The notes under the pieces: generated by a model | Database searches by the model: none | The model's input: the letters and a program-made list of their open reading frames with translations, nothing else | What the model was told of the DNA's origin: nothing | Translations under genes and position numbers: made by a program | Shown: positions 1-64,000 of the stretch, piece after piece | Layout: the number at the start of each line of letters is the position of its first letter | Position numbering within the stretch: position 1 is the first letter of the stretch | NCBI GenBank assembly: GCA_964583155.1 | Contig: CAZOUY010000005.1 | Coordinates: forward strand, 7,698 to 71,697 | Reading direction: 5' to 3' | Length of the DNA stretch: 64,000 nt | DNA from: an uncultured Coprobacillus sp. | GTDB lineage: Bacteria; Bacillota_I; Bacilli_A; RFN20; CAG-826

Positions 1-728
1 TTATTGATAAAATCAACAATTCACAATTCATCCGACCTTATGATGGCACCAAAGAAGAAAAAATAGCGAAAATCGAATCATATTTTTCTAGCGACTTAGA
101 GCCGAATTATCAGTTGGATCCTACCATCGAAGGAAAGAGCATCGATCTGATTGTTCCGATGCTCAATCAAGAGAGTATTATGAGCCAAAGTAATTTTGAA
201 GATCTGTTGGATCAAGGTGATACGATATCCAAGATCATCACCAACACGATGATCGAAGGGAAAAGAGCCTATCTTTCTAGCGAGATTGTCGCGGGATTTT
301 TAAATGCCTATGGCCCGCAAGAGCATAATGCGATTGCTTGGGTGACCACGAGCGAAGGAGCACTTGATGATTTTGCTTTATTGAATTCAACCTCTGCTCA
401 GCAGCTTGATGCTCTTTTTGTCGCCCGCTTGGCCTTTGATCAGTTAGCGCAAAAAGGCGCTGAAATCACCGAAGATTGTCAAGAGGCGATAACGTTCCAA
501 GAAAGAATGGCTTATTTGGATACATTTAGAGAAAATGAAGAAGCCTATAACGCCGTTTTAGCTAAATTGGCGAATGCGATGTTCTATGAAACCGTATGTG
601 AAACAACACAATGTTACTATGATGGCAATATAATAAGCCTCAATGAATATTTCGTTATTCGCGGGGCAAATACCTTTACGGATCAATCACAATGTGTGAT
701 CGAGGCCTTGATGATGATCAACGGCTAA
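1..728 (+). CDS. Hypothetical protein, 3' portion. The reading frame is open from the window edge, so the start lies upstream.
   Basis: The frame of ORF 114..728 has no stop back to nt 3. I recognise no motifs in it. Confidence 0.4.
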   Translation, partial: IDKINNSQFIRPYDGTKEEKIAKIESYFSSDLEPNYQLDPTIEGKSIDLIVPMLNQESIMSQSNFEDLLDQGDTISKIITNTMIEGKRAYLSSEIVAGFLNAYGPQEHNAIAWVTTSEGALDDFALLNSTSAQQLDALFVARLAFDQLAQKGAEITEDCQEAITFQERMAYLDTFRENEEAYNAVLAKLANAMFYETVCETTQCYYDGNIISLNEYFVIRGANTFTDQSQCVIEALMMING

Positions 729-796
729 AGCGAATATTCGTAAGTGTTTTCAGCGTTAACTTCAGTATTATATGGTATAATAGCGATGGTGATTAT

Positions 797-1405
797 ATGT
801 ACACTATTTTAGAGTCATATCAGGGAGTATTAGAAATAGAGCGTTCATCTTTCTTAGCGTACTTTATGCCCATTGAAGATGAAAATCAGGCGCGCTTTAA
901 TTTAGAAAAAATCAAAAAAGCCAACCCTAAAGCCCGTCATTGCTGCTATGCCTATCGCCTGAAGGATGTACAGAAATCATCGGATGATGGAGAGCCAAAA
1001 GGAACGGCCGGAAGACCTCTTTTAGAGCTACTTATTAAAAATGATTATGTTGGTGTCTTAATAGTGGTGGTACGCTACTTTGGGGGCATTAAATTAGGAG
1101 CCGGGCGTTTATTAAGGACGTATGTCGATGCGGCCTTACAAGCGATGAACAAGGCCCAAAAATATATTCCCTATAGCGCCTATCGATATCACATAAGCAT
1201 GCATCCCTCCTTGTATGAAGCGATGCTACGCGTCATTCATGAATTGGATGCGGAAATAGAAGATAGTGAGTTTTTTGAGGAAATTATGCTGATTGTTTCT
1301 TCAGAGAAGGACATTTTAGAAATGGTTCAGCAGCGGTTCCATGGTCAAATTAAAATCACACAATTATCATCAAAGCAAAAATATAGATTGGAGAAAGAAA
1401 AATGA
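797..1405 (+). CDS. yigZ: IMPACT/YigZ family protein (UPF0029)
   Basis: A GEPKGTAGRPLL motif and an AYRL pattern are typical of YigZ/IMPACT. The likely start is the ATG at 797 (MYTILESY), internal to the longer ORF called at 692. Confidence 0.65.
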   Translation: MYTILESYQGVLEIERSSFLAYFMPIEDENQARFNLEKIKKANPKARHCCYAYRLKDVQKSSDDGEPKGTAGRPLLELLIKNDYVGVLIVVVRYFGGIKLGAGRLLRTYVDAALQAMNKAQKYIPYSAYRYHISMHPSLYEAMLRVIHELDAEIEDSEFFEEIMLIVSSEKDILEMVQQRFHGQIKITQLSSKQKYRLEKEK

Positions 1406-2229
1406 GCGAATGTAATCATGATTGCAGCAGTTGTCAGCAAAACTGTGAAGAACGGAAAATCGAAAAAATTACCACGAATGCGCTGAGCAAAGTGCGAAGG
1501 GTAATTGGCGTTTTATCTGGAAAAGGCGGGGTTGGAAAGTCTTTTGTGGCGGCCCTTTTAGCCTCGGAATTACGAAAAAAAGGTTTTAATGTCGGAGTAT
1601 TGGATGCGGATATTACCGGGCCATCTATTCCCCAGGCATTTGGTATCGATGAGCCGGCGATGGGTGAAAACGGCATGATCTACCCAGCTTTGAGTAAGGG
1701 TGGCATCAATATTATTTCATCCAATATGTTTTTAGAGCATCGCGAAGATCCGATTATCTGGCGCGGAGTTATGCTAGGAGAAATGGTGAAGCAGTTTTAT
1801 CACGATGTTTATTGGAAAGACATCGATTTTATGGTCGTTGATATGCCACCGGGAACGGGCGATGTCGCCTTAACCACTTTCCAATATCTTCCCATGGATG
1901 CTTTGGTAATTGTGACTTCGCCTCAAGAATTAGTGTCGACAATCGTCCAAAAAGCGGTGCGGATGGCCGAAATGATGGAAATACCCATTCTTGGATTAGT
2001 GGAAAATATGTCGTATGTTGAATGTCCTCATTGCCATGAGCATTTGCATATTTATGGCCCATCGCATGTTGAAGAAATAGCGTCTCAATATCAACTACCG
2101 GTACTAGCTAAAATTCCCTTACGGGAAGATTTGGCGTTATTAACCGATGCGGGCGATGTTGAAAAAATCGAGGGCGATTTTTTAAAAGACTTAGTGGCCG
2201 CGGTTGAAAAAATTAAAGCAAAGGAGTGA
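1402..2229 (+). CDS. apbC: Mrp/ApbC family iron-sulfur cluster carrier ATPase
   Basis: Deviant Walker A GKGGVGKS, the CPHC motif, and Mrp/NBP35-like length and order. Confidence 0.8.
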   Translation: MSECNHDCSSCQQNCEERKIEKITTNALSKVRRVIGVLSGKGGVGKSFVAALLASELRKKGFNVGVLDADITGPSIPQAFGIDEPAMGENGMIYPALSKGGINIISSNMFLEHREDPIIWRGVMLGEMVKQFYHDVYWKDIDFMVVDMPPGTGDVALTTFQYLPMDALVIVTSPQELVSTIVQKAVRMAEMMEIPILGLVENMSYVECPHCHEHLHIYGPSHVEEIASQYQLPVLAKIPLREDLALLTDAGDVEKIEGDFLKDLVAAVEKIKAKE

Positions 2230-2233
2230 TAGT

Positions 2234-3595
2234 ATGATCAGCAAACAAGATTACATTAAAAGAAGATCGACCTTCTTTCATAAAATGAAAAACAATTCGG
2301 TAGCGATTTTATTTTCCGGATCATTAATAAAATCGAGCGCCGATCAAACATATCCATTTGAAGTTAATCGAAACTTTTATTATTTAACGGGAATCAATCA
2401 GGCTAATTCCATGCTAGTAATGTTGAAGACAGTCGGAAATGTGAATACCTTTTTGTTCATTGACGAGGTTGATCCGACGCGCGTGAAATGGACAGGAAAA
2501 ATGCTTTTTCCTCATGAGGCCAGCGAACTAAGCGGTGTCAAGGATATTCTTCTTACCAAGCATTTTGAAAGCAAAATAGGCTTGATTCTTGATGGCCAAA
2601 AGAATGCCTATGGCCGTGTGGAAACTGTCTATTTAGATTTAGAGTCAGGGCTTTTTATTTCACAAGATAAAACGACGAAGGATTGGGCTTTCGAAATAAC
2701 CAAAAACCATCCGGGATTGAATTGTTTGGATGCCTATAAGATGATTGTTGAGGAGCGGATGATTAAATCGGAGGCCGAAATAGCGGAGATTCGCGAAACG
2801 ATCAACACCACGCGAATTGGCTTAGAGGCGGTCATGAAGAATCTGAAGCCGGGAATCTATGAATATCAAATCTCTTCGCTTTTTGCTTATACCATTCAAG
2901 ATTACAATAACTCCGGATTGTCATTTCCAACCATCGCTGCTGGAGGCGAAAATGCCGTTATCCTGCATTATCCGACTCCCACGCAAATGCTGAAGCCCAA
3001 TACGCTTTTACTTTTGGATTTAGGGGCGGAAAAGAATCTTTATCGGGCTGATATTACGCGGACTTATCCCGTGAGTGGCGTCTATCAAGGAAAAATGAAA
3101 GAAATCTATGATATGGTTTTAAGATGCAATAAAGCGGTCGCGACCTACATTCGTCCCGGTATTACCTTAGCCGATGTTCAAGGATTTGCCTTTGAGTTCT
3201 TAAAATCCGAATTGATCAGTCACGGATATATCTCCGTCGATAAAGTTCAAAAGCAGGCTAATGATGAAATCGCGGCGCGCGAAATTATGACACCATTATC
3301 CGATATCGAAAAGGATGAAATCTATAAGAAAAAGCTTTATGATGCGGTATTTACGTATTATTATCATAATGTTTCACATCATCTAGGTCTCGATACCCAC
3401 GATGCGAGCTTCCGCGATATGAAATTAGAGCCGGGAATGGTTATTACCGATGAGCCGGGATTATATTTTGAAGAATATGGTATTGGCGTTCGCATTGAGG
3501 ATGATGTTTTAGTGACCGAAAATGGCTCTGAAGTTTTATCGAAGGACATAATTAAAGAAATTAAAGACATTGAGGCCTTTATGGCTCATAAATAA
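2234..3595 (+). CDS. Xaa-Pro aminopeptidase (M24B family)
   Basis: HHLGLDTHD and GIGVRIEDDVLVTENG metal-binding motifs of M24 peptidases. An AAGGAG RBS lies before the ATG at 2234. Confidence 0.75.
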   Translation: MISKQDYIKRRSTFFHKMKNNSVAILFSGSLIKSSADQTYPFEVNRNFYYLTGINQANSMLVMLKTVGNVNTFLFIDEVDPTRVKWTGKMLFPHEASELSGVKDILLTKHFESKIGLILDGQKNAYGRVETVYLDLESGLFISQDKTTKDWAFEITKNHPGLNCLDAYKMIVEERMIKSEAEIAEIRETINTTRIGLEAVMKNLKPGIYEYQISSLFAYTIQDYNNSGLSFPTIAAGGENAVILHYPTPTQMLKPNTLLLLDLGAEKNLYRADITRTYPVSGVYQGKMKEIYDMVLRCNKAVATYIRPGITLADVQGFAFEFLKSELISHGYISVDKVQKQANDEIAAREIMTPLSDIEKDEIYKKKLYDAVFTYYYHNVSHHLGLDTHDASFRDMKLEPGMVITDEPGLYFEEYGIGVRIEDDVLVTENGSEVLSKDIIKEIKDIEAFMAHK

Positions 3596-3615
3596 GAGGA
3601 GAAATCCTCTTTTAT
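3595..3615 (+). terminator. Weak stem-loop after the aminopeptidase gene
   Basis: AGAGGA-GAAA-TCCTCT hairpin followed by TTTA. Confidence 0.3.
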
Positions 3616-3643
3616 GTTTTCTAGGGGGGGGGAAGAATTAGCG

Positions 3644-4330
3644 ATGGATTACCAAGATTTATTGATGGATATCAAAGAGCATGGCTCATTGGATAAAAAG
3701 GCTTTTACCGAGCGTATCATCATTACGAAGAGTGAAGTGATAAGCGGTGCGCCGGTTTCCTATCTTGAGGGCTTAGCCAAAAAGCTCTTAGCGGAAGGAA
3801 AGCAGACGGATGATTTGGTCTTTGGTGAGTATTATGAAATTGATTTTTTAATCGGTTTATTGATCGTTTATCAAAAAACAAGTCCGGAAATTAAATATCT
3901 TCTTTTAGAAGAATATATGAGGAAAGTCGATAATTGGGCATTGGTTGATATGATTGCTACCCGATTTAAGGTTAAGGATTTTTTCTTAGGATTATCAAAG
4001 ATATTGACTTATATTAGCGATTGCAATACATATTTAAGGCGTTTTGGCTATATACATTTTTTAGTGAATTTTATAAAAAAAGAGGAGTATTTAACGACCT
4101 TTTTACCATATATTAAAAGCGATCGGGAATATATTGTGAAAATGGCCATAGCATGGCTAATCGCCACCGCCTTTGTCTATCATCCGCAGTTGATGAAGGA
4201 TTATCTGATGAACGCATCATTATCGTACGATATCAAAAAAATGGCGGTCCAAAAAATGAGCGATTCAAAAAGAATACCCTTTGATTTAAAAATCGAACTT
4301 AAAGAATACCTTAAATCGCTTCCCAAATAA
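3644..4330 (+). CDS. DNA alkylation repair enzyme-like protein (AlkD/AlkC-type HEAT-like repeats)
   Basis: About 230 aa of helical-repeat protein with a VDNWALVD motif reminiscent of the DNA_alkylation family. Confidence 0.4.
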   Translation: MDYQDLLMDIKEHGSLDKKAFTERIIITKSEVISGAPVSYLEGLAKKLLAEGKQTDDLVFGEYYEIDFLIGLLIVYQKTSPEIKYLLLEEYMRKVDNWALVDMIATRFKVKDFFLGLSKILTYISDCNTYLRRFGYIHFLVNFIKKEEYLTTFLPYIKSDREYIVKMAIAWLIATAFVYHPQLMKDYLMNASLSYDIKKMAVQKMSDSKRIPFDLKIELKEYLKSLPK

Positions 4331-4417
4331 TAGTGATTTTTAGCGATTTTTGGTGTTCATAGATTGCAGTTGTTGAAATAAATTTGTAAAATAAAGAAAA
4401 AAGGTAAGGTGATATTA

Positions 4418-5896
4418 ATGGAAAGAGGTTCAGGTGTCTTAATGCATATTTCCTCCCTTCCTAGCAAGCACGGAATTGGTACTTTTGGTAAGGAAGCCCG
4501 ACAATTTGTTAAATTACTGCATAACGCAGGGCAAAAATATTGGCAAGTGTTGCCGCTTAATCCAACAAGCTATGGTGATTCTCCCTATCAATCATTTTCG
4601 GCTTTTGCTTTAAATCCATATTTTGTTGATTTGGATATTTTAGTAAAAAAAGGCTATTTGTTAAAAAAAGAGGTGCGTGCGATTAAAGGCGGAAGCAATC
4701 CTCATTATGTTGATTATGGAAAAATATATGAAGAACGATTTGGTATTCTTCGGTTAGCGTTTAAAAGAGCTTATTTTGAAGAAAAAGCCCAATTAGAGCG
4801 GTTTTTAAAAAAGAACCGTTATTGGTTGGAGGGCTATGCCGATTTTATGCTTTTAAAAGAGATGTTCAATGGCGAAAGCTGGTTAAATTGGCCACGTCCC
4901 TATAAGTTTCATCATCGTCAAACGATCAAAGAAGCACGGGAAGCTCATCAAGAAGATTTTTGGTTTTGGGTTTTCGTTCAATATCACGCTTTTGATCAAT
5001 ATCGGAGGCTCCGTCGCTATGCCAATAGTAAGGGCATCAAGATCATCGGTGACATGCCAATTTATGTCGCTAGCGATAGTGCCGATGTCTGGGCCCATCC
5101 GAAATTATTCCGCTTAGATAGCCGGCGCAATCCCGCTTTAGTGGCGGGAGTACCACCTGATTATTTTAGTGCAACCGGTCAGTTGTGGGGTAATCCGATT
5201 TATGATTGGGAAAAAATGCGAAAAACTCATTATCGCTGGTGGAAATTGCGGGTTAAGCAGATGAGCCGTCTCTATGATTGCTTGCGAATCGATCATTTCC
5301 GGGGCTTTGAATCGTATTGGGCGGTTCGTTATGGTGAAGAAACCGCTATAAACGGACAATGGCTTAAAGGACCTGATAAAGAGATCATTGATGTTTTCAA
5401 GGCGGCCGCTCCGAAATTGCAAATCATCGCCGAGGATTTAGGTGTCATCACCGAACAAGTGCGGGCTTTATTGAATTATAGTGGCTATCCGGGCTTAAAG
5501 GTTTTCCAATTTGCTTTTGGTGGCAATCCGGATGATCCTTTCCTGCCTCATACCTATGAAGAAAATTGTGTAGCCTATATTGGCACCCATGACAATGATG
5601 TTTTATTGAATTTTATTAGAGATAACCCCCATGATGCTGAGGCGATGCGTCGGTATTTGAATTGTTATGGCGACGAGCATAATTTGATCGATGCGACCAT
5701 CGATCGCATGATGTCATCGCGTGCGAATGTTGTGATTTTTATGATGCAGGATTTATTGCATCTTGATAAATATTCGCGGATGAATATTCCGGGAACTTCG
5801 GTCGGCAACTGGCAATTTAGAGCCACCAAAGAGCAGCTTGATGCCAATTTTGCTGTTACGCTCTACAATCGTACCGGGCAAAAGGGCCGATTATAA
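4418..5896 (+). CDS. malQ: 4-alpha-glucanotransferase (amylomaltase, GH77)
   Basis: The N-terminal GVLMHISSLPSKHGIGTFG and WQVLPLNP...SPYQSFSAFALNPYF are diagnostic of MalQ. Confidence 0.85.
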   Translation: MERGSGVLMHISSLPSKHGIGTFGKEARQFVKLLHNAGQKYWQVLPLNPTSYGDSPYQSFSAFALNPYFVDLDILVKKGYLLKKEVRAIKGGSNPHYVDYGKIYEERFGILRLAFKRAYFEEKAQLERFLKKNRYWLEGYADFMLLKEMFNGESWLNWPRPYKFHHRQTIKEAREAHQEDFWFWVFVQYHAFDQYRRLRRYANSKGIKIIGDMPIYVASDSADVWAHPKLFRLDSRRNPALVAGVPPDYFSATGQLWGNPIYDWEKMRKTHYRWWKLRVKQMSRLYDCLRIDHFRGFESYWAVRYGEETAINGQWLKGPDKEIIDVFKAAAPKLQIIAEDLGVITEQVRALLNYSGYPGLKVFQFAFGGNPDDPFLPHTYEENCVAYIGTHDNDVLLNFIRDNPHDAEAMRRYLNCYGDEHNLIDATIDRMMSSRANVVIFMMQDLLHLDKYSRMNIPGTSVGNWQFRATKEQLDANFAVTLYNRTGQKGRL

Positions 5897-5907
5897 AAAG
5901 GAATTTT

Positions 5908-7383
5908 ATGAAGAAGTATATTCTTTCGATCGATCAAGGTACGACCTCAACACGCGCTATTTTCTTTGATAAAAACGGCAATTTAGTTGCGATGGCCCAG
6001 CGCGAAGTTCAATGTCAATTTCCTTTTTCCGGCTGGGTGGAGCAGGACGCTCTCGATATTTGGCTAAGCGTCATCGACGTTATCAACGAATTGCTGATTA
6101 AGACGAATGAAACGATGGACGCTATTATGGCTATTGGTATCACCAATCAAAGAGAAACGACCATCATCTGGGATCGAAAAACGGGAATGCCCGTTTATCC
6201 TGCCATCGTTTGGCAATCTCGTCAATCGCAGGAGATCTGTGAGCAGTATCTTTCTCACCAAGAGACAATCCATCAAAAAACCGGACTTTTAATCAATCCG
6301 TATTTTAGCGCTTCGAAGATTCGTTTTATTTTGGATCATATTGATCAAGGCCAGCGTAAGGCGAGAAATGGCGAGCTGATGTTTGGAACAATCGATAGCT
6401 GGCTGATCTATAAATTATCAGCCGGAAAAATCCACGCTACCGATGTTTCGAATGCCTCCCGAACGATGCTTTTTAATATTCAAACATTATCGTGGGATGA
6501 GGAGCTTTTAGACCTCTTTAACATTCCTCGAAGCATGCTACCCGAGGTGAGACCATCGAGCTCCATTTTTGGTTATGCTGATTTTTTCTCATCGGATGTT
6601 CCGATCGCCGGTGTTGCTGGTGATCAGCAAGCGGCCTTGTTTGGTCAAGCCTGCTATGAAGAAGGCGATTTAAAAAATACCTATGGGACCGGATGCTTTT
6701 TATTGATGAATACCGGCTCTAAGCCAATTTTTTCTAAAAATGGTCTCTTAACTACGATCGCTTGGTCAATTGATAACGAAGTGACATACGCCCTTGAAGG
6801 CTCTGTTTTTGTAGCCGGTGCCGCTGTTCAATGGCTTCGTGATCAGATGAAGATGATTAATGAGGCGAAGGATAGCGAGAAGGCGGCCCAAAAGGGAAAT
6901 CCCAAGGCCCCGATTTATGTGGTTCCCGCCTTTGTGGGCTTAGGAACTCCATATTGGGATGATAACGCTCGCGGTGCTGTTTTTAATTTGACAAGAGCAA
7001 CGACCAAATACGATTTTATTAGAGCAACTTTGGATGCGATTGCGTACCAATCGCGAGATGTGATCGAAGTTATGAAAGAAGAAACCCATCTTGATTTAAA
7101 GACGCTCAAGGTTGATGGTGGGGCAACCGCCAATAATTATTTGATGCAAATGCAATCGGATTTATTACAAACGCGTTTATTATTACCAAAATGCTTAGAA
7201 ACGACGGCGTTAGGAGCCGCCTATCTTGCCGGACTTGCTACCGGTTTTTGGCATGGTATTTCCGATATTAAGGATATTCATCAATATCAAAAGGAATATC
7301 TTCCAAACGATAATTATCGGCAAATGGAAGAGCAATATCGATATTGGAAATTGGCGGTCCAAGCCACCCGCGTATTTAAATAA
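5908..7383 (+). CDS. glpK: Glycerol kinase
   Basis: The start MKKYILSIDQGTTSTRAIFFDKNGN and the FGGY kinase motifs throughout. Confidence 0.9.
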   Translation: MKKYILSIDQGTTSTRAIFFDKNGNLVAMAQREVQCQFPFSGWVEQDALDIWLSVIDVINELLIKTNETMDAIMAIGITNQRETTIIWDRKTGMPVYPAIVWQSRQSQEICEQYLSHQETIHQKTGLLINPYFSASKIRFILDHIDQGQRKARNGELMFGTIDSWLIYKLSAGKIHATDVSNASRTMLFNIQTLSWDEELLDLFNIPRSMLPEVRPSSSIFGYADFFSSDVPIAGVAGDQQAALFGQACYEEGDLKNTYGTGCFLLMNTGSKPIFSKNGLLTTIAWSIDNEVTYALEGSVFVAGAAVQWLRDQMKMINEAKDSEKAAQKGNPKAPIYVVPAFVGLGTPYWDDNARGAVFNLTRATTKYDFIRATLDAIAYQSRDVIEVMKEETHLDLKTLKVDGGATANNYLMQMQSDLLQTRLLLPKCLETTALGAAYLAGLATGFWHGISDIKDIHQYQKEYLPNDNYRQMEEQYRYWKLAVQATRVFK

Positions 7384-7394
7384 TATTCATTGTT

Positions 7395-7430
7395 AACGAA
7401 TAAGAGGAGAAATACTCTTATTCGTTTTTA
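7395..7430 (+). terminator. Rho-independent terminator after glpK
   Basis: A 12-bp perfect stem AACGAATAAGAG/CTCTTATTCGTT with an 8-nt loop, then TTTTT. Confidence 0.6.
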
Positions 7431-7509
7431 TGTCTTGTTGCAGAAAGGGACAGTTCTCTTGACATAAGAAGCTAGGAGTGGTATTCTTAAAACGCTTTGG
7501 AGGATTATT

Positions 7510-8262
7510 ATGGCAAGAAAAGCACGAGCGAAGAGCTCGGTGGGTTACTATTACATTCGCTTAAAAGCGGCGGATGAAATAGAGTTTAACCATGAAGATG
7601 GAATGATCTTTTTACGATGTCTAAAGCATTATAGTGGTTTCGAATTGCTTTGCTATTTATTGACCAGTAAAAATTTTTCCTTTGTAATTCATGAAGGTGA
7701 TTTACATCTTGAACAAATGATGCGCAAGGTATTGGGAAAGTTTATTCGGGCTTACAAAAAAGAGCATAGCGCAATTCAAGAGATATTTAAGGATCGCTAT
7801 TATTCTGAACCGGCCGATAATATTGAACAAGTTTTCTCCTTTATTGGTAAGATACATAATTTGGGTGATAGCTTTCATAGCCTTCTATGCAGCATGCCCG
7901 ATTATTTGGAAAATCCATATGTCGATCGCACATTTTATCATCGCTATTGCCAAGGAATCGATGATTTTCAAGCTCGATGTCAGGCATATATTATGAAGAA
8001 TAAAAACCATCGCCGTTTAAGCGATGAAGAATTAAAAACGCTATTAGAAAAGACGTATCAAATTAGCATTATGGAAATTTATAAATTACCGAAATCGAAA
8101 TTGATTCGGATTCTCGATGAAGTGATGAGAGTAACAAAGGTTTCCGCTCGTCAAATTGCCCGAATCACGACTCTACCATTACGCTTTCTATGGGATTTAG
8201 GCAAAAGAATAACTTCTACTAATAATGCGAAGATAGAGAAGGAAGGTACTTATGAGCATTAA
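7510..8262 (+). CDS. COG1943 (IS200/REP-associated Y1 transposase)-like protein with a degenerate HuH motif and a C-terminal DnaA_C-like HTH
   Basis: The N-terminal 150 aa follow the COG1943 pattern (YYYIR...IFL.CLKHY...ELLCYLLTSKNFSFVIHEG...DRYYSE...IGKIHNL). The HuH positions read NFSF and carry no histidines. The C-terminus has ...VSARQIARITTLP.RFLW, resembling the DnaA C-terminal HTH. Confidence 0.4.
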   Translation: MARKARAKSSVGYYYIRLKAADEIEFNHEDGMIFLRCLKHYSGFELLCYLLTSKNFSFVIHEGDLHLEQMMRKVLGKFIRAYKKEHSAIQEIFKDRYYSEPADNIEQVFSFIGKIHNLGDSFHSLLCSMPDYLENPYVDRTFYHRYCQGIDDFQARCQAYIMKNKNHRRLSDEELKTLLEKTYQISIMEIYKLPKSKLIRILDEVMRVTKVSARQIARITTLPLRFLWDLGKRITSTNNAKIEKEGTYEH

Positions 8263-9169
8263 ACTAGCGAAATCGACGATTGTTGTTATGTCGATAATTA
8301 CGGTTAGCGGAGCAGTGAGCGGCACGGTGCTAGGCATAGTTTATCGCAATGCGCACGCTAAGGTGTATTTTAACGATCAGCAATATAAAGATGATGAAGA
8401 ACTTATATATGAACGTTTCTTAACGCAAAAGGAACAAGGTAATACCGACTATGAATCGAGCTTTACACCGGTTGAAGTATTACAGATCGGATTTATGAAT
8501 TTGAAATATGTTGATTATGTCGCGGAGGCCACCGGTGAGATCGATGTTGGAGCCTTTGGAACGCAAACGGTGACGTCTATTAAGGTTCATGAAGATAAGA
8601 GCTTTTATTTCGAAAGTCTTTCGATTGGGAAAGCGTCCGTCGCAGCGCGCTATTATAGTGATGGCGAAAATATTACGGTCTATGGTGAGAAGAAAACGTT
8701 AACCAAAACGGAAGATAATATTTGCCATGCCACCTATAAGAATAAAACCAAGTCCATGACTTATGATGAATACAAAGTTCAATATGGCGGTTATATCGAT
8801 CAACCAACAATTTATCTTTTTTCCTCTAAAACCGTTTTGGAGGGGACAACGCCTGTGCTGACCAAAAATGGAAATCAGTATCTAGTCGAGGCGACCTTTG
8901 GAGAAGCCGCTACGGAGTCATATAAGATTCAAATGCAAGCCACGAGTTCCCTTGTCGATAGCGTTTCGCCATTTGAAAAGGTGACCATTCATTGCGTTTT
9001 AGATCAAGATTTGAACATTCAATCATTTCGTGTCGATGAAAACTATACGACTATTAGCTTCCTAGTTCCCGTGAAGTGCACTGCATATTTGGAAACATCT
9101 TATTATTACGATGATATCTCTTATCCACTGGATCCGGAAGAATCATATATTTTACGAAAGGAGAAATAG
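8252..9169 (+). CDS. Membrane-anchored extracellular protein, function unknown
   Basis: N-terminal transmembrane/signal-anchor IVVMSIITVSGAVSGTVLGIV. No catalytic motifs recognised. Confidence 0.45.
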   Translation: MSIKLAKSTIVVMSIITVSGAVSGTVLGIVYRNAHAKVYFNDQQYKDDEELIYERFLTQKEQGNTDYESSFTPVEVLQIGFMNLKYVDYVAEATGEIDVGAFGTQTVTSIKVHEDKSFYFESLSIGKASVAARYYSDGENITVYGEKKTLTKTEDNICHATYKNKTKSMTYDEYKVQYGGYIDQPTIYLFSSKTVLEGTTPVLTKNGNQYLVEATFGEAATESYKIQMQATSSLVDSVSPFEKVTIHCVLDQDLNIQSFRVDENYTTISFLVPVKCTAYLETSYYYDDISYPLDPEESYILRKEK

Positions 9170-9171
9170 CC

Positions 9172-12057
9172 ATGAAGAAAGTTATTTTATACATTCTTTC
9201 ATATGTCGGCATCACCGCTACAGTAGCAACGGGCTATGTCATGATTTCTCCCCAGAAGATAATTTCCGAAAGCGTGGATAGTAGCGAGCCTTCATCAACC
9301 ACGCCAACACCACCGCCACCACCAAGCAAGGCCTCACTTTTTATTGGTCAACTCATGCAGGCTGGTAATATTGGTTTGGATCTTCAAGTAACCATCGGCG
9401 ATGATAGTAGCGTTTATAATGTCGATTTTCAAGGCGCAGTCGGTTATGAGGATGTCGATAACATAAAATTGCATGGTCAGATGAATTTTGATGTCAAAGG
9501 GGCCTTAATTGACACAGAAATATCATATTTTGACTCAGTATTATATTTGGAAACCAACTTTATGAATGCCAAATTAGCGGTCAACACCTTCGGACAAGGA
9601 CTCGATGATCTTCTGACGAAAATGGAAATTACCATGCCGGATTTAAGCACCTTGCTTCCAAATATCGATACAGATATGCTTTTAAATGAAATTTTAAATT
9701 TGGATTTTCAAATTGAAAATGGTTATCAAAAAGCGGATTTTCATCTCACCGAGGATATTGTCTTGACCTTTTATGCCAATGACGATATGAAATTGGAAAA
9801 AGTGAGCGGTTCATTTTTTATTCAAGGCCTGAAGGTGGATTTAAATGCCAATACCTCTCTTTTAGGAGTCGGGCATTATCAATTCGTGTGTCCGGAAACC
9901 TCGGAAAAGTCCTTTATCGATGTTGAGCATTTCTTCCCGATTATTGATAATTTTTACCAATTGACGAAACAAAAACAATTTGATGTTGATATTCAAGCTG
10001 AGCTTAAAAAAGATGATGCGGTCTTAGGATCCTTGCGCGGGAATGCCGTATTTGATGTTTCAACGCGTGACATTTATGGTGATTTTTCCTTTATTAAGGA
10101 TTTGAAGACATATGAATTTACGACAGCCTATTATGGTGATCAACTGTACTTCAAGCTCAACAATCTTTTCCATGGTCGCCTTCATAAGGAACGCGTGTTA
10201 GAGATATATGACATCATAAAGGATTATACTTCTAATGACATCTTTGAAGCTACATCATCGACCATCAGTGAATTGCTCGATTCGACAATCTATGGCGATA
10301 TTCAAAAGGGAGATTATAGTCGCCTATCCGCTTTTATTAAGGGTATTGCGCTCAATGATGGCCATCTCGAGATTGGCTTAGATGCCTCATGCTTAGGACT
10401 AAATGGTGAAATGTTGGTGATCACTCTTGATAACACGCAACAAAAAATAACATCTTTGACCATCGATGGTCTCAGTTATCAAGAATACGATTTATCGCTG
10501 AAGGTAAGCATTAATGATTATTCGATGCTACCAATAATCGATGAAGCGGATTATGAGGATTACGCGCCGCTATTAAATATTTATGATGAATTAGTGGCTT
10601 TAACGAATCAAAAGCAATTTGCCTTTAATCTTGATACTACTATCATGAATCAAGAGAAGTCATATTCTGTGGATGGCTTAGTGCAATTTTCCATCGCTTC
10701 CGACGACGATTTGGTCGATGCGAGCAAGTCTGCCTATGTTTCTTTAAACATCAACGATCAGGTTAAAACACATACCTTAGTGATGGAATTAAGCAATGAT
10801 GATCTCTATTTTGTTTATAACAATAAATTAAAGGGTCGCATTGCAGTGACAAGTGTCAAAGAGATTTTCACCATGATCAGCGATCTAATTGCCGAAGAGG
10901 ATCCCCTCTTATCGGAACTTGCTTCGCTCATGCCAAGCGCGACCGATTTCGGAATCATCGGACAAATTATCAATAAAGATTATTCGGGATTATCATTAGA
11001 TTTAATAAAGGAATTTTCGGTTCAAGAAAATTATTTAGCGATGGTGCTTTCAAGCTCCGTTTGTAACGCCAAAGATGACTTTAAATTGCAGATTAATTAT
11101 GAAAACAATCAGCTGCAAAGCCTCGCATTGGAAAACTTTGCTCTTGATGCATTAGCCTTGGAAGGTACTTTAACTATTGAAGCATTTGATGAAACCTTAG
11201 CTTTGGATAAGGACGATAATTATTTTGATTTGAATTCCTTAAAGACGCTTATCTCATTAGGAATTACGACAATGCGCCAAGAATACTATCATTTGGTGGG
11301 CAGTGCGAATATTGCTATTTCCGGCAGTAATCTAGAAATTCCGGTGTCAGTCTTAATTCATAATAAGAATGGTCAAGCCGATGTTCATATTCATTTGGAT
11401 AACATTCCGATTATTTCACTTGTCAATTCACTTCCGATTGGCTTAAAGGATTCGACCGGCGAATATAAAATGATGGTAGCCTCGGATTCCTCTTCGCGAA
11501 AGGCGGACATCTATCTTGCCGATGATATGGTTTATATTAATCGTAGCGAAGAAGTGACCTTCAAGAAAATTAAATTGACGGGTATTTCTTCGAAAAAGGA
11601 AACCTATGTCCGCCAAGTTAAGACCGATATGAGCGGCTTTACTAGCAATTTGACCTATTATCTATTTGAGTTTATCCTCGGCTTTGGCGAAACCATTACC
11701 AACCAGATCGCATCGAGTATGAATATGCTCCCTGTTGAGGAGATGAAATTTGATTCCTTAATCAAAGATTACTCCTACGATGAAGCTCAACATCAATTCT
11801 TATTTGATATTGATTTCTCCGCTTTGACCGGTGATAACAAGGTGGATAGCACGCTGTTAACGATCACCCATAATGTAGATGGTGAGCAATATCTGACCGG
11901 CTTATCATTAGCGATGAGCATTTCTAAAATTGTGAAGGTCAACATCAATATGGAAATGGTCGATTATGGAATGACTTTGGATATGAGCCAATTGCTGACC
12001 TTTATTTCCGATTATCCCTATGAGATGAATCAAGAATATATTTCTCATAGCAAATGA
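9172..12057 (+). CDS. Large (961 aa) secreted or surface protein, function unknown
   Basis: N-terminal signal/anchor followed by a Pro/Thr-rich linker (TTPTPPPPPS). Long beta-rich sequence. Translationally coupled to the upstream gene. Confidence 0.45.
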   Translation: MKKVILYILSYVGITATVATGYVMISPQKIISESVDSSEPSSTTPTPPPPPSKASLFIGQLMQAGNIGLDLQVTIGDDSSVYNVDFQGAVGYEDVDNIKLHGQMNFDVKGALIDTEISYFDSVLYLETNFMNAKLAVNTFGQGLDDLLTKMEITMPDLSTLLPNIDTDMLLNEILNLDFQIENGYQKADFHLTEDIVLTFYANDDMKLEKVSGSFFIQGLKVDLNANTSLLGVGHYQFVCPETSEKSFIDVEHFFPIIDNFYQLTKQKQFDVDIQAELKKDDAVLGSLRGNAVFDVSTRDIYGDFSFIKDLKTYEFTTAYYGDQLYFKLNNLFHGRLHKERVLEIYDIIKDYTSNDIFEATSSTISELLDSTIYGDIQKGDYSRLSAFIKGIALNDGHLEIGLDASCLGLNGEMLVITLDNTQQKITSLTIDGLSYQEYDLSLKVSINDYSMLPIIDEADYEDYAPLLNIYDELVALTNQKQFAFNLDTTIMNQEKSYSVDGLVQFSIASDDDLVDASKSAYVSLNINDQVKTHTLVMELSNDDLYFVYNNKLKGRIAVTSVKEIFTMISDLIAEEDPLLSELASLMPSATDFGIIGQIINKDYSGLSLDLIKEFSVQENYLAMVLSSSVCNAKDDFKLQINYENNQLQSLALENFALDALALEGTLTIEAFDETLALDKDDNYFDLNSLKTLISLGITTMRQEYYHLVGSANIAISGSNLEIPVSVLIHNKNGQADVHIHLDNIPIISLVNSLPIGLKDSTGEYKMMVASDSSSRKADIYLADDMVYINRSEEVTFKKIKLTGISSKKETYVRQVKTDMSGFTSNLTYYLFEFILGFGETITNQIASSMNMLPVEEMKFDSLIKDYSYDEAQHQFLFDIDFSALTGDNKVDSTLLTITHNVDGEQYLTGLSLAMSISKIVKVNINMEMVDYGMTLDMSQLLTFISDYPYEMNQEYISHSK

Positions 12058-12095
12058 TGAAAGACTCATTAAAATAATAATTGCATAACATTCAT

Positions 12096-12128
12096 GAATG
12101 AAGTGATTTGAAAATCACTTCATTTTTG
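12096..12128 (+). terminator. Rho-independent terminator after the 961-aa gene
   Basis: GAAGTGATTT/AAATCACTTC stem followed by TTTTTG. Confidence 0.5.
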
Positions 12129-12165
12129 TTATTATATTATTTAGATATATTTAAAGGAGTCTCCT

Positions 12166-14523
12166 ATGAAAAAAAACAGATTTTTGCCTTTAATGGCCTT
12201 ATCAATGTTATGCTTGATCAGCGGTTGTAATTTGGTAATTACGGGGCCAACGTCGAGCAACTCTTCCTTCAGCTCGATCTTAGGTCCTTCCTCTAATAAT
12301 TCTTCTTCATCAAGCTCTTCGGGGAGATTACCATCCTCCTCATCTTCACCTATTTCATCATCAAGCGGAAACGATGACCCGAATGTGATCTCTCTTAAAG
12401 CTCTTTTAGAAATGGATGAAGGTCATTATCTCACGAAAGGGACGATCACGAGCATCATTAATTATCCTAAACAAGAAATGATGAATCTTTATATTCATGA
12501 CTGGGATGAAGCATCGAAAACGATGACCTCTATATTAGTTCAAAATGTCCCCACCTCGTTATATTTAGCTAAGGGAAATGAAATAAAAATCTATGGCTCC
12601 TTTAAACGTGAAACAATCTTTAATGATATTGTTCGTCCGACTTTGACTATCCAAAATGCGAGTGATGTTTCTATCATCAATCAAATTAGTTCAAGCGAAT
12701 ATGAAGCGAAAAAATACGATGAAGCATCTTGGAAGCAAAGCGCTTTGTATGGTATCAACAACTATGCTAGCATCGAAAAATTAGCATTGATCGATGTTGG
12801 ATCAGAAGAAGATATCAACGATAACGCTATTAAGGTTCAAGCCGGTTTTGCTAGTGGAAGCGAAATCCAAATCAGAATCGATTTAGGAGATGAGGCTCTT
12901 AATAAGCAAGTGGCCACCGCCTTTTTAAATGCCCAAGAGGCGAATGAAAAAGTGACCATCAAGGGCTTTATTGATGCCGATTTAAATGAAAGTGGCGGAG
13001 CTTTTCCTTATCTTCGTTTGACATCGACGAGCGATTATCAATTGGTAAAAGAGGAAATTGATATTCCCGATGAACGCACCATTTCTATGTATGGAATCAA
13101 CGATTTCCATGGATCAATAGTCGCTAATGATGCTAATTATGAAGCGGGAATTATCAAAATCGGTTCATTTTTGAAAAATAAAAAGAAAGAGAAAAACACC
13201 CTTTTAATCAACTCGGGTGATATGTGGCAAGGTTCAATTGAATCAAATTATAATTATGGCGAGCTTTTGACCAATTGCATGAATTATATTGAATTCGATT
13301 GCTTCGCTCTAGGAAATCATGAATTTGATTGGGGTCAAGATATTATCGCCAGAAATCGCTCTTTGGCGGGAAAAGATGGAAAAACCATCAATGGGTATCA
13401 AACGCCCTTTTTAGCGGCTAATATTTATCGTTATGATATCGCAACGAAAACGCAGAAGGAATTTGCCAATCTGGGGCAAAAATATGTTGTTAAAACGCTT
13501 GATAATGGCTTAAAGGTCGGTATTATCGGCGCTATTGGCTATAATCAAATCACTTCGATCAATTCACCTTATGTTGATGATTTAACCTTTTTAAATCCCG
13601 TCAATGTTATTAAGGATTTATCGGATGAATTACGAAATGACAAAAAGGTGGACGCGGTCATCGTCAGTTATCATGGCTCACAAAGTGAATTGGTAGGACA
13701 AGGCATCACCGAAATCAGTCAAGCATCGCAAAAAAGATATGTAGATGCGGTCTTTTGCGCTCATACGCACTTGCGGGAAAGCACAATTGAAAATGATGTT
13801 CCCTTTGTCCAAGCGGGATGCAATGGTCGAAGCTATGGCAACATCGAATTGGTGGTCGATAAGCAAGGAAATATAACCTGTAAAAATTATAGCTATGATT
13901 ACACGTCCAATATTGTGACGGAAATTGATCCGGTATTTTCGGAAATACTGAATCCCTACCTCGAGCAGTCTAACAAAATCGCCAATGAGGAATTGGGCTA
14001 TTTAAATGGTGATCTTTCTTATAATGGGGAATTGGTGAATTTAGTTACCAAAGCGATGGCGTTACAATCTAAACTCAGCGGTTACGATATCGATTACGCG
14101 ATCAGCAATAGTGGCCGTGCGACGTTAACGGCCGGAAATATCAATCATGGGGCCGTATATCGTTCTTTACCATTCGATAATACGATCTATATCATCGATG
14201 TTAAGGGCTCGGAGATTCGCAATGAATTGAAGTATAGCTCCAATGGTATGTATCGTTTGGATAAAGAAGCCTTGCAGAATAATAAGATCTATCGTATCGC
14301 TACGATCGATTATCTAGCCTTCCATCGTAATACCAATCGCGATTACAATTATTTCCCGAGCTTGAGTGTCGTGGGAATACTGACTAAGGAAGGATATGAT
14401 ATTTATAATTATCGCGATATCACTTGCGATTATTTAAAATCATTGAATGGCACTATCAATGCCGGTGATTATAGTTCATCGCTAAATGAACACAATAAGA
14501 GCTTATTAGATTCGAAGATTTAA
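12166..14523 (+). CDS. Lipoprotein: bifunctional metallophosphatase/5'-nucleotidase with an N-terminal Ser-rich linker and an OB-like domain
   Basis: Signal peptide plus lipobox LISGC. Ser-rich low-complexity linker. Metallophosphoesterase motifs INDFHG and GDMWQGS. The GNHEFDWG motif is typical of 5'-nucleotidases. A C-terminal 5'-nucleotidase-C-like region. Confidence 0.65.
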   Translation: MKKNRFLPLMALSMLCLISGCNLVITGPTSSNSSFSSILGPSSNNSSSSSSSGRLPSSSSSPISSSSGNDDPNVISLKALLEMDEGHYLTKGTITSIINYPKQEMMNLYIHDWDEASKTMTSILVQNVPTSLYLAKGNEIKIYGSFKRETIFNDIVRPTLTIQNASDVSIINQISSSEYEAKKYDEASWKQSALYGINNYASIEKLALIDVGSEEDINDNAIKVQAGFASGSEIQIRIDLGDEALNKQVATAFLNAQEANEKVTIKGFIDADLNESGGAFPYLRLTSTSDYQLVKEEIDIPDERTISMYGINDFHGSIVANDANYEAGIIKIGSFLKNKKKEKNTLLINSGDMWQGSIESNYNYGELLTNCMNYIEFDCFALGNHEFDWGQDIIARNRSLAGKDGKTINGYQTPFLAANIYRYDIATKTQKEFANLGQKYVVKTLDNGLKVGIIGAIGYNQITSINSPYVDDLTFLNPVNVIKDLSDELRNDKKVDAVIVSYHGSQSELVGQGITEISQASQKRYVDAVFCAHTHLRESTIENDVPFVQAGCNGRSYGNIELVVDKQGNITCKNYSYDYTSNIVTEIDPVFSEILNPYLEQSNKIANEELGYLNGDLSYNGELVNLVTKAMALQSKLSGYDIDYAISNSGRATLTAGNINHGAVYRSLPFDNTIYIIDVKGSEIRNELKYSSNGMYRLDKEALQNNKIYRIATIDYLAFHRNTNRDYNYFPSLSVVGILTKEGYDIYNYRDITCDYLKSLNGTINAGDYSSSLNEHNKSLLDSKI

Positions 14524-14535
14524 AGGAAGTATGCT

Positions 14536-16857
14536 ATGGAAAAATGGATTTCCCAAATTGAAGATGCTTTGATCATTGCTCCAAGTACGGAACATCCTTT
14601 TTTCTTATGGCTTCATGAGCGTTATCCATCGTTATCCTTTAAGCTGATTACCAAGGAAGAAGTATTAAATAGCTATTATGGCAAACTAAAAAAGGAGGCC
14701 TTACTTAAATATTTATCGTGGCATCCGGAGTTATCCTTATCTCTAGCAAAATTATATATTGACGAAGCGATGATGATCAAAAAAGATGATATTAACCCAC
14801 AAGTCCATCATCTTTGGCAAGTTAAAGAGGAACTTCAAAAAAATCATCTTATCGAGGTGAAAAAGTATTTTTCTTATTATTTACATCACCAGAAGATTGT
14901 CTTATATGGTTATGATTACGATCAGGAATTACAGGGCCTTTTTTTAGATGAGAAAATCGTCTATCGGTATTTAGACTTCAATTATCAGCCTAGATCATTA
15001 TCCGTCAATGTTTATCAAAATATCGATGATGAAATTGCGGATGTCTTACAAAAAATAATTGCCTTACATCAAAGCGGTGTCTCCTTAAATAAGATTTTTC
15101 TTTATGTTCGGCAAGAGGTATACTATTATCCTTTAATCAAGCTCGCTAAGGATTTCGCTATCCCGATAGAGAATCCTTTTCAAGAGAGTCTTTTATTGCT
15201 TAAGGAAAGCCAAGATCTCTTACGGTTATTTGAAAAAGAAGGAACCCTAGGAGCAATTGAAAATGCAAGTGAAGTCGCCTTATTTTTAAACGATATTTAC
15301 CAAAAATATAATTCTAATGCGTTTTCAAATGAGCGGTGGGGTGAAATCTTTACGTATTTTTTAAATCAGCAGAAGCTTCCGATTAGCCATTATGAGGAAG
15401 AACTGACATTCACGCAAAGAAGCCTATTTTCAGATGATGAATATGTTTTTGTCTTAGGCTTTGAGCAAAATAGCTTTCCGTTAATCCATCAAGATAACAG
15501 TTATCTCTCCGATGCCATCAAAGCTAAAATAGGACAAACGACATCCAAATTGATGAATAAACGCGAACAAAAAATGGTGGAAACGTTACTATTTGCCAAT
15601 CAAAACGTCTTTTTATCATATAAAAAAGAAGCGCTTGATGGAATTCATCAGCCATCTATTCTTATTAAATCGTGGAATCTTTTGGAGGTCCCTTTTAGCC
15701 ATCGCTTGGATTGTTATTCCTTGCAATATGCTCAAAAAAGATGGGGGCAGTTACGTGACTATGAGCGAAAATACGGAACCTTCTTAAGTGAAACCACCGC
15801 TTATAAAGATATGGAGAAGCCCGATTATTTGACCTATGATTCTTCATTTACGAAGAGTCATCATTTCGCTATCGACCAGAATATTATTCATTCATACACA
15901 GCTTTAAGCACCTACGCTCAATGCCCATATAAATACTATTTATCCTATGTTTTAAAGTTGGATAGCTTTAAAGAAAACTTTTATAGTAAGCTTGGAACCC
16001 TTGCTCACCAAATTTTAGAGCATAATTATGACGATAATCCTGATTATGATGCGTTATTCGCTTTAGTGAAATCAGAGCAAGAGTGGACTGATCAGGAGGC
16101 TATGCTTTTACAAAATCTGAAGGATGACATTCAAAAGCTATTTGAATTTAATCGTCAGCATTTCTCGCAAATGCAAAATCCTCATTGTTACTTGGAGCAA
16201 GAGTTTTGTGTTTCTCTTATCGATGAGCATCCTCTTTATCTCAAGGGCTTTATCGATAAGCTGGTTTTAACGGGTCCCCATCACGAATATGTGACGATTG
16301 TCGATTATAAAACCGGAAAGGATGCTTTTGATCCGCGTTTGCTTGAGTATGGATATTCCACACAATTGCCGATTTATGGTCTCCTTTTAAAAAATGATTT
16401 GCGTTTTCAAGATAAAAAGATAATTGGCGCTTATATTCAGCATGTTTTGCCTGAACGCGTGCTAGCGGGATCATGTCAAGCATTAAAGAAGGTCGAACGC
16501 TCCTTCTTATTGCAAGGTATAACGACGGACAATATTTCGCAACTTGCGACCTTTGATCCCACTTATGAGCAGTCCTGTTACATCAGGAATATGAAGATAA
16601 CCTCCAATGGCTTTTCGAAAAACAGTCAACTATTTTCCGAGGCCATCTGGGAGCAATATTTAGCGACGACGGAAGCCTTTATAAAAAAGACGGATGATGC
16701 CATTCGGCACAATCTTTTTCCTATTTCCCCTAAGCAAATCGGTGATAAGCGAGCATGTCAAAATTGCTCTTTTAAGGATATTTGCTTTGTCAAAGAAGAA
16801 AATGTCATCTTAATATCTTTGAAAAAGGAGGATGATAGCGATGCCGAGATGGACTAA
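14536..16857 (+). CDS. addB: Helicase-exonuclease AddAB subunit AddB/RexB, carrying a PD-(D/E)XK nuclease but no N-terminal Walker A
   Basis: The C-terminal nuclease motif GFIDKL...IVDYKTGK and the Cys cluster CQAL...CQNCSFKDIC match the AddB Fe-S cluster. The gene sits immediately upstream of addA. Confidence 0.7.
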   Translation: MEKWISQIEDALIIAPSTEHPFFLWLHERYPSLSFKLITKEEVLNSYYGKLKKEALLKYLSWHPELSLSLAKLYIDEAMMIKKDDINPQVHHLWQVKEELQKNHLIEVKKYFSYYLHHQKIVLYGYDYDQELQGLFLDEKIVYRYLDFNYQPRSLSVNVYQNIDDEIADVLQKIIALHQSGVSLNKIFLYVRQEVYYYPLIKLAKDFAIPIENPFQESLLLLKESQDLLRLFEKEGTLGAIENASEVALFLNDIYQKYNSNAFSNERWGEIFTYFLNQQKLPISHYEEELTFTQRSLFSDDEYVFVLGFEQNSFPLIHQDNSYLSDAIKAKIGQTTSKLMNKREQKMVETLLFANQNVFLSYKKEALDGIHQPSILIKSWNLLEVPFSHRLDCYSLQYAQKRWGQLRDYERKYGTFLSETTAYKDMEKPDYLTYDSSFTKSHHFAIDQNIIHSYTALSTYAQCPYKYYLSYVLKLDSFKENFYSKLGTLAHQILEHNYDDNPDYDALFALVKSEQEWTDQEAMLLQNLKDDIQKLFEFNRQHFSQMQNPHCYLEQEFCVSLIDEHPLYLKGFIDKLVLTGPHHEYVTIVDYKTGKDAFDPRLLEYGYSTQLPIYGLLLKNDLRFQDKKIIGAYIQHVLPERVLAGSCQALKKVERSFLLQGITTDNISQLATFDPTYEQSCYIRNMKITSNGFSKNSQLFSEAIWEQYLATTEAFIKKTDDAIRHNLFPISPKQIGDKRACQNCSFKDICFVKEENVILISLKKEDDSDAEMD

Positions 16858-19800
16858 AGAACAGGAACAAGCGATCTATATTCGCGATGGCAATGTGATC
16901 GTTTCCGCCGGGGCCGGTTCGGGCAAAACAGCGGTTTTAACGGAGCGTGTCTATCAAATGATTAAAGAGGGTTATGGCCTTGATGAGTTTGTGGTTTTGA
17001 CCTTTACCAATGCAGCGGCCTTCGAGATGCGGGAACGAATTAGAAATAAATTGCTAAATGATGAAGGACTCCAAGAATTAGCATCTGAAGTCGATACCAG
17101 CTATATTATGACCTTTGATGCTTTTGCTTTATCGTTAGTGAAAAAATATCATTATCTTTTGGAATTGGATCAGGATATTTCCATCAGCGATGAATCACTC
17201 GTCAAGGTGCAAAAGTATAAAGAGCTACAAACGATTTTGGATGAATTATACGCGCATCCCACTTTCGCATTTCAGAGCTTTGTAAAGCGCTTCTTATTGC
17301 GAGATGATCGACTTTTGCGGGATTATATTTTACGAATCGATCAGATGATTGATCTCAAGATAGATGAAGAGGCATTTTTTCAAAATTATCTCCATGACTA
17401 TTTCAATATCGATAAAATCAAAGCCGATCTTCATGAGTTGTTTTTGATAGTTAAGTCAGAAATCGACGATTTAATCGCGGCTACTGATGATTTGGAAAAT
17501 GAAATTGATCATGAAAGAATCAGGAACTCTTTTGAACCCTTTGGTCGCATCATGAATTTTAATGACCTATATAACGCTTTATTGGGGTATCAATTTCCGC
17601 GAATGCCGCGCGGAAAGAATATCGAAATCAGCGATGAGGATAAAATACTCCGTGAAAAAATCAAAAAGCAAATGAAAAAGATTCAAGAGATATCACTTTT
17701 GGGGGATGAACAAACGGTTATTGATAATTATCTATCGACTCAAGATGATGCTATGCTTTGTTTAGAAATCACCAAAAAATTACGCTTACGAATCAAAGAG
17801 TTTAAAAAGAAAAAGCATATTTTTACTTTCAACGATATCGCTAAATATGCTTTGATAGTTATCGATCATCCGCTTGTCCAAGAGGAATTCCAAAAAAAGA
17901 TTCGGGCGGTAATGGTCGATGAATATCAAGATACCTCTGATATTCAAGACTGCTTTTTAAGTAAATTAGCCCGAAATAATCTTTACATGGTCGGCGATAT
18001 TAAACAATCAATCTATCGCTTTCGGAACGCTAATTGTCAGCTGTTTTTAGAAAAATATGAGCGTTATGCTAAATTGGATGGGGGCGTGAAGATCGATTTA
18101 AATCAGAATTTCCGTTCGCGCCCGGAAGTAATTCAGGATATCAACCATATTTTCGCTCGCATCATGCATCTTCATTGTGGAGGGGCGAACTACTTGAAGG
18201 ATCATATTATTATCGCCGGAAATAAGTCTTATCTTGAGCAGGGGGCTTCATCTAAGAACTATCATCTTGATTTTAATGAATATGCCAATGAGGGCGATCA
18301 GGATGAATACGAAGCTCGTCTCGTTGCGGAGGATATCGGGCGTAAGGTCCATCATTTTCCGATTTTTGAAAAGGATAGTGGTGTGTTTCATGATGCCAAC
18401 TATCGCGATTTTGTTATTCTCGTCGATCGAAAAACGAAATTTGATCTTTATAAGAGGGTCTTTGAAGAATACCATATTCCGGTGAGCATCGAAAAGGATG
18501 AGGATTTGACTAGTTCGCAGGCCGTTATCGTTTTGCAAAATCTTTTACGCGTTTATTATGGCATCGAGCAGCAGGTCTTCGATGAAAGCTTTGAGCATGC
18601 CTATGCCTCCGTTTATCGAAGCTTTCTTTATCATGGTGACGATCTTGAATTAGAACGGATTATAAAAGAAAAGCAGCTCCAAAATGATGAATTGTATCAG
18701 CAAATTGAAGTGATTGTGCATAAAATGCACGGCCATTCATTATCGGCCCAAATCCGTTGCTTATTGCTCGATTTTGATTTCGAATATCGACTATTAAGAA
18801 TCGGAAATATCACTCTCAATGAAAAGAAAATTGAGCAGCTTTTGTCCGCGGTATCCGCGATGGAAAAAATTGGATATACTATGGAGGATTTTTTAGATTA
18901 TTTGACGAATTTGAATTCTTTTTCTTTGGAATTGAAATCCGCATTCCAGGATGATGGAAGCAATTCTGTACGCATAATGAGCATTCATAAATCCAAAGGC
19001 TTGGAATTTCCTATCGTCTATTATTGTGGACTCGCTAAGGCCTTTAATAATCCGGAATTACAAACGCTTTTTATGGCCTCTAAAGAATACGGGCTCATCG
19101 TACCTACGAGTCAACAAGGAATACCGGACACGCTTTATCATTTCCTAATCAAAAGGAAAGAGCGGAGCGAAGAATTAAGCGAAAAAATCCGGCTTCTGTA
19201 TGTAGCGTTAACACGTGCTAAAGAAAAGATGATCGTTTTTTATCCGCAAGAAAAGGATTCTCCTTTAACATTGATTCAAAGTCAATCTCTCGGTGATTTA
19301 TTTCATTTTGCTGACTTAGATCCTAAACTTCGGCATCACGTGAATTTAACCGATGAAAGACAAGATGTTATGTCTTCATCCGTCAATCATATTTCACATG
19401 TCGCGCCCATAGTGTTTAAAAATCATCATTTTTCTTTTGTTATGAAGGAACAGAAAGCGCGCCCATCCTTAGTGGCAACGGACGTTGAGCAGGAGCTTTT
19501 GGATTTTGGGCAGGAACTGCATTTCTTACTAGAAATTATCGATTGGCGGAATCCCGATTTGGATTTCATCAAGGACCATCATCAACGCGAATATATGAAC
19601 AGATTTCTTCAAAGTGAGATCTATAAATCGCATCGAAATGACCGGATTTATCATGAATACGCTTATTATGATGATGCAGATGGCACGCGCGGAATTATCG
19701 ATCTTTTGTTAGTGAACGATCAAGAAACGACGATAATCGATTTTAAAACGAAAATCATCGATGAAGAAAAATATCATTCTCAGCTTGAGGCGTATCGGCG

Positions 19801-19882
19801 TTATATTCATAAAGTATTTAAGCGACCATGCCGGACATATTTATATTCCATTATCGATGGCATCGCCTTGGAGATTAAATAA
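16841..19882 (+). CDS. addA: ATP-dependent helicase/nuclease subunit AddA (UvrD-like, SF1)
   Basis: Motif I GAGSGKT near the N-terminus. UvrD-like motifs VDEYQDTS and FRSRPEV are present. The C-terminal RecB-type nuclease is IIDLLLV...IIDFKT. A GGAGG RBS lies before the ATG at 16841. Confidence 0.85.
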   Translation: MPRWTKEQEQAIYIRDGNVIVSAGAGSGKTAVLTERVYQMIKEGYGLDEFVVLTFTNAAAFEMRERIRNKLLNDEGLQELASEVDTSYIMTFDAFALSLVKKYHYLLELDQDISISDESLVKVQKYKELQTILDELYAHPTFAFQSFVKRFLLRDDRLLRDYILRIDQMIDLKIDEEAFFQNYLHDYFNIDKIKADLHELFLIVKSEIDDLIAATDDLENEIDHERIRNSFEPFGRIMNFNDLYNALLGYQFPRMPRGKNIEISDEDKILREKIKKQMKKIQEISLLGDEQTVIDNYLSTQDDAMLCLEITKKLRLRIKEFKKKKHIFTFNDIAKYALIVIDHPLVQEEFQKKIRAVMVDEYQDTSDIQDCFLSKLARNNLYMVGDIKQSIYRFRNANCQLFLEKYERYAKLDGGVKIDLNQNFRSRPEVIQDINHIFARIMHLHCGGANYLKDHIIIAGNKSYLEQGASSKNYHLDFNEYANEGDQDEYEARLVAEDIGRKVHHFPIFEKDSGVFHDANYRDFVILVDRKTKFDLYKRVFEEYHIPVSIEKDEDLTSSQAVIVLQNLLRVYYGIEQQVFDESFEHAYASVYRSFLYHGDDLELERIIKEKQLQNDELYQQIEVIVHKMHGHSLSAQIRCLLLDFDFEYRLLRIGNITLNEKKIEQLLSAVSAMEKIGYTMEDFLDYLTNLNSFSLELKSAFQDDGSNSVRIMSIHKSKGLEFPIVYYCGLAKAFNNPELQTLFMASKEYGLIVPTSQQGIPDTLYHFLIKRKERSEELSEKIRLLYVALTRAKEKMIVFYPQEKDSPLTLIQSQSLGDLFHFADLDPKLRHHVNLTDERQDVMSSSVNHISHVAPIVFKNHHFSFVMKEQKARPSLVATDVEQELLDFGQELHFLLEIIDWRNPDLDFIKDHHQREYMNRFLQSEIYKSHRNDRIYHEYAYYDDADGTRGIIDLLLVNDQETTIIDFKTKIIDEEKYHSQLEAYRRYIHKVFKRPCRTYLYSIIDGIALEIK

Positions 19883-19910
19883 AAAATTCCCTTTACGGGA
19901 ATTCTTTAAG
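19881..19910. terminator. Bidirectional hairpin between the convergent addA and ABC transporter operons
   Basis: AATTCCC-TTTAC-GGGAATT flanked by an A-tract on the + strand and a T-tract on the - strand. Confidence 0.5.
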
Positions 19911-20904
19911 CAACAAAGCTATTATTGACGATCGTATCAAAGGGGGCGGCTTCGCCTTCTAGTTCACCGGCTGTTTGGATAATATCAATCAGGCGGTTAT
20001 AGCTTTCGACATTGAGGGCTAAATCAGTCGACCAAACATCGATCGCCAAATAGTTGTTTAAGACATTGTCGATTTCTTTTTCACTGCTCGAAGTGAAGCT
20101 GGGCTTTAAAGAAGCGATAACATCCTCGCGCGATGCTTGGAACAGATAATCGATTCCTTTTTTTAACGCTCTTGTAAAGGCCTTTAATGTTTCGCCATTC
20201 GCTTGCATATAGTTTTTCGTCGTGCTATAGCAGGTATAGGGGACCTCTCCAGATGATTCACCGATCGAAGCGACAATTTCACCGATGCCGTTTAGCACCA
20301 CTTGACTGGCGGAGGGCTCAAAAAGAGTAACATAATCGCTTTGACCGGCGGTGAAGACACCGGCCATAACGTCAAAGGCCACATCAGTGCGGATGTTGAC
20401 TTCGGCCGTTGGATCATTTTGACCGATGCTCAATCCCGCTTTTTTAAGAACATATTCCAGCGTCATTTCCGGCATTCCGCCTTTTCGTCCGCCGATAATG
20501 GTTTTTCCTTTGAGGTCATTCCAAGTGAAGCTTTCGTTTTTCTCACGTGCCAATAAGAAGCTACCATCCTTATGAGTCAATTGGGCAAAATTAATAGCGT
20601 AGTTTTTTTCGCCACCTTTATAGACATAGACGCTGGCTTCGGGACCCATTAAACCGATTTGGGCTTCTTTAGATAAGAGAGCCGCCATCGTTTTGTCCGC
20701 TCCAGGAGTGGTAATAACATTAACCTTTAACCCCTCTTCCTCAAAGTATCCCTTGTTAAGTGCAATGTATTGTGGAGCATAGAAGAGAGAATGGGTCACT
20801 TCTGCGACCGTAATGGGAGTTAAATCATCCTTAGGACCACAGCTTGTTAAGCCGCCGAGGACACTAAGTGAAATAACCGTTGCAAAATAAATGATTTTTT
20901 TCAT
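19906..20904 (-). CDS. ABC transporter substrate-binding lipoprotein (NMT1/THI5-like, NitT/TauT family)
   Basis: Lipobox LTSCG after the signal peptide, periplasmic-binding-protein fold length, and a position at the end of the ATPase-permease operon. Confidence 0.65.
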   Translation of the reverse strand: MKKIIYFATVISLSVLGGLTSCGPKDDLTPITVAEVTHSLFYAPQYIALNKGYFEEEGLKVNVITTPGADKTMAALLSKEAQIGLMGPEASVYVYKGGEKNYAINFAQLTHKDGSFLLAREKNESFTWNDLKGKTIIGGRKGGMPEMTLEYVLKKAGLSIGQNDPTAEVNIRTDVAFDVMAGVFTAGQSDYVTLFEPSASQVVLNGIGEIVASIGESSGEVPYTCYSTTKNYMQANGETLKAFTRALKKGIDYLFQASREDVIASLKPSFTSSSEKEIDNVLNNYLAIDVWSTDLALNVESYNRLIDIIQTAGELEGEAAPFDTIVNNSFVA

Positions 20905-21728
20905 TTTTTTCTCCTTTTCTGATAACGAGTTGTACGGAAATATTTTTCAATACAATTCAAGATAAAATACATGATGAATGCAAGGATACCAAGAACTAAT
21001 ACGCCCATCATGACCAGGTCGAGCCTAAACACTTGACCGCCATAAACCACTAAATAACCGATTCCTTCACGTGATACTAAGAATTCTCCCACAATTACGC
21101 CGACCCATGACATCCCAATATTGATCTTAATGACATTTATCAAATTGGGGATGTTGCTCGGAATAACTAATTTGGTGAGAATCTGCCACTTACTGGCCTT
21201 TAAGGTCCGCATCATTTTGATTTGCTCAGGATCGATGGCTTGAAAGTAGTTATAGGTCGATAAAATAGTAATCACAATGGAAAGCGAAATAGCGACGACG
21301 ACAATTCCTTTCATCCCGGTGCCGGCCCAGATAATTAAAATAGGGGCTAATGCTGTTTTTGGAAGAGCGTTTAGAACAACTAAATAAGGATCCATGACTT
21401 TGCTTAGTAACGGGAACCACCATAAGATAATTGCGATAACAATCCCTAGAAAAGTTCCAATAACCAACCCTAATAAGGTTTCGAGAAGAGAAATCTTAAT
21501 GTGCCGGAAAATTTCGCCATTTTTGATGTAGACCATCAATAAATTGCCAATCGCACTCGGTTTGGAAAAAAGAAAGGTATTAATCAATCCGAAATGGGCG
21601 AACAACTCCCATAGGCCGATAAACGCAACTAGAATCGTGATTTGAACGAGAATAATGAGTAGTTTTCGTCTTTTGATTTGGCGATGATATTCATCATATG
21701 AATTAATCGGTTGTTTTTTCATCGTCAT
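20901..21728 (-). CDS. ABC transporter permease (NitT/TauT family)
   Basis: Six predicted TM helices and a binding-protein-dependent permease EAA-like region. Its start overlaps the stop of the ATPase gene. Confidence 0.7.
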   Translation of the reverse strand: MTMKKQPINSYDEYHRQIKRRKLLIILVQITILVAFIGLWELFAHFGLINTFLFSKPSAIGNLLMVYIKNGEIFRHIKISLLETLLGLVIGTFLGIVIAIILWWFPLLSKVMDPYLVVLNALPKTALAPILIIWAGTGMKGIVVVAISLSIVITILSTYNYFQAIDPEQIKMMRTLKASKWQILTKLVIPSNIPNLINVIKINIGMSWVGVIVGEFLVSREGIGYLVVYGGQVFRLDLVMMGVLVLGILAFIMYFILNCIEKYFRTTRYQKRRKK

Positions 21729-22464
21729 GCAACTCCTTATATATTAAATCGAAATATTGCGGGAATTGTTTGGCTTTCCGGGCCTTTAAGGGTGTCTTTT
21801 CACCTTCAATGTCAAGGGCGATGGGAATGATTTTTTTAATGGTGCATGGGCGATTGCTGAGGACAATCACGCGATCGGCAAAGGATATCGCTTCGCTAAT
21901 ATCATGGGTGACAATAATAGCGGCTTTCTTTTCTTTTCTTATTATGCTATAGACATCATCCAAGACAAAAAGACGCGTTTGATAGTCCAAAGCGGAAAAA
22001 GGCTCATCCAATAAAAGGACTTCGGGCTTTAAGGCCAAAGTTCTAATCAGCGCGACCCGTTGTCGCATGCCTCCTGATAATTCATGAGGATAATAATCAA
22101 GAAAATCGCCAAGCTGGTATTTATTTAATAGATCGAGGGTATAGTCAACGTTTTCTTTTGTTTTATGGTGGGTGATTTCTAAACCTAAAAGAACATTATC
22201 GCGCACCGTTCGCCAAGAAAAAAGAAGATCCTGTTGGAACATATATCCCATATGAGCGTTGGTTATGACTCGTCCTTGATTAGCTTCCTGTAGGCCGCTC
22301 GTGATATTTAAAATCGTCGATTTACCACATCCGGAGGGGCCGATAATCGCAATTATTTCGTGTGGATGCAAAGAAAAATTGATATGGCTTAAGACATCAG
22401 TTTGGCCTTTTTCATTAAAAAAAGTTTTCGAAACATCCTGAAATTGAATGAGCTCTTCCATCAT
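21703..22464 (-). CDS. ABC transporter ATP-binding protein
   Basis: Walker A GPSGCGKST, signature LSGGMRQRVALIRTL and Walker B LLLDEPFSALD. Confidence 0.85.
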   Translation of the reverse strand: MMEELIQFQDVSKTFFNEKGQTDVLSHINFSLHPHEIIAIIGPSGCGKSTILNITSGLQEANQGRVITNAHMGYMFQQDLLFSWRTVRDNVLLGLEITHHKTKENVDYTLDLLNKYQLGDFLDYYPHELSGGMRQRVALIRTLALKPEVLLLDEPFSALDYQTRLFVLDDVYSIIRKEKKAAIIVTHDISEAISFADRVIVLSNRPCTIKKIIPIALDIEGEKTPLKARKAKQFPQYFDLIYKELHDDEKTTD

Positions 22465-22717
22465 CTCTTCCTCCTTGCATTATTAGTGTATTTTTGTTTT
22501 TTATTTCGGTGAGTTCCAAAGTTAAAGTTAGGCGCAAATAAATATGATGATCATGATAATATGGAAATATGAAGCGTGATAAATGATAATGAATCGATGA
22601 CTTGATAGTTTTTTTCTAAAGAGAAAAAGTGGACTAAATCATGATATTTTTTTATAATTCCTTTAGGAAAACGATTAACGAATCGTGATTTTTATTTTCC
22701 CAAAGGATGGCCAAATT

Positions 22718-23329
22718 ATGGAAATTGATGATTTAAAAAATATGCTGATGCTATATAGCGATCTTGATGATGAAGTCTATCAAGCCTTAAACAATAAGAA
22801 GAATTGGATTCTTCATTCCTACTACGTAAAAGGGCATCTTTCCACCTCGGAGGATCATTTTCATCGCCTTCATTATGTCCTGATTGAAGCGATGTTGGAT
22901 GATGTCTTATTATTTCGCGAATTAAACGCTGAAGATGTGAAAGATAGTGAACGACTCCCTTTGTGGCGCAATCAATACAAGATTCTCGATCTTTATGAGG
23001 AGATTCCTACGGATGCTCCATTTGTCATCGAATATGATTTTTCCTTATTAGATCGTCAAGCATATAATGCTCTGATGCCCAATTTTTATTTTGGCCATGA
23101 AATCGAGGCGGAGGACGATCATCAATCGAGCATTGTTTCGTTATTAAAGATGCTCTTAAATAAGGATCATCCTTTTATTCTGTTAGAGAATTCACTATTG
23201 ATCAACAATTCCTTTTTTGCGCCGATAATAAGTAAGATCATCGTTTTTCAAACGGCCTCGAAGGAATTACAGGAAGAATTAAAAGCTATTTCGCTAGAAA
23301 AAGAAATAGATTTTGAATATCATAAATAA
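22718..23329 (+). CDS. Hypothetical protein
   Basis: An ORF with an AAGGATGG RBS 7 nt before the ATG at 22718. No recognisable motifs. Confidence 0.4.
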   Translation: MEIDDLKNMLMLYSDLDDEVYQALNNKKNWILHSYYVKGHLSTSEDHFHRLHYVLIEAMLDDVLLFRELNAEDVKDSERLPLWRNQYKILDLYEEIPTDAPFVIEYDFSLLDRQAYNALMPNFYFGHEIEAEDDHQSSIVSLLKMLLNKDHPFILLENSLLINNSFFAPIISKIIVFQTASKELQEELKAISLEKEIDFEYHK

Positions 23330-23493
23330 TTGATATGGAAGTTAAATAGTTGCAAATTATTAAATCGATAAAGGCATCATCGCGAAGTGATTAGGTGGTA
23401 TTATTCAAAAGATAATTGGACTTTCAAAATAAAAAAATGAGAATTGACCAATAAAATGCCACTCAAAAACGTCTTTATAAGGAAGGGAAGTCT

Positions 23494-24024
23494 ATGGATG
23501 GATTGCAAGTAAGTGAATACATTAAAGAATTTAAGAACCAAAATTTTGAAAATTTTCCAATCTTCTATGAAGCACTGAAAAAAGATGTTTTTTACAATAT
23601 TCTCGGTATTGTTTCTGATTATGAGGATGCGGAAGATATCTTGCAAGAGACCTTTGTGACTTTTCTTGATCAGATTGAAAAGATCAGTAATCATGGTTCA
23701 CCTTTAGGATATTTATTTCGCATATCCTATAATCTTTCCCAGGATTATCACCGCAAAAGGAAAAAGGAGACCTTCTTTGAGGTCGGACAAGAAGAAAGGA
23801 TATCCACTGAAGATGATTATGATTCGCTTGTTGAATTGTTAGGTAGAATTCGTCAGCTGTTGAATAATAATGAATATCAAATCTTTATTATGAAGACTCT
23901 CCATGATTATACGCATCAAGAGATAGCGAAGATTTTAAAAAAGCCGATAGGAACGATAACGTGGAGTTATCAACAGGCTATTAAAAAACTAAAGAAAGGA
24001 TTGGGATCGGCATATGAATGGTGA
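23494..24024 (+). CDS. RNA polymerase sigma-70 factor, ECF subfamily
   Basis: Region 2 DAEDILQETFVTF and region 4 HTH HQEIAKILKKPIGTITWSYQQAIKKLKK, at about 176 aa. Confidence 0.75.
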   Translation: MDGLQVSEYIKEFKNQNFENFPIFYEALKKDVFYNILGIVSDYEDAEDILQETFVTFLDQIEKISNHGSPLGYLFRISYNLSQDYHRKRKKETFFEVGQEERISTEDDYDSLVELLGRIRQLLNNNEYQIFIMKTLHDYTHQEIAKILKKPIGTITWSYQQAIKKLKKGLGSAYEW

Positions 24025-24997
24025 AAAATTTAAAAAAACGATGCAGGAATATGAAGTGCAAACTACCGCTAGTCAGATTCTTGATTCCTATGCCATGCGT
24101 CAAGAGCAAAGGAAAGCTCATAAATCCAAGAAAAATTGGTGGTCATTGGGGGCTATGGTTCCGGCAACCATGGCTATTGCATTAGCGGCCTTTTTCATTT
24201 TCAGATCGCCAGGATCGATAACAGAGCATGAGATTCAGGATGATTCCAATAACCGTGTTGCCTTTCAGCTCATATCCGGAATGGAGCTATCGAGCTTTTT
24301 AAGTGTCGATAATCAAGAGCAGATGTTGAGAAGGCGACGGCCAGCCACTGATACCGAATTTATAGATATCGTTAATGTCTACGATAAGGCTAATGATCTA
24401 GTGCATTCCTCTTATCTAGCGAATGAGAACATTCAAAAGAAGGTTTTTGAAGGATCGTTTGATGGAAAATTCAAGGATAAATATCCCTATAAGATGGAAA
24501 TCAGTGGGGAAAGAGATTTGGTTTTTTATTACGATGGCAAAATCGAAAAGGATGATCATCATGAATTAGAGATGACAATTAAAGGCGAGATTCATTATAA
24601 CCAGCACGTTTATCGCGTTCTCGCAGAAAGCGAAAGCTCGGAAAAAGAGAAAGAGTATGAAGTTTCAATTTATTTTGATGAAAAAAACTATATTGTCATT
24701 GAGCAGGAAGAAGAGGCGAATGAATTCGAGTATTTGTATCGCATTTATGAGAATAAGAAAAAAGCCTATGAAATCGAATTTAAAAATGAGGAAGGAAAGC
24801 AGAAGCTCGAAATCAAAGAGAACAATAATTCCTATGAATTTATGATCACTCATGATTCCACGCAAGATATCATTCAATATCATGCTTTGGACGCTGAAGG
24901 TATCATGTATCTGACCTATAATCAGGATGTTAGAATCTATACCGAAAGCGAAACCCAACAAAAAATTGAAAAAAATTCCAATAAAATAATTTCGTAA
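24014..24997 (+). CDS. Putative anti-sigma factor (single-pass membrane protein with extracytoplasmic domain)
   Basis: Overlaps the sigma gene stop. Cytoplasmic N-terminus, one TM helix (WWSLGAMVPATMAIALAAFFIF), then an extracellular domain of about 260 aa. Confidence 0.55.
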   Translation: MNGEKFKKTMQEYEVQTTASQILDSYAMRQEQRKAHKSKKNWWSLGAMVPATMAIALAAFFIFRSPGSITEHEIQDDSNNRVAFQLISGMELSSFLSVDNQEQMLRRRRPATDTEFIDIVNVYDKANDLVHSSYLANENIQKKVFEGSFDGKFKDKYPYKMEISGERDLVFYYDGKIEKDDHHELEMTIKGEIHYNQHVYRVLAESESSEKEKEYEVSIYFDEKNYIVIEQEEEANEFEYLYRIYENKKKAYEIEFKNEEGKQKLEIKENNNSYEFMITHDSTQDIIQYHALDAEGIMYLTYNQDVRIYTESETQQKIEKNSNKIIS

Positions 24998-25041
24998 TCC
25001 GTATTAATAGTGAAAGCCAAGATAAAGGAGGAAAAATTATT

Positions 25042-25926
25042 ATGAAAAAAATCTTAACGGCTATCGTTCTCAGTATTCCGTTTTTCGCCCTAACCGGATG
25101 CAACAACGATAATTCAATAGTTAAAGGAGAGACCGCAGAGTCTTTAGCGTTCGAGGCCACGACATCATTGGCCATGATGAATCGCTTATCCACCAACAGC
25201 TCTTCCATGTTAAAAAGAGCGTATCAAGAACCCACTGAAAGTGAAATTCAGGAGATTACCGACTATTTAGAGCAAATTGATTTCATTTTAATGAATGATC
25301 AGCAATTTAAGCAAGAAAGCGTCGTTTCCGATCGTGAAGACTATTTATATCAAGAATTAATTACTTTCGCGGATTTCGATGGCGAAGCTAAAACCTATTC
25401 TTTATATTACAATTCAATCAAAGAATCCACGGACATCGATGAAAAGGACGATGAAATCGAAATCAAGACCAAGATTCAAGGTATTGCGGTCTTTGAAGAT
25501 AAAACCTATGATTTCCGTTGCCACACTAAAGTAGAAGAAGAAAGAGGCGAAAAAGAGGAGTCAGTTACCTTTACGCTCTATGAAGATCACGATTCATACG
25601 TTCGGGTGGAGCAGGAGGTCGAATTGGAGGATGACGAATACTCCAAGGAATACCGTTATACGATCGTCGCCGATGGCCAAAAGACCTATGATTATCGATT
25701 AGAATACGAAGAGGAAACAAAGCATCAACAGCTCGAAAAGGAAATTGAATTGAAGCTAAATGACAAGCAATTCAAGATCAAAGAGGAAACGAGAGAAGAT
25801 GGCGCCTATTTACGAGTTCGTTATGTCGATAAGCAAGACGAAGTCAAGTATTCTATTCTCTTCAAAAAGGTGATTGAAACCGTCGATGGTGTCACCACTA
25901 TCCATTACGAATATATCGCGCAATAG
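25042..25926 (+). CDS. Lipoprotein paralogous to the anti-sigma extracytoplasmic domain
   Basis: Signal peptide plus lipobox LTGCN. Acidic repetitive region sharing the pattern KTY..Y...VEQE.E.EDDEY..EYRYTI with the downstream half of the 24014 gene product. Confidence 0.5.
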   Translation: MKKILTAIVLSIPFFALTGCNNDNSIVKGETAESLAFEATTSLAMMNRLSTNSSSMLKRAYQEPTESEIQEITDYLEQIDFILMNDQQFKQESVVSDREDYLYQELITFADFDGEAKTYSLYYNSIKESTDIDEKDDEIEIKTKIQGIAVFEDKTYDFRCHTKVEEERGEKEESVTFTLYEDHDSYVRVEQEVELEDDEYSKEYRYTIVADGQKTYDYRLEYEEETKHQQLEKEIELKLNDKQFKIKEETREDGAYLRVRYVDKQDEVKYSILFKKVIETVDGVTTIHYEYIAQ

Positions 25927-26024
25927 ATGGTGAAAAAAACATGGTTTTAAAAGTGCTATATCCGTAGTTTTCCCTTACTTACCCCCCAAGAAAAAGAATT
26001 ATTGAAGCACTTTTGAAAAAATAA

Positions 26025-26062
26025 AAAGATTTCTTTCGGAATTCAAGAAGAAATCTTTTTTT
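26025..26062 (+). terminator. Rho-independent terminator after the lipoprotein gene
   Basis: AAGATTTCTT/AAGAAATCTT stem with a 9-nt loop, then TTTTTTTG. Confidence 0.55.
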
Positions 26063-26166
26063 GTGTTATCATTAAAGATGGTGATCAGAAAAAGTCTTTT
26101 AGAATAATCACATATTCATGATAAAATGCTTATAAGCACCGTTATATAAAGGAGGAATCATCTTCA

Positions 26167-27285
26167 ATGGACAATAAGGAATTGTATCTCAATAGAAAAA
26201 ATTTTGATTTAATCTGTCGCTTCTTAAAGATTCCTGATAATGTTGATCTGGAGTTTCTTTATAAGTGCTATTATCAAGTGGTTGAAGCCCTTATTGCTAT
26301 GTTGGAGAGCCAAAATATTCCTCTTTTAGGAAAAATTCAACCTCCGGTTATCACTGCTTATATTCTAAATGAGCATCTCTATAGCGTCGCCGGGCTTGAT
26401 GATAACAAGCGCCACGAGATGGAAAATAATGAAAAATATGTCAAAAAGCTTTGTTCCATCGCTCTAGATAAGTATTTTACGCTCGGTCATCTACGATATG
26501 AAGAAGGCTTGTTAACGGATCGTTATTATCCACCGATCACCCTCATTCAGCTATATACAAGCTATGTTTTGCATCTTTTGAAAAAATTCGCACAGAAGAG
26601 CCCCAGTCAAACGCTGATGGTCGATATTTTACATAAAGCCTTCATGATGAGCGATTGCATCACCAATCTTTTGGTCACCGGCTTTGAAACCGAGGCTTTT
26701 TCCACATGGCGGACCCTTCATGAAACAGAATGCAATGCGATTATCATCTTCAAATATGGACAACCGATCATCAATGCTTATCTTCGTCATATCACCTATG
26801 GATTGGCTTTTCGAAATGTTTTGGGAAGCGCCGAAGAGCAGGATCAGGTTTTTGCGGAGATTAAAGCTAAAATGAAATCTTTGGGGCTCAAGAGCAAGGA
26901 TATGAAAAGATTCATCGAGTGTGGATGGCTATATAGTATTCCGGATCTTGATAAATACCCTGATTTCCGCCTTAATTTCCGTAATGGCACCGAATATATC
27001 GCCGGCCTATCGGGAATGAACAGCCGGTATGAAATGTCAAGTGAGATCGCCCATTCATCGCCATTATTGATCTATTCGAATCGTGAATTCTTCTTTTATC
27101 TTTCCATCGTCTCGCTTTATGAGTCCTTCCTGCGCATGGAGGCTCTCTTTAACGAAATATATTCGGCGACCATGAGCGAAAAAGAAAAACAAGAATATCA
27201 GTTGATGCGTGATACTTATCTCCCGCAATTAAAAATTGTCTTGGATATTGAAAGCCATCGCCTTTCCAAAATGACGAATAAATAA
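26167..27285 (+). CDS. Hypothetical protein (372 aa)
   Basis: An AGGAGG RBS lies upstream. No recognisable catalytic motifs. Confidence 0.45.
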   Translation: MDNKELYLNRKNFDLICRFLKIPDNVDLEFLYKCYYQVVEALIAMLESQNIPLLGKIQPPVITAYILNEHLYSVAGLDDNKRHEMENNEKYVKKLCSIALDKYFTLGHLRYEEGLLTDRYYPPITLIQLYTSYVLHLLKKFAQKSPSQTLMVDILHKAFMMSDCITNLLVTGFETEAFSTWRTLHETECNAIIIFKYGQPIINAYLRHITYGLAFRNVLGSAEEQDQVFAEIKAKMKSLGLKSKDMKRFIECGWLYSIPDLDKYPDFRLNFRNGTEYIAGLSGMNSRYEMSSEIAHSSPLLIYSNREFFFYLSIVSLYESFLRMEALFNEIYSATMSEKEKQEYQLMRDTYLPQLKIVLDIESHRLSKMTNK

Positions 27286-27318
27286 AAAATGATTGCCCTG
27301 CATAGGCAATCATTTTTA
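27285..27318. terminator. Bidirectional terminator between convergent genes
   Basis: AAAAATGATTGCC-CTGCATA-GGCAATCATTTTT. Confidence 0.6.
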
Positions 27319-27336
27319 ATAATTTCTGAAATGGCA

Positions 27337-28980
27337 TCAAACATCTTGGAAACAAGAATCGCCGATGAATTCCCGAATCAATGAGTTACAAGGAATATAT
27401 TTATCATCGATTTCCACAAAGTATTTCAAGAACTTGATCAAGCGCTCAGCCATCACAAAGTACGGCGAATCCTTATCGATCTTCTGTAAGAGCGGCAAGG
27501 CATATTTTTTCATAACACAGAGCTCATAGGGGAGAAGGGAATTATAAACATAATCCGCACCCTCTTGGGTAGCATAAATCCAAGTAAATTCACCTTTTCG
27601 AACGCTAGGCCACATTTTAAAGGTCAACTCAGCCGGAGCGTTTCGGAATTTTTTATCGCGCACAAGCCGACGCAGCAATCTTAGATCGGTCAATGATATC
27701 GGATTATGATTATCCAAATTTATTTGTGCCTGTGGAGCGATATAAATTTTGAATTTTTGATGCTTTGGCACTAAAGAGGTGAGCGTGTCATTCAAAGCGT
27801 GGATGCCTTCAATAATAATCGGCTGATCGGCTTCGATCTGCAACAGACGTCCCTTTGTTCTTTTGCCCAATTGGAAATCAAATTTGGGCAATTGGACCTG
27901 TTCGCCATTAATTAAATCCAACATATTTTGATTGAAAAGATCGATGTCGAGAGCATAGATGCTTTCAAGATCGGGTTCACCATTTTCATCCTTCGGCGCC
28001 ATTTCCCGCGATAGATAGTAATCATCGATGGAAATACGAATGGGGCGGATACCGCGAGATAGCAATTCAATCCGCAAACGATTGGCGAAAGTGGTTTTCC
28101 CAGAGCTCGAAGGTCCGGCAATGCAAATGAGACGAATATTCTCAATATCCGTTTCAATGCGCGTTCCCAAATCGTTTAGCATACTATTATGACGCGCTTC
28201 ACACATATTGATAAAATCGATAGTATTGCCGCTTTGCACATATTCGTTGATTCCGGCAATAGAATCGGCTCGGACGATTTTAGCCCATGAATGGGAGGCC
28301 TTTAAAGTGCGCCCAAACATCGGGGCATCTTGGAAATCAGGAATCTCGCCATTGGTTTCCGAGCGAGGATATTGAACGATAATTCCCGGATGATAGATGC
28401 GAATTCGATAATTCTGTAAATATCCCGATGATGGTACCATATGCTCATACATATAATCTAAATACCCATCGCATTCATATAAATGAACCGTTTTTTCTGG
28501 ACGATACTTTAAAATAGCAATCTTATCGTCATAGCCACGTTCGGTAAAGATCTTTAAAGCCTCATCATTGGTGACGATATGGCGATTAAAGGGAAGATCA
28601 AGCGCGATGATATGATCCATTTCATCCTTAATCTTCTTGACCATCAAGGAATCAAGACGAACTTCCTTGTTTAAAATTTCAATAAAAATCGAACGAGAAA
28701 TATTGTAGCTAAAACGAATTTTGATATTAGGATAAATGCGAGCAAATGCCATCGCTATTAAATATCGTAAAGATGATTCATAGATGCGAATCGCTTGTTG
28801 ATCCTTGCAGGTTAAAAATTGGATGTCAGCGTTATAATAGACCTCATAATTTAATTCCCGAAGGCGATTATTGACCATCGCGCAAATTACATCCTTTCGA
28901 TCGGATCCGATAATCGATAATAAAGATACTTTCTTTTCAAAGGTCAGTTCTTTGTTTTCATAGCACACATTAAAACTCAT
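27337..28980 (-). CDS. Long-form uridine/nucleoside kinase family protein (N-terminal TGS/ThrRS-like region plus PRK/UK P-loop kinase)
   Basis: P-loop GPSSSGKTTFANRL with an IIEGIHAL region, typical of the uridine kinase/PRK family. An extension of about 280 aa sits upstream of it. The ATG start (MSFNVCYENK) is preceded by AAGGAG on the minus strand. Confidence 0.6.
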   Translation of the reverse strand: MSFNVCYENKELTFEKKVSLLSIIGSDRKDVICAMVNNRLRELNYEVYYNADIQFLTCKDQQAIRIYESSLRYLIAMAFARIYPNIKIRFSYNISRSIFIEILNKEVRLDSLMVKKIKDEMDHIIALDLPFNRHIVTNDEALKIFTERGYDDKIAILKYRPEKTVHLYECDGYLDYMYEHMVPSSGYLQNYRIRIYHPGIIVQYPRSETNGEIPDFQDAPMFGRTLKASHSWAKIVRADSIAGINEYVQSGNTIDFINMCEARHNSMLNDLGTRIETDIENIRLICIAGPSSSGKTTFANRLRIELLSRGIRPIRISIDDYYLSREMAPKDENGEPDLESIYALDIDLFNQNMLDLINGEQVQLPKFDFQLGKRTKGRLLQIEADQPIIIEGIHALNDTLTSLVPKHQKFKIYIAPQAQINLDNHNPISLTDLRLLRRLVRDKKFRNAPAELTFKMWPSVRKGEFTWIYATQEGADYVYNSLLPYELCVMKKYALPLLQKIDKDSPYFVMAERLIKFLKYFVEIDDKYIPCNSLIREFIGDSCFQDV

Positions 28981-29219
28981 AGAGCATTTCTCCTTTATAC
29001 TAGTTTTCACCTAAGTGTTATTGTACGTACTTATTTAGAAAAATGCAAGCGGTTACATTTCGGTTTTTGCTGATCATACATAATGTTTGCGGTATATTGA
29101 ACTCTATCCTGCCACAAAATATAAGAGGGTATTTCATGATGCATTTCTTCGTTTATATTTTGACATAGACAAAATTGCGACTATGTCCAATTCTTTTTCT
29201 ATTTTTTTTAAAAAAATAG

Positions 29220-29228
29220 TGCTATAAT
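29220..29228 (+). promoter_or_regulatory. Candidate extended -10 (TGcTATAAT) for the atp operon
   Basis: TGCTATAAT lies 38 nt upstream of atpI. The -35 is poor, so the element may rely on the extended -10. Confidence 0.3.
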
Positions 29229-29265
29229 CAATTACTGATGATTAAGCATCGCTAGGAGGTCGGAA

Positions 29266-29667
29266 ATGTTAAAGTTTTATCGCCATCTTTCAGAAATGCG
29301 TCGCCTTCTTTTTTGGATTGTGGTTGGTGAATTAGGAGCATTTGTCCTCTTGTCATTTTGCTTTTTTATCGGTCATTATGATATTCCGCTAGGAATATGC
29401 TTAGGATCGATCATCAGCGTCATCAATTTTATATTATTGGAAAAGCAAAGCGAAAAATGCACCAGCAGAGATCATCCCAAGATGACCGCGGCCGGTTTTT
29501 ATCTTTTACGTTATTTCTTCTATGCGCTTGGATTAACTCTAGCCTTGGTCATGATGAAATTTGTCTTTCCATTATTCAATGTCTTTGCGGTATTTGGCGC
29601 TTATCTTATTCCTAAGATTGTTATTTTTATTTTTAATGTGAAAGGAGATAAATATGAAAAAAATTAA
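29266..29667 (+). CDS. ATP synthase protein I (AtpI)-like small membrane protein
   Basis: 133 aa with 3-4 predicted TM helices, first gene of the atp operon and overlapping the atpB start. Confidence 0.5.
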   Translation: MLKFYRHLSEMRRLLFWIVVGELGAFVLLSFCFFIGHYDIPLGICLGSIISVINFILLEKQSEKCTSRDHPKMTAAGFYLLRYFFYALGLTLALVMMKFVFPLFNVFAVFGAYLIPKIVIFIFNVKGDKYEKN

Positions 29668-30454
29668 GAGTGGATTATTGATTCTATTATCTCTTTTTGC
29701 GTTAACTTCATGTTCTATTGAAGTTGGATTTGAGATCGATTGGATTGCCAATATTCCCTCGGAGGTTTGGTCTTCTATTCTCGTGGTCTTAATAGCGTTA
29801 GTGGTTTTTCTGATCGTTTTTATCAAAGCCCGCAAGACTGATCCTTTAAAAAAGCCTAAGGGAATTATGCTGATCGCGGAAATGGCGGTCGAAAAGATGG
29901 ACAATCTGGTGATCGAGACGATGGGGAAGCGCTTTGCTTCTTTTACTCCTTATGCGATTGCCGTCGGAGTCTATGTCTTTTTGTGCTTCATCATTGGTAT
30001 TATGGGTTTCGCCTCTCCGATGACATATTTTATGGTTCCTTTCACAATCGCCCTATGTACCTTTATTTTGATTCATGCGACCAGTGTCAAATATACCAAA
30101 TGGAAGTACTTTAAGCGATATATCGAACCATTTCCTGTCTTTTTACCGGTTAATTTATTATCGATGTGGGCCCCGCTTCTATCGTTATCATTCCGTCTTT
30201 TCGGGAATGCTATCTCGGGATGGGTTCTCATGCAAATCGTCTATTCAGCTTTAGAGTGGGTATCGAATTTAGTGTTTGGATTACCGTATTTTGTGGCTCC
30301 CTTTATTGCCCCGATGCTCCATGCCTATTTTGATATATTTTCGGGTTTCATCCAGGCTTTAGTCTTCTTGATGGTGTCCATGCTTCTTATCGCACAAGAG
30401 GCACCTGAGGAGGATGAAGAAAGCACCGCTATGGAACCGATTTTAAGTAAGTGA
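29654..30454 (+). CDS. atpB: F0F1 ATP synthase subunit a
   Basis: LSFRLFGNAISGWVLMQIV contains the conserved subunit-a Arg. Polytopic membrane protein. Confidence 0.85.
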   Translation: MKKIKSGLLILLSLFALTSCSIEVGFEIDWIANIPSEVWSSILVVLIALVVFLIVFIKARKTDPLKKPKGIMLIAEMAVEKMDNLVIETMGKRFASFTPYAIAVGVYVFLCFIIGIMGFASPMTYFMVPFTIALCTFILIHATSVKYTKWKYFKRYIEPFPVFLPVNLLSMWAPLLSLSFRLFGNAISGWVLMQIVYSALEWVSNLVFGLPYFVAPFIAPMLHAYFDIFSGFIQALVFLMVSMLLIAQEAPEEDEESTAMEPILSK

Positions 30455-30492
30455 TTGTTATCAAAACGTAATAGAAAAGGAGGATATTAAAA

Positions 30493-30783
30493 ATGTTATT
30501 ATCAAATCTATTAACCGTTTTAACCGAAGTTAGCGGAGCCGCTAACGAGTTCTCAATGCGAGGCACCGCTTGTATCGCCGCGGCGATTGCCGTTTTAGGC
30601 GGTATGGCTTGTGCTATTACCGAAGGTTTGACGGCGATGAAGGCTGTCGAAGGTGTCGCTCGCAATCCCGAAGCGCAGGGTAAGATCCGTTCTACATTGA
30701 TGGTCGGCTGTGCCTTAGCGGAAACCACTGGTATTTATGCATTATTGGTTGCTCTCTTAATTTTATTCTTTGTCGCAATGTAA
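30493..30783 (+). CDS. atpE: F0F1 ATP synthase subunit c
   Basis: Proteolipid hairpin with GLTAMKAVEGVARNPEAQGKIRSTLMVGCALAETTGIYALLVALLILF. Confidence 0.9.
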   Translation: MLLSNLLTVLTEVSGAANEFSMRGTACIAAAIAVLGGMACAITEGLTAMKAVEGVARNPEAQGKIRSTLMVGCALAETTGIYALLVALLILFFVAM

Positions 30784-30796
30784 GAGGTGAAGTACA

Positions 30797-31366
30797 ATGT
30801 CGGGGATTTTGGTAAATATGTATCAAGGACTCGCTACTTTGCTAGTTTATACCTCTAGTGAAAATAATGATTTTATCGATCGCATTATTCCTAAGAATAT
30901 CGAATCTTTTATTGTTCCATTATGCGCCTTTTTAGTTTTGGTGATAGCGGCGACTTTCTTATTTTATAAGCCTGTTAAAAAGGTCTTAAACGAAAGAGCG
31001 GCCTATGTCGAAAATCATATTAAGAGTGCGGAAGCGGCGGATGAAACAGCTAAGGAAAAGCTAGCTTTAGCTGAAGAAGAAGTGACCCATAAGAAAAAGG
31101 AAGCCTATCAGATCATGGTAGGAGCTAAGCAGGATGGGGAAAAGGAAAAAGAGAGAATTATTCAAAGCGCGAAGGAAGAAGCACAAGAGCTGATTCATAA
31201 AGCGGAATTGGATATTGCTCAAAGTCGCCAGAAAGCATTGGATGATGTTCATGATGAAATGGTAGAGGTGGCTATCGAAGCCTCAAAGGCCATTTTACAG
31301 CGTGAAGTCGATAAGGATGATCACCAGCGTTTGGTTCAACAATTTATAAAGGATGTTGAAAAATAA
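30797..31366 (+). CDS. atpF: F0F1 ATP synthase subunit b
   Basis: One N-terminal TM helix and a long charged coiled coil. Operon position. Confidence 0.8.
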   Translation: MSGILVNMYQGLATLLVYTSSENNDFIDRIIPKNIESFIVPLCAFLVLVIAATFLFYKPVKKVLNERAAYVENHIKSAEAADETAKEKLALAEEEVTHKKKEAYQIMVGAKQDGEKEKERIIQSAKEEAQELIHKAELDIAQSRQKALDDVHDEMVEVAIEASKAILQREVDKDDHQRLVQQFIKDVEK

Positions 31367-31923
31367 TGGATAGCGTCAAGAATCGATATGCTTTAGCGTT
31401 ATTAAGTATCGCTAAAGATGCTCATCTCGTTAACGAATATCAAGAGCAAGCAAAGAGCGTTTATCAAATTTTGAAGGAAAATCCGGATTATATACGGGTA
31501 CTTTCGTCGTGCTTTCTTTCTAAGGAGGAGAAGCATGCGCTTTTAGATGAGGCTTTTCAATCGTTAACCTTAAAATCGATCGTTTCCTTTCTGAAAGTGG
31601 TTGTCGATAATGAAAGAACGGTTATGATTTTATCGATTCTGCAGGAATTTCACTCCCTATGTAATGAGCAATTACAGGTAGCGGAGGGCATCGTTTATTC
31701 TGTTATGGAATTATCTGAGCAAGAGATGAGCGATATTACGGAAGTGATATCAAAGAAATTAAAGCAAAAGGTTGAATTGAAAAATATTATTGATGAACGT
31801 CTTCTTGGAGGCATTAAGGTCATCATACAGGATCGCGTTTTTGATGGCTCTATCCTTCATAAGGTTGAAATGATGAAAAAGGATTTATTAATTAGAAAGG
31901 CAGGCGGTGGACATGGAAATTAA
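31366..31923 (+). CDS. atpH: F0F1 ATP synthase subunit delta
   Basis: OSCP/delta-like length and operon position. The start overlaps the atpF stop. Confidence 0.75.
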
Positions 31924-33418
31924 GGCTAAAGAAATCAGCGCGCTTATCAAAGCGCAAATAGAGGCCTATGATCATAAGGTGGAAAGCAAGGATGTCGGAA
32001 CAGTCATCACCGTGGGTGACGGCATTGCTTTAGTCTATGGACTCGATAAGGCGATGCTTGGAGAGCTACTCATCTTTCCTGATGATGTTTATGGCATGGT
32101 TTTAAATTTAGAGGAAGAGCATGTCGGAGCGGTTCTTTTAGGCAATGATCGCGGTATTAAGGAAGGCGATATGGTCAAAAGAACTGGACGGGTTGTCGAA
32201 GTACCGGTTGGGGATGAGCTTTTAGGGCGTGTCGTTAACGCTCTTGGACAACCGATTGATGGTCTAGGCGAGATTAAATGCCAAAAGCATCGTCCGATCG
32301 AACGTATCGCTCCGGGAGTCATGTCCCGTAAATCGGTGGATACCCCTTTACAAACCGGCATTACCGCTATCGACGCGATGATCCCGATTGGAAGAGGACA
32401 ACGTGAGCTTATTATCGGCGATCGTCAAACCGGAAAAACGGCGATTGCCATCGATACCATCTTGAATCAAAAGGGCAAGAATTGTCTTTGTGTTTACGTC
32501 GCGATCGGCCAAAAGAATTCGACAGTTGCTCTGATTGTTGAAAAGCTGAGAGTGGGCGGCGCTTTATCCTACACTACGGTCGTCTCGGCGACAGCTTCGG
32601 AATTAGCCCCGCTTCAATATATTGCTCCTTATGCCGGAGTCACGATGGCGGAGGAATGGATGGAACGAGGCTTGGATGTCTTGATCGTCTACGATGATTT
32701 AAGCAAGCACGCCGTGGCCTATCGAACGCTCTCTCTTCTTTTAAAGCGTTCACCGGGACGAGAAGCTTATCCGGGTGATGTCTTTTATCTCCATTCACGG
32801 CTTTTGGAACGAGCCTGCAAGCTTAACGAAGAGCATGGTGGCGGATCGATTACCGCCTTACCGATCGTCGAAACGCAGGCCGGTGACATTTCGGCATATA
32901 TTCCCACTAATGTCATTTCCATTACCGATGGCCAAATCTTCTTAATGACGGAGCTTTTTAATGCCGGTCAAAGACCCGCGGTTGATAGCGGATTATCGGT
33001 ATCTCGTGTCGGTAGTGCGGCACAAATTAAAGCGATGAAGCAGGTCTCCGGTTCTTTAAAAATCGATTTAGCCTCTTATCATGAATTGCAGGCCTTTTCT
33101 CAATTTGGCAGTGATCTCGATGAGTCGACGAAAAATGTTTTGCATCATGGTGGCGTCCTGATGGAGGTCTTAAAGCAACAGCAATACGTCAATTATCCCG
33201 TTGAAAAGCAGATTATCGATCTATTTGCGAGCAAGCATCACTATCTAGAAAAAATAGCTTTAGAGGAAGTGCGACCTTGTTTAGATAATCTTTATCAATA
33301 TTTATTGACAAAATATAATCATCTTCTTGAACGAATTAGCGAAGAAAAGGTTATTTCACAAGAAACGGATAGCGAATTAAAGCACGCTATTGAAGAATAC
33401 ATGGTCAGCTATCGCTGA
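31913..33418 (+). CDS. atpA: F0F1 ATP synthase subunit alpha
   Basis: Walker [19 protein letters not shown] and an alpha-subunit-wide match. The ATG at 31913 is preferred over the GTG at 31907. Confidence 0.9.
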
Positions 33419-33459
33419 TAATAATAACGATATTCTAGAAAGAAAGGAGAGAATGAACG

Positions 33460-35719
<2,260 letters not shown>

Positions 35720-35720
<1 letters not shown>

Positions 35721-36115
35721 TGAGCTTTCATTTTCAAATTGTGACCCCGAAAGGCGTGTTTTATGAAGGGGAAGCCGATATCATAAATTTACCACTCACG
35801 GAAGGATTAACGGGAATTTTACCGCATCATTTTCCCTTAGTATCAATGATTGAAACCGGAAAAATGACGATTCGTTACCAAAAGACCGTTCGCGAATTGG
35901 CGATATCCGGTGGTGTCATTCATGTTCAAGAGGATAAGACGCTGATCTTGGCTAACGCTGTTGAATTTAAGGAGCAAATCGATGTCGAAAGAGCGAAAAA
36001 GGCGGAGGAAAGAGCGCGCAGGCGTTTAGAAATGGCCGACAATAATATCGATGTCAAACGCGCCGAATTGGCTTTAAAAAGAGCGTTAAATCGTCAAAAT
36101 GTCGCTAATAAATAA
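35720..36115 (+). CDS. atpC: F0F1 ATP synthase subunit epsilon
   Basis: 131 aa, overlapping the atpD stop, with N-terminal beta-sandwich plus C-terminal helices. Confidence 0.8.
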
Positions 36116-36132
36116 GACTTTATAATAATATG

Positions 36133-36168
36133 AAACGTGATTTGAATAAGATAAATCACGTTTTTTTA
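36133..36168 (+). terminator. Rho-independent terminator of the atp operon
   Basis: AAACGTGATTT/AAATCACGTTT stem followed by TTTTTTAT. Confidence 0.65.
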
Positions 36169-36330
36169 TGATAATAAAAAGACGCTAATGATATTAATAT
36201 TTAGATTTTATAAGCAAAATGCAAGAAATAAGGTGGCCTTTTTTTAATTTTTCTTAGGACGATATAATTTTTATTTTGTTTACTAGTTTATAAAAATGTG
36301 CTAATATTCAAATTATGATTTGGAGGCATT

Positions 36331-37449
36331 ATGGTTACTTTAAAAGAAGTTAAGACAAAAAGAGACTTAAAAAAGTTTATTCGATTCCAAAACGATTTAT
36401 ATCGTCATAATCCCTATTATGTTGCGCCATTGATGGCTGATGAATTGGCCATGTTCAATCCGCAAACAAACGGAGCCTATGAATGGTCGGATACCTATTT
36501 ATTTTTAGCTTATCGTGATAAAAAAATTGTGGGTCGCATCGCTGGCATCTACAATCGGAAATATATTGAAAAAACCGGAAAGAATCAAATGCGTATCACA
36601 CGCTTCGACTTTATCGATGATTATGAAGTTTCCGAGACTCTTGTTAACAAGATCAAGGAAATCGCTTTATCATTGGGCGCCCATGAAATCATTGGGCCGA
36701 TCGGCTTTTCCGATCTCGATAAGGAAGGAATGCTAGTTGAAGGCTTTGATCAATTATCAATGTATATTACCATCTATAACTATGAATATTATTTAAAGCA
36801 CATGACAAAGATGGGCTTTGAAAAAGAATGTGAATGGCTGGAATATCGTATTAAGATTCCTCAAGAGCCGATTCCGACTTTAGAAAAATTAGCGGCACGA
36901 TCCATTCAAAAGTTCGGTTATCGCGTCGTCAAGTTTTCTTCATTGAAGGAAGCGACACCGGAAATATTCAAGGGTCTCGATATTATGAATGAGGTTTACG
37001 ATAAGCTCTATGGCTATACCGCTTTGACGGAGCGCCAAAAGAAAGAATTCATGAATAATTTTAAGACAATTTTGAATGTCGATTATTTATATGCCGTCTA
37101 TACTTCGGACAATCAATTGGCGGGCTATGGCCTATTAGCGCCCTCTATTTCGGAGGCTATGCAGAAATGCAATGGGCATTTGAATCTCCGCGGAATCATC
37201 AAGCTTTTAAAGACGATGAAGCATCATGAGGTCGTTGATCTTTATTCCATCGGCGTTCGTCCAGAATTTATGGGGAATGGTGTCAATATCATTATTTTAA
37301 ATGAAGGCATCAAGTCTTGTATCAAAAACGGAGTCAAATTTGCGGAAACAGGCCCTGAGCTTGAAAGCAATGAAAAGGTCCAATCGCAATGGAAATCGTT
37401 CGACCATGTCCAGCATAAAAAACGCCGCTGTTGGATTTTACATTTTTAA
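36331..37449 (+). CDS. Hypothetical protein, possibly a GNAT-like acyltransferase
   Basis: 372 aa with a TGGAGG RBS. Weak resemblance to acyl-CoA N-acyltransferase folds. The call is low confidence. Confidence 0.35.
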   Translation: MVTLKEVKTKRDLKKFIRFQNDLYRHNPYYVAPLMADELAMFNPQTNGAYEWSDTYLFLAYRDKKIVGRIAGIYNRKYIEKTGKNQMRITRFDFIDDYEVSETLVNKIKEIALSLGAHEIIGPIGFSDLDKEGMLVEGFDQLSMYITIYNYEYYLKHMTKMGFEKECEWLEYRIKIPQEPIPTLEKLAARSIQKFGYRVVKFSSLKEATPEIFKGLDIMNEVYDKLYGYTALTERQKKEFMNNFKTILNVDYLYAVYTSDNQLAGYGLLAPSISEAMQKCNGHLNLRGIIKLLKTMKHHEVVDLYSIGVRPEFMGNGVNIIILNEGIKSCIKNGVKFAETGPELESNEKVQSQWKSFDHVQHKKRRCWILHF

Positions 37450-37456
37450 AAAAAAG

Positions 37457-37486
37457 AAAGTGGAAAATATCTTCCACTTTTTTATT
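37457..37486. terminator. Bidirectional terminator between convergent genes
   Basis: AAGTGGAA-AATATC-TTCCACTT flanked by an A-tract and a T-tract. Confidence 0.5.
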
Positions 37487-38030
37487 TTGCTTTGACAAAG
37501 CTATCGAGAAAATGTGCAAAATAGCGATAGCTCTGAAATCCTTTTGAGGGGATACCATGCGAAGCGACAAGCTCGCCTAAGCGAAAAAAATAAAAATAGG
37601 GTGTGCCATAGCGTAAGGTACCATTTTCATTTGTAGAGAAGAGATCTGGATAAAGCGAACCTAGACCATCGATAATTTCTTGATCACTGTTACCTAAGGT
37701 GTATTTTTCTAAGGTTGAAAACACATAATGGGTCGTACAAATGTATTTCATAAAGATTGGCTGCGCGAGAAGGCAATAATGACATTCCGGAGAGTGCATA
37801 TACAAGACAAAATCCTCTTTTTGATCGATTTTGGTCATGATAGAAGCGACGGTGACCGTTTCGCTATAATTAGAATAAGATAATTCTTGATAATCAACAT
37901 CAGCGGGTTTAACATAAAGCTCATTTTTCGATAGCGGAATTTTCAAATCATCAGGGAGTCCCATCTTGGATCCGCATGAGGAAAGAAGAACACTGATTAA
38001 CAAACCGCTTACAGCTAATTTTTTTTGCAT
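37482..38030 (-). CDS. Thioredoxin-fold lipoprotein (CxxC)
   Basis: Lipobox LLSSCG, a CHYC redox motif inside MHSPECHYCLLAQPIF, and a length of about 180 aa. Confidence 0.5.
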   Translation of the reverse strand: MQKKLAVSGLLISVLLSSCGSKMGLPDDLKIPLSKNELYVKPADVDYQELSYSNYSETVTVASIMTKIDQKEDFVLYMHSPECHYCLLAQPIFMKYICTTHYVFSTLEKYTLGNSDQEIIDGLGSLYPDLFSTNENGTLRYGTPYFYFFRLGELVASHGIPSKGFQSYRYFAHFLDSFVKAK

Positions 38031-38139
38031 GATCTCGCCTCCATCATTTATATTATATCACAAATTATGATTTCGTTATTTTAGACCTATTGTTTTTACT
38101 TGATTCATGCTAAAATAAAGAAAACAAGGAGGATTTATC

Positions 38140-38682
38140 ATGAATATATGGCACGATGTGTCGAAAAGCCGTATTCAACCGGAAGATTTTGTGGCGTGCA
38201 TTGAAATACCATCCGGATGCAAGAATAAGTATGAGCTCGATAAACAAACCGGGACCCTTATTTTAGATCGCATTCTTTATACATCCACCCACTATCCGCA
38301 AAATTATGGCTTTATTCCTCATACATATGCAGGAGATTATGATCCACTCGATGTTCTTGTTATCTGTTCAGAGCCGATCGTACCGTTGGCTTTAGTTCAA
38401 TGCTATCCTATTGGTATCGTCAATATGGTCGATTCAGGTTTACCGGATGAGAAGATTATTGCGGTTTGCGCTCACGATCCGATATATGGTAATTATCGTG
38501 AAATATGCGAATTACCGGCACATATCTTTGATGAAATATGTCATTTTTTCCGGGTTTATAAAAACCTAGAGAAAAAGGATACGGATGTTCTTTCGATTGA
38601 AGGACGTCAAAAGGCGATTGAGGTTATTAAACAAGCGATCGCTAATTATGAAAAAGAATTTGGAAATAAAGGAGAAAAATAA
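38140..38682 (+). CDS. ppa: Inorganic pyrophosphatase (family I)
   Basis: [13 protein letters not shown]...DGDPLDVLV-type motifs (here [12 protein letters not shown]). Confidence 0.85.
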
Positions 38683-39317
38683 TGAAATTATTTATTGATA
38701 CGGCTAATATCGAGCATATTAGAATCGCTTCCAAATGGGGAGTCATTTCAGGTGCGACCACCAATCCATCTTTGATTGCTAAAGAAGGAAGAAAGGTAGA
38801 GGAGGTCGTCAAAGAAATCGTCACCTTAATCGATGGACCTATTTCGGCGGAGGTCCAAGAGGCTAGCGCCGAAGAAATGGTGGCCGAAGCCCGGAAATTG
38901 GTCAAAATCCATCCTAATATCGTCATCAAAATTCCGATGACTATGGAGGGGATTGCGGCGACCTCGATTTTGCATAAGGAAGGAATCCATACGAATGTGA
39001 CCTTAGTTTTCTCAGTTTCGCAGGCCTTAATGGCGTGTGAAGCGGGTGCGACTTATATTTCACCATTCATGGGCCGCGTGGATGATGCGGGACATTCCGG
39101 TGCGGAATTGATCGCTAAAATCATGGCGATGATTAGCAATTATGGCTATGAAACCCAAGTCATCGCCGCTAGCATCCGCAATTTAGCTCATGTTGAGCAA
39201 GCCGCTTTAGCCGGTGCGGATATCGCAACCATTCCGTTTGCCGTCTTAGAAAAGATGGTGAAGGATCCTTTAACCGATAACGGATTAGCGATTTTTAGAG
39301 AAGCAGCCAAAAAATAA
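38682..39317 (+). CDS. Fructose-6-phosphate aldolase/transaldolase family protein (TalC/Fsa type)
   Basis: [14 protein letters not shown]...GATTNPSL and a TalC-like length of 211 aa. Confidence 0.8.
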
Positions 39318-39330
39318 CGATGAAAAGATA

Positions 39331-39363
39331 AATGTCCATCGATGAAGGATGGGCATTTTTTTG
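39331..39363 (+). terminator. Rho-independent terminator
   Basis: ATGTCCATC/GATGGGCAT stem with one G-U wobble, then TTTTTTT. Confidence 0.55.
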
Positions 39364-39426
39364 ATTAATTAATAGTTAAAAGGCCCAATTTCTGATTTTT
39401 ATCATACGCTAAAGAGGGTGATAAAA

Positions 39427-39843
39427 ATGCGAGTTCGTTATCGGGATGCGGACGTTTCTTTATTAGGACGATTAATGCGTTCAGAAGCACAAGGAGAAGG
39501 CAATTTTGGTATGAAATTAGTCGGCAATGTTGTTATTAATCGCGTTGTTGCGAATTGTTCTCCTTTTAAAAAGCTTTCCACAATTGAAAGTGTTGTCATG
39601 CAAAAAAATGCCTTTGAGGGCATTAATACGCCATTATTTCAGGCAGGAGCGACCACCTTAGAAAGAAGATTAGCGCTCGATTGTATTAAATTTTGGCGAG
39701 CCGATCCGGCCTATGCGGCGTTATATTTTCAAGCGCCCGGGAAAGGGAAGCCTTGTAAAACACGATTTTGGGGAAAATTAGAGGGGAAATTTAAAAACCA
39801 TTGCTTTTATTCCTCGGATGGCGATGAAGATTGTGGACTATAG
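39427..39843 (+). CDS. Cell wall hydrolase, SleB/CwlJ-like (Hydrolase_2 domain only)
   Basis: LMRSEAQGEGNFGMKLVGNVVINRV matches the Hydrolase_2 core. About 139 aa. The preferred start is the ATG at 39427. Confidence 0.55.
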   Translation: MRVRYRDADVSLLGRLMRSEAQGEGNFGMKLVGNVVINRVVANCSPFKKLSTIESVVMQKNAFEGINTPLFQAGATTLERRLALDCIKFWRADPAYAALYFQAPGKGKPCKTRFWGKLEGKFKNHCFYSSDGDEDCGL

Positions 39844-40659
39844 TAAATGAAGCGGATCATCTAAATGCTCCGCTTTTTCTTTAGCGATATGAAGATAGAC
39901 ATCATCATGATATAGTTCATTCATCATAAGAGCCCAATAGTACCATAAAAGATCATTAAACTGTAAAAAGGCCATCACTTTTTGATAGTGCTCCGCGGTT
40001 AAAGGTGTTAAAAAATATTGTTTCAAGAAATATTTAATCAAATCCGGATCTTTGAGGTTATTCTCACTGATAAAGGAAGCTAAATCAAAATAAGGATCAT
40101 CATAGCCACCGTATTCCAAATCGATGATTTCGACATGATCGGAAAAAAGGAGGATATTGCCACTTACGAGATCATGATGACAGGGAACCTGTTGGTCGGA
40201 TAAGAAAAGCAAATAATTATCAATAATGGCTTTTTCCTTCGGATGCGGATTTATTTTCGCTCTTTTTCGATATTGATAGCATCTATCTAAACCATCGAAC
40301 TTTTGAAGACCACTGATTGCGGTTTGATGCATTTTTCTTAAAAGGTGAGCGATCTCTTGATAAGTCGTTAGCGATGCTTGTTGAGCGTCAAATTCATGAA
40401 AACCCTGAATATAGGGGGTGATTTTCAAATTTCTTTGAGCGTCGAAGGCTAATAAAGGAATCGAAGGATGGATTAACGCTCCAAGAGCGGTCTCCATCAA
40501 TTTTTCGTTAGCGGGAGAAAGATCGTAGCGAAGAGGCTTCTTAGGAACGCGCAAAAGATAACGATCATTGATAAGATAATGGTCGTTGCTCAATCCGAGT
40601 TTCATTTGTCGAACACTATTGATAGGCTCTAAGGTGAAAAAGGCGAGATATTCTTCCAT
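39838..40659 (-). CDS. Phosphotransferase family protein (choline/ethanolamine kinase/APH-like)
   Basis: Catalytic loop HHDLVSGNILL and the IIDLEYGGYDDPYFDLASF motif. Confidence 0.65.
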   Translation of the reverse strand: MEEYLAFFTLEPINSVRQMKLGLSNDHYLINDRYLLRVPKKPLRYDLSPANEKLMETALGALIHPSIPLLAFDAQRNLKITPYIQGFHEFDAQQASLTTYQEIAHLLRKMHQTAISGLQKFDGLDRCYQYRKRAKINPHPKEKAIIDNYLLFLSDQQVPCHHDLVSGNILLFSDHVEIIDLEYGGYDDPYFDLASFISENNLKDPDLIKYFLKQYFLTPLTAEHYQKVMAFLQFNDLLWYYWALMMNELYHDDVYLHIAKEKAEHLDDPLHLL

Positions 40660-40715
40660 AGCGACTACTCCTTTCCTTTGGAAAATGGTATATTAATAAA
40701 AAACGAGGTGTCATT

Positions 40716-41237
40716 ATGCTCCATATTATTTTATATCAACCGGAAATTCCTGCCAATACGGGAAATATTATGCGAACCTGTAAAGCCATAAATGCCACGC
40801 TTCACATCATTGGTCCTTTGACATTTTCTTTAGAAGAAAAATCGTTGAAAAGGGCCGGAATGGATTATATTGAAGGCTTGACAATGAAAATATATGAATC
40901 ATACGTTGATTTTTGTCAAAAGAATCCGAATGCGGATATCTATTATATCAGTCGCTATGGCGAAAAGACATATTCACAAGCGGATTTCACGCATATTGCC
41001 CATACCTATTATTTGATGTTTGGACGAGAATCGATGGGGATTCCGCATGATATTCTTAATGATCATCTCGATCGATGCCTAAGGATTCCGATGGTAGCGA
41101 GCGCGAGAAGCCTCAATCTTTCGAACTGTGTGGCGATTGTCGCCTATGAAGTCATGAGACAGCAGGGCTTTTATGGATTGAGCACCAAGGAAGCGATTAA
41201 GGGGGAAGATTTTTTATTGAAGGAGAAAGGTAAATAA
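40716..41237 (+). CDS. trmL: tRNA (cytidine34/U34-2'-O)-methyltransferase, SpoU family
   Basis: LHIILYQPEIPANTGNIMRTC and a SPOUT fold length of 173 aa. Confidence 0.75.
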   Translation: MLHIILYQPEIPANTGNIMRTCKAINATLHIIGPLTFSLEEKSLKRAGMDYIEGLTMKIYESYVDFCQKNPNADIYYISRYGEKTYSQADFTHIAHTYYLMFGRESMGIPHDILNDHLDRCLRIPMVASARSLNLSNCVAIVAYEVMRQQGFYGLSTKEAIKGEDFLLKEKGK

Positions 41238-42608
41238 CGAGTCATCGATCTTATTTAAATGCAGCGTTTGATAATGATTGAGCTGTACAAGACCGGATTT
41301 GGATGTTTTTTTCACCTGATTAATCGGAGTATAAATGACATCGCCATCGGATAGATGCGCTAGCTTAAGGGCTAACGAGGCGGCATAAATAAGGACTTCC
41401 TTATTGGGATTGCTATCAAAAATAACGACATGAGCGCCTTGATGATTTTGAACGTGCAGGAAGATATCGTTTTTGCGCGCTAAATGAAAGGTCAAGGTAT
41501 CATTTTGGAGATTGTTTTTGCCATAGCCGATTTTTACGCCCTGAAAGTAGCAAAAATATGGTTGAATCGCTGGATGATGGGGGAACTTTTTCTTAGAGGC
41601 CTTCTTTAAATAACCATTATTTACTAGTTCTTCTTCCATCTCCTGCAAATCACGTTCGGAGGCTCCTTCCCATTGCGATTCCAAAATACTAAAATAATCG
41701 ATTTCCGCTTTGGTCTCCGCCATTTGTCTTGTTAAATGCTCTTCGGCATTCCGAGCTTTTTGGTATTTCTTATAATATAGAAGCGCATTGTCTTTTGCGG
41801 ATTTATCCGCATCAAGAGGAATGACATAATCAAAAATGCGGAATTCGTTTTGCTCAGGATGCACCTCATCAAGATAGGTGATGAGCAAATCTCCGTATTC
41901 CTTCCACATGTCCTTTTTTTGCGACATGAGCAATTCTTGATTTTGGCGTTGCCATTTTTTTAACGCTGATTTTTTATGCGATTTGATTAACGATAAAATC
42001 GCATTAAACTTATCCTTTTTGCGCTTGTCTTCGATGCTTTTTCGGTAATCATCAAAAAGGGATAGATAATCAAACGCGATGGGGTCGATATTTTCCTTCC
42101 ATTGCACGTTTTTTTCAGGACAAGTATAGGTTAATCCCTTTAACAAAGGGCGTTTGCTTTCCAAATCACCATGACGATAGACAAGTAAAATCCTTCGATC
42201 CTTATCCAGCAAAAGCATATTAGCATTACCGGTAATCAATTCAATCACCAAGTAGCGGCGGTTTGTTTCATAGACATCATTTGTACATTGTAAGGTCCAA
42301 ACCACGATCCGATCATTATTCCATAATTCAAGATTTTCGACATAGGCATGATCAAGCTCTTTCCGCAATGAAAGAAAAAATGGTGACGCGAGAGTGCTGC
42401 TTGGATCCTTAAATTCAGTAAGACTTATAAAAGGATGAGAAGATTGTAAGGAAATAATCACCCGTTGGGTCTTATTTTTCGAAAGAGAAAAGAAGAAATC
42501 AGTTTTCGAATATTCAACGAATTTACCAAGATAAGAGCCAAGAGCTTTTTCTTTTATTTCTTGAACAATATAGAGCAGATTACCAGCATTTAAAGACATT
42601 TTCATCAC
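41214..42608 (-). CDS. rqcH: NFACT family protein (RqcH/FbpA-like ribosome quality control)
   Basis: An N-terminal NFACT-N-like pattern. The C-terminal NFACT-R/DUF814 motif is VHVQNHQGAHVVIF...TPINQVKK. At 464 aa it is shorter than canonical RqcH. Confidence 0.5.
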   Translation of the reverse strand: MMKMSLNAGNLLYIVQEIKEKALGSYLGKFVEYSKTDFFFSLSKNKTQRVIISLQSSHPFISLTEFKDPSSTLASPFFLSLRKELDHAYVENLELWNNDRIVVWTLQCTNDVYETNRRYLVIELITGNANMLLLDKDRRILLVYRHGDLESKRPLLKGLTYTCPEKNVQWKENIDPIAFDYLSLFDDYRKSIEDKRKKDKFNAILSLIKSHKKSALKKWQRQNQELLMSQKKDMWKEYGDLLITYLDEVHPEQNEFRIFDYVIPLDADKSAKDNALLYYKKYQKARNAEEHLTRQMAETKAEIDYFSILESQWEGASERDLQEMEEELVNNGYLKKASKKKFPHHPAIQPYFCYFQGVKIGYGKNNLQNDTLTFHLARKNDIFLHVQNHQGAHVVIFDSNPNKEVLIYAASLALKLAHLSDGDVIYTPINQVKKTSKSGLVQLNHYQTLHLNKIDDSLFTFLLQ

Positions 42609-42734
42609 CTTTTTTAATATATCATAGATGCTTCAAAAAAGAAAAAGAATAGGTATATAATGAACATAAGCGTAAATTTATTAAGATTGGTATTAAATAG
42701 ATAATATAATATGAAAATATTTAAAAAAGTGTTA

Positions 42735-42763
42735 TTGTTATTTTAGATAGTCGCCATAATAAT
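42735..42763 (+). promoter_or_regulatory. Weak candidate sigma-A promoter upstream of the SLR-TIR-NACHT gene
   Basis: TTGTTA, a 17-nt spacer and AATAAT. RBS AGAGG lies 9 nt before the ATG at 42787. Confidence 0.25.
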
Positions 42764-42786
42764 TTTCATTAATAGAGGTATAAACA

Positions 42787-45700
42787 ATGAAGTATGAAAA
42801 CGCACTTTTAAAGGCAACAGCTGAAACCATCGATGAGTTTTATGAATTAATTGCGCAAGGATATAATATTTTTAATATCACCTTAAATATTGATGACGAG
42901 GAAAAGAAAAAGCTATTTGAAAGGGCATCGATGAGAAAACACCCTAATGATGATTACATTTTAGGATATTGCTACTATAATGGTGTTGGAATAGAACGGA
43001 ATTATAGTCAAGCATTTGAGCATTTTAAAATATCCGCTAATGATGGCGATTTAAGAGCACAAAATAATCTTGGCTTGTGTTATTATGATGGCCAGGGCGT
43101 TCCACAAAGCTATGAAGAAGCAGTAAAATGGTATAGATTAGCGGCAGATCAAGAAAATGCAAATGCACAATATAATCTCGGCTGTTGCTATTATAATGGT
43201 TTAGGTGTCTCACAAAGCTATGAAGAAGCAGTAAAATGGTATAGATTAGCGACAAATCAAGGACTTGCAAGAGCACAATTAAATCTTGGCAATTGCTATT
43301 ATAATGGTCAAGGTGTTCCACAGAGTTATGAAGAAGCAGTCAAGTGGTGTAGATTAGCGGCAGATCAAGGAAATGCAAGAGCACAATATACTCTCGGTGT
43401 TTGCTATTATAATGACCGAGGCGTTCCACAAAGCTATGAAGAAGCAGTAAAGTGGTATAGATTAGCGGCAGATCAAGGATATGCTGATGCACAATATAAT
43501 CTTGGCAATTGCTATTATAAAGGCCAAGGTGTTCCACAAAGCTATGAAGAAGCCGTAAAATGGTATAGATTAGCGGCAAATCAAGGAGATGCTGATGCAC
43601 AAAATAATCTCGGCCTTTGTTATGATAATGGCCAAGGTGTTTCGCAAAGCTATGAAGAAGCCGTGAAGTGGTATAGATTAGCCGCAAATCAAGGAAATGC
43701 AAGAGCTCAATATAATCTTGGCAATTGCTATTATAAAGGCCAAGGTGTTTCACAAAGCTATGAAGAAGCCATGAAGTGGCATAGATTAGCGGCAGATCAA
43801 GGATATGCTGATGCACAATATAATCTTGGCAATTGCTATTATAAAGGCCAAGGTGTTCCACAAAGCTATGAAGAAGCCGTAAAATGGTATAGATTAGCGG
43901 CAGATCAAGGGCTTGTAGAAGCTCAATATAATCTAGCTTTTTGCTATAAGTATGGTCAAGGTGTTCCACAAAGCTATGAAGAAGCCGTGAAGTGGTATAG
44001 ATTAGCCGCAAATCAAGGAGATGCTGATGCACAAAATAATCTCGGCCTTTGTTATGATAATGGCCAAGGTGTTTCGCAAAGCTATGAAGAAGCCGTGAAG
44101 TGGTATAGATTAGCCGCAAATCAAGGAAATGCAAGAGCTCAATATAATCTTGGCAATTGCTATTATAAAGGCCAAGGTGTTTCACAAAGCTATGAAGAAG
44201 CCATGAAGTGGTATAGATTAGCGGCAGATCAAGGAAATGCAAGAGCTCAATATAATCTTGGTGTTTGCTATGATAATGGCCAAGGCGTTCCACAAAGCTA
44301 TGAAGAAGCCGTGAAGTGGTATAGATTAGCCGCAAATCAAGGAAATGCAAGAGCTCAATATATCCTAGCTCTTTGTCATGCTAATGACAAAGATATGGCA
44401 CAAAGTTATGAAGAAGCAGCAAAGTGGTGGACATTAGCCGCAAATCAAGGAAATGCAAGAGCACAATATAATCTCGGTGTTTACTATGCTAAAGGCCAAG
44501 GTGTTCCACAAGATTATAAAGAAGCCGTGAAGTGGTATAGATTAGCGGCAGATCAAGGATATGCTGATGCACAATATAATCTCGGAGTTTGCTATGCTAA
44601 AGGCCAAGGTGTCTTACAAGATTATGAAGAAGCATCCAAGTGGTGGACATTAGCTGCAAATCAAGGACATGCAGATGCTCAATATGATCTCGGTGTTTGC
44701 TATGCTAAAGGCCTAGAATTGCCACAGAGTTATGAAGAAGCATCCAAATGGTGGAAATTAGCTGCAAATCAAGGGCTTGCAGATGCTCAATATGATCTCG
44801 GTTTTTGCTATGCTAAAGGCCAAGGTGTCTCACAAGATTATGAAGAAGCATCCAAGTGGTGGAAATTAGCGGCGAATCAAGGAAATGCAGAAGCTCAATA
44901 TAATCTAGCTCTTTGTTATAATAAAGGTCAAGGTGTTCCACAAAGTTATGAAGAAACAGTAAAGTGGTATAGATTATCTGCAGAGCAAGGACATGCAGGC
45001 GCACAAAATAATCTCGGTGTTTGCTATTATAATGGCCTAGGCTTGCCACAGAGTTATGAAGAAGCCGTGAAGTGGTGGACATTATCGGCAAATCATGGAC
45101 TTCCAATTGCTCAATATAATCTCGACGTTTGCTATGAGAATGGTCAAGGCATTCCACAAATTTATGAGGAAACTATTCAATTAGAGAGGAATATAGGAAA
45201 AAAAGAGTCTCAATATTATGATGAACGAGCAAAATTGTTGAAATCAGCGGCAGATCAAGGATATGCTGATGCACAATATAATCTCGGTGTTTGCTATGAG
45301 AATGGCAAAGGAGTTCCACAAAGTTATGAAGAAGCCGTGAAATGGTATAGATTAGCGGCAGATCAAGGACATGCAGGTGCTCAATACAATCTCGGCGTTT
45401 GCTATGAAAATGGTTTCGGCATTCCACAAAGTGATGATGAAGCCGTTAAATTGTATAAAAAAGCGGCAGATCAAGGCGATAAAGAAGCACAACTTGCGTT
45501 AGATAAAATATTAACAGAATTAGAAATAGAATATAAATTTAACAATGTAGGAAAAAGTTATGATGTATTCGTGTCATGGAATCATAACGATAAGGATTTT
45601 AAAAATCGATTGGTTGATGGAATAGAAAATAAGAATAATATTAATAATGATGGAGAAGCATTATATACTCATTATCGTGCTTGGGAAAGTGATCGAGATG

Positions 45701-47607
45701 CAAGTGGGGTCATAGATTTATGTATTGAAAGAGCTATTAAGTCTTCTAAGTTTTTTTTGATTATTCTTTCAAAATATTCTCTAAAAAGCAAATGGGTAAA
45801 AAAGGAACTCGAAATAGCGTTACAATGTGTGAAAAACGGGGAATTGACTGAAGAAAATTTGATCATTGTCTATTTGGACAGTGAAGATTTTAACGTCAGT
45901 GAAGAAATTGCAAAAATAAGCGATGAAAATGATCCATTCAAAAAGCTAATTACTTTTGCTTTAGCAGGTAAGTATTCCGATAAAAATGATGATCGAATAG
46001 TGACTAATGTCTGTGCCCAAATCCAACAAGGAATGGCAAAAACAGCGATACGTAACTATATCTATCAACATACGAAAGAAAATGAATTTAAATACAACGT
46101 TCAAAGTCAGTATAGTGATAATAATATGTCAGGGAATCCCGTCGATGCTTTCATGACATATGAAGATGGATATATTGATCGGAATATTTATGATGAAAAA
46201 GATAATGGCTTTAGCATTGATGAAGTGATCAATAGTAAAGAAAACCTCATCATAGTGGGTGAAGGAGGAATCGGTAAAAGTCTTTATCTATCCTATTTAA
46301 TGTATAAGCATTTGGCCATTAATAAGTTTTATGTCAGAATCAACTTAATTAACTATGTCGGTTTACTTAAAAGTATTAATTCCATTGATCAATTGTTAAA
46401 TACAGAACTAGAAACCTATCTTAATGGTAAAGTTGGTGTTGCTAAAGATAATTATCTTCCAACAATTAGAGAAAATGGGGCATCAATAACGATTATTATG
46501 GATGGCTTAGAGGAAATAGATGATGAAAATAATGAAAAGTTATGTAAACTTATTAAAGCATATCGTGCGGCAAATACATGGGATCGATTTATTTTTACAT
46601 CGCGAAATGAGAATAGTAGGCCAGTAAATGGAATAAAAGAAATTTTTATTAGCAAAGATATCCGTGTATTACATCTAGAAAGATTAACATACGAAGAGCA
46701 AAAAAGTTTATTTGATAATATTGCCAAAAGAATTATAAAGGATCCAAAGCCAGGTGAGATAGGACCTAATCGAGAAAGACTTAAAATAGATTTTTTTGAA
46801 GAATTAAAAAAGATAAGTGATGAAATAACAGGTAATCCATTCTTGTTATCAAATCTTATTTTCATTTACCTTTTTAGAAGTGGCGAGGATAAAAATAAAG
46901 ACCTACCAAAAACGAGATATGAAATTATTAAACAAATCGTCGATATCTTTATTCATAAGCTTGAAGATAATCGAGGAGTATTATCATTATTCAAATATAA
47001 AGATTACTTAACACCACAAAGAATGGAGAAGCTACTAGGAAATATAGCTTTACGTAAATTACAGGGCGCACGTCAAAACTTCAAGGAATTGATTTATGAA
47101 TACTTAAGTAAAGAAGAGAGAAGCGCTAAAGAACATAATATAGAAAAAGTAGCTAAAGAAATATATGAATATCTGGCGCGACGAGCGATCATTTATGAAA
47201 ATAAGATTTCTCACGATCTTTTCACATCCTTTTTTGCTACTTACTATATTTATTTAAATGTCTATCAGCTAAAAAATAAGCATGATGTTTATTATATAGG
47301 CTTTCAAAAAGAGGGCAAGGAATATTTTAAATATCGGTTAGAGGAGTTTAAGAAACATATTGAACGATGGGCTGATGTTCCGATTGAAATTATTATGCAG
47401 CTTGATTATGAGATAAGAAATTTAAATGATCAGGAGATGGATGATAGCAATATGAGTAAAACAGTTTTCAAAGAAACATTAGAACTAGCAAAAGATGGTT
47501 TACCGGATTTTGTAAAGATGATGCAGGAATATCTTGATAGACAGGGAACATTCTACTTTGAAACATTTATTAGGCAATTATTATCACTCATGGAAGAGAA
47601 GGTATAA
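42787..47607 (+). CDS. 1606-aa Sel1-repeat/TIR/NACHT (STAND NTPase) protein, a candidate NLR-like antiviral defense protein
   Basis: About 23 tandem 36-aa Sel1-like repeats (consensus AQYNLGNCYYKGQGVPQSYEEAVKWYRLAADQG) span roughly aa 55-910.
The TIR domain starts at YDVFVSW, with IERAIKSSKFFLIILSKYSLKSKWVKKELEIAL matching the plant and bacterial TIR alphaC-to-betaD region including the catalytic Glu.
The NACHT domain has Walker A GEGGIGKS, Walker B IIMDGLEEID, FIFTSR and GNPFLLS motifs. Confidence 0.8.
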   Translation: MKYENALLKATAETIDEFYELIAQGYNIFNITLNIDDEEKKKLFERASMRKHPNDDYILGYCYYNGVGIERNYSQAFEHFKISANDGDLRAQNNLGLCYYDGQGVPQSYEEAVKWYRLAADQENANAQYNLGCCYYNGLGVSQSYEEAVKWYRLATNQGLARAQLNLGNCYYNGQGVPQSYEEAVKWCRLAADQGNARAQYTLGVCYYNDRGVPQSYEEAVKWYRLAADQGYADAQYNLGNCYYKGQGVPQSYEEAVKWYRLAANQGDADAQNNLGLCYDNGQGVSQSYEEAVKWYRLAANQGNARAQYNLGNCYYKGQGVSQSYEEAMKWHRLAADQGYADAQYNLGNCYYKGQGVPQSYEEAVKWYRLAADQGLVEAQYNLAFCYKYGQGVPQSYEEAVKWYRLAANQGDADAQNNLGLCYDNGQGVSQSYEEAVKWYRLAANQGNARAQYNLGNCYYKGQGVSQSYEEAMKWYRLAADQGNARAQYNLGVCYDNGQGVPQSYEEAVKWYRLAANQGNARAQYILALCHANDKDMAQSYEEAAKWWTLAANQGNARAQYNLGVYYAKGQGVPQDYKEAVKWYRLAADQGYADAQYNLGVCYAKGQGVLQDYEEASKWWTLAANQGHADAQYDLGVCYAKGLELPQSYEEASKWWKLAANQGLADAQYDLGFCYAKGQGVSQDYEEASKWWKLAANQGNAEAQYNLALCYNKGQGVPQSYEETVKWYRLSAEQGHAGAQNNLGVCYYNGLGLPQSYEEAVKWWTLSANHGLPIAQYNLDVCYENGQGIPQIYEETIQLERNIGKKESQYYDERAKLLKSAADQGYADAQYNLGVCYENGKGVPQSYEEAVKWYRLAADQGHAGAQYNLGVCYENGFGIPQSDDEAVKLYKKAADQGDKEAQLALDKILTELEIEYKFNNVGKSYDVFVSWNHNDKDFKNRLVDGIENKNNINNDGEALYTHYRAWESDRDASGVIDLCIERAIKSSKFFLIILSKYSLKSKWVKKELEIALQCVKNGELTEENLIIVYLDSEDFNVSEEIAKISDENDPFKKLITFALAGKYSDKNDDRIVTNVCAQIQQGMAKTAIRNYIYQHTKENEFKYNVQSQYSDNNMSGNPVDAFMTYEDGYIDRNIYDEKDNGFSIDEVINSKENLIIVGEGGIGKSLYLSYLMYKHLAINKFYVRINLINYVGLLKSINSIDQLLNTELETYLNGKVGVAKDNYLPTIRENGASITIIMDGLEEIDDENNEKLCKLIKAYRAANTWDRFIFTSRNENSRPVNGIKEIFISKDIRVLHLERLTYEEQKSLFDNIAKRIIKDPKPGEIGPNRERLKIDFFEELKKISDEITGNPFLLSNLIFIYLFRSGEDKNKDLPKTRYEIIKQIVDIFIHKLEDNRGVLSLFKYKDYLTPQRMEKLLGNIALRKLQGARQNFKELIYEYLSKEERSAKEHNIEKVAKEIYEYLARRAIIYENKISHDLFTSFFATYYIYLNVYQLKNKHDVYYIGFQKEGKEYFKYRLEEFKKHIERWADVPIEIIMQLDYEIRNLNDQEMDDSNMSKTVFKETLELAKDGLPDFVKMMQEYLDRQGTFYFETFIRQLLSLMEEKV
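42949..45516 (+). repeat. Tandem 108-bp coding repeats (Sel1-like units), with near-identical copies and duplicated higher-order blocks of about 420 bp
   Basis: A stretch such as caaagctatgaagaagccgtgaagtggtatagattagccgcaaatcaagg recurs many times. The segment 43560-43800 is nearly identical to 43980-44220. Confidence 0.85.
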
Positions 47608-47674
47608 TTTTATAGCGGATAGTTGCGCAAGAAATGGCGATAATCGCGGAATTGCAAATATTTAAAATTTCGCG

Positions 47675-47703
47675 TTGCTTTTTTACCTGTTATTAAATAT
47701 AAT
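47675..47703 (+). promoter_or_regulatory. Sigma-A type promoter upstream of gmk
   Basis: TTGCTT, a 17-nt spacer and TATAAT, about 70 nt upstream of the gmk ATG. Confidence 0.45.
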
Positions 47704-47771
47704 ATGAATATTCGAATATGGCACATTTATTAATTTATTAATAAAAAAGGCATGATTGTAGGTGAATTACA

Positions 47772-48356
47772 ATGCAAAAAGGGCTTCTTATTATCCTAAG
47801 CGGACCGAGTGGTGTTGGCAAAGGCACAATTAGACGGAAAGTGATGGAAGATTTGTCTCTTAATTTAGTTTATTCAATTTCGATGACTACTCGTAAACCC
47901 CGAAATCAAGAGGTAGAGGGCGAGGATTATTTTTTCGTGTCCGATGAAGAATTTGATCGAAATGTGGAAAACGGTAATTTACTGGAATGGGCGTCCTTTG
48001 TCGGCAATCGCTATGGGACCCCGAAGGATTATGTCGAGAGGTTGCGCGCTGAAGGAAAGAATGTCTTTTTGGAAATTGAGGTCGATGGGGCGCGCCAGGT
48101 AATGCAAAAGTGCCAAGGATCCGATGTCTTTTCAATCTTCCTGATTCCTCCATCTTTAGAAGCGCTAGAGCAAAGAATTCGCGGTCGGAGAAGTGAAAGT
48201 GAAGAGATTATTCGCGAAAGATTGGAGAAAGCCAAACGGGAAATGGGATTGAAATTCCACTATCATTATGTCGTTTTGAATGACGATGTTGATCGAGCGG
48301 CCAATGAGATTAAGGGCATTATTCGTTCGAAGATAAACGCAGTTATTCATAAATAA
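47772..48356 (+). CDS. gmk: Guanylate kinase
   Basis: P-loop ILSGPSGVGKGT and the guanylate kinase motifs. Confidence 0.85.
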   Translation: MQKGLLIILSGPSGVGKGTIRRKVMEDLSLNLVYSISMTTRKPRNQEVEGEDYFFVSDEEFDRNVENGNLLEWASFVGNRYGTPKDYVERLRAEGKNVFLEIEVDGARQVMQKCQGSDVFSIFLIPPSLEALEQRIRGRRSESEEIIRERLEKAKREMGLKFHYHYVVLNDDVDRAANEIKGIIRSKINAVIHK

Positions 48357-48381
48357 ATAAGGGACGTAAGGAGGAAAGAGC

Positions 48382-50580
48382 ATGCGAGTTTTAGAGGTAT
48401 ATATTGAACATGCTACTATCGATTTAGATCGTCCCTTTTCTTATGTCTATTTAGGTGATAAAAGGGTTGAAAAGGGCTTTCGTGTGATCGTCCCCTTTAA
48501 CAAACAAAAAAGGATAATCGGTTTCGTAAGCAAGGTGATCGAAACTACGAAAAGCAAGGAAGAATACGAACAAGAAAATGGCTTTGCTTTAAAAGAAATA
48601 ATCGATGTTTTAGATCATGAAAAGCTTCTTGATGAGGATCTATGGGAATTAGCCCAAAGGATGGCTAAATACTATTTCACCCCGCTTATTAAAGTTTTGC
48701 AAACGATGCTTCCCCCTTCGATGAAGCCCCAATCAAGCGCTTTAAAAGCTCCGAAAATCGCTTATGAATATTATGTGGAACTGCTTGATAGCAATGAAGA
48801 GGGCTTAACCACCAAGCAAAAAGAGTGGTTACGCTTGATAGCTAATGAGAAAAGAATATTAAAAAAAGATTTTCGGTCACCGACAATTCTTGACAAACTG
48901 TGTGCCTTAAAAAGGGTTAAGATTGTCAAGGAGGAGAAAAGGCGACTTATTCTTCCCAAGTTCGATCCTTTAACGCCTCATGAATTAACGATAGATCAAA
49001 AACGGGTGATCCAAGAATTCTTGTCTTCTTCCCAAGACGTCTCTTTATTAGAGGGAGTAACTGGATCAGGAAAAACAGAGGTTTATGCCCGTTTGATCGA
49101 TCATTATTTATCAAAAAATCAGAATGTTCTTTTTTTAGTACCAGAAATCGCTTTAACTCCGATGATGGTTGAGTATTTTTCTATGCGCTTTTCGACGAAA
49201 ACCGCTATTTTGCATTCGGAGTTAACACCCGCACAGAAATACGATGAATATCGAAAAATCGCTCATGGTGAGGCTCATTTGGTGATTGGAGCAAGGAGCG
49301 CCATTTTTGCCCCCTTGCACAATATTGGGTTAATAATTTTGGATGAAGAGCATGTTGAATCCTATAAACAGGAGCAAAGCCCGAGCTACCATGCCTTAGA
49401 AATCGCGAAATGGCGGGGTCAAATGGAAGGGGCGAGAATTCTTTTAGGAAGCGCTACTCCGAGTTTAGAATCGCGAGCCCGTGCCTTAAAGGGAGTCTAT
49501 CAATATCTTCGGTTGCCACGTCGTATCCATAATCAAGAATTGCCGACAACTGAGATTATCGATTTATTGAAGCCTCATCAAGTTGATCGGGATTCGGTCC
49601 TTTTTTCCTTATCCTTGCGTCAGGCTATCACCGATCGCTTGAATAAGCATGAGCAGATCGTTTTGCTTTTAAATCGGAGAGGCTATTCTCCTTATGTCAG
49701 CTGCCGTCGTTGCGGTCATGTTTTTGTGTGCCCCGAATGTCAAATCACGCTTTCGTATCATCGTCAGGATAATATGCTGAAATGCCATCATTGCGACCAT
49801 GTTGAAGAGATGCCTAAGGCTTGCCCGAATTGTGGTAGCGTCTATCTTAGCAAGCAGGGCTTTGGCACCGAGAAAATCGAAGAGGAAGTCAAGCGCTTAT
49901 TCCCTAAGGCCCGTACTCTACGCTTAGATTCGGATGTTTCGCGTATCAAGGTCAATAGTGAGAAGATACTTGCTAAATTCCGTAATCATGAAGCCGATAT
50001 TCTCATCGGCACGCAAATGATCGCGAAAGGTCATGATTTTCCTGATGTAACTTTAGTGGGCATTGTTTTAGCGGACATCGGTTTAACGATGCCATCTTTT
50101 CGTTCGTCCGAAAGAACCTTCCAATTGATTACCCAGGGGGTGGGACGCGCCGGGCGCGGGCAAAAAAGAGGTCACGCCATCATTCAAACCTATATGCCTC
50201 AGCACTATGCGGTGTATTTAGCGGCCAAGCAGGATTATACCTCCTTTTTTAAGGCGGAGATGAAAACGCGGAAATTGCAGCAATATCCGCCATATACCTT
50301 TTTAATTTCGCTTTGGATTTCCTCCACCAACGAGGAAGGCTTAGTAGTTGTGGCTAATGAGATGAAGGATAAATTGGAAAAGGAATTGGCTAAAGAGGCG
50401 ACTTTGATCGGCCCCTCCACGCCATATATCGCCAAAAAGGGCGCTTATTATTATCGGCATATCTTGATCAAGTATCAACGCCCCGAAAAAATCGAGATGG
50501 CCTTGGAGGAATTAAAGAGGCTATTCGAGGGTAAAAGCTCCTATCATTTACGGATTGATCGCGATCCTTATGACTTTTAA
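48382..50580 (+). CDS. priA: Primosomal protein N' (replication restart helicase PriA)
   Basis: Helicase motif I GVTGSGKTEVY, DEEH, the zinc-binding Cys cluster CRRCGH...CPEC...CHHCDH...CPNCG, and a length of 732 aa. Confidence 0.85.
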   Translation: MRVLEVYIEHATIDLDRPFSYVYLGDKRVEKGFRVIVPFNKQKRIIGFVSKVIETTKSKEEYEQENGFALKEIIDVLDHEKLLDEDLWELAQRMAKYYFTPLIKVLQTMLPPSMKPQSSALKAPKIAYEYYVELLDSNEEGLTTKQKEWLRLIANEKRILKKDFRSPTILDKLCALKRVKIVKEEKRRLILPKFDPLTPHELTIDQKRVIQEFLSSSQDVSLLEGVTGSGKTEVYARLIDHYLSKNQNVLFLVPEIALTPMMVEYFSMRFSTKTAILHSELTPAQKYDEYRKIAHGEAHLVIGARSAIFAPLHNIGLIILDEEHVESYKQEQSPSYHALEIAKWRGQMEGARILLGSATPSLESRARALKGVYQYLRLPRRIHNQELPTTEIIDLLKPHQVDRDSVLFSLSLRQAITDRLNKHEQIVLLLNRRGYSPYVSCRRCGHVFVCPECQITLSYHRQDNMLKCHHCDHVEEMPKACPNCGSVYLSKQGFGTEKIEEEVKRLFPKARTLRLDSDVSRIKVNSEKILAKFRNHEADILIGTQMIAKGHDFPDVTLVGIVLADIGLTMPSFRSSERTFQLITQGVGRAGRGQKRGHAIIQTYMPQHYAVYLAAKQDYTSFFKAEMKTRKLQQYPPYTFLISLWISSTNEEGLVVVANEMKDKLEKELAKEATLIGPSTPYIAKKGAYYYRHILIKYQRPEKIEMALEELKRLFEGKSSYHLRIDRDPYDF

Positions 50581-50639
50581 CTTTCTTTTTTGTTGATAAT
50601 TTGCTATGATATCGCTTGGATAAGAAGGAGAATATCGAT

Positions 50640-51146
50640 ATGATTACCATTACTTTTATTGGATCTGATCGCTATGTTATCGGACAATATTCAAAAGAAG
50701 TGACTGCTAAATTAGCGAATTTATGGGAGGTTGAGGAGGATGAAATTCTCTTCTTGGCTCCGGAAATTTATGTTTATCATCAAGGCGTCGAGCAAACATC
50801 GTATCAGGTATTGGTCGAAGTTAATGCTCCGGAGGCCTGCCGAATGGTCGAAAAAGAAGTAGCCGATTATATTTTAAAGACCGCGGAAGCCTTTGTGGTT
50901 CATCTCGCCGTGCGGTTTAAATATTTTAAAGAGAAGACCTATGCTCATATCCGGGATGATTATCCGCGTTATATCACCGAAGAGAACGAAGTGCTCATTG
51001 AAAAGGAAGAGTATGACGAGGAAACGGAAATATATGAAGGAAATATTTTCGAAAATTTCGAAGAGCGTTTAAAAAAGCGCGCTGAGCAAGAAGAAAGCGA
51101 AAGAGAGCATCATGATGATTGTTGTCATGATCATCATCGTCATTAA
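50640..51146 (+). CDS. Hypothetical protein with a His/Cys-rich C-terminal tail (EHHDDCCHDHHRH)
   Basis: AAGGAG RBS 9 nt before the ATG at 50640. It occupies the priA-rsmB gap where def and fmt usually sit. Confidence 0.45.
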   Translation: MITITFIGSDRYVIGQYSKEVTAKLANLWEVEEDEILFLAPEIYVYHQGVEQTSYQVLVEVNAPEACRMVEKEVADYILKTAEAFVVHLAVRFKYFKEKTYAHIRDDYPRYITEENEVLIEKEEYDEETEIYEGNIFENFEERLKKRAEQEESEREHHDDCCHDHHRH

Positions 51147-51163
51147 GAAGCAATTCTTCATCA

Positions 51164-51193
51164 ATCAATAGTTTTATCGCTATTGATTTTTTT
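51164..51193 (+). terminator. Rho-independent terminator
   Basis: ATCAATAG/CTATTGAT stem followed by TTTTTTT. Confidence 0.45.
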
Positions 51194-51302
51194 ATTTCTC
51201 GGTGATGGAAACGTGATTTAAACCGCTATTTAATAAATTATTTATTAAATAATTTTATTATGACGGACAATTTGCTAAAATAGAATGAAAGAAGGTGACA
51301 AA

Positions 51303-52577
51303 ATGAATGAGATTTTAATCGCTACCAAGATTATCGATAAAATTCAAAATGAAAGCACTCCTAGTAGCGTCTTGATGCGCAACTACTTTTTGTCACACTT
51401 TTGTCCACGCGAAACGCGCAAGACTATTCAGACCTTGGTGATGAAGACCTTCGCAAATTGGTATGTCTTCAATGCCATTGTTAAGGATAGCTTTCCTAAG
51501 ATTAGGGAAGAAGAAATTCTCGTCCTTTGCGTCGGTTTAGCCAACACCGTTTTCGTCCATGCCTTTAGCGCTGATGATACTATTGAAAAGGTCATCGATG
51601 CGCTTGCGGTCGATCATCAGCTTTCGCTTAGTATGATTGAGACGATTTTTCATCATGAATATCAAAAGCAAAATTTGGTTCCAAGCTATGTCGATCACCA
51701 GTCGAATGAATACTACCATCTCCGCTATAATATTCCTTTATGGCTCGTCGAGATGTGGAATCGTCATTATGGAAAGACGGTTTCTTATCGGATGATTGCC
51801 TCGTTAAAACAAAAACCTCTTCGTTCTTTTCGCGTGAATGAGAAAATCATTAAAAGACGCGAGCTTTTGGAAAAATATCCCGCTGAATTAGTGTCCGGTA
51901 TCAGTGAAACCACCGTTCATTATCGAGGCAATAGGCCTACCTCCAAGCTCGATTTCTATCGCAGGGGAGAAGGAATAATGATTGCTGAAGGCTCCAATCA
52001 TGCAATTAATAAAATTCCTTTGCATTCTCTTGATAATGTCTTAGTGGTGGCGGAGCAGCATTCATCCTTACCTTTGGCGCTTTTAGGTCGCTTTAAAGGG
52101 ACAGAGCAAATGCTCTATGCCCTATTGAATAATAGCGAAACGTTAAAGGCGAAAAAGGATATTGAAAAATATCACTTTTCCAACGTTGAGGTGATTGAAT
52201 CGTCATTATCATTGCTTTTAACCTACATTTCTTATCCTCAAGATATCGTCATGGTGGTGCCACCATCAAGCCGATTTCAATATATCAAAACGGAATATGA
52301 CTTTTTTGTTCATTTTAAACGCGATGATCTCGATCGCATCATCAATATGCAATATTCCTATCTCGAGGAATGCGCTTCTTTCGTAAAGGAGAGTGGCCAT
52401 TTAATTTATCTTGTCGAGACCGCGAACAACAAAGAAGGGAGTTTGCAGATTCGTCGCTTTTTGCAAAATCATGATGATTTCTCATTAGTCGAGGAACGGC
52501 AGATGCTACCGCTTGATCGTCGGCAAACGATGTGCTACTTTGCATTTTTAAAAAAGGAGGCCTCTCATCATGATTAA
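51303..52577 (+). CDS. RsmB/Sun-like protein with an N-terminal NusB-like domain. The methyltransferase domain appears catalytically dead.
   Basis: Position between priA and rlmN as in Firmicutes. NusB-like N-terminus. The motif IV equivalent reads DIVMVVPPSSRF, with the Cys replaced. The motif VI equivalent reads LIYLVETANN, with no TCS Cys. No AAPGGKT SAM motif is present. Confidence 0.45.
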   Translation: MNEILIATKIIDKIQNESTPSSVLMRNYFLSHFCPRETRKTIQTLVMKTFANWYVFNAIVKDSFPKIREEEILVLCVGLANTVFVHAFSADDTIEKVIDALAVDHQLSLSMIETIFHHEYQKQNLVPSYVDHQSNEYYHLRYNIPLWLVEMWNRHYGKTVSYRMIASLKQKPLRSFRVNEKIIKRRELLEKYPAELVSGISETTVHYRGNRPTSKLDFYRRGEGIMIAEGSNHAINKIPLHSLDNVLVVAEQHSSLPLALLGRFKGTEQMLYALLNNSETLKAKKDIEKYHFSNVEVIESSLSLLLTYISYPQDIVMVVPPSSRFQYIKTEYDFFVHFKRDDLDRIINMQYSYLEECASFVKESGHLIYLVETANNKEGSLQIRRFLQNHDDFSLVEERQMLPLDRRQTMCYFAFLKKEASHHD

Positions 52578-53610
52578 CCTTTATGGTTTGGAAATCAAAA
52601 AATTGGAGGCTCTCATGCTCAATGAAGGGCAGACCAAATATCGTGCCACGCAGCTTTATACATGGATTTACGGGAAAAAAGCGACCTCTTTCGATGAAAT
52701 GAGCGATGTTTCCTTACGATTTCGCGAAGTCTTAAAAGAAAAGTATTGCTTAGATAAGCCTTCGATTTATATCCGTCAGGATGCCGCGGATGGCACTGTT
52801 AAATTACTGCTTAATTTAAAGGACAATGCGAAGATTGAAACGGTTTTAATGCGCTACAGCTATGGCAATGTTTTGTGCGTGACCTCGCAGGTCGGCTGTA
52901 ATATGGGGTGTAGCTTCTGTGCTTCCGGTTTATTAAAAAAGCAACGTGATTTGCTTCCCGAAGAGATGGTGGGGCAGGTTTTGGTCATGAATGATCTGCT
53001 TTATCAAGAGGGGGATCATCGTGGCATCACGCACGTTGTGGTTATGGGAACCGGGGAACCCTTTGATAATTATGATAATGTCCTAGATTTTGTTCGCATC
53101 ATCAATCATCCGAAGGCCCTAGCGATCGGAGCTCGGCATATCACTGTTTCCACCTGTGGAATCCCTGAAAAAATCATTCGATACGCTCATGAAGGCTTGC
53201 AGATTAATTTGGCTATTTCTCTGCATGCTCCCAATAATGAAGTTCGTTCGAAAATCATGAAGATCAATCGCGCGTATCCCTTAGAAGAATTGATTCCAGC
53301 GGTTAGTGAATATAATAAAATAGCTTCGCGCCGCGTGACCTTTGAATATATCCTTTTAGCGGGAATAAATGATTCATTGGATGATGCGGATCAGTTAGCA
53401 AAATTAATTCGACCAACTTTTGCCTATGTTAATTTGATTCCCTATAATCCTGTTATGGAAAATGGCTATCGACGCTCTAGTGATGCACAAGTCCATGCAT
53501 TTTTAGATCGATTAACAAAAAGAGGCGTTACGGCAACGGTCAGAAAGGAATTTGGTACGGATATAGATGCCGCGTGTGGACAACTCCGGGCCAAGCATGA
53601 AAAAAGATGA
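52570..53610 (+). CDS. rlmN: 23S rRNA (adenine2503-C2)-methyltransferase, radical SAM
   Basis: The CNMGCSFCASG radical-SAM cluster motif, a second Cys motif and a length of 346 aa. Confidence 0.85.
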   Translation: MINLYGLEIKKLEALMLNEGQTKYRATQLYTWIYGKKATSFDEMSDVSLRFREVLKEKYCLDKPSIYIRQDAADGTVKLLLNLKDNAKIETVLMRYSYGNVLCVTSQVGCNMGCSFCASGLLKKQRDLLPEEMVGQVLVMNDLLYQEGDHRGITHVVVMGTGEPFDNYDNVLDFVRIINHPKALAIGARHITVSTCGIPEKIIRYAHEGLQINLAISLHAPNNEVRSKIMKINRAYPLEELIPAVSEYNKIASRRVTFEYILLAGINDSLDDADQLAKLIRPTFAYVNLIPYNPVMENGYRRSSDAQVHAFLDRLTKRGVTATVRKEFGTDIDAACGQLRAKHEKR

Positions 53611-54410
53611 AACATCATGGAGATTTTTGTTATTTAACTGATATCGGAAAAAAACGATCCGTCAATGAAGATTGTTCGATGATCATCAACAACGCTCATG
53701 GCGATACTTTGATGATGGTCTGCGATGGCATGGGAGGGCATCAAAAGGGTGATGTCGCCGCCCGATTAACCATCGATCTATTGATGGATGCTTTTAATAA
53801 AAAGGAACGCTTTGTAACGGTACGAGGCGCTAGAAAATGGTTAGAAAGAACTATTCGATCGATTAACGAGGCGGTCTATAATCGCGAAAAGGATGTTTCG
53901 TATGTTGAGCATATGGGAACAACCTTAGTCGCTTGTCTTATTCTCACCAAATCGATTGTTGTGGCCAATATTGGCGATTCCCGAGCGTATGTTTTGCGTA
54001 CGAAAGAAAATGAAGAGGTCTATGATTTTGAGCAGGTGACAAGCGATGATACCATCGCCGAATATTTGGTGAATATGGGCCGAATCAAAAAGGAAGATCG
54101 CGAGCATTTTACCTCGCGGCATATTTTAACCAATGCGATCGGCTTATTTCCTTCGGTGCGCTTGGAAATTAAGGTTTTGCCCTTTACGGAATTGAAATCT
54201 TCGCAGGACAATAAAAAGGATTGTTATACGATTTCAAGCATTTTATTATGCTCGGATGGTCTTTTTTCGATGCTGAATAAAGAAGAAATATTATCGTCAC
54301 TGACGATGGATGAAGAAATTGAAAATAAGGCCGAAAGCTTAATTACGATGGCCAATAATAACGGAGGCGATGATAATATCGCGATCGCTTTATGGGAGAC
54401 ATCTTTATAA
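53607..54410 (+). CDS. stp: PP2C-family Ser/Thr protein phosphatase
   Basis: MVCDGMGGHQKGDVAA and a C-terminal GGDDNI motif. Confidence 0.8.
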   Translation: MKHHGDFCYLTDIGKKRSVNEDCSMIINNAHGDTLMMVCDGMGGHQKGDVAARLTIDLLMDAFNKKERFVTVRGARKWLERTIRSINEAVYNREKDVSYVEHMGTTLVACLILTKSIVVANIGDSRAYVLRTKENEEVYDFEQVTSDDTIAEYLVNMGRIKKEDREHFTSRHILTNAIGLFPSVRLEIKVLPFTELKSSQDNKKDCYTISSILLCSDGLFSMLNKEEILSSLTMDEEIENKAESLITMANNNGGDDNIAIALWETSL

Positions 54411-54411
54411 T

Positions 54412-55275
54412 ATGGAAATCGGTTATCTTTTAGATCATCGTTTTCGTATCCTTTCCTTTATCAGCGAGGGGAGTACGGCCTTAGTGTATCGAGCGTATGA
54501 TGAAGTGCTTAAAAGAGATGTCGCTATCAAAATGATGCGCGATGATTTTTTAGTCGCCAATGATCGTTATGAAAATTTTGCTCGCGAAGCCGATTATCTA
54601 GCGAGCTTACGTCATATTAATATCATTCGGATTTACGGATTCGGCTATGATAACCGCCTTCCTTATTTGGTGGTCGAATTGGCAAAGGGCAAAACGCTTT
54701 CTCATCTTTTGGAGACCCACGGGCGTTTTCGCTTTCAAGAGGCAAAGGCCATCATGAAGCAATTATTAGCCGCGATTATTTTTACGCATCAATGCGGATT
54801 ATTGCATCGTGATATTAAGCCACAGAATATCTTTTATGGTGCTGATGGTTCTTTGAAAATCAGCGATTTTGGAATCGCGATCGCTCTTCAAAATGAAGTT
54901 TTTTCTTCCTCAAAGGTCTATGGCTCCTTACCATATTTAGCTCCTGAGGTTATCCAAGGACAGTCACCATCGGTGCAGAGCGATATCTATGCGCTAGGAA
55001 TAACCTTTTATGAGATTTTAACAGGACATTTGCCTTTTAATGGGGAGAGCGTTGAGGAGATCGCCAAGATGCATATCTCGCATTCCTTTCCATCCTTAAA
55101 AAAGGATAATATCGTCAATTATGAAGAGATCGATAGCGTCTTACGCAAGGCCTGCGCTAAAAATCCTTTAGATCGCTATAAAGATGCCGAATCGATGCTT
55201 GAGGATTTATCTCGCATCGAGGATGGTAAAAAAACGAAGAAAAAGTCATGGTTTCGAAGACTTTGGAGGTTTTAA
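54412..55275 (+). CDS. Ser/Thr protein kinase (kinase domain only; no TM or PASTA domains)
   Basis: HRDIKPQNIF catalytic loop, DFGIA and APE motifs. 288 aa. Adjacent to stp. Confidence 0.75.
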   Translation: MEIGYLLDHRFRILSFISEGSTALVYRAYDEVLKRDVAIKMMRDDFLVANDRYENFAREADYLASLRHINIIRIYGFGYDNRLPYLVVELAKGKTLSHLLETHGRFRFQEAKAIMKQLLAAIIFTHQCGLLHRDIKPQNIFYGADGSLKISDFGIAIALQNEVFSSSKVYGSLPYLAPEVIQGQSPSVQSDIYALGITFYEILTGHLPFNGESVEEIAKMHISHSFPSLKKDNIVNYEEIDSVLRKACAKNPLDRYKDAESMLEDLSRIEDGKKTKKKSWFRRLWRF

Positions 55276-55276
55276 G

Positions 55277-56137
55277 ATGAAAAAAGGAAGAATCTTAGCC
55301 TCCGCATATGGGACCTATCAAGTAATAAGCGAGGGACAAAGCTACCTTTTGAAGCCACGCGGTCTTTTGCGCTTTCAGGGTGTGAAGCCGATGGTGGGCG
55401 ATTTTTGTCTCTTTGATGACGAGCAGGAAATGATCATGGAAATTTTGCCTAGAAAAAATATGCTCTATCGTCCGATGATTGCGAATATCGATCGCGCTTA
55501 TGTCATCATGTCGGTCGTGAAGCCGGATTATTCTCCGCTTCTAGTCGATAAATTTTTAACCTATCTATTAGGCCAACAAATCGCTCCCGCTCTCATCATC
55601 ACCAAAATGGATTGCTGCCATGAAGATGAAAAGATGGAGGAATGGAAGAGAATTTATGAATCCTTGGGAATTCCGGTTTATTTTTCCTCCTTGAATGACA
55701 AGAATGATTATGAGAGGCTCAAGGAAGCGTTAAAGACGGAAACCAGTGTTTTTATCGGGCAATCCGGGGTCGGTAAATCGTCCTTGCTCAATTATCTTTT
55801 CCCAAAATGGGAGAGGAAGATTGGGGAATATTCTTCTTCCTTGGGACGAGGTAAGCATCAGACCAAAGAAGTGATTTTATTACCCTATGAAGAGGGCTAT
55901 GTGGCGGATACACCGGGCTTTTCAAGCTTGGATCTACGATTGACGATCGAAGAAATAAGCCATTATTTTCCGGGCTTTTCTTCCTATATCGGCCAATGCT
56001 TTTTTAGGGATTGTCACCATCTTCATGAAAAGGGCTGTTCTTTAAAAAAAGCGGTCGAAGAGGGAAGGTATCCGTTAACGCTCTATGAGCATTATGTTGA
56101 TTTGGTATCGCAAATAAATGATTCAAAAAGGAGATAA
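55277..56137 (+). CDS. rsgA: Ribosome small-subunit-dependent GTPase A
   Basis: GQSGVGKSSLLN P-loop, a C-terminal zinc-finger Cys/His cluster CFFRDCHHLHEKGC, and a GGAGG RBS. Confidence 0.8.
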   Translation: MKKGRILASAYGTYQVISEGQSYLLKPRGLLRFQGVKPMVGDFCLFDDEQEMIMEILPRKNMLYRPMIANIDRAYVIMSVVKPDYSPLLVDKFLTYLLGQQIAPALIITKMDCCHEDEKMEEWKRIYESLGIPVYFSSLNDKNDYERLKEALKTETSVFIGQSGVGKSSLLNYLFPKWERKIGEYSSSLGRGKHQTKEVILLPYEEGYVADTPGFSSLDLRLTIEEISHYFPGFSSYIGQCFFRDCHHLHEKGCSLKKAVEEGRYPLTLYEHYVDLVSQINDSKRR

Positions 56138-56142
56138 AGAAC

Positions 56143-56805
56143 ATGAAAAATATTATAGTTGCCCCCTCGTTACTAGCGTGTCAAAAGGGGCATGAAAAAG
56201 AGCAAATATCATTATTAGCGTCATCCGGGGCTGATTGGCTGCATTATGATGTGATGGATGGAATATTCGTCCCCAATAAGGCCTTAAGCGTCGAAGAATG
56301 TCAGAAGATTTCCGCGTATTGCCCTTTATTGATCGATGTTCATATTATGGTGAGCGATCCCTTTAATTATGTTGAGCCATACGCGCAAGCGGGCGCTAAG
56401 GTTTTGACCTTCCATTATGAGGCCTTGGCTAATGATGAAGAAAGATGCGTTTTGCTGAAACTTATCAAGAAGAATCATATGAAAGCCGGCATTTCCATTA
56501 AACCGAATACGCCAGTGGAGGCCTTATGGCCCCTTTTAAAGGAGGCGGATTTAGTCTTGGTGATGTCAGTGGAGCCGGGGAAGGGTGGACAGGCCTTTTT
56601 GCCATCGGCTCTTGATAAAATTACGGCATTAAAAGCGAAGCGTCATGAAATGGGACTTCAATATTTGATCGAAGTTGATGGAGGAATCAATAATGAAACG
56701 GCGCCCTTGGTGATTAATGCCGGCGTCGATGTGATCGTAGCCGGATCCTATTTATTCCATAAGGATGATGTGGCGCATCGTCTTAAAATCTTAAAAGGAG
56801 AGTAA
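56143..56805 (+). CDS. rpe: Ribulose-phosphate 3-epimerase
   Basis: IAPSLLA...HYDVMDG...VHIMV...VDGGI motifs. Confidence 0.8.
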   Translation: MKNIIVAPSLLACQKGHEKEQISLLASSGADWLHYDVMDGIFVPNKALSVEECQKISAYCPLLIDVHIMVSDPFNYVEPYAQAGAKVLTFHYEALANDEERCVLLKLIKKNHMKAGISIKPNTPVEALWPLLKEADLVLVMSVEPGKGGQAFLPSALDKITALKAKRHEMGLQYLIEVDGGINNETAPLVINAGVDVIVAGSYLFHKDDVAHRLKILKGE

Positions 56806-56807
56806 TT

Positions 56808-57455
56808 ATGAAAATTGAAACGATAGTCGCCTTAGTTTCATATTTATTTTCCTTTGGATTGGTTATTTTATTTGGACGCAAGAATTATCAAAGCTATTAT
56901 CAGGAAAAATATTCTTTTTTGAATCATTTTCCCTATGAAATGAATGATCGCTATCAGATGAAAATCAACAATTATTTTCGGTTGGTCGCGGTGATCATGG
57001 GGGTTAGCTCCATCTTTCTTCAAATCACGCTTCTAGGTGATTTTGCGATTATCAGTCATATCATGCCGTTAGTCATCGGATCCTTGGCGAGCCTTTTTTT
57101 AATGACACTCTTCTTTGTCACGATGAGAAGAGTGGAAGCCCATATGTTCATCATGACGATGGCGACCTCCTTTTCCATTTTAAGTTTTATTTCGCTCGCG
57201 TACTTCATCTATGCCACACCACTATATATAAAAGGGAAAATGGTCTATATCGTTCTAGCTCTCGCTTTGGCGATGATTGAAGGTGGCATGGTGTTTTCGC
57301 CGACCATTCGCAAATGGTATCGATTAGAAAAAAAAGATGCGGAGGACGAAACGTATCAACGTCCGCGCATCATTTCTCTAGCTTCCTTGGAATGGCTTTT
57401 ATTTCCGGGTCATGCCCTTTATTTGTTGATGCTGCTATTCGCAGTGATTATATGA
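56808..57455 (+). CDS. Hypothetical polytopic membrane protein
   Basis: 215 aa with 5-6 predicted TM helices. Confidence 0.4.
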   Translation: MKIETIVALVSYLFSFGLVILFGRKNYQSYYQEKYSFLNHFPYEMNDRYQMKINNYFRLVAVIMGVSSIFLQITLLGDFAIISHIMPLVIGSLASLFLMTLFFVTMRRVEAHMFIMTMATSFSILSFISLAYFIYATPLYIKGKMVYIVLALALAMIEGGMVFSPTIRKWYRLEKKDAEDETYQRPRIISLASLEWLLFPGHALYLLMLLFAVII

Positions 57456-57464
57456 TCAAGACAT

Positions 57465-57499
57465 AAAAAAACGCTTCATATAGAAGCGATTTTTTTTAC
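57465..57499. terminator. Bidirectional terminator between the membrane protein gene and rpmB
   Basis: CGCTTC-ATATA-GAAGCG flanked by A7 and T8 runs. Confidence 0.55.
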
Positions 57500-57690
57500 T
57501 TTTGTTTCGCGCTTTTATTAAGGGTCCGATAGGCACGAGCCGACATTCTTATGGTTCTAACTTGACCATCAACGACGACCTTGTATGGTTGTAAATTAAC
57601 ATTCCATTTACGACGGGTTGCTCTTAATGAATGGGACCGATTATTTCCGCTTACAGGGCCTTTGCCTGTCACAGGACAAACTCTTGACAT
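57496..57690 (-). CDS. rpmB: 50S ribosomal protein L28
   Basis: MSRVCPVTGKGPVSGNNRSHSLRATRRKW... Confidence 0.9.
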   Translation of the reverse strand: MSRVCPVTGKGPVSGNNRSHSLRATRRKWNVNLQPYKVVVDGQVRTIRMSARAYRTLNKSAKQK

Positions 57691-57798
57691 ATTTGAAACC
57701 TCCCTTAACTCAAACGTTCATTGTGCGAATTGCTCACACATGCTTATAAACAATAACATTAATTATGGCTTTTTGCAATGGTTTTTCAAAAAAAATAT

Positions 57799-58269
57799 TT
57801 ATCGAGAGCGGTACTTGGCTTCCTTTTGCCATTCCAAGTAGCCTTTCTCCTTTAATTCTTCGATGGTAAGAAGCTTGTGGCATCTTTTTTGCATTTCCTC
57901 TAAAAGAAGATGCCCTTTATCTTGAGTCAAAATCAGAGGTAATTTATCATGAAGGATAAGATAGAGATTGCGATCATGTAAAGAGGCCTTGACATCGATA
58001 TAGGCGATGTTATCGTAAGGAATGTGAATGATGCGGACTAATTGCCTTTGAATCAATTCCGTCTCCGTGAGGATATAATAGCAACGATAATAGGACAAAA
58101 GATAGATAACAAACGAAGGAATAAGCCAAATAGCCATGAATAAATAATGAAACCAATGCGCTTTCAAGGTAAATCCGACAAAGCTGAGCCAATAAAGAAC
58201 GGCCACGACGATGACGATGGCGAAAAAAATCCAGGTGTTTTTAGCGCGATTAGGACGAATCTTCATCAT
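57799..58269 (-). CDS. Hypothetical membrane protein (bacterial PH-like)
   Basis: Two to three N-terminal TM helices and a C-terminal soluble domain. Confidence 0.4.
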   Translation of the reverse strand: MMKIRPNRAKNTWIFFAIVIVVAVLYWLSFVGFTLKAHWFHYLFMAIWLIPSFVIYLLSYYRCYYILTETELIQRQLVRIIHIPYDNIAYIDVKASLHDRNLYLILHDKLPLILTQDKGHLLLEEMQKRCHKLLTIEELKEKGYLEWQKEAKYRSR

Positions 58270-58447
58270 TTTTTCCTCCTTGTTATTTTATATTATATGC
58301 CATTGAAGTTAAAAACAAAAGACCGAGGTTTGACCATCATTAAAAAAATATTTTTTTAATTTTATTATTTCTTATTCGCGCGAGATATGCGACAATATAG
58401 AAGGATTAATCTATCCTTTGGATAGATAATTATAGGAGGAAATAGAG

Positions 58448-59875
58448 ATGAAATTATTTGATACAATTCCTGATAATTTCTTTTCCGTCCTTTCGAGCAA
58501 AAATAAAGAAATCTATGCGATGGCTCTTTTGGTGCTATATCGTTCCTTACAAAGTGATGAAATGTCGATTAAAAAGGATGATTACATCCGTACCTTACGG
58601 GAAAAGGCCACTGATTTAGTGATGAATTTTGATTTTTCCGAAGAAGGAGAAGACGATGATTTGGGGGTTAATCCTAATTTACCGACCCGCGTTGCTTTTA
58701 TCGTCCGTCGTTTAGAGGAAACTGGTTGGATTGAAATTGAAATGCGCAGCGACACATTTGAAGAGTATATTGCCTTGCCGAGCTATTCCATTCAAATGTT
58801 GACTTTTTTGAATGATATCGTTTCAGAGTCGGAGGTGGCTTACAATTCGTTGGTGCATTCGACATATAGTGAATTGAAATTAGAGGATGAAGAACGCGAT
58901 GAATTCATGTACGCCACTCTCATTCGCGTCTATGAAAATACCAAGCGTTTACGGGTTGAATTAGTGACCCTAGGGCACTCTATTCGCATCTTTCAAAATA
59001 AGCTCGGTCATCTTTTTACGACCAATGAGGTTCTGCATGAGCATTTTGATGAGTATAAGGTGCGCATCAGCGATCGCTATTATCACCCTTTGAAGACCTT
59101 TGATTCTGTCACTAAATTCAAACGACCGATTTTGGCGATTTTACAAAAGTGGCTTCGTGATGATGAGGTTCGAACGAAATTAGTAATGCAGGCGATGATG
59201 TGGGGACATTCCAAGAATCAAAAGGATGCCGAACAAGATATCATCAATCGCATCACCTATATCCAGGATATGTATGAGCAGGTCAATCAGATGGTGGCCG
59301 ATATTGATCAAAAGCACGCCGAATATACCAAATCATCGGCGACAAAGATCATCTATTTAAACAATTCCGATAAAACCATCAAGGGCCATTTGGAAACCAT
59401 TTTCAAGGCTTACGCTAAGGCTAATGTCGATGGTGTCGGATTACGAGGCATATTATCGCGAATGCAGGATGCGATCACTCTTTTTGATCAAGGCTATATC
59501 AATCCCGATTCGATTACCTTACCGATCGTTAGGAAATACCGCGATGAGGCTGAGCCCCTTCCGATTATTTGGAACAGTGAAGAGGCCGGCGATTATACGA
59601 TGCAGGAATTTCTTGATCAAACTCGGAATTCCTTTACGGATGAAAGAATATATGCCTTTATGGAGACCGCTTTTCAAGGTGAAAATGAGGTTTTTATCGG
59701 TGATATCCCGTTACCTGATTTTGATGCGTTTATCCTTTTAATTCTCGCATCGCTGAAAAAGAGCGATGATGCTTGCTTCTATACGATTGAACAAAATGAA
59801 GGACGAATTCTCTCACAAGGATATGTCCTACCAAATTTCACTTTTAAACGAAAGGAGAACGACAATAATGTTTGA
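58448..59875 (+). CDS. JetA/MksF-like protein, the putative kleisin-like subunit of an SMC-like complex
   Basis: 475 aa and first of three translationally coupled genes. Size and position match DUF3375 (JetA/MksF). The sequence-level assignment is unverified. Confidence 0.45.
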   Translation: MKLFDTIPDNFFSVLSSKNKEIYAMALLVLYRSLQSDEMSIKKDDYIRTLREKATDLVMNFDFSEEGEDDDLGVNPNLPTRVAFIVRRLEETGWIEIEMRSDTFEEYIALPSYSIQMLTFLNDIVSESEVAYNSLVHSTYSELKLEDEERDEFMYATLIRVYENTKRLRVELVTLGHSIRIFQNKLGHLFTTNEVLHEHFDEYKVRISDRYYHPLKTFDSVTKFKRPILAILQKWLRDDEVRTKLVMQAMMWGHSKNQKDAEQDIINRITYIQDMYEQVNQMVADIDQKHAEYTKSSATKIIYLNNSDKTIKGHLETIFKAYAKANVDGVGLRGILSRMQDAITLFDQGYINPDSITLPIVRKYRDEAEPLPIIWNSEEAGDYTMQEFLDQTRNSFTDERIYAFMETAFQGENEVFIGDIPLPDFDAFILLILASLKKSDDACFYTIEQNEGRILSQGYVLPNFTFKRKENDNNV

Positions 59876-60488
59876 GGAAGAATTTGTTAAATTATCTAAT
59901 AGTGATCAAACGGAATTTGCGCGTGTTATTAATAATCTATTGTTAAAATCATTCGTTGTTCGCGAATCGTTTGATGCGCGCGAAAAAATGATGAAGATAA
60001 ATCCCGAATATCGTTTCTTGGAACGATATTACGAATTAGTGGAAAACTATTTGAAATATTCCGGATGGAAAATTGAAAAGGATGTTGCGCGGGGTGTGAT
60101 TGCTTTGCGAAATGATTATGAGCAGAATCGCTTAAGAATTGATCGTGAAACCTCATTAGTGATGTTTACTTTGCGCTTAATTTACGAAACGCAAAAGGCG
60201 GAGTCAAATGCCTCAGGAGAAAGCTTATATATGACCACTCCGGAGCTTTTAAAGACGATGCTGGAATATGGCATTACGATGCAAGGCAAAAAATTGACCG
60301 GACGTCTTTTGGGACGATCATTGCGATTTATGGCGGCTCATAATATCATTGCCAAGGTGAGCGGCTCTTACGATGAAGGCAATGTCGCTTTTTATATTTT
60401 GCCTTCCATTACATTCGCGGTTGATAATCAAAAAATCGCGGCTATGTCGGAAGCGCTTGATCGCTTGAAGGAGGGCGAAACCCTATGA
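59868..60488 (+). CDS. JetB/MksE-like protein (DUF4194-like)
   Basis: About 206 aa, with its ATG overlapping the upstream stop by 8 nt and an AAAGGAG RBS. The helical content is typical of MksE/JetB. Confidence 0.45.
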   Translation: MFEEEFVKLSNSDQTEFARVINNLLLKSFVVRESFDAREKMMKINPEYRFLERYYELVENYLKYSGWKIEKDVARGVIALRNDYEQNRLRIDRETSLVMFTLRLIYETQKAESNASGESLYMTTPELLKTMLEYGITMQGKKLTGRLLGRSLRFMAAHNIIAKVSGSYDEGNVAFYILPSITFAVDNQKIAAMSEALDRLKEGETL

Positions 60489-63400
60489 AATCCCTCAAAA
60501 AAATAAAAATTATTAATTGGCATTATTTTTGGAATGAAACGATCAATATCGAGCCCATCGTTTTTCTTACCGGCTTAAACGCCTCAGGTAAATCCACTTT
60601 AATCGATGCGATGCAGGTTATTCTTTTAGGCGATACCAGCGGTCGTTTCTTTAATAAAGCCGCCACTGAGAAATCGTCGAGAACCTTAAAGGGGTATCTA
60701 AGAGGTGAATTAGGCGATGCTGAAGACGGAGGCTTTAAATATCTTCGTAATGGAAGATTTACCTCTTATATCGCGATGGAATTCTATGATGATTATCATG
60801 ATTCCTCCTTTACGTTAGGTATTGTTTTTGATTTATTCGCGGATGGTAGTGAAGAGCATCGTTTCTTCTTATTGGAGGATAAAATCCCGGAAAATGAATT
60901 TGTGAGCAACAATGTTCCGATGGAATACAAGGCTCTTAATTCCTTCTTTAGCGAGACCTATCCGGGAAAGTTTAAATTCTTAGATTCCAATCGTCAATAT
61001 CAAGATCTGCTGAAGCGCAAATTCGGCGGCTTGAAGGACAAGTATTTCTCTCTTTTTAAAAAGGCGGTTTCCTTTTCGCCGATCACCAATATCGAGACCT
61101 TTATTACGGAATATGTCTGCGACGCTCAGACGAATATCAATATCGATTCCATGCAGGCCAATATTTTGCAATACAAGAAATTGCAAACTGAGGCCATGGT
61201 CATGTCGATGCGGATTGAAAGATTGACAGCGATCGAGCAGGCATACAAATCGTATCTTGAGCAAAAGGAAGCTCTCTCCTTATATAGCTATATTATCGAA
61301 AGAGCGGAATATCAAAACGATCTCAATCGGTTATCTTCATATAATGAGCAGGTGAGCAGAGCTCAATCGCGCTTACAGGAAATCGATGAAGAAATATTGG
61401 ATGTGGACGAAGAAATTCGCGAATTTTATCGAAAGAAGGAAAAATTGACCTCCGATAAATTGACCTCCAACACTTATCGCTTGACCGATGAATTATGGGA
61501 AGAAAAGCGGAAAACCGAAGCTCAATTAGCGAGCTTATCCCGTGATATCCAAAGCGTTATCAATAATTTAGGCCATTACGCCGATTCCTATATTCTTAAG
61601 GCGACGGCCATGGTTGACCTTTTGCATCAATTTGATTACTCAATAATGAGTAAAGATAACAAAGCGGAAATCGAAGAGCTCGAAAGCATCGCTTTGAAGG
61701 TCATCCGCTTATCAACGCAATTAAAGGATGAGCATTTAGTGCATATTGAGCTTTTGACGACCTCCGTTTTAAATGAATGGCGCGAGAGTCTTAGCCATTT
61801 CAAAGCCCAGGTCAACGCTTTGAATATTTCGTTAGGAAAAACGATTCATAGCCTTGAGCAAAAAACCGCCCTTCTTCGTCAACAGGAGGTCGATATGCGC
61901 AATGGCGGAAAATCCTATGAACGAAGCTTATCCTACATTCGACAAGAATTAGCCGCGGAGCTTCGACGTCGACACGGACATGAGATTGAGGTTGCTATTT
62001 TTGCTGATTTAATCGATATCAAGACCCCATTATGGACCAATGCCATTGAAGGATTTTTGCATAACCAAAAATTCAATCTTTTCGTCGATCCGCAATACTA
62101 TTTTGAAGCGCATGAAATCGTCCGTGATTTGATGAATAAAACGGGCTACTATATGACGACCTTGGTCGACCAAGCCAAAATCATCGAGCGTCGCTTTGTC
62201 GCCGAAAAGGGCTCTTTGGCGGAGGAAATTTCCACGGATCACGAGGGTGCACGTGGCTATACCAATTTCTTGATCGGCCATCTGAAAAAATGTCGGACGG
62301 TGCAGGAAGCCCGTGAGAGTGGCAATGGTATAACGGCCAATTGTGATCTATATCGTAATTTCGCTTTATCGACGCTTAACCCACGTTTCTATACACCGGC
62401 CTATATCGGTCGAAAAGTCGGTCAAGAGCAGATCGATGCGAAGCATCTTGAAGTGACCAATAATCAAAAATTATGTGAAGATTATCGTCAGCTTTATCGA
62501 ATTGTCGGTGAGGCTAATGATTTAGAGGTGATCAACGCCTATGAAATTCAATCTTCCTTAGCGGTTCTTGAGAAAGCCGGCGATGTCCAAGGTCTCCATG
62601 AGACCCTTGATTACATTGAAAGCGAATTGGAAAAGCACGATCTTTCGCAAATTAAGACCTTTGATCAACGGATTCATGATATTGAAGAGGATATTAAAGG
62701 CTTGGAGAATGATCGATCGACGCTTTTTGAAGAGAAGGGTCGCCTTAATTCGCAAATCAAAGCTCTTCAAGAGGAAAAAATTCCAGAAGAGGAAGCGCGA
62801 GCCGAGGAAAGAAAGAAACGCTTGGAGGATAATTACGATGGCTTCTTTGTGGATGAAAAGGCCGCTCCGCTTTTCCAACAATTGCTATTGGAGAATAAGA
62901 CGACTCTTGAGATCGTTTCGGAATATAAGGTTAAATTATCCAAGGCCCAATATTTGCAACAGAATTTTTATGCGGAATTGGTTAAATTGCGGAAGGACTA
63001 TATTCGCGATTACCGTTTGAGCTATGATGCCGAAACCAAGGACAATGATGTCTATGATCAAGAATTATTGGAAATGCGCGATGTCAAATTACCGCAATAT
63101 CAAATAGCGATCACGGATGCCTATGAAAAGGCCACCAAGCAATTCAAGGATGACTTTATCAATAAATTAAAAACGGCCATTGAGTCGGTCGAAACGCAAA
63201 TTGATGAGCTTAATATCGCTTTGAGCGCATCGACCTTCGGAAATGATTCTTATCGCTTTATTGTCCGGCCATCGCAGGAATATCGCCGCTATTACGATAT
63301 GATTAAGGATGATCTGTTATTAGAAGTCGGGGAAGATGATTCGGCCTTTATCAATAAATACGAAGAAGTGATGAATGATCTCTTCCGTCAGATCGTCGAT

Positions 63401-63868
63401 GTCGGCGAGCATGGTGATCGGCAAAGTGCCGTTTTGGCCAATGTTGAAAAATTTACGGATTATCGCTCCTATTTGGAATTCGATTTAATCGTGAAGAATC
63501 GTGATGGCGTGGAGCAACGCTTATCCAAGACCTTACGTAAGAAATCGGGAGGCGAAACGCAGACGCCGTTCTACATTTCCGTTTTGGCTTCCTTTGCCCA
63601 GTTATATCGTGTTAACGAAAAAGGAGAGCTCGGCAATTCCTTCCGACTGATCATTTTCGATGAGGCCTTTTCTAAAATGGATCGAGGCCGTATTAAAGAA
63701 TCGATTCGACTTCTCCGTAAATTTGGGCTTCAGGCCATTCTTTCAGCACCTTCTGATAAGGTCGCCGATATTTCGGAATTGGTGGATGAAACCCTTGTCG
63801 TTTTGCATGACAAAAATACGTCACGCGTGCGTCTATACGCGGAGGAACAAAAAATTACGAGTAAATAA
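60485..63868 (+). CDS. JetC/MksB-like SMC-family ATPase (1127 aa)
   Basis: N-terminal Walker A LTGLNASGKSTLIDAMQVILLGDTS, long coiled-coil arms, and a C-terminal ABC signature SGGETQ plus Walker B LIIFDEAFSKMD. An ATGA start/stop overlap joins it to the upstream gene. Confidence 0.65.
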   Translation: MKSLKKIKIINWHYFWNETINIEPIVFLTGLNASGKSTLIDAMQVILLGDTSGRFFNKAATEKSSRTLKGYLRGELGDAEDGGFKYLRNGRFTSYIAMEFYDDYHDSSFTLGIVFDLFADGSEEHRFFLLEDKIPENEFVSNNVPMEYKALNSFFSETYPGKFKFLDSNRQYQDLLKRKFGGLKDKYFSLFKKAVSFSPITNIETFITEYVCDAQTNINIDSMQANILQYKKLQTEAMVMSMRIERLTAIEQAYKSYLEQKEALSLYSYIIERAEYQNDLNRLSSYNEQVSRAQSRLQEIDEEILDVDEEIREFYRKKEKLTSDKLTSNTYRLTDELWEEKRKTEAQLASLSRDIQSVINNLGHYADSYILKATAMVDLLHQFDYSIMSKDNKAEIEELESIALKVIRLSTQLKDEHLVHIELLTTSVLNEWRESLSHFKAQVNALNISLGKTIHSLEQKTALLRQQEVDMRNGGKSYERSLSYIRQELAAELRRRHGHEIEVAIFADLIDIKTPLWTNAIEGFLHNQKFNLFVDPQYYFEAHEIVRDLMNKTGYYMTTLVDQAKIIERRFVAEKGSLAEEISTDHEGARGYTNFLIGHLKKCRTVQEARESGNGITANCDLYRNFALSTLNPRFYTPAYIGRKVGQEQIDAKHLEVTNNQKLCEDYRQLYRIVGEANDLEVINAYEIQSSLAVLEKAGDVQGLHETLDYIESELEKHDLSQIKTFDQRIHDIEEDIKGLENDRSTLFEEKGRLNSQIKALQEEKIPEEEARAEERKKRLEDNYDGFFVDEKAAPLFQQLLLENKTTLEIVSEYKVKLSKAQYLQQNFYAELVKLRKDYIRDYRLSYDAETKDNDVYDQELLEMRDVKLPQYQIAITDAYEKATKQFKDDFINKLKTAIESVETQIDELNIALSASTFGNDSYRFIVRPSQEYRRYYDMIKDDLLLEVGEDDSAFINKYEEVMNDLFRQIVDVGEHGDRQSAVLANVEKFTDYRSYLEFDLIVKNRDGVEQRLSKTLRKKSGGETQTPFYISVLASFAQLYRVNEKGELGNSFRLIIFDEAFSKMDRGRIKESIRLLRKFGLQAILSAPSDKVADISELVDETLVVLHDKNTSRVRLYAEEQKITSK

Positions 63869-63875
63869 TTTAAAA

Positions 63876-63908
63876 ACGCCGGTCCTTTTTTGGTCGGCGT
63901 TTCTAAGT
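63876..63908 (+). terminator. GC-rich hairpin terminator after the SMC-like gene
   Basis: AACGCCGG...TTTTTT...CGGCGTT stem-loop. Confidence 0.4.
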
Positions 63909-63933
63909 TCATTATAAAATTTAAGGAGGCATT

Positions 63934-64000
63934 ATGAAAAAAGAGATTGTGGCAATGTTATTGGCAGGAGGCAAGGGAACGCGTCTTGAATCCCTGACGC
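63934..64000 (+). CDS. glgC: Glucose-1-phosphate adenylyltransferase, 5' fragment (continues beyond the window)
   Basis: MKKEIVAMLLAGGKGTRLESLT. An AAGGAGG RBS precedes it. Confidence 0.6.
   Translation, partial: MKKEIVAMLLAGGKGTRLESLT

What the first reader, a model, noticed from the sequence alone, without database searches (positions are those of the whole stretch)
42609..47771. The SLR-TIR-NACHT gene is a single-gene insertion between conserved housekeeping genes
The gene sits alone between a minus-strand rqcH-like gene and the gmk-priA cluster. In Firmicutes these are core genes, and gmk is normally surrounded by housekeeping neighbours.

Its 3' half and the flanking intergenic regions are markedly AT-rich. 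It has its own weak promoter-like element and RBS, and no mobility genes or partner genes sit nearby.

This context fits a horizontally acquired defense-island cargo.
Basis: partly seen in the sequence, partly recalled or inferred. Interest (0 to 1): 0.55.

Follow-up and report, generated by a model that had tools for sequence, protein, structure and literature searches.

The report
Imported lone bacterial NLR-like immune gene
A single 4.8-kb gene for an NLR-like immune protein (Sel1 repeats, then a TIR domain, then a NACHT ATPase) was imported between two back-to-back housekeeping promoters of an uncultured gut-type Bacilli genome; this is an ordinary kind of gene transfer, but the protein has an unusual domain order.

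Summary
ORF 42787-47607 (+), 1606 aa, has about 23 Sel1 repeats, a TIR domain and a NACHT-type STAND ATPase. It sits alone between a minus-strand rqcH-like gene and gmk-priA.

The insertion reading is strongly supported:
- In five related lineages (PriA 70, 68, 67, 61 and 53% identical), rqcH and gmk are adjacent, with a 101-138 bp spacer.
- The closest relative (77%) has a different single gene, a GT2 glycosyltransferase, at the same spot.
- The conserved gmk promoter and the rqcH extended -10 survive on either side. The cargo therefore lies between two divergent promoters, at about 42.64-47.66 kb.
- GC3 of the gene is 0.237 against 0.408 +/- 0.041 for 52 host genes.
- GC3 is equally low in both halves. 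The 40% GC of the Sel1 half comes from amino-acid composition.

I found no mobility gene, partner gene, convincing flanking repeat or defence island.

The protein belongs to a rare family, 43 clusters at E<=1e-30 among 1.84 billion representatives. The order Sel1-TIR-NACHT is fixed across the family, and the catalytic motifs are invariant.

It most likely acts as a stand-alone abortive-infection sensor that depletes NAD+. That function is inferred, not shown.

The parts
41214..42599 (-). rqcH-like (NFACT) housekeeping gene, left boundary of the site. The probable start is ATG 42599; the mechanical ORF call runs to GTG 42608.
   Evidence: Pfam NFACT_N 1.4e-50 and NFACT-R_1. It is 62/53/49/49/36/32% identical to the syntenic gene in L016/L019/L023/L025/L024/L002. 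The first 60 codons have GC3 0.23, against about 0.40 for the rest.
42605..42629 (-). rqcH RBS (complement of TCACC, 42605-42609) and an extended -10-like element (TGATATATT on the minus strand). These are retained from the ancestral spacer.
   Evidence: Read from the sequence. The same TGnTA(T/G)xxT element stands before rqcH in L019, L016 and L025. Its promoter function is inferred.
42636..47660 (+). Approximate extent of the inserted segment, about 5.0 kb. It holds one gene with its own upstream region and about 50 bp of 3' tail. The boundaries are good only to within tens of bases.
   Evidence: The segment is bounded by the retained rqcH promoter and the conserved gmk promoter block. The empty-site spacers in relatives are 101-138 bp.
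42688..42715 (+). Left copy of an imperfect direct repeat (TGGTATTAAATAGATAATATAATATGAA). It contains the -10 (TATAAT, 42705-42710) of the best promoter candidate for the cargo gene, and it resembles the gmk -10 region.
   Evidence: The 13-mer AATATAATATGAA occurs at 42703 and 47696 (3 of 1000 shuffles reach 13). The local alignment has p of about 0.03. The promoter-like site 42681-42710 matches 10 of 12 positions. This evidence is weak.
42787..47607 (+). SLR-TIR-NACHT gene, 1606 aa, intact ORF. RBS AGAGGT at 42774-42779.
   Evidence: GC3 is 0.237, z = -4.2 against the host genes.
42928..45501 (+). Sel1-like repeat array. It has 21 in-phase 36-aa units (aa 48-803), a break of about 20 aa (aa 800-820), then 2-3 more units up to about aa 905.
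   Evidence: Pfam Sel1 gives 22 stretches. TRF finds period 108, 19.6 copies, 82% matches and no indels. The register was printed. Units 6=9 and 7=11 are 100% identical in DNA, and units 8 and 12 are 99% identical.
45559..45885 (+). TIR domain (aa 925-1033), with the family-invariant Glu1007 in the motif SKWVKKELE.
   Evidence: TIR_2 scores 40.6 bits (cutoff 28), TIR 30.2 and ThsB_TIR 28.7. D926, W966 and E1007 are among the TIR-region residues invariant in 20 family members.
46204..47604 (+). NACHT-type STAND NTPase module plus C-terminal helical domains (aa ~1140-1606). Walker A is GEGGIGKS (1158-1165), Walker B is IIMDGLEE (1236-1243), sensor-1 is R1273, and the NPFLLSNLIF motif is at 1350-1359. 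There is no C-terminal repeat domain.
   Evidence: Invariant motifs. The AlphaFold2 model has pLDDT 78 and pTM 0.67. The top PDB matches are NLRC4 (4.9e-9), NOD2 (1.3e-8), RPP1 and EfAvs5. Homologues pass Pfam NACHT.
47661..47710 (+). Ancestral gmk promoter block (-35 TTGCTT 47675-47680, 17-nt spacer, -10 TATAAT 47698-47703). It contains the right copy of the repeat (47688-47708).
   Evidence: The block aligns with the region upstream of gmk in L016 (score 52) and in the empty site of L019 (score 31); none of 300 shuffles reaches either score.
47772..50580 (+). gmk (47772-48356) and priA (48382-50580), right boundary of the site. They head the conserved def-rsmB-rlmN-PP2C-kinase-rsgA-rpe cluster.
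   Evidence: Pfam. Synteny in all relatives. An independent Logan contig, L001, is 100% identical to 45258-58356.

Best explanation
What it is (shown). An ancestral 100-140 bp spacer separated the divergent housekeeping genes rqcH (-) and gmk (+). In this lineage the spacer received a segment of about 5 kb carrying one gene. The segment lies between the two promoters and leaves both intact. The gene has a third-position GC content of 0.24, against 0.41 for the resident genes. That value matches lower-GC members of the same clade.

How it got there (inferred). The donor was a lower-GC bacterium, possibly a relative. No integrase, transposase, tRNA or clear att-like repeat is present. The most likely route is therefore recombination through the conserved flanking genes, after uptake of DNA from a relative that already carried the gene at this spot. 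The spot is a small hotspot, because the nearest relative holds a different single gene there.

The protein (domains shown). It is a bacterial NLR-like STAND protein with a non-canonical domain order: an array of about 23 Sel1 repeats at the N-terminus, then a TIR domain, then a NACHT NTPase module that ends the protein.

How it works (inferred by analogy with bNACHT/Avs proteins and TIR NLRs). In the resting state the protein is monomeric and auto-inhibited. Binding of a phage protein, or of a perturbed host protein, releases the NACHT module. The Sel1 superhelix is the likeliest binding surface; the C-terminal helical domain is the alternative. The NACHT module then binds ATP and oligomerises. 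Oligomerisation brings TIR domains together to form active NADase sites built around Glu1007. Because no partner effector gene is present, the probable output is NAD+ depletion and abortive infection, rather than a signalling nucleotide.
For: Insertion. rqcH and gmk are adjacent in L019/20/21 (138 bp), L025 (137 bp), L023 (129 bp), L024 (109 bp) and L002 (101 bp). L016/17 has a GT2 gene instead. The gmk promoter block is conserved on the right side of the cargo. No remnants of either cargo are found in the other genomes.

Foreign origin. GC3 is 0.237 against 0.408 +/- 0.041 and is uniform along the gene; only 0.7% of host 60-codon blocks are that low; p = 1.6e-16. The gene's codon choice fits the codon models of the low-GC relatives (L023 -0.907, L016 -0.920) better than the host model (-0.987). 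Host control genes show the opposite pattern. Family homologues sit in unrelated contexts, after an aminotransferase or after dnaJ.

Assembly. The right junction is reproduced in an independent contig.

Protein. Domains are shown. The residues invariant across 20 homologues include the TIR Glu, Walker A and B, the sensor-1 Arg and the NPxLL motif. The fold is closest to NLRC4, NOD2, RPP1 and EfAvs5. The Sel1-TIR-NACHT order is kept in all 19 close and 6 sampled distant homologues.

Sel1 array as a fast-evolving part. Across the family, the part N-terminal to the TIR match varies from about 50 to about 1250 aa, while the TIR-NACHT part stays at about 700 aa. The array contains 100%-identical duplicated units. 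Variability is concentrated at a few positions of the 36-aa unit.

Lone gene. No partner ORF is present.
Against: No function has been tested for any member of this family. PADLOC and NCBIfam have no full-length model for it; only TIR-level or weak hits appear.

This sequence itself does not reach Pfam's NACHT threshold.

The closest relative lacking the gene is only 77% identical in PriA. The timing of the gain is therefore loose, and no genome of the same species without the gene was available.

The donor is unknown. The best homologue is 41-43% identical.

The left junction and the number of Sel1 units rest on one assembly. An independent short-read contig breaks at 45258, at the end of the 21-unit array.

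Recombination through the flanks is supported only by two indirect points: the absence of mobility signatures, and the low GC3 (0.23) of the first 60 codons of rqcH. A block-wise identity comparison of rqcH showed no discordant segment.

Confidence: 0.75

Rival explanations
1. The gene is ancestral at this site and was lost repeatedly in the relatives. On this view there was differential loss rather than gain.
For: The two closest lineages, the window and L016, both have an occupied site. Their common ancestor may therefore already have carried a gene there.
Against: At least four or five independent clean losses would be needed, each restoring a spacer of 101-138 bp. No remnants are found. 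The gene's GC3 is 4 sd below that of the host genes, which a long-resident gene would not keep. The occupant in L016 is an unrelated GT2 gene.
Confidence: 0.05
2. The locus is an assembly chimera. On this view an unrelated Sel1-repeat gene was joined to a TIR-NACHT gene, or to rqcH, through the repeats.
For: An independent short-read contig ends at 45258, at the end of the 21-unit array. Units 6/9 and 7/11 are 100% identical. Exact-sequence look-ups did not find the full protein or RqcH.
Against: The right junction, from the gene's 3' half into gmk, is reproduced at 100% identity over 13 kb. GC3 is the same in both halves (0.231 and 0.238), and both differ from the host. All 25 homologues checked have Sel1 repeats N-terminal to TIR-NACHT. 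Synteny requires rqcH to lie just upstream of gmk. Only the repeat number is really uncertain.
Confidence: 0.05
3. The protein is not a phage-defence sensor. Instead it would be a host-interaction or other regulatory factor of a host-associated bacterium, since Sel1 and TIR proteins are known as effectors that interfere with eukaryotic signalling.
For: Established knowledge: Sel1-repeat proteins and TIR proteins of pathogens act on host cells. The samples that hold this clade look host-associated. No defence genes flank the gene.
Against: No signal peptide or hydrophobic N-terminus is present. An intact NACHT switch with invariant ATPase motifs is fused to a TIR domain with the catalytic Glu. 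That is the architecture of intracellular immune STAND proteins (Kibby et al.). The family is sparse and patchy, with foreign codon usage, which is typical of defence genes.
Confidence: 0.1
4. The cargo arrived by a site-specific or transposition-like event that duplicated about 21-28 nt of the gmk promoter. The direct repeat would be a target-site or att scar, and homologous recombination would not be involved.
For: An imperfect direct repeat (42688-42715 and 47688-47708) brackets the gene. It contains an exact 13-mer, a length reached in only 3 of 1000 shuffles.
Against: The local alignment is only marginal (p of about 0.03) in 19-28% GC promoter DNA. The similarity may simply reflect two -10 regions. 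No recombinase is nearby. The GT2 cargo in L016 shows no flank repeat (p = 0.65).
Confidence: 0.1

Closest known systems
Bacterial NACHT / NLR-related antiphage proteins (bNACHT; Kibby et al., bioRxiv 10.1101/2022.07.19.500537), in particular the TIR_2+NACHT+TPR architectures
   Same: It has a NACHT-type NTPase (Walker A GxxGxGKS, Walker B DGLxE, TSR sensor-1). Its fold is closest to NLRC4 and NOD2. A TIR effector lies immediately N-terminal to the NACHT module. It is a single-gene system with a patchy distribution.
   Different: The repeat array is N-terminal to the effector, not C-terminal to the NACHT module. The protein ends after the NACHT helical domains. The repeats are Sel1 rather than TPR, LRR or HEAT. 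No repeat+TIR+NACHT or Sel1 entry was found in the held text of their Table S1, which may be cut. Canonical N-terminal-TIR relatives are only 24-29% identical. No member of this family has been tested.
Avs/AVAST STAND defence proteins, e.g. Avs5 (SIR2-nSTAND3 with C-terminal TPR or Sel1-like repeats; PMC12931631)
   Same: It is a STAND NTPase joined to an NAD+-consuming effector and to alpha-helical repeats that can be Sel1-like. EfAvs5 is among the structural matches. There is a weak nSTAND3 Pfam hit.
   Different: The effector is TIR, not SIR2. The nSTAND3 hit is below threshold (23.9 bits against 27.2). The repeats are at the opposite end of the protein.
Plant TIR-NLRs (e.g. RPP1, PDB 7crc/7dfv)
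   Same: It has a TIR domain with an SxWxxxEL-type catalytic Glu motif, followed by a STAND NTPase. RPP1 is a top structural match. The oligomerisation-driven TIR NADase of these proteins is the mechanistic model used here.
   Different: The plant proteins have an NB-ARC rather than a NACHT NTPase, and C-terminal LRR and C-JID sensor domains. There is no orthology.
Chromosomal hotspots for integration of accessory and defence genes between core genes (general concept, from my own knowledge of the literature)
   Same: The cargo at one site between conserved core genes is variable: SLR-TIR-NACHT here, GT2 in the nearest relative, and nothing in five other lineages.
   Different: The spot is very small, holding one gene per occupant. 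There are no mobile-element genes, and nothing suggests a multi-system island.

Membership tests
NACHT-clade STAND NTPase (bacterial NLR-related) | NACHT NTPase module: P-loop, Walker B of the hhhhDGhDE type, sensor-1 Arg, and the NBD-HD-WHD fold | tested here: met
   GEGGIGKS at 1158-1165, IIMDGLEE at 1236-1243, R1273 and the NPFLLSNLIF motif are invariant in 20 sequences. The best PDB fold matches are NLRC4 and NOD2. Homologues pass PF05729 (P0154 28.4, P0162 41.1, P0170 34.9 bits, cutoff 26.7). This sequence alone gives only sub-threshold nSTAND3 and NPHP3_N hits.
NACHT-clade STAND NTPase (bacterial NLR-related) | Canonical tripartite order: N-terminal effector, central NTPase, C-terminal sensor or repeats | tested here: not met
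   The order is Sel1 array (aa 48-905), TIR (925-1033), NACHT (~1140-1606). The family match runs to the C-terminal end of the protein in most full-length hits.
NACHT-clade STAND NTPase (bacterial NLR-related) | Confers protection against phage | not testable with these tools
Enzymatic TIR (NADase) effector domains | TIR domain above the curated threshold, with a conserved catalytic Glu | tested here: met
   TIR_2 scores 40.6 bits (cutoff 28). E1007, in SKWVKKELE, is invariant in 20 sequences. Equating it with the catalytic Glu of plant and bacterial TIRs rests on established knowledge of the SxWCxxEL motif, not on a structural superposition done here.
Enzymatic TIR (NADase) effector domains | NAD+ cleavage activity | not testable with these tools
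   This needs a biochemical assay.
Thoeris (ThsA + ThsB) | A TIR protein (ThsB) encoded next to a ThsA effector (SIR2, TM or Macro with SLOG) | tested here: not met
   There are ThsB_TIR and PADLOC ThsB hits over the TIR domain only. No ThsA-like gene is present: the flanks contain no partner ORF and the neighbours are housekeeping genes.
Avs5 / nSTAND3 STAND proteins | nSTAND3 NTPase above threshold with an N-terminal SIR2 effector | tested here: not met
   nSTAND3 scores 23.9 bits, below the cutoff of 27.2. No SIR2 domain is present.
Horizontally acquired insertion (genomic islet) | Absent from the orthologous site of related genomes | tested here: met
   There are five empty lineages and one with a different cargo.
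Horizontally acquired insertion (genomic islet) | Composition or codon usage deviating from the host genome | tested here: met
   GC3 is 0.237 against 0.408 +/- 0.041, z = -4.2, p = 1.6e-16. The gene fits the codon models of low-GC relatives better than the host model.
Horizontally acquired insertion (genomic islet) | Mobility signatures: integrase or transposase, a tRNA target, flanking direct repeats | tested here: not met
   The window has no tRNA. No mobility gene is among the neighbours. The flank repeat is marginal. No relatives of the gene were found on phage, viral-contig or plasmid records.
Defence island | Clustering with other defence systems | tested here: not met
   The immediate neighbours are SpoU, APH, RqcH, Gmk, PriA, Def and so on. 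The JetABC genes 11 kb downstream are syntenic in all relatives and are not part of the insertion.

The most novel reading that the evidence does not exclude
SLR-TIR-NACHT proteins are a distinct, permuted class of bacterial NLR. In this class an expandable N-terminal Sel1 superhelix, rather than a C-terminal repeat domain, is the ligand sensor that gates a TIR NADase through a C-terminal NACHT switch. Separately, the rqcH|gmk promoter gap of this Bacilli clade is a hotspot free of mobile elements, where single-gene cassettes are exchanged by recombination through the flanking core genes.
Probability: 0.3. Interest if true: 0.55.

Novelty: new variant of a known kind. Interest (0 to 1): 0.36.

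Why it matters
The insertion is a clean, well-bounded example of a lone immune gene dropped between two divergent housekeeping promoters with no mobile-element machinery. A different cargo sits at the same spot in the sister lineage. That is useful for understanding how reduced-genome, uncultured Bacilli acquire defence genes, but it is not surprising.

The protein is the more interesting part. It belongs to a rare, untested family: 43 clusters at E<=1e-30 among 1.84 billion representatives. The family keeps a fixed Sel1-TIR-NACHT order, which reverses the usual placement of the repeats in STAND immune receptors. If the N-terminal Sel1 array is the sensor, it would show that NLR-type switches can be gated from the effector side. 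It would also offer a simple, highly regular repeat scaffold for studying or engineering ligand recognition.

There is a practical point for annotation too. NCBIfam's MerG equivalog model passes its cutoff on this protein only because the scores of many Sel1 repeats add up.

Tried and rejected
- Exact-sequence look-ups of the full protein and of RqcH found nothing. Only Gmk and PriA found the source organism, in a contig broken at 45258 at the end of the 21-unit Sel1 array.
- The genome-contig scan with PriA returned one useful relative, L002 at 53%; the other hits were distant phyla. Closer relatives came from the protein search followed by contig look-ups.
- The family was not found on viral contigs, phage records or plasmids, where the only hit was one distant Nostoc NACHT protein. 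The metagenome scan gave three distant loci that I did not analyse further.
- No intrinsic terminator follows the gene. A hairpin plus T-run at 47645-47684 folds no better than shuffled sequence (z = -0.89).
- The flank direct repeat is suggestive but not significant enough to call a target-site duplication. No flank repeat surrounds the GT2 cargo in L016.
- Remnants of GT2 in the window, or of the SLR gene in the relatives: none.
- I tested for a discordant, donor-derived segment at the 5' end of rqcH by block-wise identity. There was no signal beyond the low GC3 of the first 60 codons.
- AT-richness of the flanks as evidence for transfer: rejected, because the values are ordinary for intergenic DNA here.
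- PADLOC and NCBIfam have no full-length family model.
- Literature searches found no description of a Sel1-TIR-NACHT protein.
Full report
**1. What is at the coordinates**

The region 42609-47771 holds one long ORF, 42787..47607 (+), 1606 aa. A 178-bp upstream spacer and a 164-bp downstream spacer flank it.

- Upstream, on the minus strand, is an NFACT/RqcH-like gene (NFACT_N 1.4e-50).
- Downstream are gmk (2.5e-47) and priA.
- After priA come def, rsmB, rlmN, a PP2C phosphatase, a Ser/Thr kinase, rsgA and rpe.

The protein has 22 Pfam Sel1 stretches. Its TIR domain scores 40.6 bits on TIR_2 (cutoff 28; aa 927-1033). The P-loop NTPase region gives only sub-threshold hits in this sequence (nSTAND3 23.9 bits against 27.2; NPHP3_N). 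No ORF of 20 aa or more in the two spacers looks like a partner gene. The window has no tRNA.

**2. Is it an insertion? Synteny**

The source organism is an unnamed, uncultured member of the Bacilli. PriA relatives are labelled 'Bacilli', 'Firmicutes' or 'Erysipelotrichaceae bacterium' MAGs, and cluster look-ups gave no name.

I ranked relatives by PriA identity and fetched their contigs.

| Relative (locus) | PriA identity | State of the rqcH-gmk site |
|---|---|---|
| L016/L017 (GCA_964546565.1) | 77% | rqcH(-), then a 443-aa GT2 glycosyltransferase (+), then gmk |
| L019/L020/L021 | 70% | adjacent, 138-bp spacer |
| L025 | 68% | adjacent, 137 bp |
| L023 (GCA_964504595.1) | 67% | adjacent, 129 bp |
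| L024 | 61% | adjacent, 109 bp |
| L002 (GTDB MAG) | 53% | adjacent, 101 bp |

The genes on both sides, from ATP synthase to the JetABC genes, are collinear in all of these. None of the relatives contains any trace of the SLR-TIR-NACHT gene, and the window contains no trace of the GT2 gene.

The site is therefore ancestrally empty. It has been filled at least once, and probably twice, with different single genes.

**3. Where exactly the cargo lies**

A block upstream of gmk, window 47661-47710, holds a -35 (TTGCTT, 47675-47680), a 17-nt spacer and a -10 (TATAAT, 47698-47703). It aligns with the sequence upstream of gmk in L016 (score 52) and with the empty spacer of L019 (score 31). None of 300 shuffles reaches either score.

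On the other side, the rqcH RBS and an extended -10-like element (42605-42629, minus strand) have counterparts in L019, L016 and L025. That these act as promoters is inferred.

The cargo therefore occupies roughly 42636-47660. It sits between two back-to-back promoters, and both survive.

**4. Composition and codon usage**

It is misleading as a sign of a mosaic gene, though.

| Measure | Whole gene | Sel1 part | TIR-NACHT part | 52 host genes |
|---|---|---|---|---|
| GC3 | 0.237 | 0.231 | 0.238 | 0.408 +/- 0.041 (minimum 0.314) |

The overall z-score is -4.2. The higher overall GC of the Sel1 part comes from first and second codon positions (GC1 0.57, GC2 0.39), which reflects Ala/Gly/Gln-rich repeats.

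On 60-codon blocks, only 0.7% of 287 host blocks are as low as the gene's mean. The Mann-Whitney test gives p = 1.6e-16.

Members of the same clade have lower GC3: L016 0.233, L023 0.172, L002 0.298 and L019 0.338. The gene's synonymous codon choice fits their codon models better than the host model (-0.907 and -0.920 against -0.987 log-likelihood per codon). Host control genes show the reverse. The donor was therefore a lower-GC organism, possibly a relative. That is an inference.

AT-richness of the flanking spacers is not informative. The values are 0.198 and 0.28, against 0.299 +/- 0.060 for the other intergenic regions.

**5. How it got there**

No integrase, transposase or tRNA is present. 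No relative of the gene was found on viral contigs, phage records or plasmids.

It finds an exact 13-mer, AATATAATATGAA, at 42703 and 47696. That length is reached in only 3 of 1000 shuffles. The 13-mer lies within an imperfect repeat of about 21-28 nt (42688-42715 and 47688-47708), whose local alignment score has p of about 0.03.

The right copy is the gmk -10 region. The left copy supplies the -10 of the best promoter candidate for the cargo gene (42681-42710). This could be a duplication scar, or simply two similar AT-rich -10 regions. I treat it as weak evidence. The GT2 cargo in L016 has no such repeat (p = 0.65).

One further hint: the first 60 codons of rqcH, next to the cargo, have GC3 0.23. 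That is the lowest first block among the 52 host genes, and only 2 of 287 blocks are that low. It is what one would expect if an imported tract extended into rqcH. A block-wise identity comparison with the relatives shows no discordant segment, however.

My preferred route is recombination through the conserved flanks, from a relative already carrying the gene at this spot. That rests mainly on the absence of alternatives.

**6. Assembly caveat**

An independent Logan contig (L001/L022, SRR6824195) is 100% identical to 45258-58356 and ends at 45258, at the end of the 21-unit Sel1 array. This confirms the right junction. It also shows that the repeats break short-read assemblies.

Units 6/9 and 7/11 of the array are 100% identical in DNA, and units 8/12 are 99% identical. 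The number of units therefore rests on one assembly.

A chimera is unlikely for three reasons. Both halves share the same foreign GC3. All homologues have the same domain order. Synteny demands rqcH at this position.

**7. The protein**

The Sel1 array is very regular. It has 21 in-phase 36-aa units (aa 48-803), a break of about 20 aa, then 2-3 more units. TRF reports a 108-nt period, 82% matches and no indels. Variation is concentrated at positions 2, 5, 7, 14, 17, 18, 23, 30 and 33 of the unit.

A search with the C-terminal 706 aa found only 19 clusters at 90% identity in 5.8 billion proteins. The best is 41% identical, and all have Sel1 plus TIR, with or without a NACHT hit. An exhaustive HMMER search of 1.84 billion representatives gave 141 hits: 73 at E<=1e-10 and 43 at E<=1e-30.

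In most of the full-length hits at E<=1e-20 (about 45 clusters) the match runs to the C-terminus and is preceded by 130-1250 aa. More distant hits (24-29% identity) have the TIR at residue ~10 and long C-terminal extensions, which is the canonical architecture. Six sampled distant members all have Sel1(N)-TIR-NACHT(C), and three of them pass Pfam NACHT.

Across 20 aligned members the following are invariant:
- the TIR motif residues, including D926, W966 and E1007 (in SKWVKKELE);
- Walker A, GEGGIGKS (1158-1165);
- Walker B, D1239 and E1243;
- the sensor-1 residue R1273;
- the NPxLLSNLIF motif.

An AlphaFold2 model of aa 901-1606 has pLDDT 78.2 and pTM 0.67. Its best PDB matches are NLRC4 (4.9e-9), NOD2 (1.3e-8), the plant TIR-NLR RPP1 and EfAvs5. 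At the sequence level only the Sel1 part matches solved structures strongly.

**8. How it most likely works**

Shown: the domain composition, the domain order, the conservation of catalytic residues, and the lone-gene status.

Inferred from established STAND and TIR biology (Kibby et al., bioRxiv 10.1101/2022.07.19.500537; bioRxiv 10.64898/2026.01.04.697583; PMC12931631):
- The protein is an auto-inhibited monomer at rest.
- Binding of a phage protein, or of a perturbed host protein, releases the NACHT module. The NACHT module then binds ATP and oligomerises.
- Clustered TIR domains form active NADase sites. With no partner effector gene, the output is NAD+ depletion and abortive infection.

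The Sel1 array is the best sensor candidate, for two reasons. First, it is the only repeat domain. Second, it is the hypervariable part of the family in length, and it shows recent unit duplications here. [quoted passage not shown]

**9. Comparison with what is known**

The canonical order in bacterial and eukaryotic STAND immune proteins is N-terminal effector, central NTPase, C-terminal sensor. Avs5 proteins can use Sel1-like repeats, but at the C-terminus.

Here the repeats precede the effector, and the NACHT module ends the protein. I found no Sel1 entry and no repeat+TIR+NACHT architecture in the held text of Kibby et al.'s Table S1, which may be truncated. No paper in the library describes such a protein.

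PADLOC gives only TIR-level hits (PDC-S66 4.7e-6, ThsB 3e-4). NCBIfam gives no full-length family. Its highest-scoring hit is a spurious 'MerG' equivalog match at 426.9 bits against a cutoff of 350, built from 11 Sel1 stretches.

I therefore file the protein as a NACHT-clade, TIR-bearing, NLR-related protein with a non-canonical, family-wide domain order. It is not a member of Thoeris, because no ThsA is present. It is not a member of Avs5, because it has no SIR2 domain and its nSTAND3 hit is below threshold.

**10. Verdict**

The 'defence island' wording is not supported. The gene is solitary among housekeeping genes, and the Wadjet-like JetABC genes 11 kb downstream are conserved in all relatives.

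The event itself is ordinary. The protein family is a rare, untested variant of a known kind. I set overall interest at 0.36.

Noticed in passing
window 58448-63868 (+): JetA (1.3e-98), a JetB-like DUF4194 protein and JetC (SbcC-type ATPase, 1127 aa) form a Wadjet-like set. It is present at the same syntenic position in every relative sampled (PriA identity 77% down to 61%). It therefore looks like core equipment of this clade, possibly a condensin-like role, rather than mobile defence cargo. JetD would lie beyond the end of the window.
   Followed up: partly
window 42787-47607 (protein level): The NCBIfam equivalog model NF033786 'phenylmercury resistance protein MerG' scores 426.9 bits, above its cutoff of 350, only because 11 Sel1 stretches add up. 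Automatic annotation could mislabel this protein and its relatives as MerG.
   Followed up: partly
L016 7939-9270 (+), GCA_964546565.1: The nearest relative carries a 443-aa membrane GT2 glycosyltransferase (EpsU/PgaC-like) in the same rqcH|gmk gap. Its GC3 is native-like (0.216 against 0.235 +/- 0.025). The gap is therefore a small variable spot with different single-gene occupants.
   Followed up: partly
window 42420-42599 (first 60 codons of rqcH, minus strand): GC3 is 0.23 in the first 60 codons, against about 0.40 in the rest of the gene. This is the lowest first block among the 52 host genes, and only 2 of 287 blocks are that low. It may be the end of an imported tract, but block-wise identity to the relatives shows nothing discordant.
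   Followed up: partly
window 43462-44439 (Sel1 units 6-9, 11 and 12): Units 6 and 9, and units 7 and 11, are 100% identical at the DNA level. Units 8 and 12 are 99% identical. This means either a very recent segmental duplication inside the array or an assembly artefact. The independent contig L001 breaks at 45258, at the end of the 21-unit array.
   Followed up: partly
window 43340-44350 (-): A 336-aa antisense ORF lies inside the Sel1 array, with several shorter ones nearby. Most likely they are a by-product of the periodic sequence, which lacks stop codons in that frame, and not genes.
   Followed up: no
L014 6692-11513; L011 8001-14427; L012 1633-7958: Family homologues sit in unrelated contexts. 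P0014 lies directly after hrcA-grpE-dnaK-dnaJ; this is curious, because bNACHT25 senses phage through DnaJ (PMC12169576), but it may be coincidence. P0001 and P0005 are each followed by the same three unknown genes (about 242, 396 and 99 aa). The P0014 gene has host-like GC3 (0.72 against 0.70). The P0005 gene is lower than its neighbours (0.417 against 0.539).
   Followed up: no
window 39838-40659 (-) and 38682-39317 (+): Small gene-content differences occur in the otherwise collinear region. The APH/choline-kinase-like gene is missing in L019/L020, and the transaldolase-like gene is missing in L023. Single-gene gain and loss seems common in this part of the chromosome.
   Followed up: no
window 47772-50580: gmk is followed directly by priA, without the rpoZ and coaBC genes that lie between them in Bacillus subtilis (that gene order is from my own knowledge). 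The same holds in all relatives. This is consistent with a reduced-genome Bacilli lineage.
   Followed up: no
window 14536-19882 (+): This is an AddB/AddA-like pair: a PD-(D/E)XK nuclease of 773 aa and a UvrD-type helicase of 1016 aa. It is preceded by a 961-aa protein with no Pfam hit (9172-12057) and by a 5'-nucleotidase/metallophosphatase protein.
   Followed up: no

Follow-up and report, generated by a model that had tools for sequence, protein, structure and literature searches.

A single gene in the window, the 64,000-nucleotide stretch of DNA that was analysed, encodes a protein in which an array of Sel1-like repeats is followed by a TIR domain and, at the C-terminus, by a NACHT module. 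The same Sel1, TIR, NACHT order, with NACHT at the end, is found in all of the ~55 full-length representatives of its family (clusters at 50% identity from 1.84 billion proteins); a family of this many clusters or more means that the protein is not a one-off. Published work on STAND and NLR proteins describes an N-terminal effector, a central NTPase, and a C-terminal sensor, and current models treat this order as fixed, with the C-terminal repeats folding back to autoinhibit the NTPase. The original prediction had proposed that the order is inverted here, and it is truly permuted, since the canonical arrangement, with a C-terminal LRR, is found in the proteins that come next closest in their TIR-NACHT module. 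We consider it slightly better than an even bet (a probability of roughly 0.53) that the gene product is an NLR-like immune receptor that is cytoplasmic, forms a single-gene system, was horizontally acquired, and would probably act by abortive infection.

The TIR and NACHT domains

The open reading frame (42787..47607; this and all other features lie on the + strand) begins with ATG and runs uninterrupted through 1606 amino acids and a stop codon, so that the split or frameshifted gene considered as a possible weakness earlier is not what was found. The intergenic region upstream (42609..42786) is a putative promoter region, in which a consensus scan and reading of the sequence gave promoter-like hexamers (e.g., 42681-42710) and the Shine-Dalgarno sequence AGAGGT at 42774-42779, with GAGG 7 nt upstream of the start. 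The N-terminal leader (aa 1-56, 42787..42954), read directly from the translation, contains no signal peptide or hydrophobic stretch, and the protein was therefore taken to be cytoplasmic.

The TIR domain (aa 925-1065, 45559..45981) was recognized by three Pfam models, all exceeding their curated cut-offs over aa 925-1033: TIR_2 with 40.6 bits (cut-off 28), TIR with 30.2 bits (cut-off 21.3), and ThsB_TIR with 28.7 bits (cut-off 21.2). This agrees with the earlier placement of a TIR domain at aa 925-1075. Three TIR motifs are invariant in the family, DxFxSWNHxD (aa 926-935), W-x-S-D (aa 966-969), and W1003-x-x-x-E1007. In the family alignment, E1007 (45805..45807) is present in 11 of 11 members and aligns with the conserved glutamate of the TIR domains of TLR2, PdTIR, and Cat1. 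We take it to be the counterpart of SARM1 E642, and its catalytic role is presumed by extension from SARM1 and plant TIR domains. The TIR fold and the profile matches place the domain with the TIR NAD+ hydrolases, and its sequence marks it as a putative NADase that keeps a glutamate of the catalytic type. TIR domains can also serve as scaffolds or signal generators instead of depleting NAD+. The helical linker that connects TIR to NACHT (aa 1066-1140, 45982..46206), delimited from AF2 secondary structure and pLDDT, is partly disordered at ~aa 1102-1121 and shows the lowest conservation within the TIR-NACHT module.

The NACHT module (aa 1141-1606, 46207..47604) consists of NBD, HD1, WHD, and HD2 and reaches the C-terminus. 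The window protein itself falls below the Pfam cut-offs for both NACHT (PF05729; 15.2 bits, cut-off 26.7) and nSTAND3 (a weak match of 23.9 bits, cut-off 27.2), but other family members exceed the NACHT cut-off (L005 with 34.2, P0080 with 29.0, and P0064 with 28.3 bits), as do the canonical-order relatives L010 (39.0 bits) and P0084 (49.0 bits). Walker A, GEGGIGKS (aa 1158-1165, with K1164; 46258..46281), conforms to GxxxxGK[ST], and 11 of 11 family members share G.GG.GKSL without exception. Walker B, IIMDGLEE (aa 1236-1243; 46492..46515), matches the D[GAS]hDE signature of NACHT proteins (Kibby et al., bioRxiv 10.1101/2022.07.19.500537) through D1239-G-L-E1242-E1243, with the fourth signature position occupied by E rather than D and thus still acidic; most homologues have DGLDE. 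The sensor-1 motif FTSR (aa 1270-1273; 46594..46605) contains R1273, an arginine that does not vary among family members. Conservation in the family is highest in the motif NPFLLSNLIFIYL (aa 1350-1362; 46834..46872), in which the alignment columns N-P-x-L-L-S-N-L-I-F-I are invariant and to which NPFLLKWL in the canonical-order relatives is akin. Together with the scores of the family members, these NACHT-type motifs uphold the earlier NACHT assignment, and the module is predicted to be a NACHT-type STAND NTPase whose Walker A, Walker B, and sensor-1 motifs are all intact.

Sequence searches of the PDB with the TIR-NACHT module, the NACHT profile, and TIR alone gave just P-loop or weak TIR matches, and structure comparison was therefore used for clade assignment. 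In Foldseek, an AF2 model from which the Sel1 array was left out had RPP1 as its top match, aligned over both TIR and NTPase, and also matched EfAvs5 and Avs4. After the NBD come a helical, a winged-helix, and a second helical domain, and this fold resembles NACHT NLRs more closely than other STAND clades. The NACHT module has no repeats behind it, and 6 residues separate the end of the family profile from the stop codon. Of the short helical C-terminus without repeats that had been described for this protein, the lack of repeats stands, while the idea of an extra domain does not, as this region is an ordinary NACHT WHD/HD2. The C-terminal 110 aa are conserved as strongly as the NBD, and a hypervariable C-terminal sensor tail like SNaCT was rejected on these grounds.

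The Sel1 array and its variability

The array (aa 57-894, 42955..45468) was delimited with Pfam, TRF, and a repeat HMM and contains 22-23 Sel1-like units of 36 aa (108 nt), one of which, near aa 795-822, is irregular. Tandem 36-aa units matched Pfam Sel1 (PF08238) in 22 stretches with an E value of 3.7e-248, and a purpose-built repeat HMM found 23 units over aa 57-894, in line with the ~23 N-terminal repeats proposed at the outset, with the count limited by the assembly. TRF gave in-frame tandem units with a period of 108 nt, 19.6 copies at 82% match and 2.1 more, and some blocks are 100% identical; stretches of 204 nt and 122 nt recur exactly within the array. Between the array and the TIR domain lies a linker (aa 895-924, 45469..45558) to which the AF2 model gives a low pLDDT of 45-54.

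The number of Sel1 copies shifts between near-identical alleles. In the pair P0007 (940 aa in all) and P0008, the TIR-NACHT modules are 100% identical and the arrays differ by exactly one 36-aa unit, and among relatives whose TIR-NACHT modules are 85-95% identical the arrays span 221-493 aa. Part of the copy-number difference among metagenome assemblies may come from collapsed repeats. Within the unit, variability concentrates at positions 4, 6, 9/10, 13, and 16/17, and their helical periodicity assigns these residues mainly to one face of helix A. The pN/pS values were 0.46/0.08 at the five most variable positions and 0.08/0.45 at the remaining positions, a contrast that is partly circular since the sites were picked by amino-acid variability.

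This pattern is reminiscent of fungal NLRs of the HET-E/D type, with WD40, ANK, or TPR repeats, which have repeats that are highly conserved internally, few variable surface positions, and rapid changes in copy number. The shared features are tandem repeats with near-identical DNA (82% on average here), variation at few surface positions, and changing copy number; in the fungal proteins the repeats come after the NTPase, and the repeat type and effectors differ from those described here. With near-identical units, few hypervariable positions, and single-unit changes that resemble these fast-evolving sensors, the Sel1 family may offer a tractable bacterial case of diversification by repeat shuffling.

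Relatives, genomic context, and known systems

Homologues of the protein are rare, with 74 representatives below E 1e-30 among the 1.84 billion proteins, and the longest are up to 1916 aa. Their hosts are gut Firmicutes that are uncultured and have small genomes, both Clostridia and Bacilli, with Anaeroplasma-like MAGs among them. Outside the family, the TIR-NACHT module is most closely related to that of group B (which includes L010-L012, P0084, P0088, and P0097), where the order is TIR, NACHT, and C-terminal BspA-type LRR (LRR_5). In the nearest outgroup, TIR lies at aa ~10-100, NACHT is above the Pfam cut-off, LRR_5 is C-terminal, and the TIR motifs are the same (SWNH, WESD, and WVxxE). As judged from these sequences, the TIR-NACHT pair has a common origin with that of canonical TIR-NACHT-LRR proteins of related Firmicutes; in the Sel1-TIR-NACHT clade the C-terminal LRR is absent from the predicted proteins and a Sel1 solenoid stands ahead of TIR.

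We compared seven distinct neighbourhoods, that of the window gene and those of six groups of relatives' loci. The window gene stands alone among neighbours that are all housekeeping genes, and neighbours differ in all seven neighbourhoods save for three unknown genes that L013, L022, and L024, which are close relatives, have in common. These three genes, downstream of the homologue, were rejected as part of the system, being missing from the surroundings of the window gene, L016, and L023. No partner gene is conserved across the seven neighbourhoods, and a recognisable defence island was found in 0 of 7. One MAG carries two paralogues, L008 and L009. As for mobile elements, a phage collection contained no homologue, IMG/VR gave one marginal match, and the plasmid search returned a single distant NACHT on a Nostoc plasmid. 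Within the window, Rfam gave nothing at gathering score and there were no rRNA or tRNA genes; two ORFs at 26167 and 36331, both of 372 aa, proved not to be paralogues in spite of their equal length.

GC3 is 0.23-0.24 in each of the three parts of the gene, compared with 0.33-0.48 in 15 flanking genes (0.24 for the whole gene versus ~0.42 in the neighbours), and the codon composition of the gene is foreign. Its low GC3, the differing neighbourhoods, the lack of a partner gene, the paralogues in one MAG, and the rarity of the family all point to an accessory, foreign character. The homologue search thus gave a conserved domain order in a rare family with differing contexts, and the ubiquitous core gene that had been set against the original prediction did not materialize.

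Bacterial NACHT proteins are known to have an antiphage role (Kibby et al., bioRxiv 10.1101/2022.07.19.500537). Like these bNACHT proteins (Kibby et al. 2022/2023), the window protein is the product of a single gene and has a NACHT-type NTPase with a D[GAS]hDE Walker B. In bNACHT of the TIR-NACHT-repeat type a TIR effector is also fused directly upstream of NACHT in one polypeptide, and this type corresponds exactly to the group B relatives. The repeats here are instead N-terminal to the effector, with only a 6-aa tail past the NACHT profile, and they are of the Sel1 type, not LRR, TPR, or HEAT; the antiphage role is putative. The tripartite effector-NTPase-sensor order, typical of the NACHT family but not strictly defining, is replaced here by repeats, effector, and NTPase. 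In the part of the Kibby et al. survey that was covered, Sel1 is not listed and nothing except a second TIR stands ahead of TIR plus NACHT, and the covered part of its Table S1 has no Sel1-first order. Full-text literature searches likewise found no description of a Sel1-TIR-NACHT architecture, in keeping with the earlier remark that this order with a large Sel1 array had not been seen described.

PADLOC, which had been suggested as a check, gave domain-level TIR matches at the locus and no system model. Avs/AVAST proteins share an NAD+-targeting effector, a STAND NTPase, and helical repeats with the protein described here, and the sensors of Avs5 (SIR2, nSTAND3, and a C-terminal TPR/Sel1-like sensor) include Sel1-like repeats. 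The Avs sensor is C-terminal, whereas no domain follows the NTPase here, and no Avs model was among the PADLOC matches; we do not assign the protein to Avs/AVAST. It is also distinct from Thoeris (ThsB TIR plus ThsA), as its TIR is fused to Sel1 and NACHT and a ThsA-like neighbour was found in 0 of 7 neighbourhoods. Plant TIR-NLRs (RPP1 and ROQ1) have TIR fused directly to a STAND NTPase, as reflected in the top Foldseek match, and an established mechanism of oligomerisation-induced TIR NADase activity; they differ in having an NB-ARC NTPase and C-terminal LRR and C-JID sensors. In SARM1/TIR-1 (ARM, SAM, and TIR), a helical repeat solenoid is N-terminal to TIR, as it is to the putative NADase here, and the W-x-x-x-E motif is shared. 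The ARM solenoid of SARM1 is an autoinhibitory ligand sensor. SARM1 oligomerises constitutively through the SAM domain between its repeats and TIR, while here an NTP-driven NACHT after TIR would do so; the Sel1-TIR-NACHT protein has no SAM domain and no homology to SARM1 beyond TIR.

Proposed mechanism and alternative readings

As an immune receptor, the protein would rest with ADP bound to NACHT, and this domain together with the Sel1 solenoid would prevent the TIR domains from meeting. Both sensing and autoinhibition would fall to the Sel1 array, as they do to the C-terminal LRR or TPR arrays of canonical NLR and Avs proteins and, in N-terminal position, to the ARM repeats of SARM1. Binding of a phage protein, or of a host protein perturbed by phage, in the Sel1 groove would lift the inhibition. 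Nucleotide exchange and oligomerisation of NACHT could then bring TIR domains together in composite active sites, and hydrolysis of NAD+ would halt both the infected cell's growth and the replication of the phage.

A further proposal, to which we would give somewhat less than even odds, is that these proteins form a separate class of NLR in uncultured gut Firmicutes, with a Sel1 pathogen sensor ahead of the effector that rapidly gains, loses, and diversifies units, gating of a TIR NADase by occlusion like that in SARM1, and a C-terminal NACHT as NTP-driven oligomeriser. If so, the order of effector, NTPase, and sensor would not be required for NLR function, and a TIR-NACHT core could have sensors re-attached to its other terminus. 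The family keeps this core in nature with the repeats on the far side of the effector, and close relatives of canonical order are available for comparison. An interesting question is how ligand binding reaches the NTPase; others are whether autoinhibition can target the effector itself, as in SARM1, and how freely sensors can be swapped in evolution or engineering. The defence repertoire of uncultured small-genome gut Firmicutes is poorly sampled by E. coli-centred screens.

An unlikely alternative is that the protein is an immune NLR in which the array serves as a tether, as an adaptor for a guarded host protein, or as a spacer governing the oligomerisation threshold, and that triggers are sensed by NACHT/WHD/HD2, by short C-terminal helices, or indirectly through a host protein. 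The family member P0064 consists of TIR and NACHT with an N-terminal extension that is almost absent. Indirect sensing has a precedent in bNACHT25, which reportedly senses phage via DnaJ, and one homologue (L014 and L015) directly follows dnaJ, an adjacency limited to this homologue. Antiphage NACHT proteins with just a short C-terminal extension also exist, such as the repeat-less bNACHT01 clade (Kibby et al.). However, variability in the C-terminal 110 aa does not exceed that of the NBD, in contrast to SNaCT, which diversifies rapidly, and the part that does vary, in copy number and in surface positions, is the array.

The output of the TIR domain could also differ from that of the favoured receptor, which would act on NAD+ directly. 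Signal-producing bacterial TIR domains are established, going by the part of that literature covered here, and the ThsB_TIR score above cut-off (28.7 bits) and the weak PADLOC matches to ThsB models (E 3e-4 and 0.012) are consistent with a TIR that, like ThsB and plant TIR, makes a cyclic ADPR-type or related nucleotide signal and activates an effector encoded elsewhere. We consider this quite unlikely, as no context examined has a conserved adjacent effector (ThsA/SLOG or caspase-like) and TIR domains fused to STAND are generally regarded as direct effectors.

A non-immune STAND switch, in which an endogenous or envelope cue bound by Sel1 would control NAD+ metabolism, dormancy, or programmed death, fits the housekeeping neighbours and the fact that bacterial Sel1 proteins are often envelope-related or regulatory. 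NCBIfam matched the array to ExoR, AlgK, and MotX at the level of repeats, which, repeat content aside, is far below equivalog similarity. The foreign codon composition, the patchy and rare distribution, the paralogues within one genome, the hypervariable array, and the immune-type TIR-NACHT-LRR proteins as closest relatives make such a switch quite improbable.

It is very improbable that the protein disturbs TLR or NAD+ signalling in an animal host, like TIR proteins of the TcpB/TcpC type or Legionella Sel1 proteins. All genome matches are MAGs with record titles that indicate animal guts, the best PDB sequence matches of TIR alone include TLR TIR domains, and pathogen Sel1 proteins bind host factors; against this, the protein has no signal peptide or secretion motif, secretion-system genes are absent nearby, an intact NACHT NTPase is fused to TIR, and the relatives have bacterial NLR architecture.

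The source species was seen only in two sequencing runs and the NCBI record, and an exact look-up gave no identical copy of the full 1606-aa protein on record. The same held for the neighbouring NFACT protein, probably owing to a start codon called differently. Independent short-read contigs of the same strain, located via the neighbours gmk and SpoU methylase, match with 100% identity from the ORF start to 42867 and from 45258 through the last repeats and TIR-NACHT, and break at these positions, both of which are edges of the array. With contigs ending there and exact repeats of 204 nt and 122 nt inside, the Sel1 unit count is without independent confirmation. That the odd size and layout are an artefact of assembly, a mis-joined or inflated array or a chimeric ORF, is scarcely credible in spite of these exact repeats and contig ends, since doubt is confined to copy number, the reading frame is held over 2.5 kb with strict 108-nt spacing, both array junctions are matched by the independent contigs, and the identical layout recurs in dozens of unrelated assemblies.

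The gene and its three domains

The gene at 42787..47607 (+) is one unbroken ORF of 1606 codons, starting with ATG and preceded by an AGAGGT Shine-Dalgarno sequence 7 nt 5' of the start. Pfam recognizes 22 stretches of Sel1 repeats in the product (E 3.7e-248). The N-terminal 56 residues are charged throughout and no hydrophobic signal sequence was found among them, so the protein is taken to be cytoplasmic. It forms a singleton in protein clustering, and NCBIfam returned repeat-driven matches together with weak ones to EruA and a retron TIR protein.

The TIR domain lies at residues ~925-1033, where all three Pfam TIR models exceed their curated cut-offs: TIR_2 with 40.6 bits (cut-off 28), TIR with 30.2 bits (21.3), and ThsB_TIR with 28.7 bits (21.2). 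Invariant residues in the family alignment include DxFxSWNHxD, W-x-S-D, and W1003-x-x-x-E1007. HMMER aligns E1007 with the glutamate conserved in the TIR domains of TLR2, PdTIR, and Cat1, and this residue presumably corresponds to the catalytic glutamate of SARM1 (E642, within WVHKE) and of plant TIR domains. Judged by these residues, the domain looks catalytically competent. A solved 824-aa "Tetratricopeptide repeat protein" (PDB 9m0n_A / 9umd) gave an N-terminal TIR-like match to this domain and may be a structurally characterized bacterial protein that pairs TIR with TPR repeats.

Pfam matches of the window protein to STAND families are weak and below cut-off (nSTAND3 23.9 bits, cut-off 27.2; NACHT 15.2, cut-off 26.7), but several family members pass the NACHT cut-off, namely the protein of locus L005 (34.2) and the representatives P0080 (29.0) and P0064 (28.3). 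A search with the C-terminal 700 residues found 20 homologues (28-41% identity), every one annotated with Sel1 and TIR. In the family alignment Walker A is invariant as G-x-G-G-x-G-K-S-L (GEGGIGKS with K1164 in the window protein), Walker B follows hhhDGLDE (here IIMDGLEE, with D1239, E1242, and E1243), and sensor-1 FTSR (R1273) and an NPxLLSNLIFI block are invariant as well. A D[GAS]hDE Walker B signature is what Kibby et al. (bioRxiv 10.1101/2022.07.19.500537) use to tell NACHT from other STAND clades.

An AF2 model of residues 906-1606, built from an 11-sequence alignment, reached pLDDT 78.3 and pTM 0.69. With this model Foldseek aligned RPP1 over both TIR and NTPase (E 2e-8) and gave TM 0.41 for NOD2 and NLRC4, with EfAvs5 and Avs4 lower in the ranking; in the fold comparison MalT (12.6) and the NB-ARC proteins NRC2 and ZAR1 (~11) fell well below the best scorers. 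Its motifs and modeled fold place the NTPase in the NACHT clade and make it kin of the bacterial NLR-related proteins. The uninterrupted gene and its Sel1, TIR, and NACHT domains are thus as originally predicted, resting on the ORF, on Pfam for the first two domains, and on motifs and fold for the third. What that prediction called a "short helical C-terminus" is no extra element: it belongs to the NACHT module, as its WHD/HD2 portion. The family NACHT profile stops 6 residues short of the stop codon. Conservation of the C-terminal 110 aa (0.34) is close to that of the NBD (0.36), and for this reason we see no sign there of a hypervariable sensor tail like SNaCT.

Conservation of the permuted domain order

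In each of the 20 first-round homologues, a Sel1 array of variable length is followed by a TIR-NACHT module of ~700 aa extending to the C-terminus. When 1.84 billion representatives were searched exhaustively by HMMER with a NACHT-module-only profile, 5387 matches had E < 1e-3, 74 of them E < 1e-30, and these fell into two groups. Matches of group A, the close relatives (E 1e-204 to about 1e-39), span the full profile and finish at the C-terminus of the protein. Custom Sel1-unit, TIR, and NACHT HMMs placed the domains in the order Sel1, TIR, NACHT in every full-length member, with a tail of at most 40 aa and total lengths of up to 1916 aa, which answers the question of conservation raised with the original prediction. 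Members without a match to the strict custom Sel1 HMM have Pfam Sel1 or TPR matches, and P0064 consists of TIR-NACHT alone. P0080 (1365 aa) has five BspA-type LRR_5 stretches and one Sel1 repeat, all ahead of its TIR-NACHT core, so that LRRs of the type which the canonical-order relatives carry at their C-terminus are also seen in the permuted position. The 867-aa P0077 has a Bac_transf (sugar transferase) domain fused ahead of TIR-NACHT, a fusion that may stem from gene calling or assembly.

Group B (E about 1e-39 to 1e-19) matches profile positions ~5-375 only, at protein positions ~170-540, and its proteins extend 300-1600 residues further. Pfam finds TIR_2 at their extreme N-terminus, NACHT above cut-off, and LRR_5 arrays of the BspA type at the C-terminus; other N-terminal domains, such as SMEK_N, occur in a few. 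Since both groups share the SWNH, WESD, and WVxxE motifs of TIR and an NPFLL motif, the TIR-NACHT core is homologous as one unit between them. In evolutionary terms, then, "inverted domain order" describes the protein correctly: one core bears LRRs on its C-terminal side in one lineage and Sel1 arrays on its N-terminal side in the other.

The window protein departs from the typical tripartite order of bacterial NLR-related (NACHT) proteins. Membership in the Avs family was rejected, since none of the Avs models matched the protein and it lacks a C-terminal sensor; Avs5 carries its Sel1-like repeats at the C-terminus, as the Avs5 paper describes, whereas the array here is N-terminal. Identity with Thoeris was also rejected, and PADLOC, run as had been proposed, returned no system model for the protein and just domain-level TIR matches (PDC-S66, ThsB). 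In Kibby et al. and the available text of its Table S1, nothing but a second TIR domain precedes TIR+NACHT and the Sel1-TIR-NACHT order is not described; neither was it found in two Aravind-lab surveys, the 2026 STAND survey, the Avs5 paper, or a full-text literature search, a coverage that is incomplete and no proof of novelty. Both the parts and the probable output (NAD+ depletion by TIR under the control of a STAND NTPase) are known already; what specialists would find notable, and useful for experiments, is an NLR of permuted order that is conserved and carries a diversifying Sel1 array at its N-terminus.

Variation of the Sel1 array and a proposed mechanism

At the DNA level the array consists of in-frame tandem 108-nt units with a mean identity of 82%. 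Exact internal repeats of 204 nt (43576-43779 = 44008-44211) and 122 nt (43457-43578 = 43781-43902) indicate a recent, even very recent, duplication of a block of units. Variation within the 36-aa unit is centered on positions 1, 4, 6, 9/10, 13, and 16/17, with less at 19, 22, 29, and 32/33, and the other positions are nearly invariant. Judged by helical periodicity, positions 6, 9/10, 13, and 16/17 lie on a single face of helix A. In solenoids of the TPR and SLR type this helix is the one that lines the concave binding groove. Counted over 20 units by a Nei-Gojobori-type method, pN and pS were 0.17 and 0.38 for all 36 positions, 0.46 and 0.08 for the five most variable ones (4, 6, 13, 16, 17), and 0.08 and 0.45 for the 23 positions left once the 13 variable ones are set aside, a contrast that is suggestive at most since the sites were picked for variability. 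The representatives P0007 and P0008 have TIR-NACHT modules that are 100% identical and arrays that differ by exactly one unit. Arrays of 221-493 aa sit on modules 85-95% identical, a spread that may come partly from repeat collapse in metagenome assemblies. The array behaves like a fast-evolving binding module, with binding as its predicted role.

The reading as an NLR-like defense protein is supported by domains, motifs, and domain order, and its function we infer. With domain identities, intact catalytic and NTPase motifs, and a conserved permuted order established, the gene would be a single-gene abortive-infection receptor. The Sel1 solenoid would bind a phage-derived or phage-perturbed protein, binding would release autoinhibition, and the NACHT module would exchange nucleotide and oligomerize. 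The clustered TIR domains would then assemble active NADase sites and use up NAD+. Since the repeats are joined on the TIR side, through a linker (residues 895-924) of low confidence in the AF2 model, autoinhibition may act on the effector itself, by analogy with ARM/SARM1, rather than on the NBD as in LRR/NLRC4. Among the less probable alternatives, the Sel1 array could be a tether or guard adaptor, or the TIR domain could generate a signal.

Genomic setting and assembly

The abortive-infection reading also draws on demonstrated homology to canonical TIR-NACHT-LRR proteins, foreign composition, a solitary gene, and a variable array. Core Firmicute genes stand on both sides of the window gene: atpAGDC, ppa, transaldolase, SpoU methylase, and NFACT/RqcH 5', and gmk, priA, rsmB, rlmN, stp, prkC, and rsgA 3'. 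GC3 is alike in the Sel1, TIR, and NACHT parts (0.23-0.24), whereas 15 flanking genes range from 0.33 to 0.48, most of them 0.41-0.47, a sign that the gene was acquired horizontally in its entirety. Both flanking intergenic regions contain a 13-bp direct repeat, AATATAATATGAA (42703-42715 and 47696-47708), with looser similarity around it; it could be an insertion scar, a duplicated promoter, or chance in AT-rich DNA.

Homologues likewise sit in unrelated housekeeping contexts (after dnaJ, beside aspartate aminotransferase and polysaccharide genes, after Fe-hydrogenase, between ABC transporters, beside feoAB). Comparison of these neighborhoods with that of the window gene revealed neither a partner gene conserved family-wide nor a recognizable defense island. 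In the closely related loci L013 (13937-16427), L022 (5468-7958), and L024 (4379-6881), three genes without Pfam match lie 3' of the homologue; they encode about 243, 396, and 99 aa, the 396-aa product with a long acidic tract. They are absent beside other family members, and the genes beyond them differ among the three loci. One MAG, CAMOUB01 (uncultured Bacillales), carries two Sel1-TIR-NACHT paralogues on different contigs (L008 and L009). The phage collection held no homologue, IMG/VR held practically nothing, and plasmids gave a single distant NACHT match, on a Nostoc plasmid. A non-immune regulator is a further, less likely alternative to the receptor, favored by this housekeeping context and opposed by the foreign composition. 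Less likely still is a eukaryote-directed factor. The homologue genomes are all MAGs (uncultured Clostridia, Ca. Stercoripulliclostridium, Bacilli, Anaeroplasma, Bacillales), from animal guts going by record titles, which favors it; the missing signal sequence speaks against it.

An assembly artefact is the weakest alternative, for which the exact repeats in the array create a risk in short-read assembly, and against which stand three independent short-read contigs at 100% identity, L019 (35453-42867), L020 (38181-42867), and L018 (45258-58356), that confirm both gene-neighbor junctions and the entire TIR-NACHT part. The architecture of the gene can be relied on, but its exact repeat count cannot, as none of the three contigs crosses the array. 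L018 begins exactly at the point where the array's repeated 31-mers stop. L019 and L020, from two runs of the same strain, both stop at 42867, 81 nt into the ORF, despite a 31-mer there that is unique in the window, which suggests a graph branch from strain heterogeneity or from a paralogue, or another copy of the gene's 5' end, at a different place in the genome.

Elsewhere in the window, a 961-aa ORF at 9172-12057 (+), for which Pfam gave nothing at E 1e-4 or below, precedes a 5'-nucleotidase-like gene and an AddB/AddA-like pair (PD-(D/E)XK nuclease, 14536-16857; UvrD-type helicase, 16832-19882). A 372-aa protein with a DUF5677 domain is encoded at 26167-27285 (+); the equally long ORF at 36331-37449 was considered as its relative and rejected, the two being unrelated in comparison.

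What the first reader, a model, noticed from the sequence alone, without database searches (positions are those of the whole stretch)
42949..45516. Nucleotide-level homogenised 108-bp tandem repeats with duplicated multi-repeat blocks
The 36-codon Sel1 units are near-identical at the DNA level, not only the protein level. Blocks of about four units recur almost exactly; for example 43560-43800 is nearly identical to 43980-44220.

This indicates recent expansion or concerted evolution by unequal recombination. Because every unit is 108 bp, gain or loss of units stays in frame, so the sensor arm can vary in length between strains.

It also makes the region prone to assembly collapse or expansion, so the true copy number may differ from this assembly.

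The antisense frames are open across the array only because of the repeat composition.
Basis: seen in the sequence. Interest (0 to 1): 0.6.

Follow-up and report, generated by a model that had tools for sequence, protein, structure and literature searches.

The report
Expanding Sel1 repeat array in TIR-NTPase gene
The region is a real run of about 23 in-frame 108-base Sel1-repeat units forming the front half of a horizontally acquired, immune-receptor-like bacterial gene. The units copy and reshuffle at the DNA level much as the sensor repeats of fungal immune receptors do, which is interesting but belongs to a known kind of evolution.

Summary
The tandem array is real. It holds 21 units in a strict 108-bp register (42940-45207), then a 54-bp register shift, then two more units (45262-45477). 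All lie inside one intact 1606-aa ORF (42787-47607, +).

"Near-identical" overstates most pairs: units 2-20 average 80% DNA identity, and only three pairs reach 98-100%. One block really is duplicated: 43525-43803 matches 43957-44235 (279 bp, 98.6%) at a spacing of 432 bp.

The DNA-level relatedness is significant. Units share the same codon at 77% of identical residues, against 61% after within-array permutation and 44% from background codon usage. Units cluster by gene rather than by position, and the edge units are the most divergent. Four codon columns change faster than the synonymous rate.

The protein is Sel1 array, then TIR, then a NACHT-like STAND NTPase. It sits as a low-GC3 single-gene insertion between rqcH and gmk.

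Related alleles with 94-96% identical TIR-NTPase DNA carry arrays of 720-1536 bp with shuffled interiors. One pair differs only by a single 108-bp unit.

No close relative of this allele exists, so copy-number variation and assembly accuracy at this locus remain untested. The pattern matches the known "highly internally conserved repeat" evolution of NLR sensors.

The parts
42787..47607 (+). Single intact ORF of 1606 aa: N-terminal cap, Sel1 array, TIR domain, NACHT-like STAND NTPase
   Evidence: ORF list and translation. Pfam Sel1, TIR_2, TIR and ThsB_TIR score above their cut-offs. GC3 is 0.23-0.24, against 0.42-0.44 in flanking genes.
42787..42939 (+). Non-repeat N-terminal cap (about 51 aa); no signal-peptide-like hydrophobic stretch
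   Evidence: Translation. Similar caps occur in P0013-P0017.
42940..43047 (+). Unit 1, a divergent capping Sel1 unit (mean 53% DNA identity to units 2-20)
43048..45099 (+). Units 2-20: 19 units of exactly 108 bp with no indels. Mean pairwise DNA identity is 80%; the core units 5-13 average 87%.
43457..43779 (+). Source copy of the recent three-unit duplication (units 6-8)
   Evidence: Exact tracts of 122 bp (+324) and 204 bp (+432)
43781..44211 (+). Second copy of the duplication, interrupted by one extra unit-length segment (43903-44007, most of unit 10)
   Evidence: The 279-bp block has 4 mismatches, 3 of them synonymous and 1 His/Tyr.
45100..45261 (+). Degenerate unit 21 plus a 54-bp register shift (IQLERNIGKKESQYYDERAKLLKS)
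   Evidence: spacing of 162/270
45262..45477 (+). Units 22-23. Unit 22 is 89% identical to units 6 and 9 despite lying beyond the break.
   Evidence: second Tandem Repeats Finder row
45559..45885 (+). TIR domain (aa 925-1033) with an invariant SxWVxxE glutamate (aa 1007)
   Evidence: Pfam; invariant columns S97, W99, V100 and E103 in the 17-sequence alignment
46180..47604 (+). STAND NTPase module: Walker A GEGGIGKS, Walker B DGLEE, helical and winged-helix domains. No C-terminal repeat domain.
   Evidence: Invariant G254, G256, G257, G259, K260, D335, E339 and R369. NACHT or NPHP3_N hits in 10 of 17 family members. The AF2 model matches RPP1, NOD2, Avs4 and EfAvs5.
43340..44350 (-). Antisense ORF (336 aa), a by-product of unit homogeneity and not a gene
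41214..42608 (-). Flanking rqcH/NFACT gene (left border of the insertion)
   Evidence: It lies next to gmk in the closest genome, L001.
47772..48356 (+). Flanking gmk (right border of the insertion), followed by priA

Best explanation
The array is a genuine, recently expanded tandem array of 108-bp (36-codon) Sel1-repeat units. It encodes the N-terminal half of a cytoplasmic, horizontally acquired Sel1-TIR-NACHT-like STAND NTPase.

At the DNA level, units share exact tracts of 25-204 bp. These tracts allow out-of-register recombination or replication slippage and gene conversion. Each event adds, removes or swaps whole 108-bp units, so the reading frame is always kept. The interior of the array is homogenised and reshuffled, while the capping units diverge.

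A few surface codons vary faster than synonymous sites: columns 1, 3, 10 and 13 of the unit xAxAQYNLGxCYxxGQGVxQSYEEAVKWYRLAAxQG.

By analogy with Avs, bNACHT and plant TIR-NLR proteins, the repeat solenoid is most likely the ligand-binding and autoinhibitory part. Trigger binding would release NTP-dependent oligomerisation, bringing the TIR domains together to consume NAD+ or make a signal, giving abortive infection. The repeat dynamics would then serve to change binding specificity and length quickly.

Shown: the array, its DNA-level relatedness, the domain identities, the conserved catalytic motifs, the insertion, and length and shuffling variation among homologous alleles.

Inferred: the recombination mechanism, the sensor role, and the immune function.
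For: - Array anatomy.
- Column-specific codon sharing is 0.767 against a permutation mean of 0.607 (sd 0.005).
- Pooled dS is 0.47 with overall dN/dS of 0.37. Columns 1, 3, 10 and 13 have dN 0.84, which is 1.8 times the array-wide dS (bootstrap 1.4-2.1).
- pS increases with inter-unit distance. Edge units are the most divergent.
- Within-gene unit identity is 72%, against 52% between genes.
- There are 46 exact tracts of 25 bp or more between in-register units.
- Homolog alleles: a one-unit indel on an otherwise identical gene; arrays of 720-1536 bp beside TIR-NTPase DNA that is 94-96% identical; collinear caps but shuffled interiors; 108-bp periodicity at 80-93% in homolog DNA.
- Domains: Pfam, invariant TIR Glu and Walker motifs, and fold matches to RPP1 (E=3e-8), NOD2, Avs4 and EfAvs5.
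- Insertion: rqcH, gmk and priA are contiguous in L001, and GC3 drops across the gene.
- Precedent for this evolutionary regime in NLR repeats: PMC4986451, and bioRxiv 10.1101/2020.01.06.895854 for bacterial WD and TPR repeats.
Against: - No close relative of this allele was found. The best is 41-43% aa identity on the TIR-NTPase part. Copy-number polymorphism at this locus is therefore untested.
- The homolog alleles come from short-read metagenome assemblies, where repeat collapse can mimic unit loss.
- The hypervariable columns were chosen post hoc. They are also the generally non-consensus positions of Sel1 repeats, as shown by similar entropy profiles in other clades.
- The repeat array lies N-terminal to the effector, unlike characterised Avs, bNACHT and TNL receptors, so the sensor role is by analogy only.
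- There is no significant PADLOC hit for the NTPase.
- Neighbourhoods are housekeeping genes, not defence islands.
Confidence: 0.72

Rival explanations
1. Assembly artefact: part of the array, especially the 43457-44211 duplicated block, was created or mis-sized by the assembler, and the true copy number differs.
For: Exact repeats of 204 and 122 bp lie in register. Short-read assemblies are documented to fail on highly conserved NLR repeats (PMC11761791). The sequencing technology behind the window is unknown.
Against: - Twenty of the 23 units are unique sequences, at most 91% identical to any other unit.
- The frame is intact over 2.6 kb with zero indels.
- The duplicated block carries 4 substitutions, and its second copy is interrupted by a distinct unit.
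- Assemblers usually collapse repeats rather than expand them.
- Homologs show the same 108-bp architecture.
Confidence: 0.1
2. The DNA similarity is only a side effect of strong protein-level constraint plus codon bias on an old, static Sel1 solenoid. There has been no recent duplication or concerted evolution.
For: Sel1 consensus residues are strongly conserved. GC3 is low (0.23), which narrows codon choice.
Against: - Codon identity exceeds every one of 1000 permutations that keep the array's own codon usage (0.767 against a maximum of 0.626).
- The same amino acid uses different fixed codons in different columns.
- Tracts are 100% identical over 204 bp.
- Units cluster by gene.
- Other long arrays in the family are only 32-49% self-identical.
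Confidence: 0.03
3. The array does evolve by unit gain, loss and conversion, but it is not a ligand sensor. It serves as a scaffold, a spacer, an oligomerisation or autoinhibition module, or a cell-envelope or peptidoglycan-associated domain. Its length variation would then be neutral or merely tolerated.
For: - The array lies N-terminal to the effector, which is not the canonical sensor position.
- Sel1 domains are described as peptidoglycan-associating in some conflict systems (PMC7159879).
- Variable columns coincide with the generic non-consensus Sel1 positions.
Against: - There is no signal peptide or transmembrane segment.
- No other repeat or sensor domain exists in the protein, because the C-terminus ends with the NOD module.
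- dN exceeds dS at four columns.
- C-terminal TPR/Sel1 repeats are essential for activation in Avs5 (PMC12931631).
- More distant relatives carry LRRs in place of the array.
Confidence: 0.15

Closest known systems
Highly internally conserved (HIC) WD40, ANK and TPR repeats of fungal NLRs (Podospora HET-D/E/R and the NWD family; Dyrka et al. 2014, PMC4986451; PMC11761791)
   Same: - The repeat domain of a STAND/NLR protein, with units highly similar at the DNA level.
- Repeat-number polymorphism and unit shuffling between alleles.
- A few hypervariable positions per unit.
- Difficulty for short-read assembly.
   Different: - Bacterial rather than fungal, and Sel1 rather than WD, ANK or TPR.
- Internal identity is lower (72% aa overall, 81% in the core, against about 85% or more).
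- The array is N-terminal to the effector instead of C-terminal to the NOD.
- There is no paralogous family in the window for inter-locus exchange.
Bacterial NLR-like proteins with internally conserved WD or TPR repeats (noted in Dyrka et al., bioRxiv 10.1101/2020.01.06.895854)
   Same: A prokaryotic STAND protein whose repeat units are 80-90% identical; rapid diversification has been proposed for them.
   Different: Those are NB-ARC/TPR and NACHT/WD architectures, mostly from filamentous or multicellular bacteria. This one is Sel1-TIR-NACHT-like, in a Bacilli-like genome, with the opposite domain order.
Avs (AVAST) and bNACHT antiphage STAND proteins, especially Avs5 (SIR2-nSTAND3-TPR/Sel1; PMC12931631) and TIR-bearing bNACHTs (bioRxiv 10.1101/2022.07.19.500537)
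   Same: - A single-gene system combining an NAD-targeting effector, a STAND NTPase and a helical repeat domain.
- Weak nSTAND3 and NACHT similarity.
- Fold matches to Avs4 and EfAvs5.
   Different: - Repeats are at the N-terminus, before the effector.
- No PADLOC or NCBIfam model matches above noise.
- Function is untested.
Plant TIR-NLR receptors (RPP1, ROQ1)
   Same: The TIR domain directly precedes the NOD. RPP1 is the best fold match to the TIR-NOD module (E=3e-8, 640 aligned columns). The catalytic Glu is conserved.
   Different: The sensor there is a C-terminal LRR plus a post-LRR domain. Only 13-14% sequence identity, and TM-scores are low (0.27-0.34).
In-frame tandem-repeat length variation in Gram-positive surface proteins (alpha C/Rib family, M proteins); from my own knowledge, not tested here
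   Same: Long, near-identical, in-frame DNA repeats whose number changes by recombination or slippage.
   Different: Those are secreted, wall-anchored antigens. This protein has no signal peptide and is fused to TIR and an NTPase.

Membership tests
Sel1-like repeat (SLR, PF08238) | 36-residue helix-turn-helix units matching the Sel1 profile above the gathering score | tested here: met
   793.7 bits against a cut-off of 30.7, with 22 stretches. The family profile (alignment A1) matches solved Sel1 proteins such as 6ok3, 4bwr and SEL1L with E=1e-201 to 1e-77.
Sel1-like repeat (SLR, PF08238) | Folds as a continuous alpha-alpha solenoid | tested here: inconclusive
   The single-sequence AF2 model of aa 1-925 failed (pLDDT 38). 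The fold rests on sequence homology only.
TIR-domain NADase | TIR domain profile match above the cut-off | tested here: met
   TIR_2 40.6 bits (cut-off 28), TIR 30.2 (21.3), ThsB_TIR 28.7 (21.2)
TIR-domain NADase | Conserved catalytic glutamate in the SxWCxxE-type motif | tested here: met
   The motif SKWVKKELE is present. S97, W99, V100 and E103 (aa 1007) are invariant in 17 sequences.
TIR-domain NADase | NAD+ cleavage or signal production on oligomerisation | not testable with these tools
   Needs a biochemical assay.
STAND / NACHT-type NTPase (NLR-like) | Walker A, Walker B and sensor arginine | tested here: met
   GEGGIGKS, DGLEE and TSR are invariant.
STAND / NACHT-type NTPase (NLR-like) | Profile match above the curated cut-off for the window protein itself | tested here: not met
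   nSTAND3 scores 23.9-24.2 bits (cut-off 27.2) and NPHP3_N 18-22.5 (cut-off 24.8). However, 10 of 17 family members hit NACHT or NPHP3_N at E<=1e-3.
STAND / NACHT-type NTPase (NLR-like) | NBD-HD-WHD fold resembling solved NLR or Avs structures | tested here: met
   The AF2 model has pLDDT 75.9. Foldseek hits are RPP1 3e-8, NOD2 6e-7, Avs4 1e-6 and EfAvs5 3e-6. TM-scores are low (0.21-0.32) because the model is multi-domain.
STAND / NACHT-type NTPase (NLR-like) | Tripartite order: N-terminal effector, NOD, C-terminal repeat sensor | tested here: not met
   The repeats are N-terminal and the protein ends with the NOD module. The canonical order is seen only in more distant relatives such as P0091.
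Known antiphage systems in PADLOC / NCBIfam (Avs1-5, bNACHT, Thoeris, EruA) | Significant match to a system model | tested here: not met
   Only weak, TIR-level hits were found: PDC-S66 4.7e-6, ThsB 3e-4, mad8 9e-3, and EruA 23 bits against a cut-off of 1000.
HIC (highly internally conserved) NLR repeats, as defined in Dyrka et al. 2014 | More than 85% aa identity between repeats over at least 100 aa in total | tested here: inconclusive
   The whole array averages 72% aa. Core units 5-13 average 81%, with 28% of pairs above 85%. Three pairs are 97-100% identical. The criterion is met by a subset of units, not by the whole array.
HIC (highly internally conserved) NLR repeats, as defined in Dyrka et al. 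2014 | Repeat-number polymorphism between alleles | tested here: inconclusive
   Shown for homolog clades. No second allele of the window gene is available.
HIC (highly internally conserved) NLR repeats, as defined in Dyrka et al. 2014 | Diversifying selection on a few positions per unit | tested here: inconclusive
   Columns 1, 3, 10 and 13 have dN 0.84 against an array-wide dS of 0.47 (ratio 1.8, bootstrap 1.4-2.1). The columns were chosen post hoc, and no recombination-aware test was run.

The most novel reading that the evidence does not exclude
This would be a bacterial immune receptor with a permuted NLR layout (sensor repeats, then TIR effector, then NOD). Its Sel1 sensor would be kept evolvable by concerted evolution: unit gain, loss and shuffling plus hypervariable contact residues. 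That would make it the prokaryotic, Sel1-based counterpart of the fungal HET-E/D 'repeat-cassette' recognition system, and the window would carry its largest and most recently expanded example.
Probability: 0.35. Interest if true: 0.65.

Novelty: new variant of a known kind. Interest (0 to 1): 0.5.

Why it matters
If the Sel1 array is the sensor, this gene shows that bacteria can diversify an NLR-like receptor by cassette-like repeat reshuffling. That strategy is well documented only in fungi and has merely been suspected for bacterial WD and TPR NLRs.

The family is small, with 43 representatives at E<=1e-30 among 1.84 billion proteins. It places the repeats in front of the effector, which tests ideas about how STAND proteins are autoinhibited.

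Practically, the locus is a warning for assembly and annotation. Copy number here should not be trusted without long reads, and the long antisense ORFs should not be annotated as genes.

Tried and rejected
- Exact-protein lookup of the 1606-aa product: not on record.
- Searches for close relatives of the TIR-NTPase part found none, so no second allele of this gene could be compared. The searches covered GTDB genomes, JGI metagenomes and IMG/VR.
- Single-sequence AF2 of the Sel1 half (aa 1-925) failed with pLDDT 38. The hypervariable columns therefore could not be mapped onto a model. Their i, i+3/4, i+7 spacing on helix A is only an inference.
- A profile search of PDB with alignment A1 was dominated by the Sel1 columns and said little about the NTPase.
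- The Rfam scan of the window returned nothing.
- The promoter and terminator scan around the gene was uninformative.
- An antisense gene was rejected.
- A codon-bias explanation for the DNA similarity was rejected.
- Other Sel1 copies in the window that could act as conversion donors: none found.
- A defence-island context was not found for the window or for five homolog loci.
- A diversity-generating retroelement (DGR) was considered as the source of the hypervariable codons. It was not formally tested, because no reverse-transcriptase search of the window was made.
Full report
**What is at the coordinates**

The finding lies wholly inside one intact ORF, 42787-47607 on the + strand, encoding 1606 aa. 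Tandem Repeats Finder reports a 108-bp period over 43056-45171, with 19.6 copies, 82% matches and 0% indels. A second stretch covers 45246-45476.

In protein register there are 21 units at 42940+108k. The helix-B half of unit 21 is degenerate and introduces a 54-bp register shift (45154-45261). Two further units start at 45262 and 45370.

The unit consensus is xAxAQYNLGxCYxxGQGVxQSYEEAVKWYRLAAxQG. Pfam Sel1 scores 793.7 bits (E=3.7e-248) with 22 stretches.

**How similar the units are**

- Pairwise DNA identity among units 2-20 averages 80%, with a range of 67-100%. Protein identity averages only 72%.
- The core units 5-13 average 87% DNA identity.
- Capping unit 1 and degenerate unit 21 average 53% and 62%.
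- Only three pairs are near-identical: 7=11 (100%), 8~12 (99%) and 6~9 (98%).

"Near-identical" is therefore an overstatement for the array as a whole.

**The block duplication**

The best block is 43525-43803 against 43957-44235. It is 279 bp long, 98.6% identical, and the two copies lie 432 bp (four units) apart. Three of its four mismatches are synonymous and one is a His/Tyr change.

The longest exact tracts are 204 bp (43576-43779 = 44008-44211) and 122 bp (43457-43578 = 43781-43902). Together they show a three-unit segment (43457-43779) duplicated in tandem, with one extra unit-length piece (43903-44007) inside the second copy.

With the second block shifted by +12 the identity is 98.8%. 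The duplicated block is about 2.6-3 units recurring at a spacing of 3-4 units, and it is not one of many four-unit blocks.

**Is the DNA similarity more than protein constraint?**

Yes.

- Where two units have the same amino acid, they use the same codon in 76.7% of cases. The expectation is 43.7% from the codon usage of other genes in the window. It is 60.7 +/- 0.5% (maximum 62.6%) in 1000 permutations that keep the array's own usage.
- Codons are column-specific. Leu at column 31 is TTA in 19 of 19 units, while Leu at column 8 is CTC, CTT or CTA. Gly at columns 15, 17 and 36 prefers GGC, GGT and GGA.
- Pooled Nei-Gojobori values are pS 0.35 (dS 0.47) and pN 0.16, giving dN/dS of 0.37. Synonymous sites are therefore unsaturated but not fresh.
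- pS rises from about 0.30 for units up to 4 apart to more than 0.40 for units 10 or more apart.
- Forty-six exact tracts of 25 bp or more link in-register units. These are ample substrate for unequal recombination or slippage. That mechanism is established knowledge and was not tested here.

**Hypervariable positions**

Non-synonymous change is concentrated in columns 1, 3, 6, 10, 13, 14, 29, 30 and 34, where pS is near zero.

For columns 1, 3, 10 and 13, dN is 0.84 against an array-wide dS of 0.47. The ratio is 1.8, with a bootstrap range over units of 1.4-2.1.

This is suggestive of diversifying selection, with two cautions. The columns were chosen post hoc. They are also the generally variable Sel1 positions in other clades (Spearman 0.53-0.68 against the window profile).

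Their spacing on helix A (3, 6, 10, 13) fits one helical face. This is an inference, because the single-sequence AF2 model of the array failed (pLDDT 38).

**Antisense frames**

One antisense frame is open for 347 codons (43342-44383). In units 14-18 it is closed at the same position in each unit (stops at 44383+108k). A unit variant there (I infer the GCT-AAA, Ala-Lys, codon pair) creates the stop.

Synonymous reshuffling gives much shorter open runs, with a mean of 120 and a maximum of 250 codons. The long ORF is therefore a consequence of unit homogeneity. Its product has no meaningful family hit.

**What the gene is**

- After the array comes a TIR domain (aa 925-1033). TIR_2, TIR and ThsB_TIR all score above their cut-offs.
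- The SxWVxxE glutamate (aa 1007) is invariant.
- A P-loop NTPase follows, with invariant Walker A (GEGGIGKS), Walker B (DGLEE) and a sensor Arg.
- The window protein's own nSTAND3 and NPHP3_N hits fall just below their cut-offs. Ten of 17 family members do hit NACHT or NPHP3_N.
- An AF2 model of aa 905-1606 built with the family alignment has pLDDT 75.9. Its best Foldseek matches are the TIR-NLR RPP1 (E=3e-8, 640 columns), NOD2, Avs4 and EfAvs5.
- The protein ends with the NOD helical domains and has no C-terminal repeat domain. It also has no signal peptide.

The layout is therefore repeats-TIR-NOD, a permutation of the usual effector-NOD-repeats order.

No PADLOC or NCBIfam system model matches beyond weak TIR-level hits.

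**Genomic context**

The neighbours are housekeeping genes: rqcH/NFACT at 41214-42608 (-), gmk at 47772-48356, then priA and rsmB-like genes.

The closest genome found is a Bacilli MAG (L001), with PriA 53% identical. In it, rqcH, gmk and priA are contiguous with nothing between rqcH and gmk.

GC3 of the gene is 0.23-0.24, against 0.42-0.44 in gmk and priA. The gene is a single-gene horizontal insertion. No other Sel1 copy exists in the window.

**Comparison with homologs**

*Size of the family.*
- The word-indexed search found 17 relatives, all Sel1-TIR-NTPase, 940-1222 aa long, and at most 41% identical.
- The exhaustive HMMER search of 1.84 billion representatives found 43 at E<=1e-30.
- In almost all of these the TIR-NTPase module is C-terminal, behind an N-terminal extension of about 130-1250 aa. 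Where checked, that extension is Sel1.
- More distant hits have the module at the N-terminus with C-terminal repeats, for example P0091 with BspA-type LRRs.

*Clade sharing one genomic neighbourhood.* Among the five alleles whose DNA was fetched (P0001, P0002, P0005, P0007 and P0008):
- TIR-NTPase DNA is 94-96% identical (100% for the P0007/P0008 pair), yet the arrays span 720-1536 bp.
- The caps are collinear at 90-97% identity while the interiors are non-collinear.
- P0007 and P0008 differ by exactly one 108-bp unit and have 0 mismatches over 2823 bp.

*Other evidence.*
- A second clade has products of 837, 1222, 1253 and 1254 aa within one cluster at 90% identity.
- Homolog arrays also show 108-bp periodicity at 80-93%.
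- Window units resemble each other (86% best, 72% mean) more than any homolog unit (68% best, 52% mean).
- Across the family, internal unit identity ranges from 0.32 to 0.80. Other long arrays (P0037, P0043, P0045) are only 32-49% self-identical. The window combines length (21-23 units) with high conservation (0.72). This points to a recent lineage-specific expansion.

*Caveat.* The homolog alleles come from short-read metagenome assemblies. Individual copy numbers, especially the one-unit indel, could be collapse artefacts. The different unit sequences and orders cannot be.

**Relation to what is known**

High internal repeat conservation, repeat-number polymorphism, concerted evolution and a few positively selected positions are established for the WD, ANK and TPR domains of fungal NLRs (PMC4986451). 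Accurate reconstruction there requires long reads (PMC11761791).

The same pattern has been noted, without functional work, for WD and TPR repeats of bacterial NLRs (bioRxiv 10.1101/2020.01.06.895854). Repeat domains including Sel1-like motifs are essential for activation in Avs5 (PMC12931631).

The present case extends this regime in three ways: to Sel1 repeats, to a small TIR-STAND family with the repeats in front of the effector, and to a Bacilli-like genome.

**Verdict**

- Not shown: copy-number variation at this very locus, correctness of the assembly, the sensor role of the array, and any immune function.
- I rate it a new variant of a known kind, with moderate interest.

Noticed in passing
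window 9172-12057 (+): A 961-aa ORF with no Pfam family at E<=1e-5. It lies upstream of a metallophosphatase/5'-nucleotidase protein (12166-14523) and an AddAB-like nuclease-helicase pair (14536-19882).
   Followed up: no
L010 3835-6313; L011 3415-5893; L013 13937-16427; L014 5468-7958; L016 4379-6881: In the closest homolog clade, the Sel1-TIR-NTPase gene is always followed by three same-strand genes of about 243, 396 and 98 aa with no Pfam hit. They could be accessory partners or just conserved neighbours. They are absent from the window, where gmk follows.
   Followed up: partly
proteins P0087-P0101, e.g. P0091: More distant relatives of the TIR-NTPase module carry it at the N-terminus, with C-terminal repeats. 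P0091 is TIR-NTPase plus BspA-type LRR, the same order as plant TNLs. Both domain orders therefore exist around one NTPase lineage.
   Followed up: partly
L017 7799-9985 and 13776-15046: The homolog P0016 has a 728-aa ORF without Pfam hits ending 16 bp upstream of it. A HipA / HTH toxin-antitoxin-like pair lies immediately downstream.
   Followed up: no
window 45154-45261: A 54-bp (half-unit) register shift interrupts the array (IQLERNIGKKESQYYDERAKLLKS). Unit 22 beyond it is 89% identical to units 6 and 9, closer than to its own neighbours, which hints at conversion across the break. Comparable irregular segments occur in homolog arrays, with anchor spacings of 50, 66 and 70 aa.
   Followed up: partly
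window 42787-47607 against its flanks: GC3 is 0.23-0.24 across the whole gene, against 0.42-0.44 in gmk and priA. Overall GC of the TIR-NTPase half is 0.30, against 0.41 in the flanks. This indicates foreign origin.
   Followed up: yes
window 26167-27285 (+): A DUF5677-family protein (E=1.1e-6) lies among otherwise housekeeping genes.
   Followed up: no

Follow-up and report, generated by a model that had tools for sequence, protein, structure and literature searches.

What does a Wadjet-type operon do when it lacks the nuclease by which such systems destroy plasmids? Wadjet type I (JetABCD) is exemplified by E. coli GF4-3 and P. aeruginosa PA14, and Firmicute examples of JetABCD are found on plasmids of Cohnella, Rossellomorea and Butyrivibrio. 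In the window (the whole 64-kb stretch of DNA analysed here), three adjacent genes encode proteins resembling JetA, JetB and JetC, with no gene for JetD beside them. A preliminary description of the sequence left two options for this cluster: a condensin of the MksBEF type, or a Wadjet with its nuclease lost or encoded elsewhere. The results presented here favour the former, and recent or assembly-related loss of JetD is ruled out on the sequence data.

Results

Organization of the jetABC operon

The three genes lie on the forward strand and overlap one another. The first, jetA (58448..59875; mksF-like kleisin, 475 aa), was identified by its ORF and by Pfam, PADLOC and AlphaFold, and is preceded by the ribosome-binding site AGGAGG at 58434-58439. 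The last, jetC (60485..63868; mksB-like SMC ATPase, 1127 aa), was identified by Pfam, PADLOC and PDB matches. For jetB (59868..60488; mksE-like KITE subunit), identified by Pfam, PADLOC and the starts of its orthologues, the longest ORF spans 59766-60488 (240 aa); the true start is the ATG at 59868, which yields a protein of 206 aa and agrees both with the orthologues and with the gene as called in L001 (the same locus). This ATG corresponds to residue 35 of the 240-aa ORF, where the PADLOC JetB1 match begins. It sits 8 nt within the 3' end of jetA (stop codon at 59873-59875) and is preceded by AAAGGAG, and the jetC ATG, preceded by GAAGGAGG, overlaps the jetB stop as ATGA. The preliminary description had proposed three translationally coupled genes of 475, about 206 and 1127 aa; its coordinates were exact, and the two overlaps bear out the coupling.

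The intergenic region read 5' of jetA (58270..58447, forward strand) is common to jetA and to a divergent gene for a 156-aa membrane protein, for which a search for family matches gave none. It contains a weak sigma-70-like match (58340-58368, score 9/12) and, since such matches were no commoner here than in shuffled sequence, the jetA promoter is only putative. Extension of the sequence upstream of the window added only a 1587-aa protein with no assigned family. At the 3' end, RNA folding disclosed a stem-loop (63867..63909, forward strand) that comes immediately after the jetC stop codon and is followed by UUUCU; it folds at -18.9 kcal/mol (z=-5.45), a stability reached by 0 of 200 shuffles. 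The stem-loop is probably an intrinsic terminator parting jetABC from glgC, as had been proposed, and a consensus terminator scan missed it because its T-run is short. glgC begins with the ORF whose ATG is at 63935 (MKKEIVAMLLAGGKGTRLESLT), and the full-length glgC in L001 carries NTP_transferase. GC content was unremarkable.

Identity of the three subunits

The likeness to JetA, JetB and JetC, proposed earlier from the size and order of the genes, was upheld by Pfam and PADLOC HMMs and, for JetA, also by fold. JetA matched Pfam PF18982 (JetA) over residues 30-469 (E=1.3e-98) and PADLOC JetA1 (E=3.4e-134). Of the two families that had been suggested for the smaller proteins, DUF4194 was found in JetB (E=2.9e-18), whereas DUF3375 gave no match, the JetA family here being PF18982/DUF5716. 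The AlphaFold model of JetA (pLDDT 69.5) displayed winged helices at both termini, with a helical bundle and then a disordered linker (335-372) between them, and its best PDB fold matches were the Wadjet-II JetA 9qe0_E (E=4e-7) and MukF chains. For JetB, which matched PADLOC JetB1 with E=8.6e-71, the single-sequence structure model was poor (pLDDT 46.6) and the alignment profile was compared with the PDB instead; only solved JetB chains matched (8dk1_E, E=0.0014; 8as8_C, E=0.027). NCBIfam gave no model for JetA or JetB.

JetC matched Pfam AAA_29 (E=1.5e-16) and SbcC_Walker_B (E=2.7e-25), PADLOC JetC1 over its full length (1143 bits) and, in the PDB, the JetC chain 8dk1_C (E=1.6e-9). It is laid out as an N-terminal head (about 1-210), a coiled coil, a hinge (about 500-660), a second coiled coil and a C-terminal head (about 890-1127). 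The SMC-type motifs pointed out in the preliminary description, namely Walker A (G30-LNAS-GKST38), the signature (S1021-GGE-1024) and Walker B (D1059-E1060), are invariant in 73 orthologues, among which the heads and the hinge are conserved and the arms variable.

PADLOC assigned the three proteins to Wadjet type I, and the cluster resembles JetABCD in its families (PF18982/DUF5716 for JetA, DUF4194 for JetB, and a JetC with intact ATPase motifs, hinge and long arms), as well as in gene order, sizes and translational coupling. As an operon of a kleisin, a KITE protein and an SMC-like ATPase of the Muk/Mks/Jet superfamily, it equally has the make-up of MksBEF. It does not belong to the Smc-ScpAB family: in Pfam, JetC scored 16.9 bits with SMC_N (cut-off 40) and gave no SMC_hinge match, and its operon partners are JetA and JetB, not ScpA and ScpB. 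Neither does it belong to MukBEF, as Pfam gave no MukE or MukF match and only a borderline one of the JetC N-terminus to the MukB N-terminal domain (E=4.5e-5; 23.7 bits, cut-off 23). Besides this weak match, the modelled JetA resembles MukF, at the fold level only, whereas the sequence families differ. We predict that jetABC encodes a complete and active SMC holocomplex, made up of dimeric JetC, the kleisin JetA and a dimer of the KITE protein JetB, that would belong to the Wadjet type I/MksBEF lineage and lack the JetD nuclease.

Absence of JetD at the locus

The lack of JetD beside jetABC, already noted in the preliminary description, was borne out by every search carried out. Pfam found no JetD domains in the candidate ORFs of the 64-kb window plus 10 kb downstream. 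With three annotated JetD proteins from JetABCD loci as queries, HMM (E≤10) and tblastn (E≤1) searches of the six-frame translation of the window and 81 related loci (about 1.5 Mb) yielded zero matches. These searches covered the jetABC locus and flanks of 8-10 kb per genome, and neither a jetD/Toprim gene nor a remnant was found in the window, nor was such a gene within 10 kb of jetABC in any of 80 related species-level genomes. The Toprim and DUF2220/JetD_C domains of a Wadjet type I JetD were likewise missing from the window, L001, the 80 orthologous loci and five outgroup loci. JetD was readily detected in JetD-bearing positive-control loci, and in every JetD-bearing relative examined jetD lies immediately 3' of jetC. 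Some relatives carry two-TM, DUF3137-like membrane-protein ORFs between jetC and glgC; they were rejected as a substitute effector or JetD on the grounds that they contain no JetD domains and are absent from the window. The divergent 156-aa membrane protein upstream of jetA, which matched no family, was likewise set aside as a substitute effector.

Conservation and selection

The operon was found in 80 species-level genomes (JetA identity 50-95%) by a scan that returns operon-bearing genomes only, so that this figure is a count of carriers. The carriers belong to uncultured Bacilli, and among named records 'Coprobacillus sp. CAG:826' comes closest. In most of them the order is priA-rsmB-rlmN-PP2C-kinase-rsgA-rpe-TM-rpmB-TM, then jetABC, then glgC-glgD-glgA, and the genes are full-length and colinear wherever the contig permits (80 jetA, 78 jetB and 73 jetC).

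Purifying selection acts strongly on each of the three genes. Their dN/dS ranged from 0.00 to 0.05 in unsaturated pairs and from 0.05 to 0.21 in more diverged ones; for example, jetA, jetB and jetC gave 0.045, 0.006 and 0.033 in the pair L003/L004 (dS about 0.5), and 0.007, 0.000 and 0.023 in the pair L005/L006. In unsaturated pairs these values did not exceed, and in some cases lay below, those of the neighbouring glgCDA, rlmN, rpe and rsmB, which the jet genes resembled in dS.

The operon directly follows rpmB, where the Bacillus-type order that leads eventually to rnc-smc-ftsY breaks. With approximate B. subtilis Smc, ScpA and ScpB queries, tblastn on the window and 81 loci, which make up a small part of each genome, yielded only weak matches to the JetC head, and no smc or scpAB appeared in these sequences. 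The Asp23-gene region of an outgroup genome was taken up as a candidate rnc-smc-ftsY region and rejected, as it corresponds to yqhY-nusB-xseAB-recN.

Relationship to JetD-bearing systems

JetD is also missing at the locus in five more distant lineages (JetA identity 35-43%), in which the neighbours include ftsK, plsC, acpS, leuS, relA and dnaG-rpoD, with glgCDA often adjoining again. Because JetD is absent at the locus both in the 80 species and in these five lineages, and the genes are under purifying selection, its loss cannot be recent or due to assembly. The nearest JetD-bearing relatives (P0134 and P0276) adjoin ParE toxins, a DUF234 ATPase and a PLD-helicase, that is, defence-island contexts. 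In neighbour-joining analysis of JetA, 172 of 200 bootstrap replicates set the 23 JetD-less sequences from housekeeping contexts (23/23) apart from every JetD-bearing sequence.

The architecture of JetC and JetA showed no change with respect to JetD-bearing homologues, and JetC of the two groups differed consistently at only two positions, both in the hinge, which makes JetC uninformative as to a sequence signature of JetD loss. Neither group shows any variation at residue F918, a possible counterpart of F919, the residue of E. coli JetC that docks JetD, and JetABC may thus have kept the capacity to bind a partner there.

Discussion

We consider it probable that this operon is an old, vertically inherited and nuclease-free MksBEF-type complex acting on the chromosome. 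Being nuclease-free and in the same core-genome position throughout the lineage, it is most likely a chromosome organiser and not a plasmid destroyer. The JetD-less branch would have parted long ago from the JetD-bearing Wadjet systems, and would have been inherited vertically afterwards as a core-genome operon of uncultured small-genome Bacilli (the RFN20/CAG-826-like group and relatives). By analogy with P. aeruginosa MksBEF and E. coli MukBEF, the complex would be an ATP-driven loop extruder that loads on the host chromosome and aids its folding and segregation. We infer this role in chromosome organisation and segregation solely from core-genome synteny and purifying selection, and presume that the rest of the genome contributes no nuclease.

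The last point bears on the possibility that an anti-plasmid nuclease persists, with jetD or a non-homologous nuclease encoded elsewhere and joining JetABC in trans. The conserved JetABC architecture, the invariance of the candidate docking residue F918 and the confinement of the JetD searches to the locus and its flanks would agree with such an arrangement. However, it is hard to reconcile with the position of jetD directly after jetC in the JetD-bearing relatives, and no JetD-like sequence was present within 8-10 kb in any of about 85 JetD-less loci. To our knowledge there is no precedent for an unlinked jetD that is stable across such divergence, and we regard this explanation as very unlikely. 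It is also unlikely that JetABC provides immunity on its own, using complete loop extrusion, as Wadjet does, to sense DNA circles of small size and then silencing plasmids, sequestering them or blocking their segregation without cutting, on the model of Smc5/6, which silences episomes. It is true that the sequences type as Wadjet type I in PADLOC, and that in Wadjet the sensing of shape and size resides in JetABC while JetD contributes only cleavage (PMC10586767). Nevertheless, a fixed core-genome position, vertical inheritance and dN/dS at housekeeping level are atypical of defence genes, even if such position and constraint may be compatible with a defence role; moreover, it is the JetD-bearing relatives that are housed in defence islands, and an activity of this kind is unreported for any JetD-less system.

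There remains the idea of a Wadjet that lost its nuclease, has no present function and is itself heading for loss, which is scarcely credible. The host lineage has reduced genomes and, therefore, gene loss is frequent (PMC7301438), but at every locus that no contig end interrupts the three genes are intact; the ATPase motifs do not vary, and dN/dS keeps to the low values given above. That genomes so reduced have kept these 5.4 kb speaks for a function, and the selection data refute decay in practice.

Nuclease-free SMC complexes of this kind are already known. P. aeruginosa has, besides Smc-ScpAB, an MksBEF that is likewise a three-gene kleisin-KITE-SMC operon without MksG/JetD and that, in a preprint by Lioy et al., reportedly acts on the chromosome. 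P. aeruginosa MksBEF is thought to derive from JetABCD through nuclease loss, and a chromosomal action is described for it (PMC10586767). We liken the two by operon make-up; P. aeruginosa belongs to another phylum, and the nuclease was presumably lost independently. Also, MksBEF without MksG has been described as 'scattered over the tree' (10.1101/2022.10.04.510915), whereas the operon reported here is syntenic throughout a deep lineage. With respect to Wadjet type I, it differs in that JetD, the defining anti-plasmid nuclease subunit, is missing at the locus, in its housekeeping context in the core genome instead of a plasmid or defence island, and in the low identity, about 25-30%, of its JetC to that of plasmid-borne systems.

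A further proposal, that JetD-less JetABC took over from Smc-ScpAB and is now the sole chromosomal condensin of these Bacilli with small genomes, seems to us improbable. If true, it would represent a second, independent MukBEF-like takeover, in this case in Firmicutes, and would capture a transition from Wadjet to condensin of which the sampled sister branches still represent each state.

The model case in which a Wadjet-like complex serves as a chromosomal condensin is MukBEF. It has been proposed in the SMC field that both condensins, MukBEF and MksBEF, descend from defence complexes of the Wadjet type that lost their nuclease, an origin so far supported mainly by structural resemblance. The annotators' label 'Wadjet anti-phage system protein JetA' probably misstates the role of this protein in these common gut bacteria. 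The lineage provides a natural comparison set, in which a well-supported JetD-less branch in the core genome stands against JetD-bearing sister branches in defence islands with an essentially unchanged architecture, and this makes the change from a plasmid-killing SMC complex to a chromosome organiser directly testable.

Results

Three plus-strand ORFs occupy positions 58448-63868 of the window, and database matches to all three confirmed the gene sizes, the order and the JetA/B/C-like identity proposed in the preliminary description. The first, jetA (475 aa, starting at 58448), matched Pfam JetA (PF18982) over its full length (E=1.3e-98) and PADLOC JetA1 (E=3.4e-134); jetB (206 aa) matched DUF4194 (E=2.9e-18) and PADLOC JetB1 (E=8.6e-71); and jetC (1127 aa, ending at 63868) matched AAA_29, SbcC_Walker_B and, end to end, PADLOC JetC1 (1143 bits). 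Of the two families suggested earlier for the smaller proteins, DUF4194 was thus recovered in JetB but DUF3375 was not recovered in JetA, whose family is PF18982/DUF5716. The ORF listing gives 240 aa for jetB, with homology from residue 35 on, which places the true start at the ATG at 59868, 8 nt within the jetA 3' end and preceded by AAAGGAG. Since, in addition, the jetB stop and the jetC ATG overlap as ATGA, the translational coupling described previously was borne out. A probable terminator was likewise located before glgC: the jetC stop is followed by a hairpin that folds stably (-18.9 kcal/mol, z=-5.45) and precedes the glgC start. Among solved structures, only those of Wadjet complexes gave sequence matches, through their JetC and JetB chains. 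The AlphaFold model of JetA (pLDDT 69.5) displayed the kleisin order of winged helix, helical bundle, disordered linker and winged helix, and its best PDB fold matches were Wadjet-II JetA and MukF.

A JetA-alignment scan of one genome per GTDB species gave 108 confirmed loci, 80 of which were kept. They are from uncultured Bacilli MAGs, with JetA identities to the window from 95% down to 50%, and their record names include 'Coprobacillus sp. CAG:826' (JetABC 79-85% identical to the window), 'Bacillales bacterium UBA...', Candidatus Onthovivens, 'Tenericutes bacterium ADurb.Bin239' and 'uncultured Mollicutes'. CAG-826 is a family within the GTDB order RFN20, predicted to be without peptidoglycan and sporulation (PMC10868615). 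Given the 79-85% identity to CAG:826, the window very probably belongs to this group. In nearly all loci, ORF maps disclosed the order priA, rsmB, rlmN, PP2C phosphatase, Ser/Thr kinase, rsgA, rpe, a 215-aa membrane protein, and rpmB and a 156-aa membrane protein (both on the minus strand), then jetA-jetB-jetC and glgC-glgD-glgA. The additional ORFs adjoining jetABC in some loci encoded a membrane protein, a DUF5677 protein or a metabolic enzyme, and never JetD.

Several JetD-less lineages carry, downstream of jetC and mostly just upstream of glgC, a gene for a protein of 300-358 aa that has two TM segments at its N-terminus and matches DUF3137 weakly (L010 15517-16422, L088 14997-15914, L090 14748-15824, L091 15932-16951, L092 17879-18907 and L093 15024-15962). 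These copies are homologous to each other; the protein is absent from the window, has no similarity to JetD and could be a mere syntenic neighbour. A DUF5677 protein is encoded at 26167-27285 (+) of the window, and one of about 357 aa stands on the minus strand immediately upstream of jetA in a subgroup of loci (L033, L035, L037-L040 and L075). Six 'cleanbin' MAG records (L042, L043, L045, L065, L066 and L080) bear the titles Parabacteroides goldsteinii, Gemmiger formicilis, Acutalibacteraceae, Lachnospiraceae and Slackia isoflavoniconvertens, which are probably wrong; they display the jetABC-glgCDA arrangement, with JetA 52-53% identical to that of the window, as in neighbouring Bacilli MAGs.

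Wherever a contig end did not truncate the locus, jetA, jetB and jetC were full length and colinear. Across 73 JetC orthologues, Walker A (FLTGxNxSGKST), the signature (SGGE), Walker B (FDEA) and the hinge of about 160 aa were invariant or nearly so, and the arms were variable; the SMC-type motifs noted before in the last protein are confirmed. For pairs of loci with unsaturated synonymous sites, dN/dS values of jetA, jetB and jetC were 0.045, 0.006 and 0.033 (L003/L004) and 0.007, 0.000 and 0.023 (L005/L006); in further diverged pairs they were 0.05-0.21. Flanking housekeeping genes gave equal or higher values (glgC, 0.03-0.11; rpe, 0.32; rsmB, 0.23), dS of jetABC was about that of its neighbours, and GC content was unremarkable. 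Together, these features are the mark of a vertically inherited core gene set, and they do not match a mobile defence island or a remnant in decay.

The JetA family is small (762 representatives of 50%-identity clusters at E<=1e-3); two of these make up the CAG-826-like group, the next nearest being 35-41% identical. A second search with a profile of those 35-41% relatives, followed by contig look-up, identified jetABC without JetD in five outgroup lineages (P0271, P0275, P0280, P0287 and P0335), next to ftsK, acpS, plsC, a glgB-like gene, leuS, relA and dnaG-rpoD. In three of the five, glgC was found a few genes downstream of jetABC, with glgD and glgA next in two. Two other lineages (P0134 and P0276) carried jetABCD, in which the gene next to jetC encodes a JetD_C protein of 410-412 aa, and their neighbours were ParE toxins, HTH genes, a DUF234 ATPase and a PLD-helicase, as is typical of defence islands. 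In a JetA neighbour-joining tree, all 23 JetD-less sequences with a housekeeping context were separated from all the JetD-bearing ones by one split (bootstrap 172/200). The simplest reading is that JetD was lost once, long ago, or was never acquired on this branch, and that the operon then became fixed in the core genome. A distant JetABC on a 251-kb replicon of Agathobacter rectalis (NZ_CP143948.1, L083 2759-8351; JetC about 25% identical) is also without JetD and is followed by genes for a gamma carbonic anhydrase and an MFS transporter; its JetA falls outside the housekeeping-context clade, and it looks like an independent nuclease-less case.

Further features were seen elsewhere in the window. 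At 42787-47607 (+), between NFACT/rqcH and gmk-priA, a 1606-aa protein with about 21 Sel1/TPR repeats, an embedded TIR (residues ~925-1033) and a weak nSTAND3 match is a candidate for defence or signalling; the 3' part of its gene lies in the lowest-GC stretch of the window (0.31). A tightly packed trio of ORFs (250, 305 and 961 aa; 7510-12057, +) had no Pfam match and is also present on an independent contig (L087); the 305-aa and 961-aa products have a hydrophobic segment at their N-terminus, an anchor or a signal. The first ORF (114-728, +) covers the C-terminus of a protein of 1587 aa, encoded at L086 2471-7234, for which no Pfam family is recorded. Genes for a PP2C phosphatase and a Ser/Thr kinase are paired at 53607-55275 (+); the kinase, of only about 290-300 aa, consists of the kinase domain and leaves no room for PASTA repeats, which fits the predicted peptidoglycan-deficient lifestyle of the family CAG-826 (PMC10868615).

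To search for JetD, we built an HMM from three annotated JetD proteins, taken from plasmids of Cohnella, Rossellomorea and Butyrivibrio that carry complete JetABCD operons. When the window and 81 related loci were translated in all six frames, JetD was recovered neither by this HMM (E<=10) nor by tblastn (E<=1), and no Toprim or DUF2220 was present among candidate ORFs elsewhere in the window (AddAB, ATP synthase, the Sel1/TIR protein and others). In L001, a 30.9-kb contig with an identical locus, jetABC is followed by glgC, glgD, glgA, a glutamine amidotransferase, asd, dapF, an aminotransferase, an HTH protein and a 428-aa protein with no Pfam matches. The absence of JetD at the locus, as originally claimed, therefore holds for the window, L001 and the related loci. 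That JetD is encoded elsewhere in the genome seems to us improbable.

Discussion

According to studies of JetABCD from E. coli and P. aeruginosa, JetABC is responsible for shape sensing and for ATP-dependent extrusion of loops, and JetD for cleavage; P. aeruginosa MksBEF, regarded as a JetD-less derivative of JetABC, contributes to chromosome organisation (PMC10586767). A JetABC without JetD would keep DNA loading and loop extrusion, and cutting would be impossible. On the basis of this division of labour, the MksBEF precedent and the core-genome behaviour, we believe that the operon probably encodes an MksBEF-type chromosomal SMC complex; by analogy, its JetABC would extrude loops and act on the chromosome. 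Plasmid control by JetABC without nuclease activity is an unlikely alternative. Were Smc-ScpAB absent, jetABC would represent a second MukBEF-like replacement of Smc, a reading that seems just as unlikely.

The JetD aCAP domain docks on the JetC 'larynx', and F919 of E. coli JetC enters a JetD pocket (10.1101/2023.11.03.565488). A candidate equivalent is F918 of the window JetC (about 63236-63238), a residue of the motif LNxALxxSxFGxDxYxF that immediately precedes the C-terminal head; this phenylalanine was invariant in 15 JetD-less and five JetD-bearing JetC. Only two positions differed consistently between JetD-less and JetD-bearing JetC, and JetC shows hardly any signature of partner loss.

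Nuclease-free Mks/Jet complexes are already known, and the window operon is probably a further example. New here are the hosts, which are uncultured gut Bacilli, the deep and regular vertical inheritance of a JetD-less jetABC, and the availability of JetD-bearing sister branches for direct comparison.
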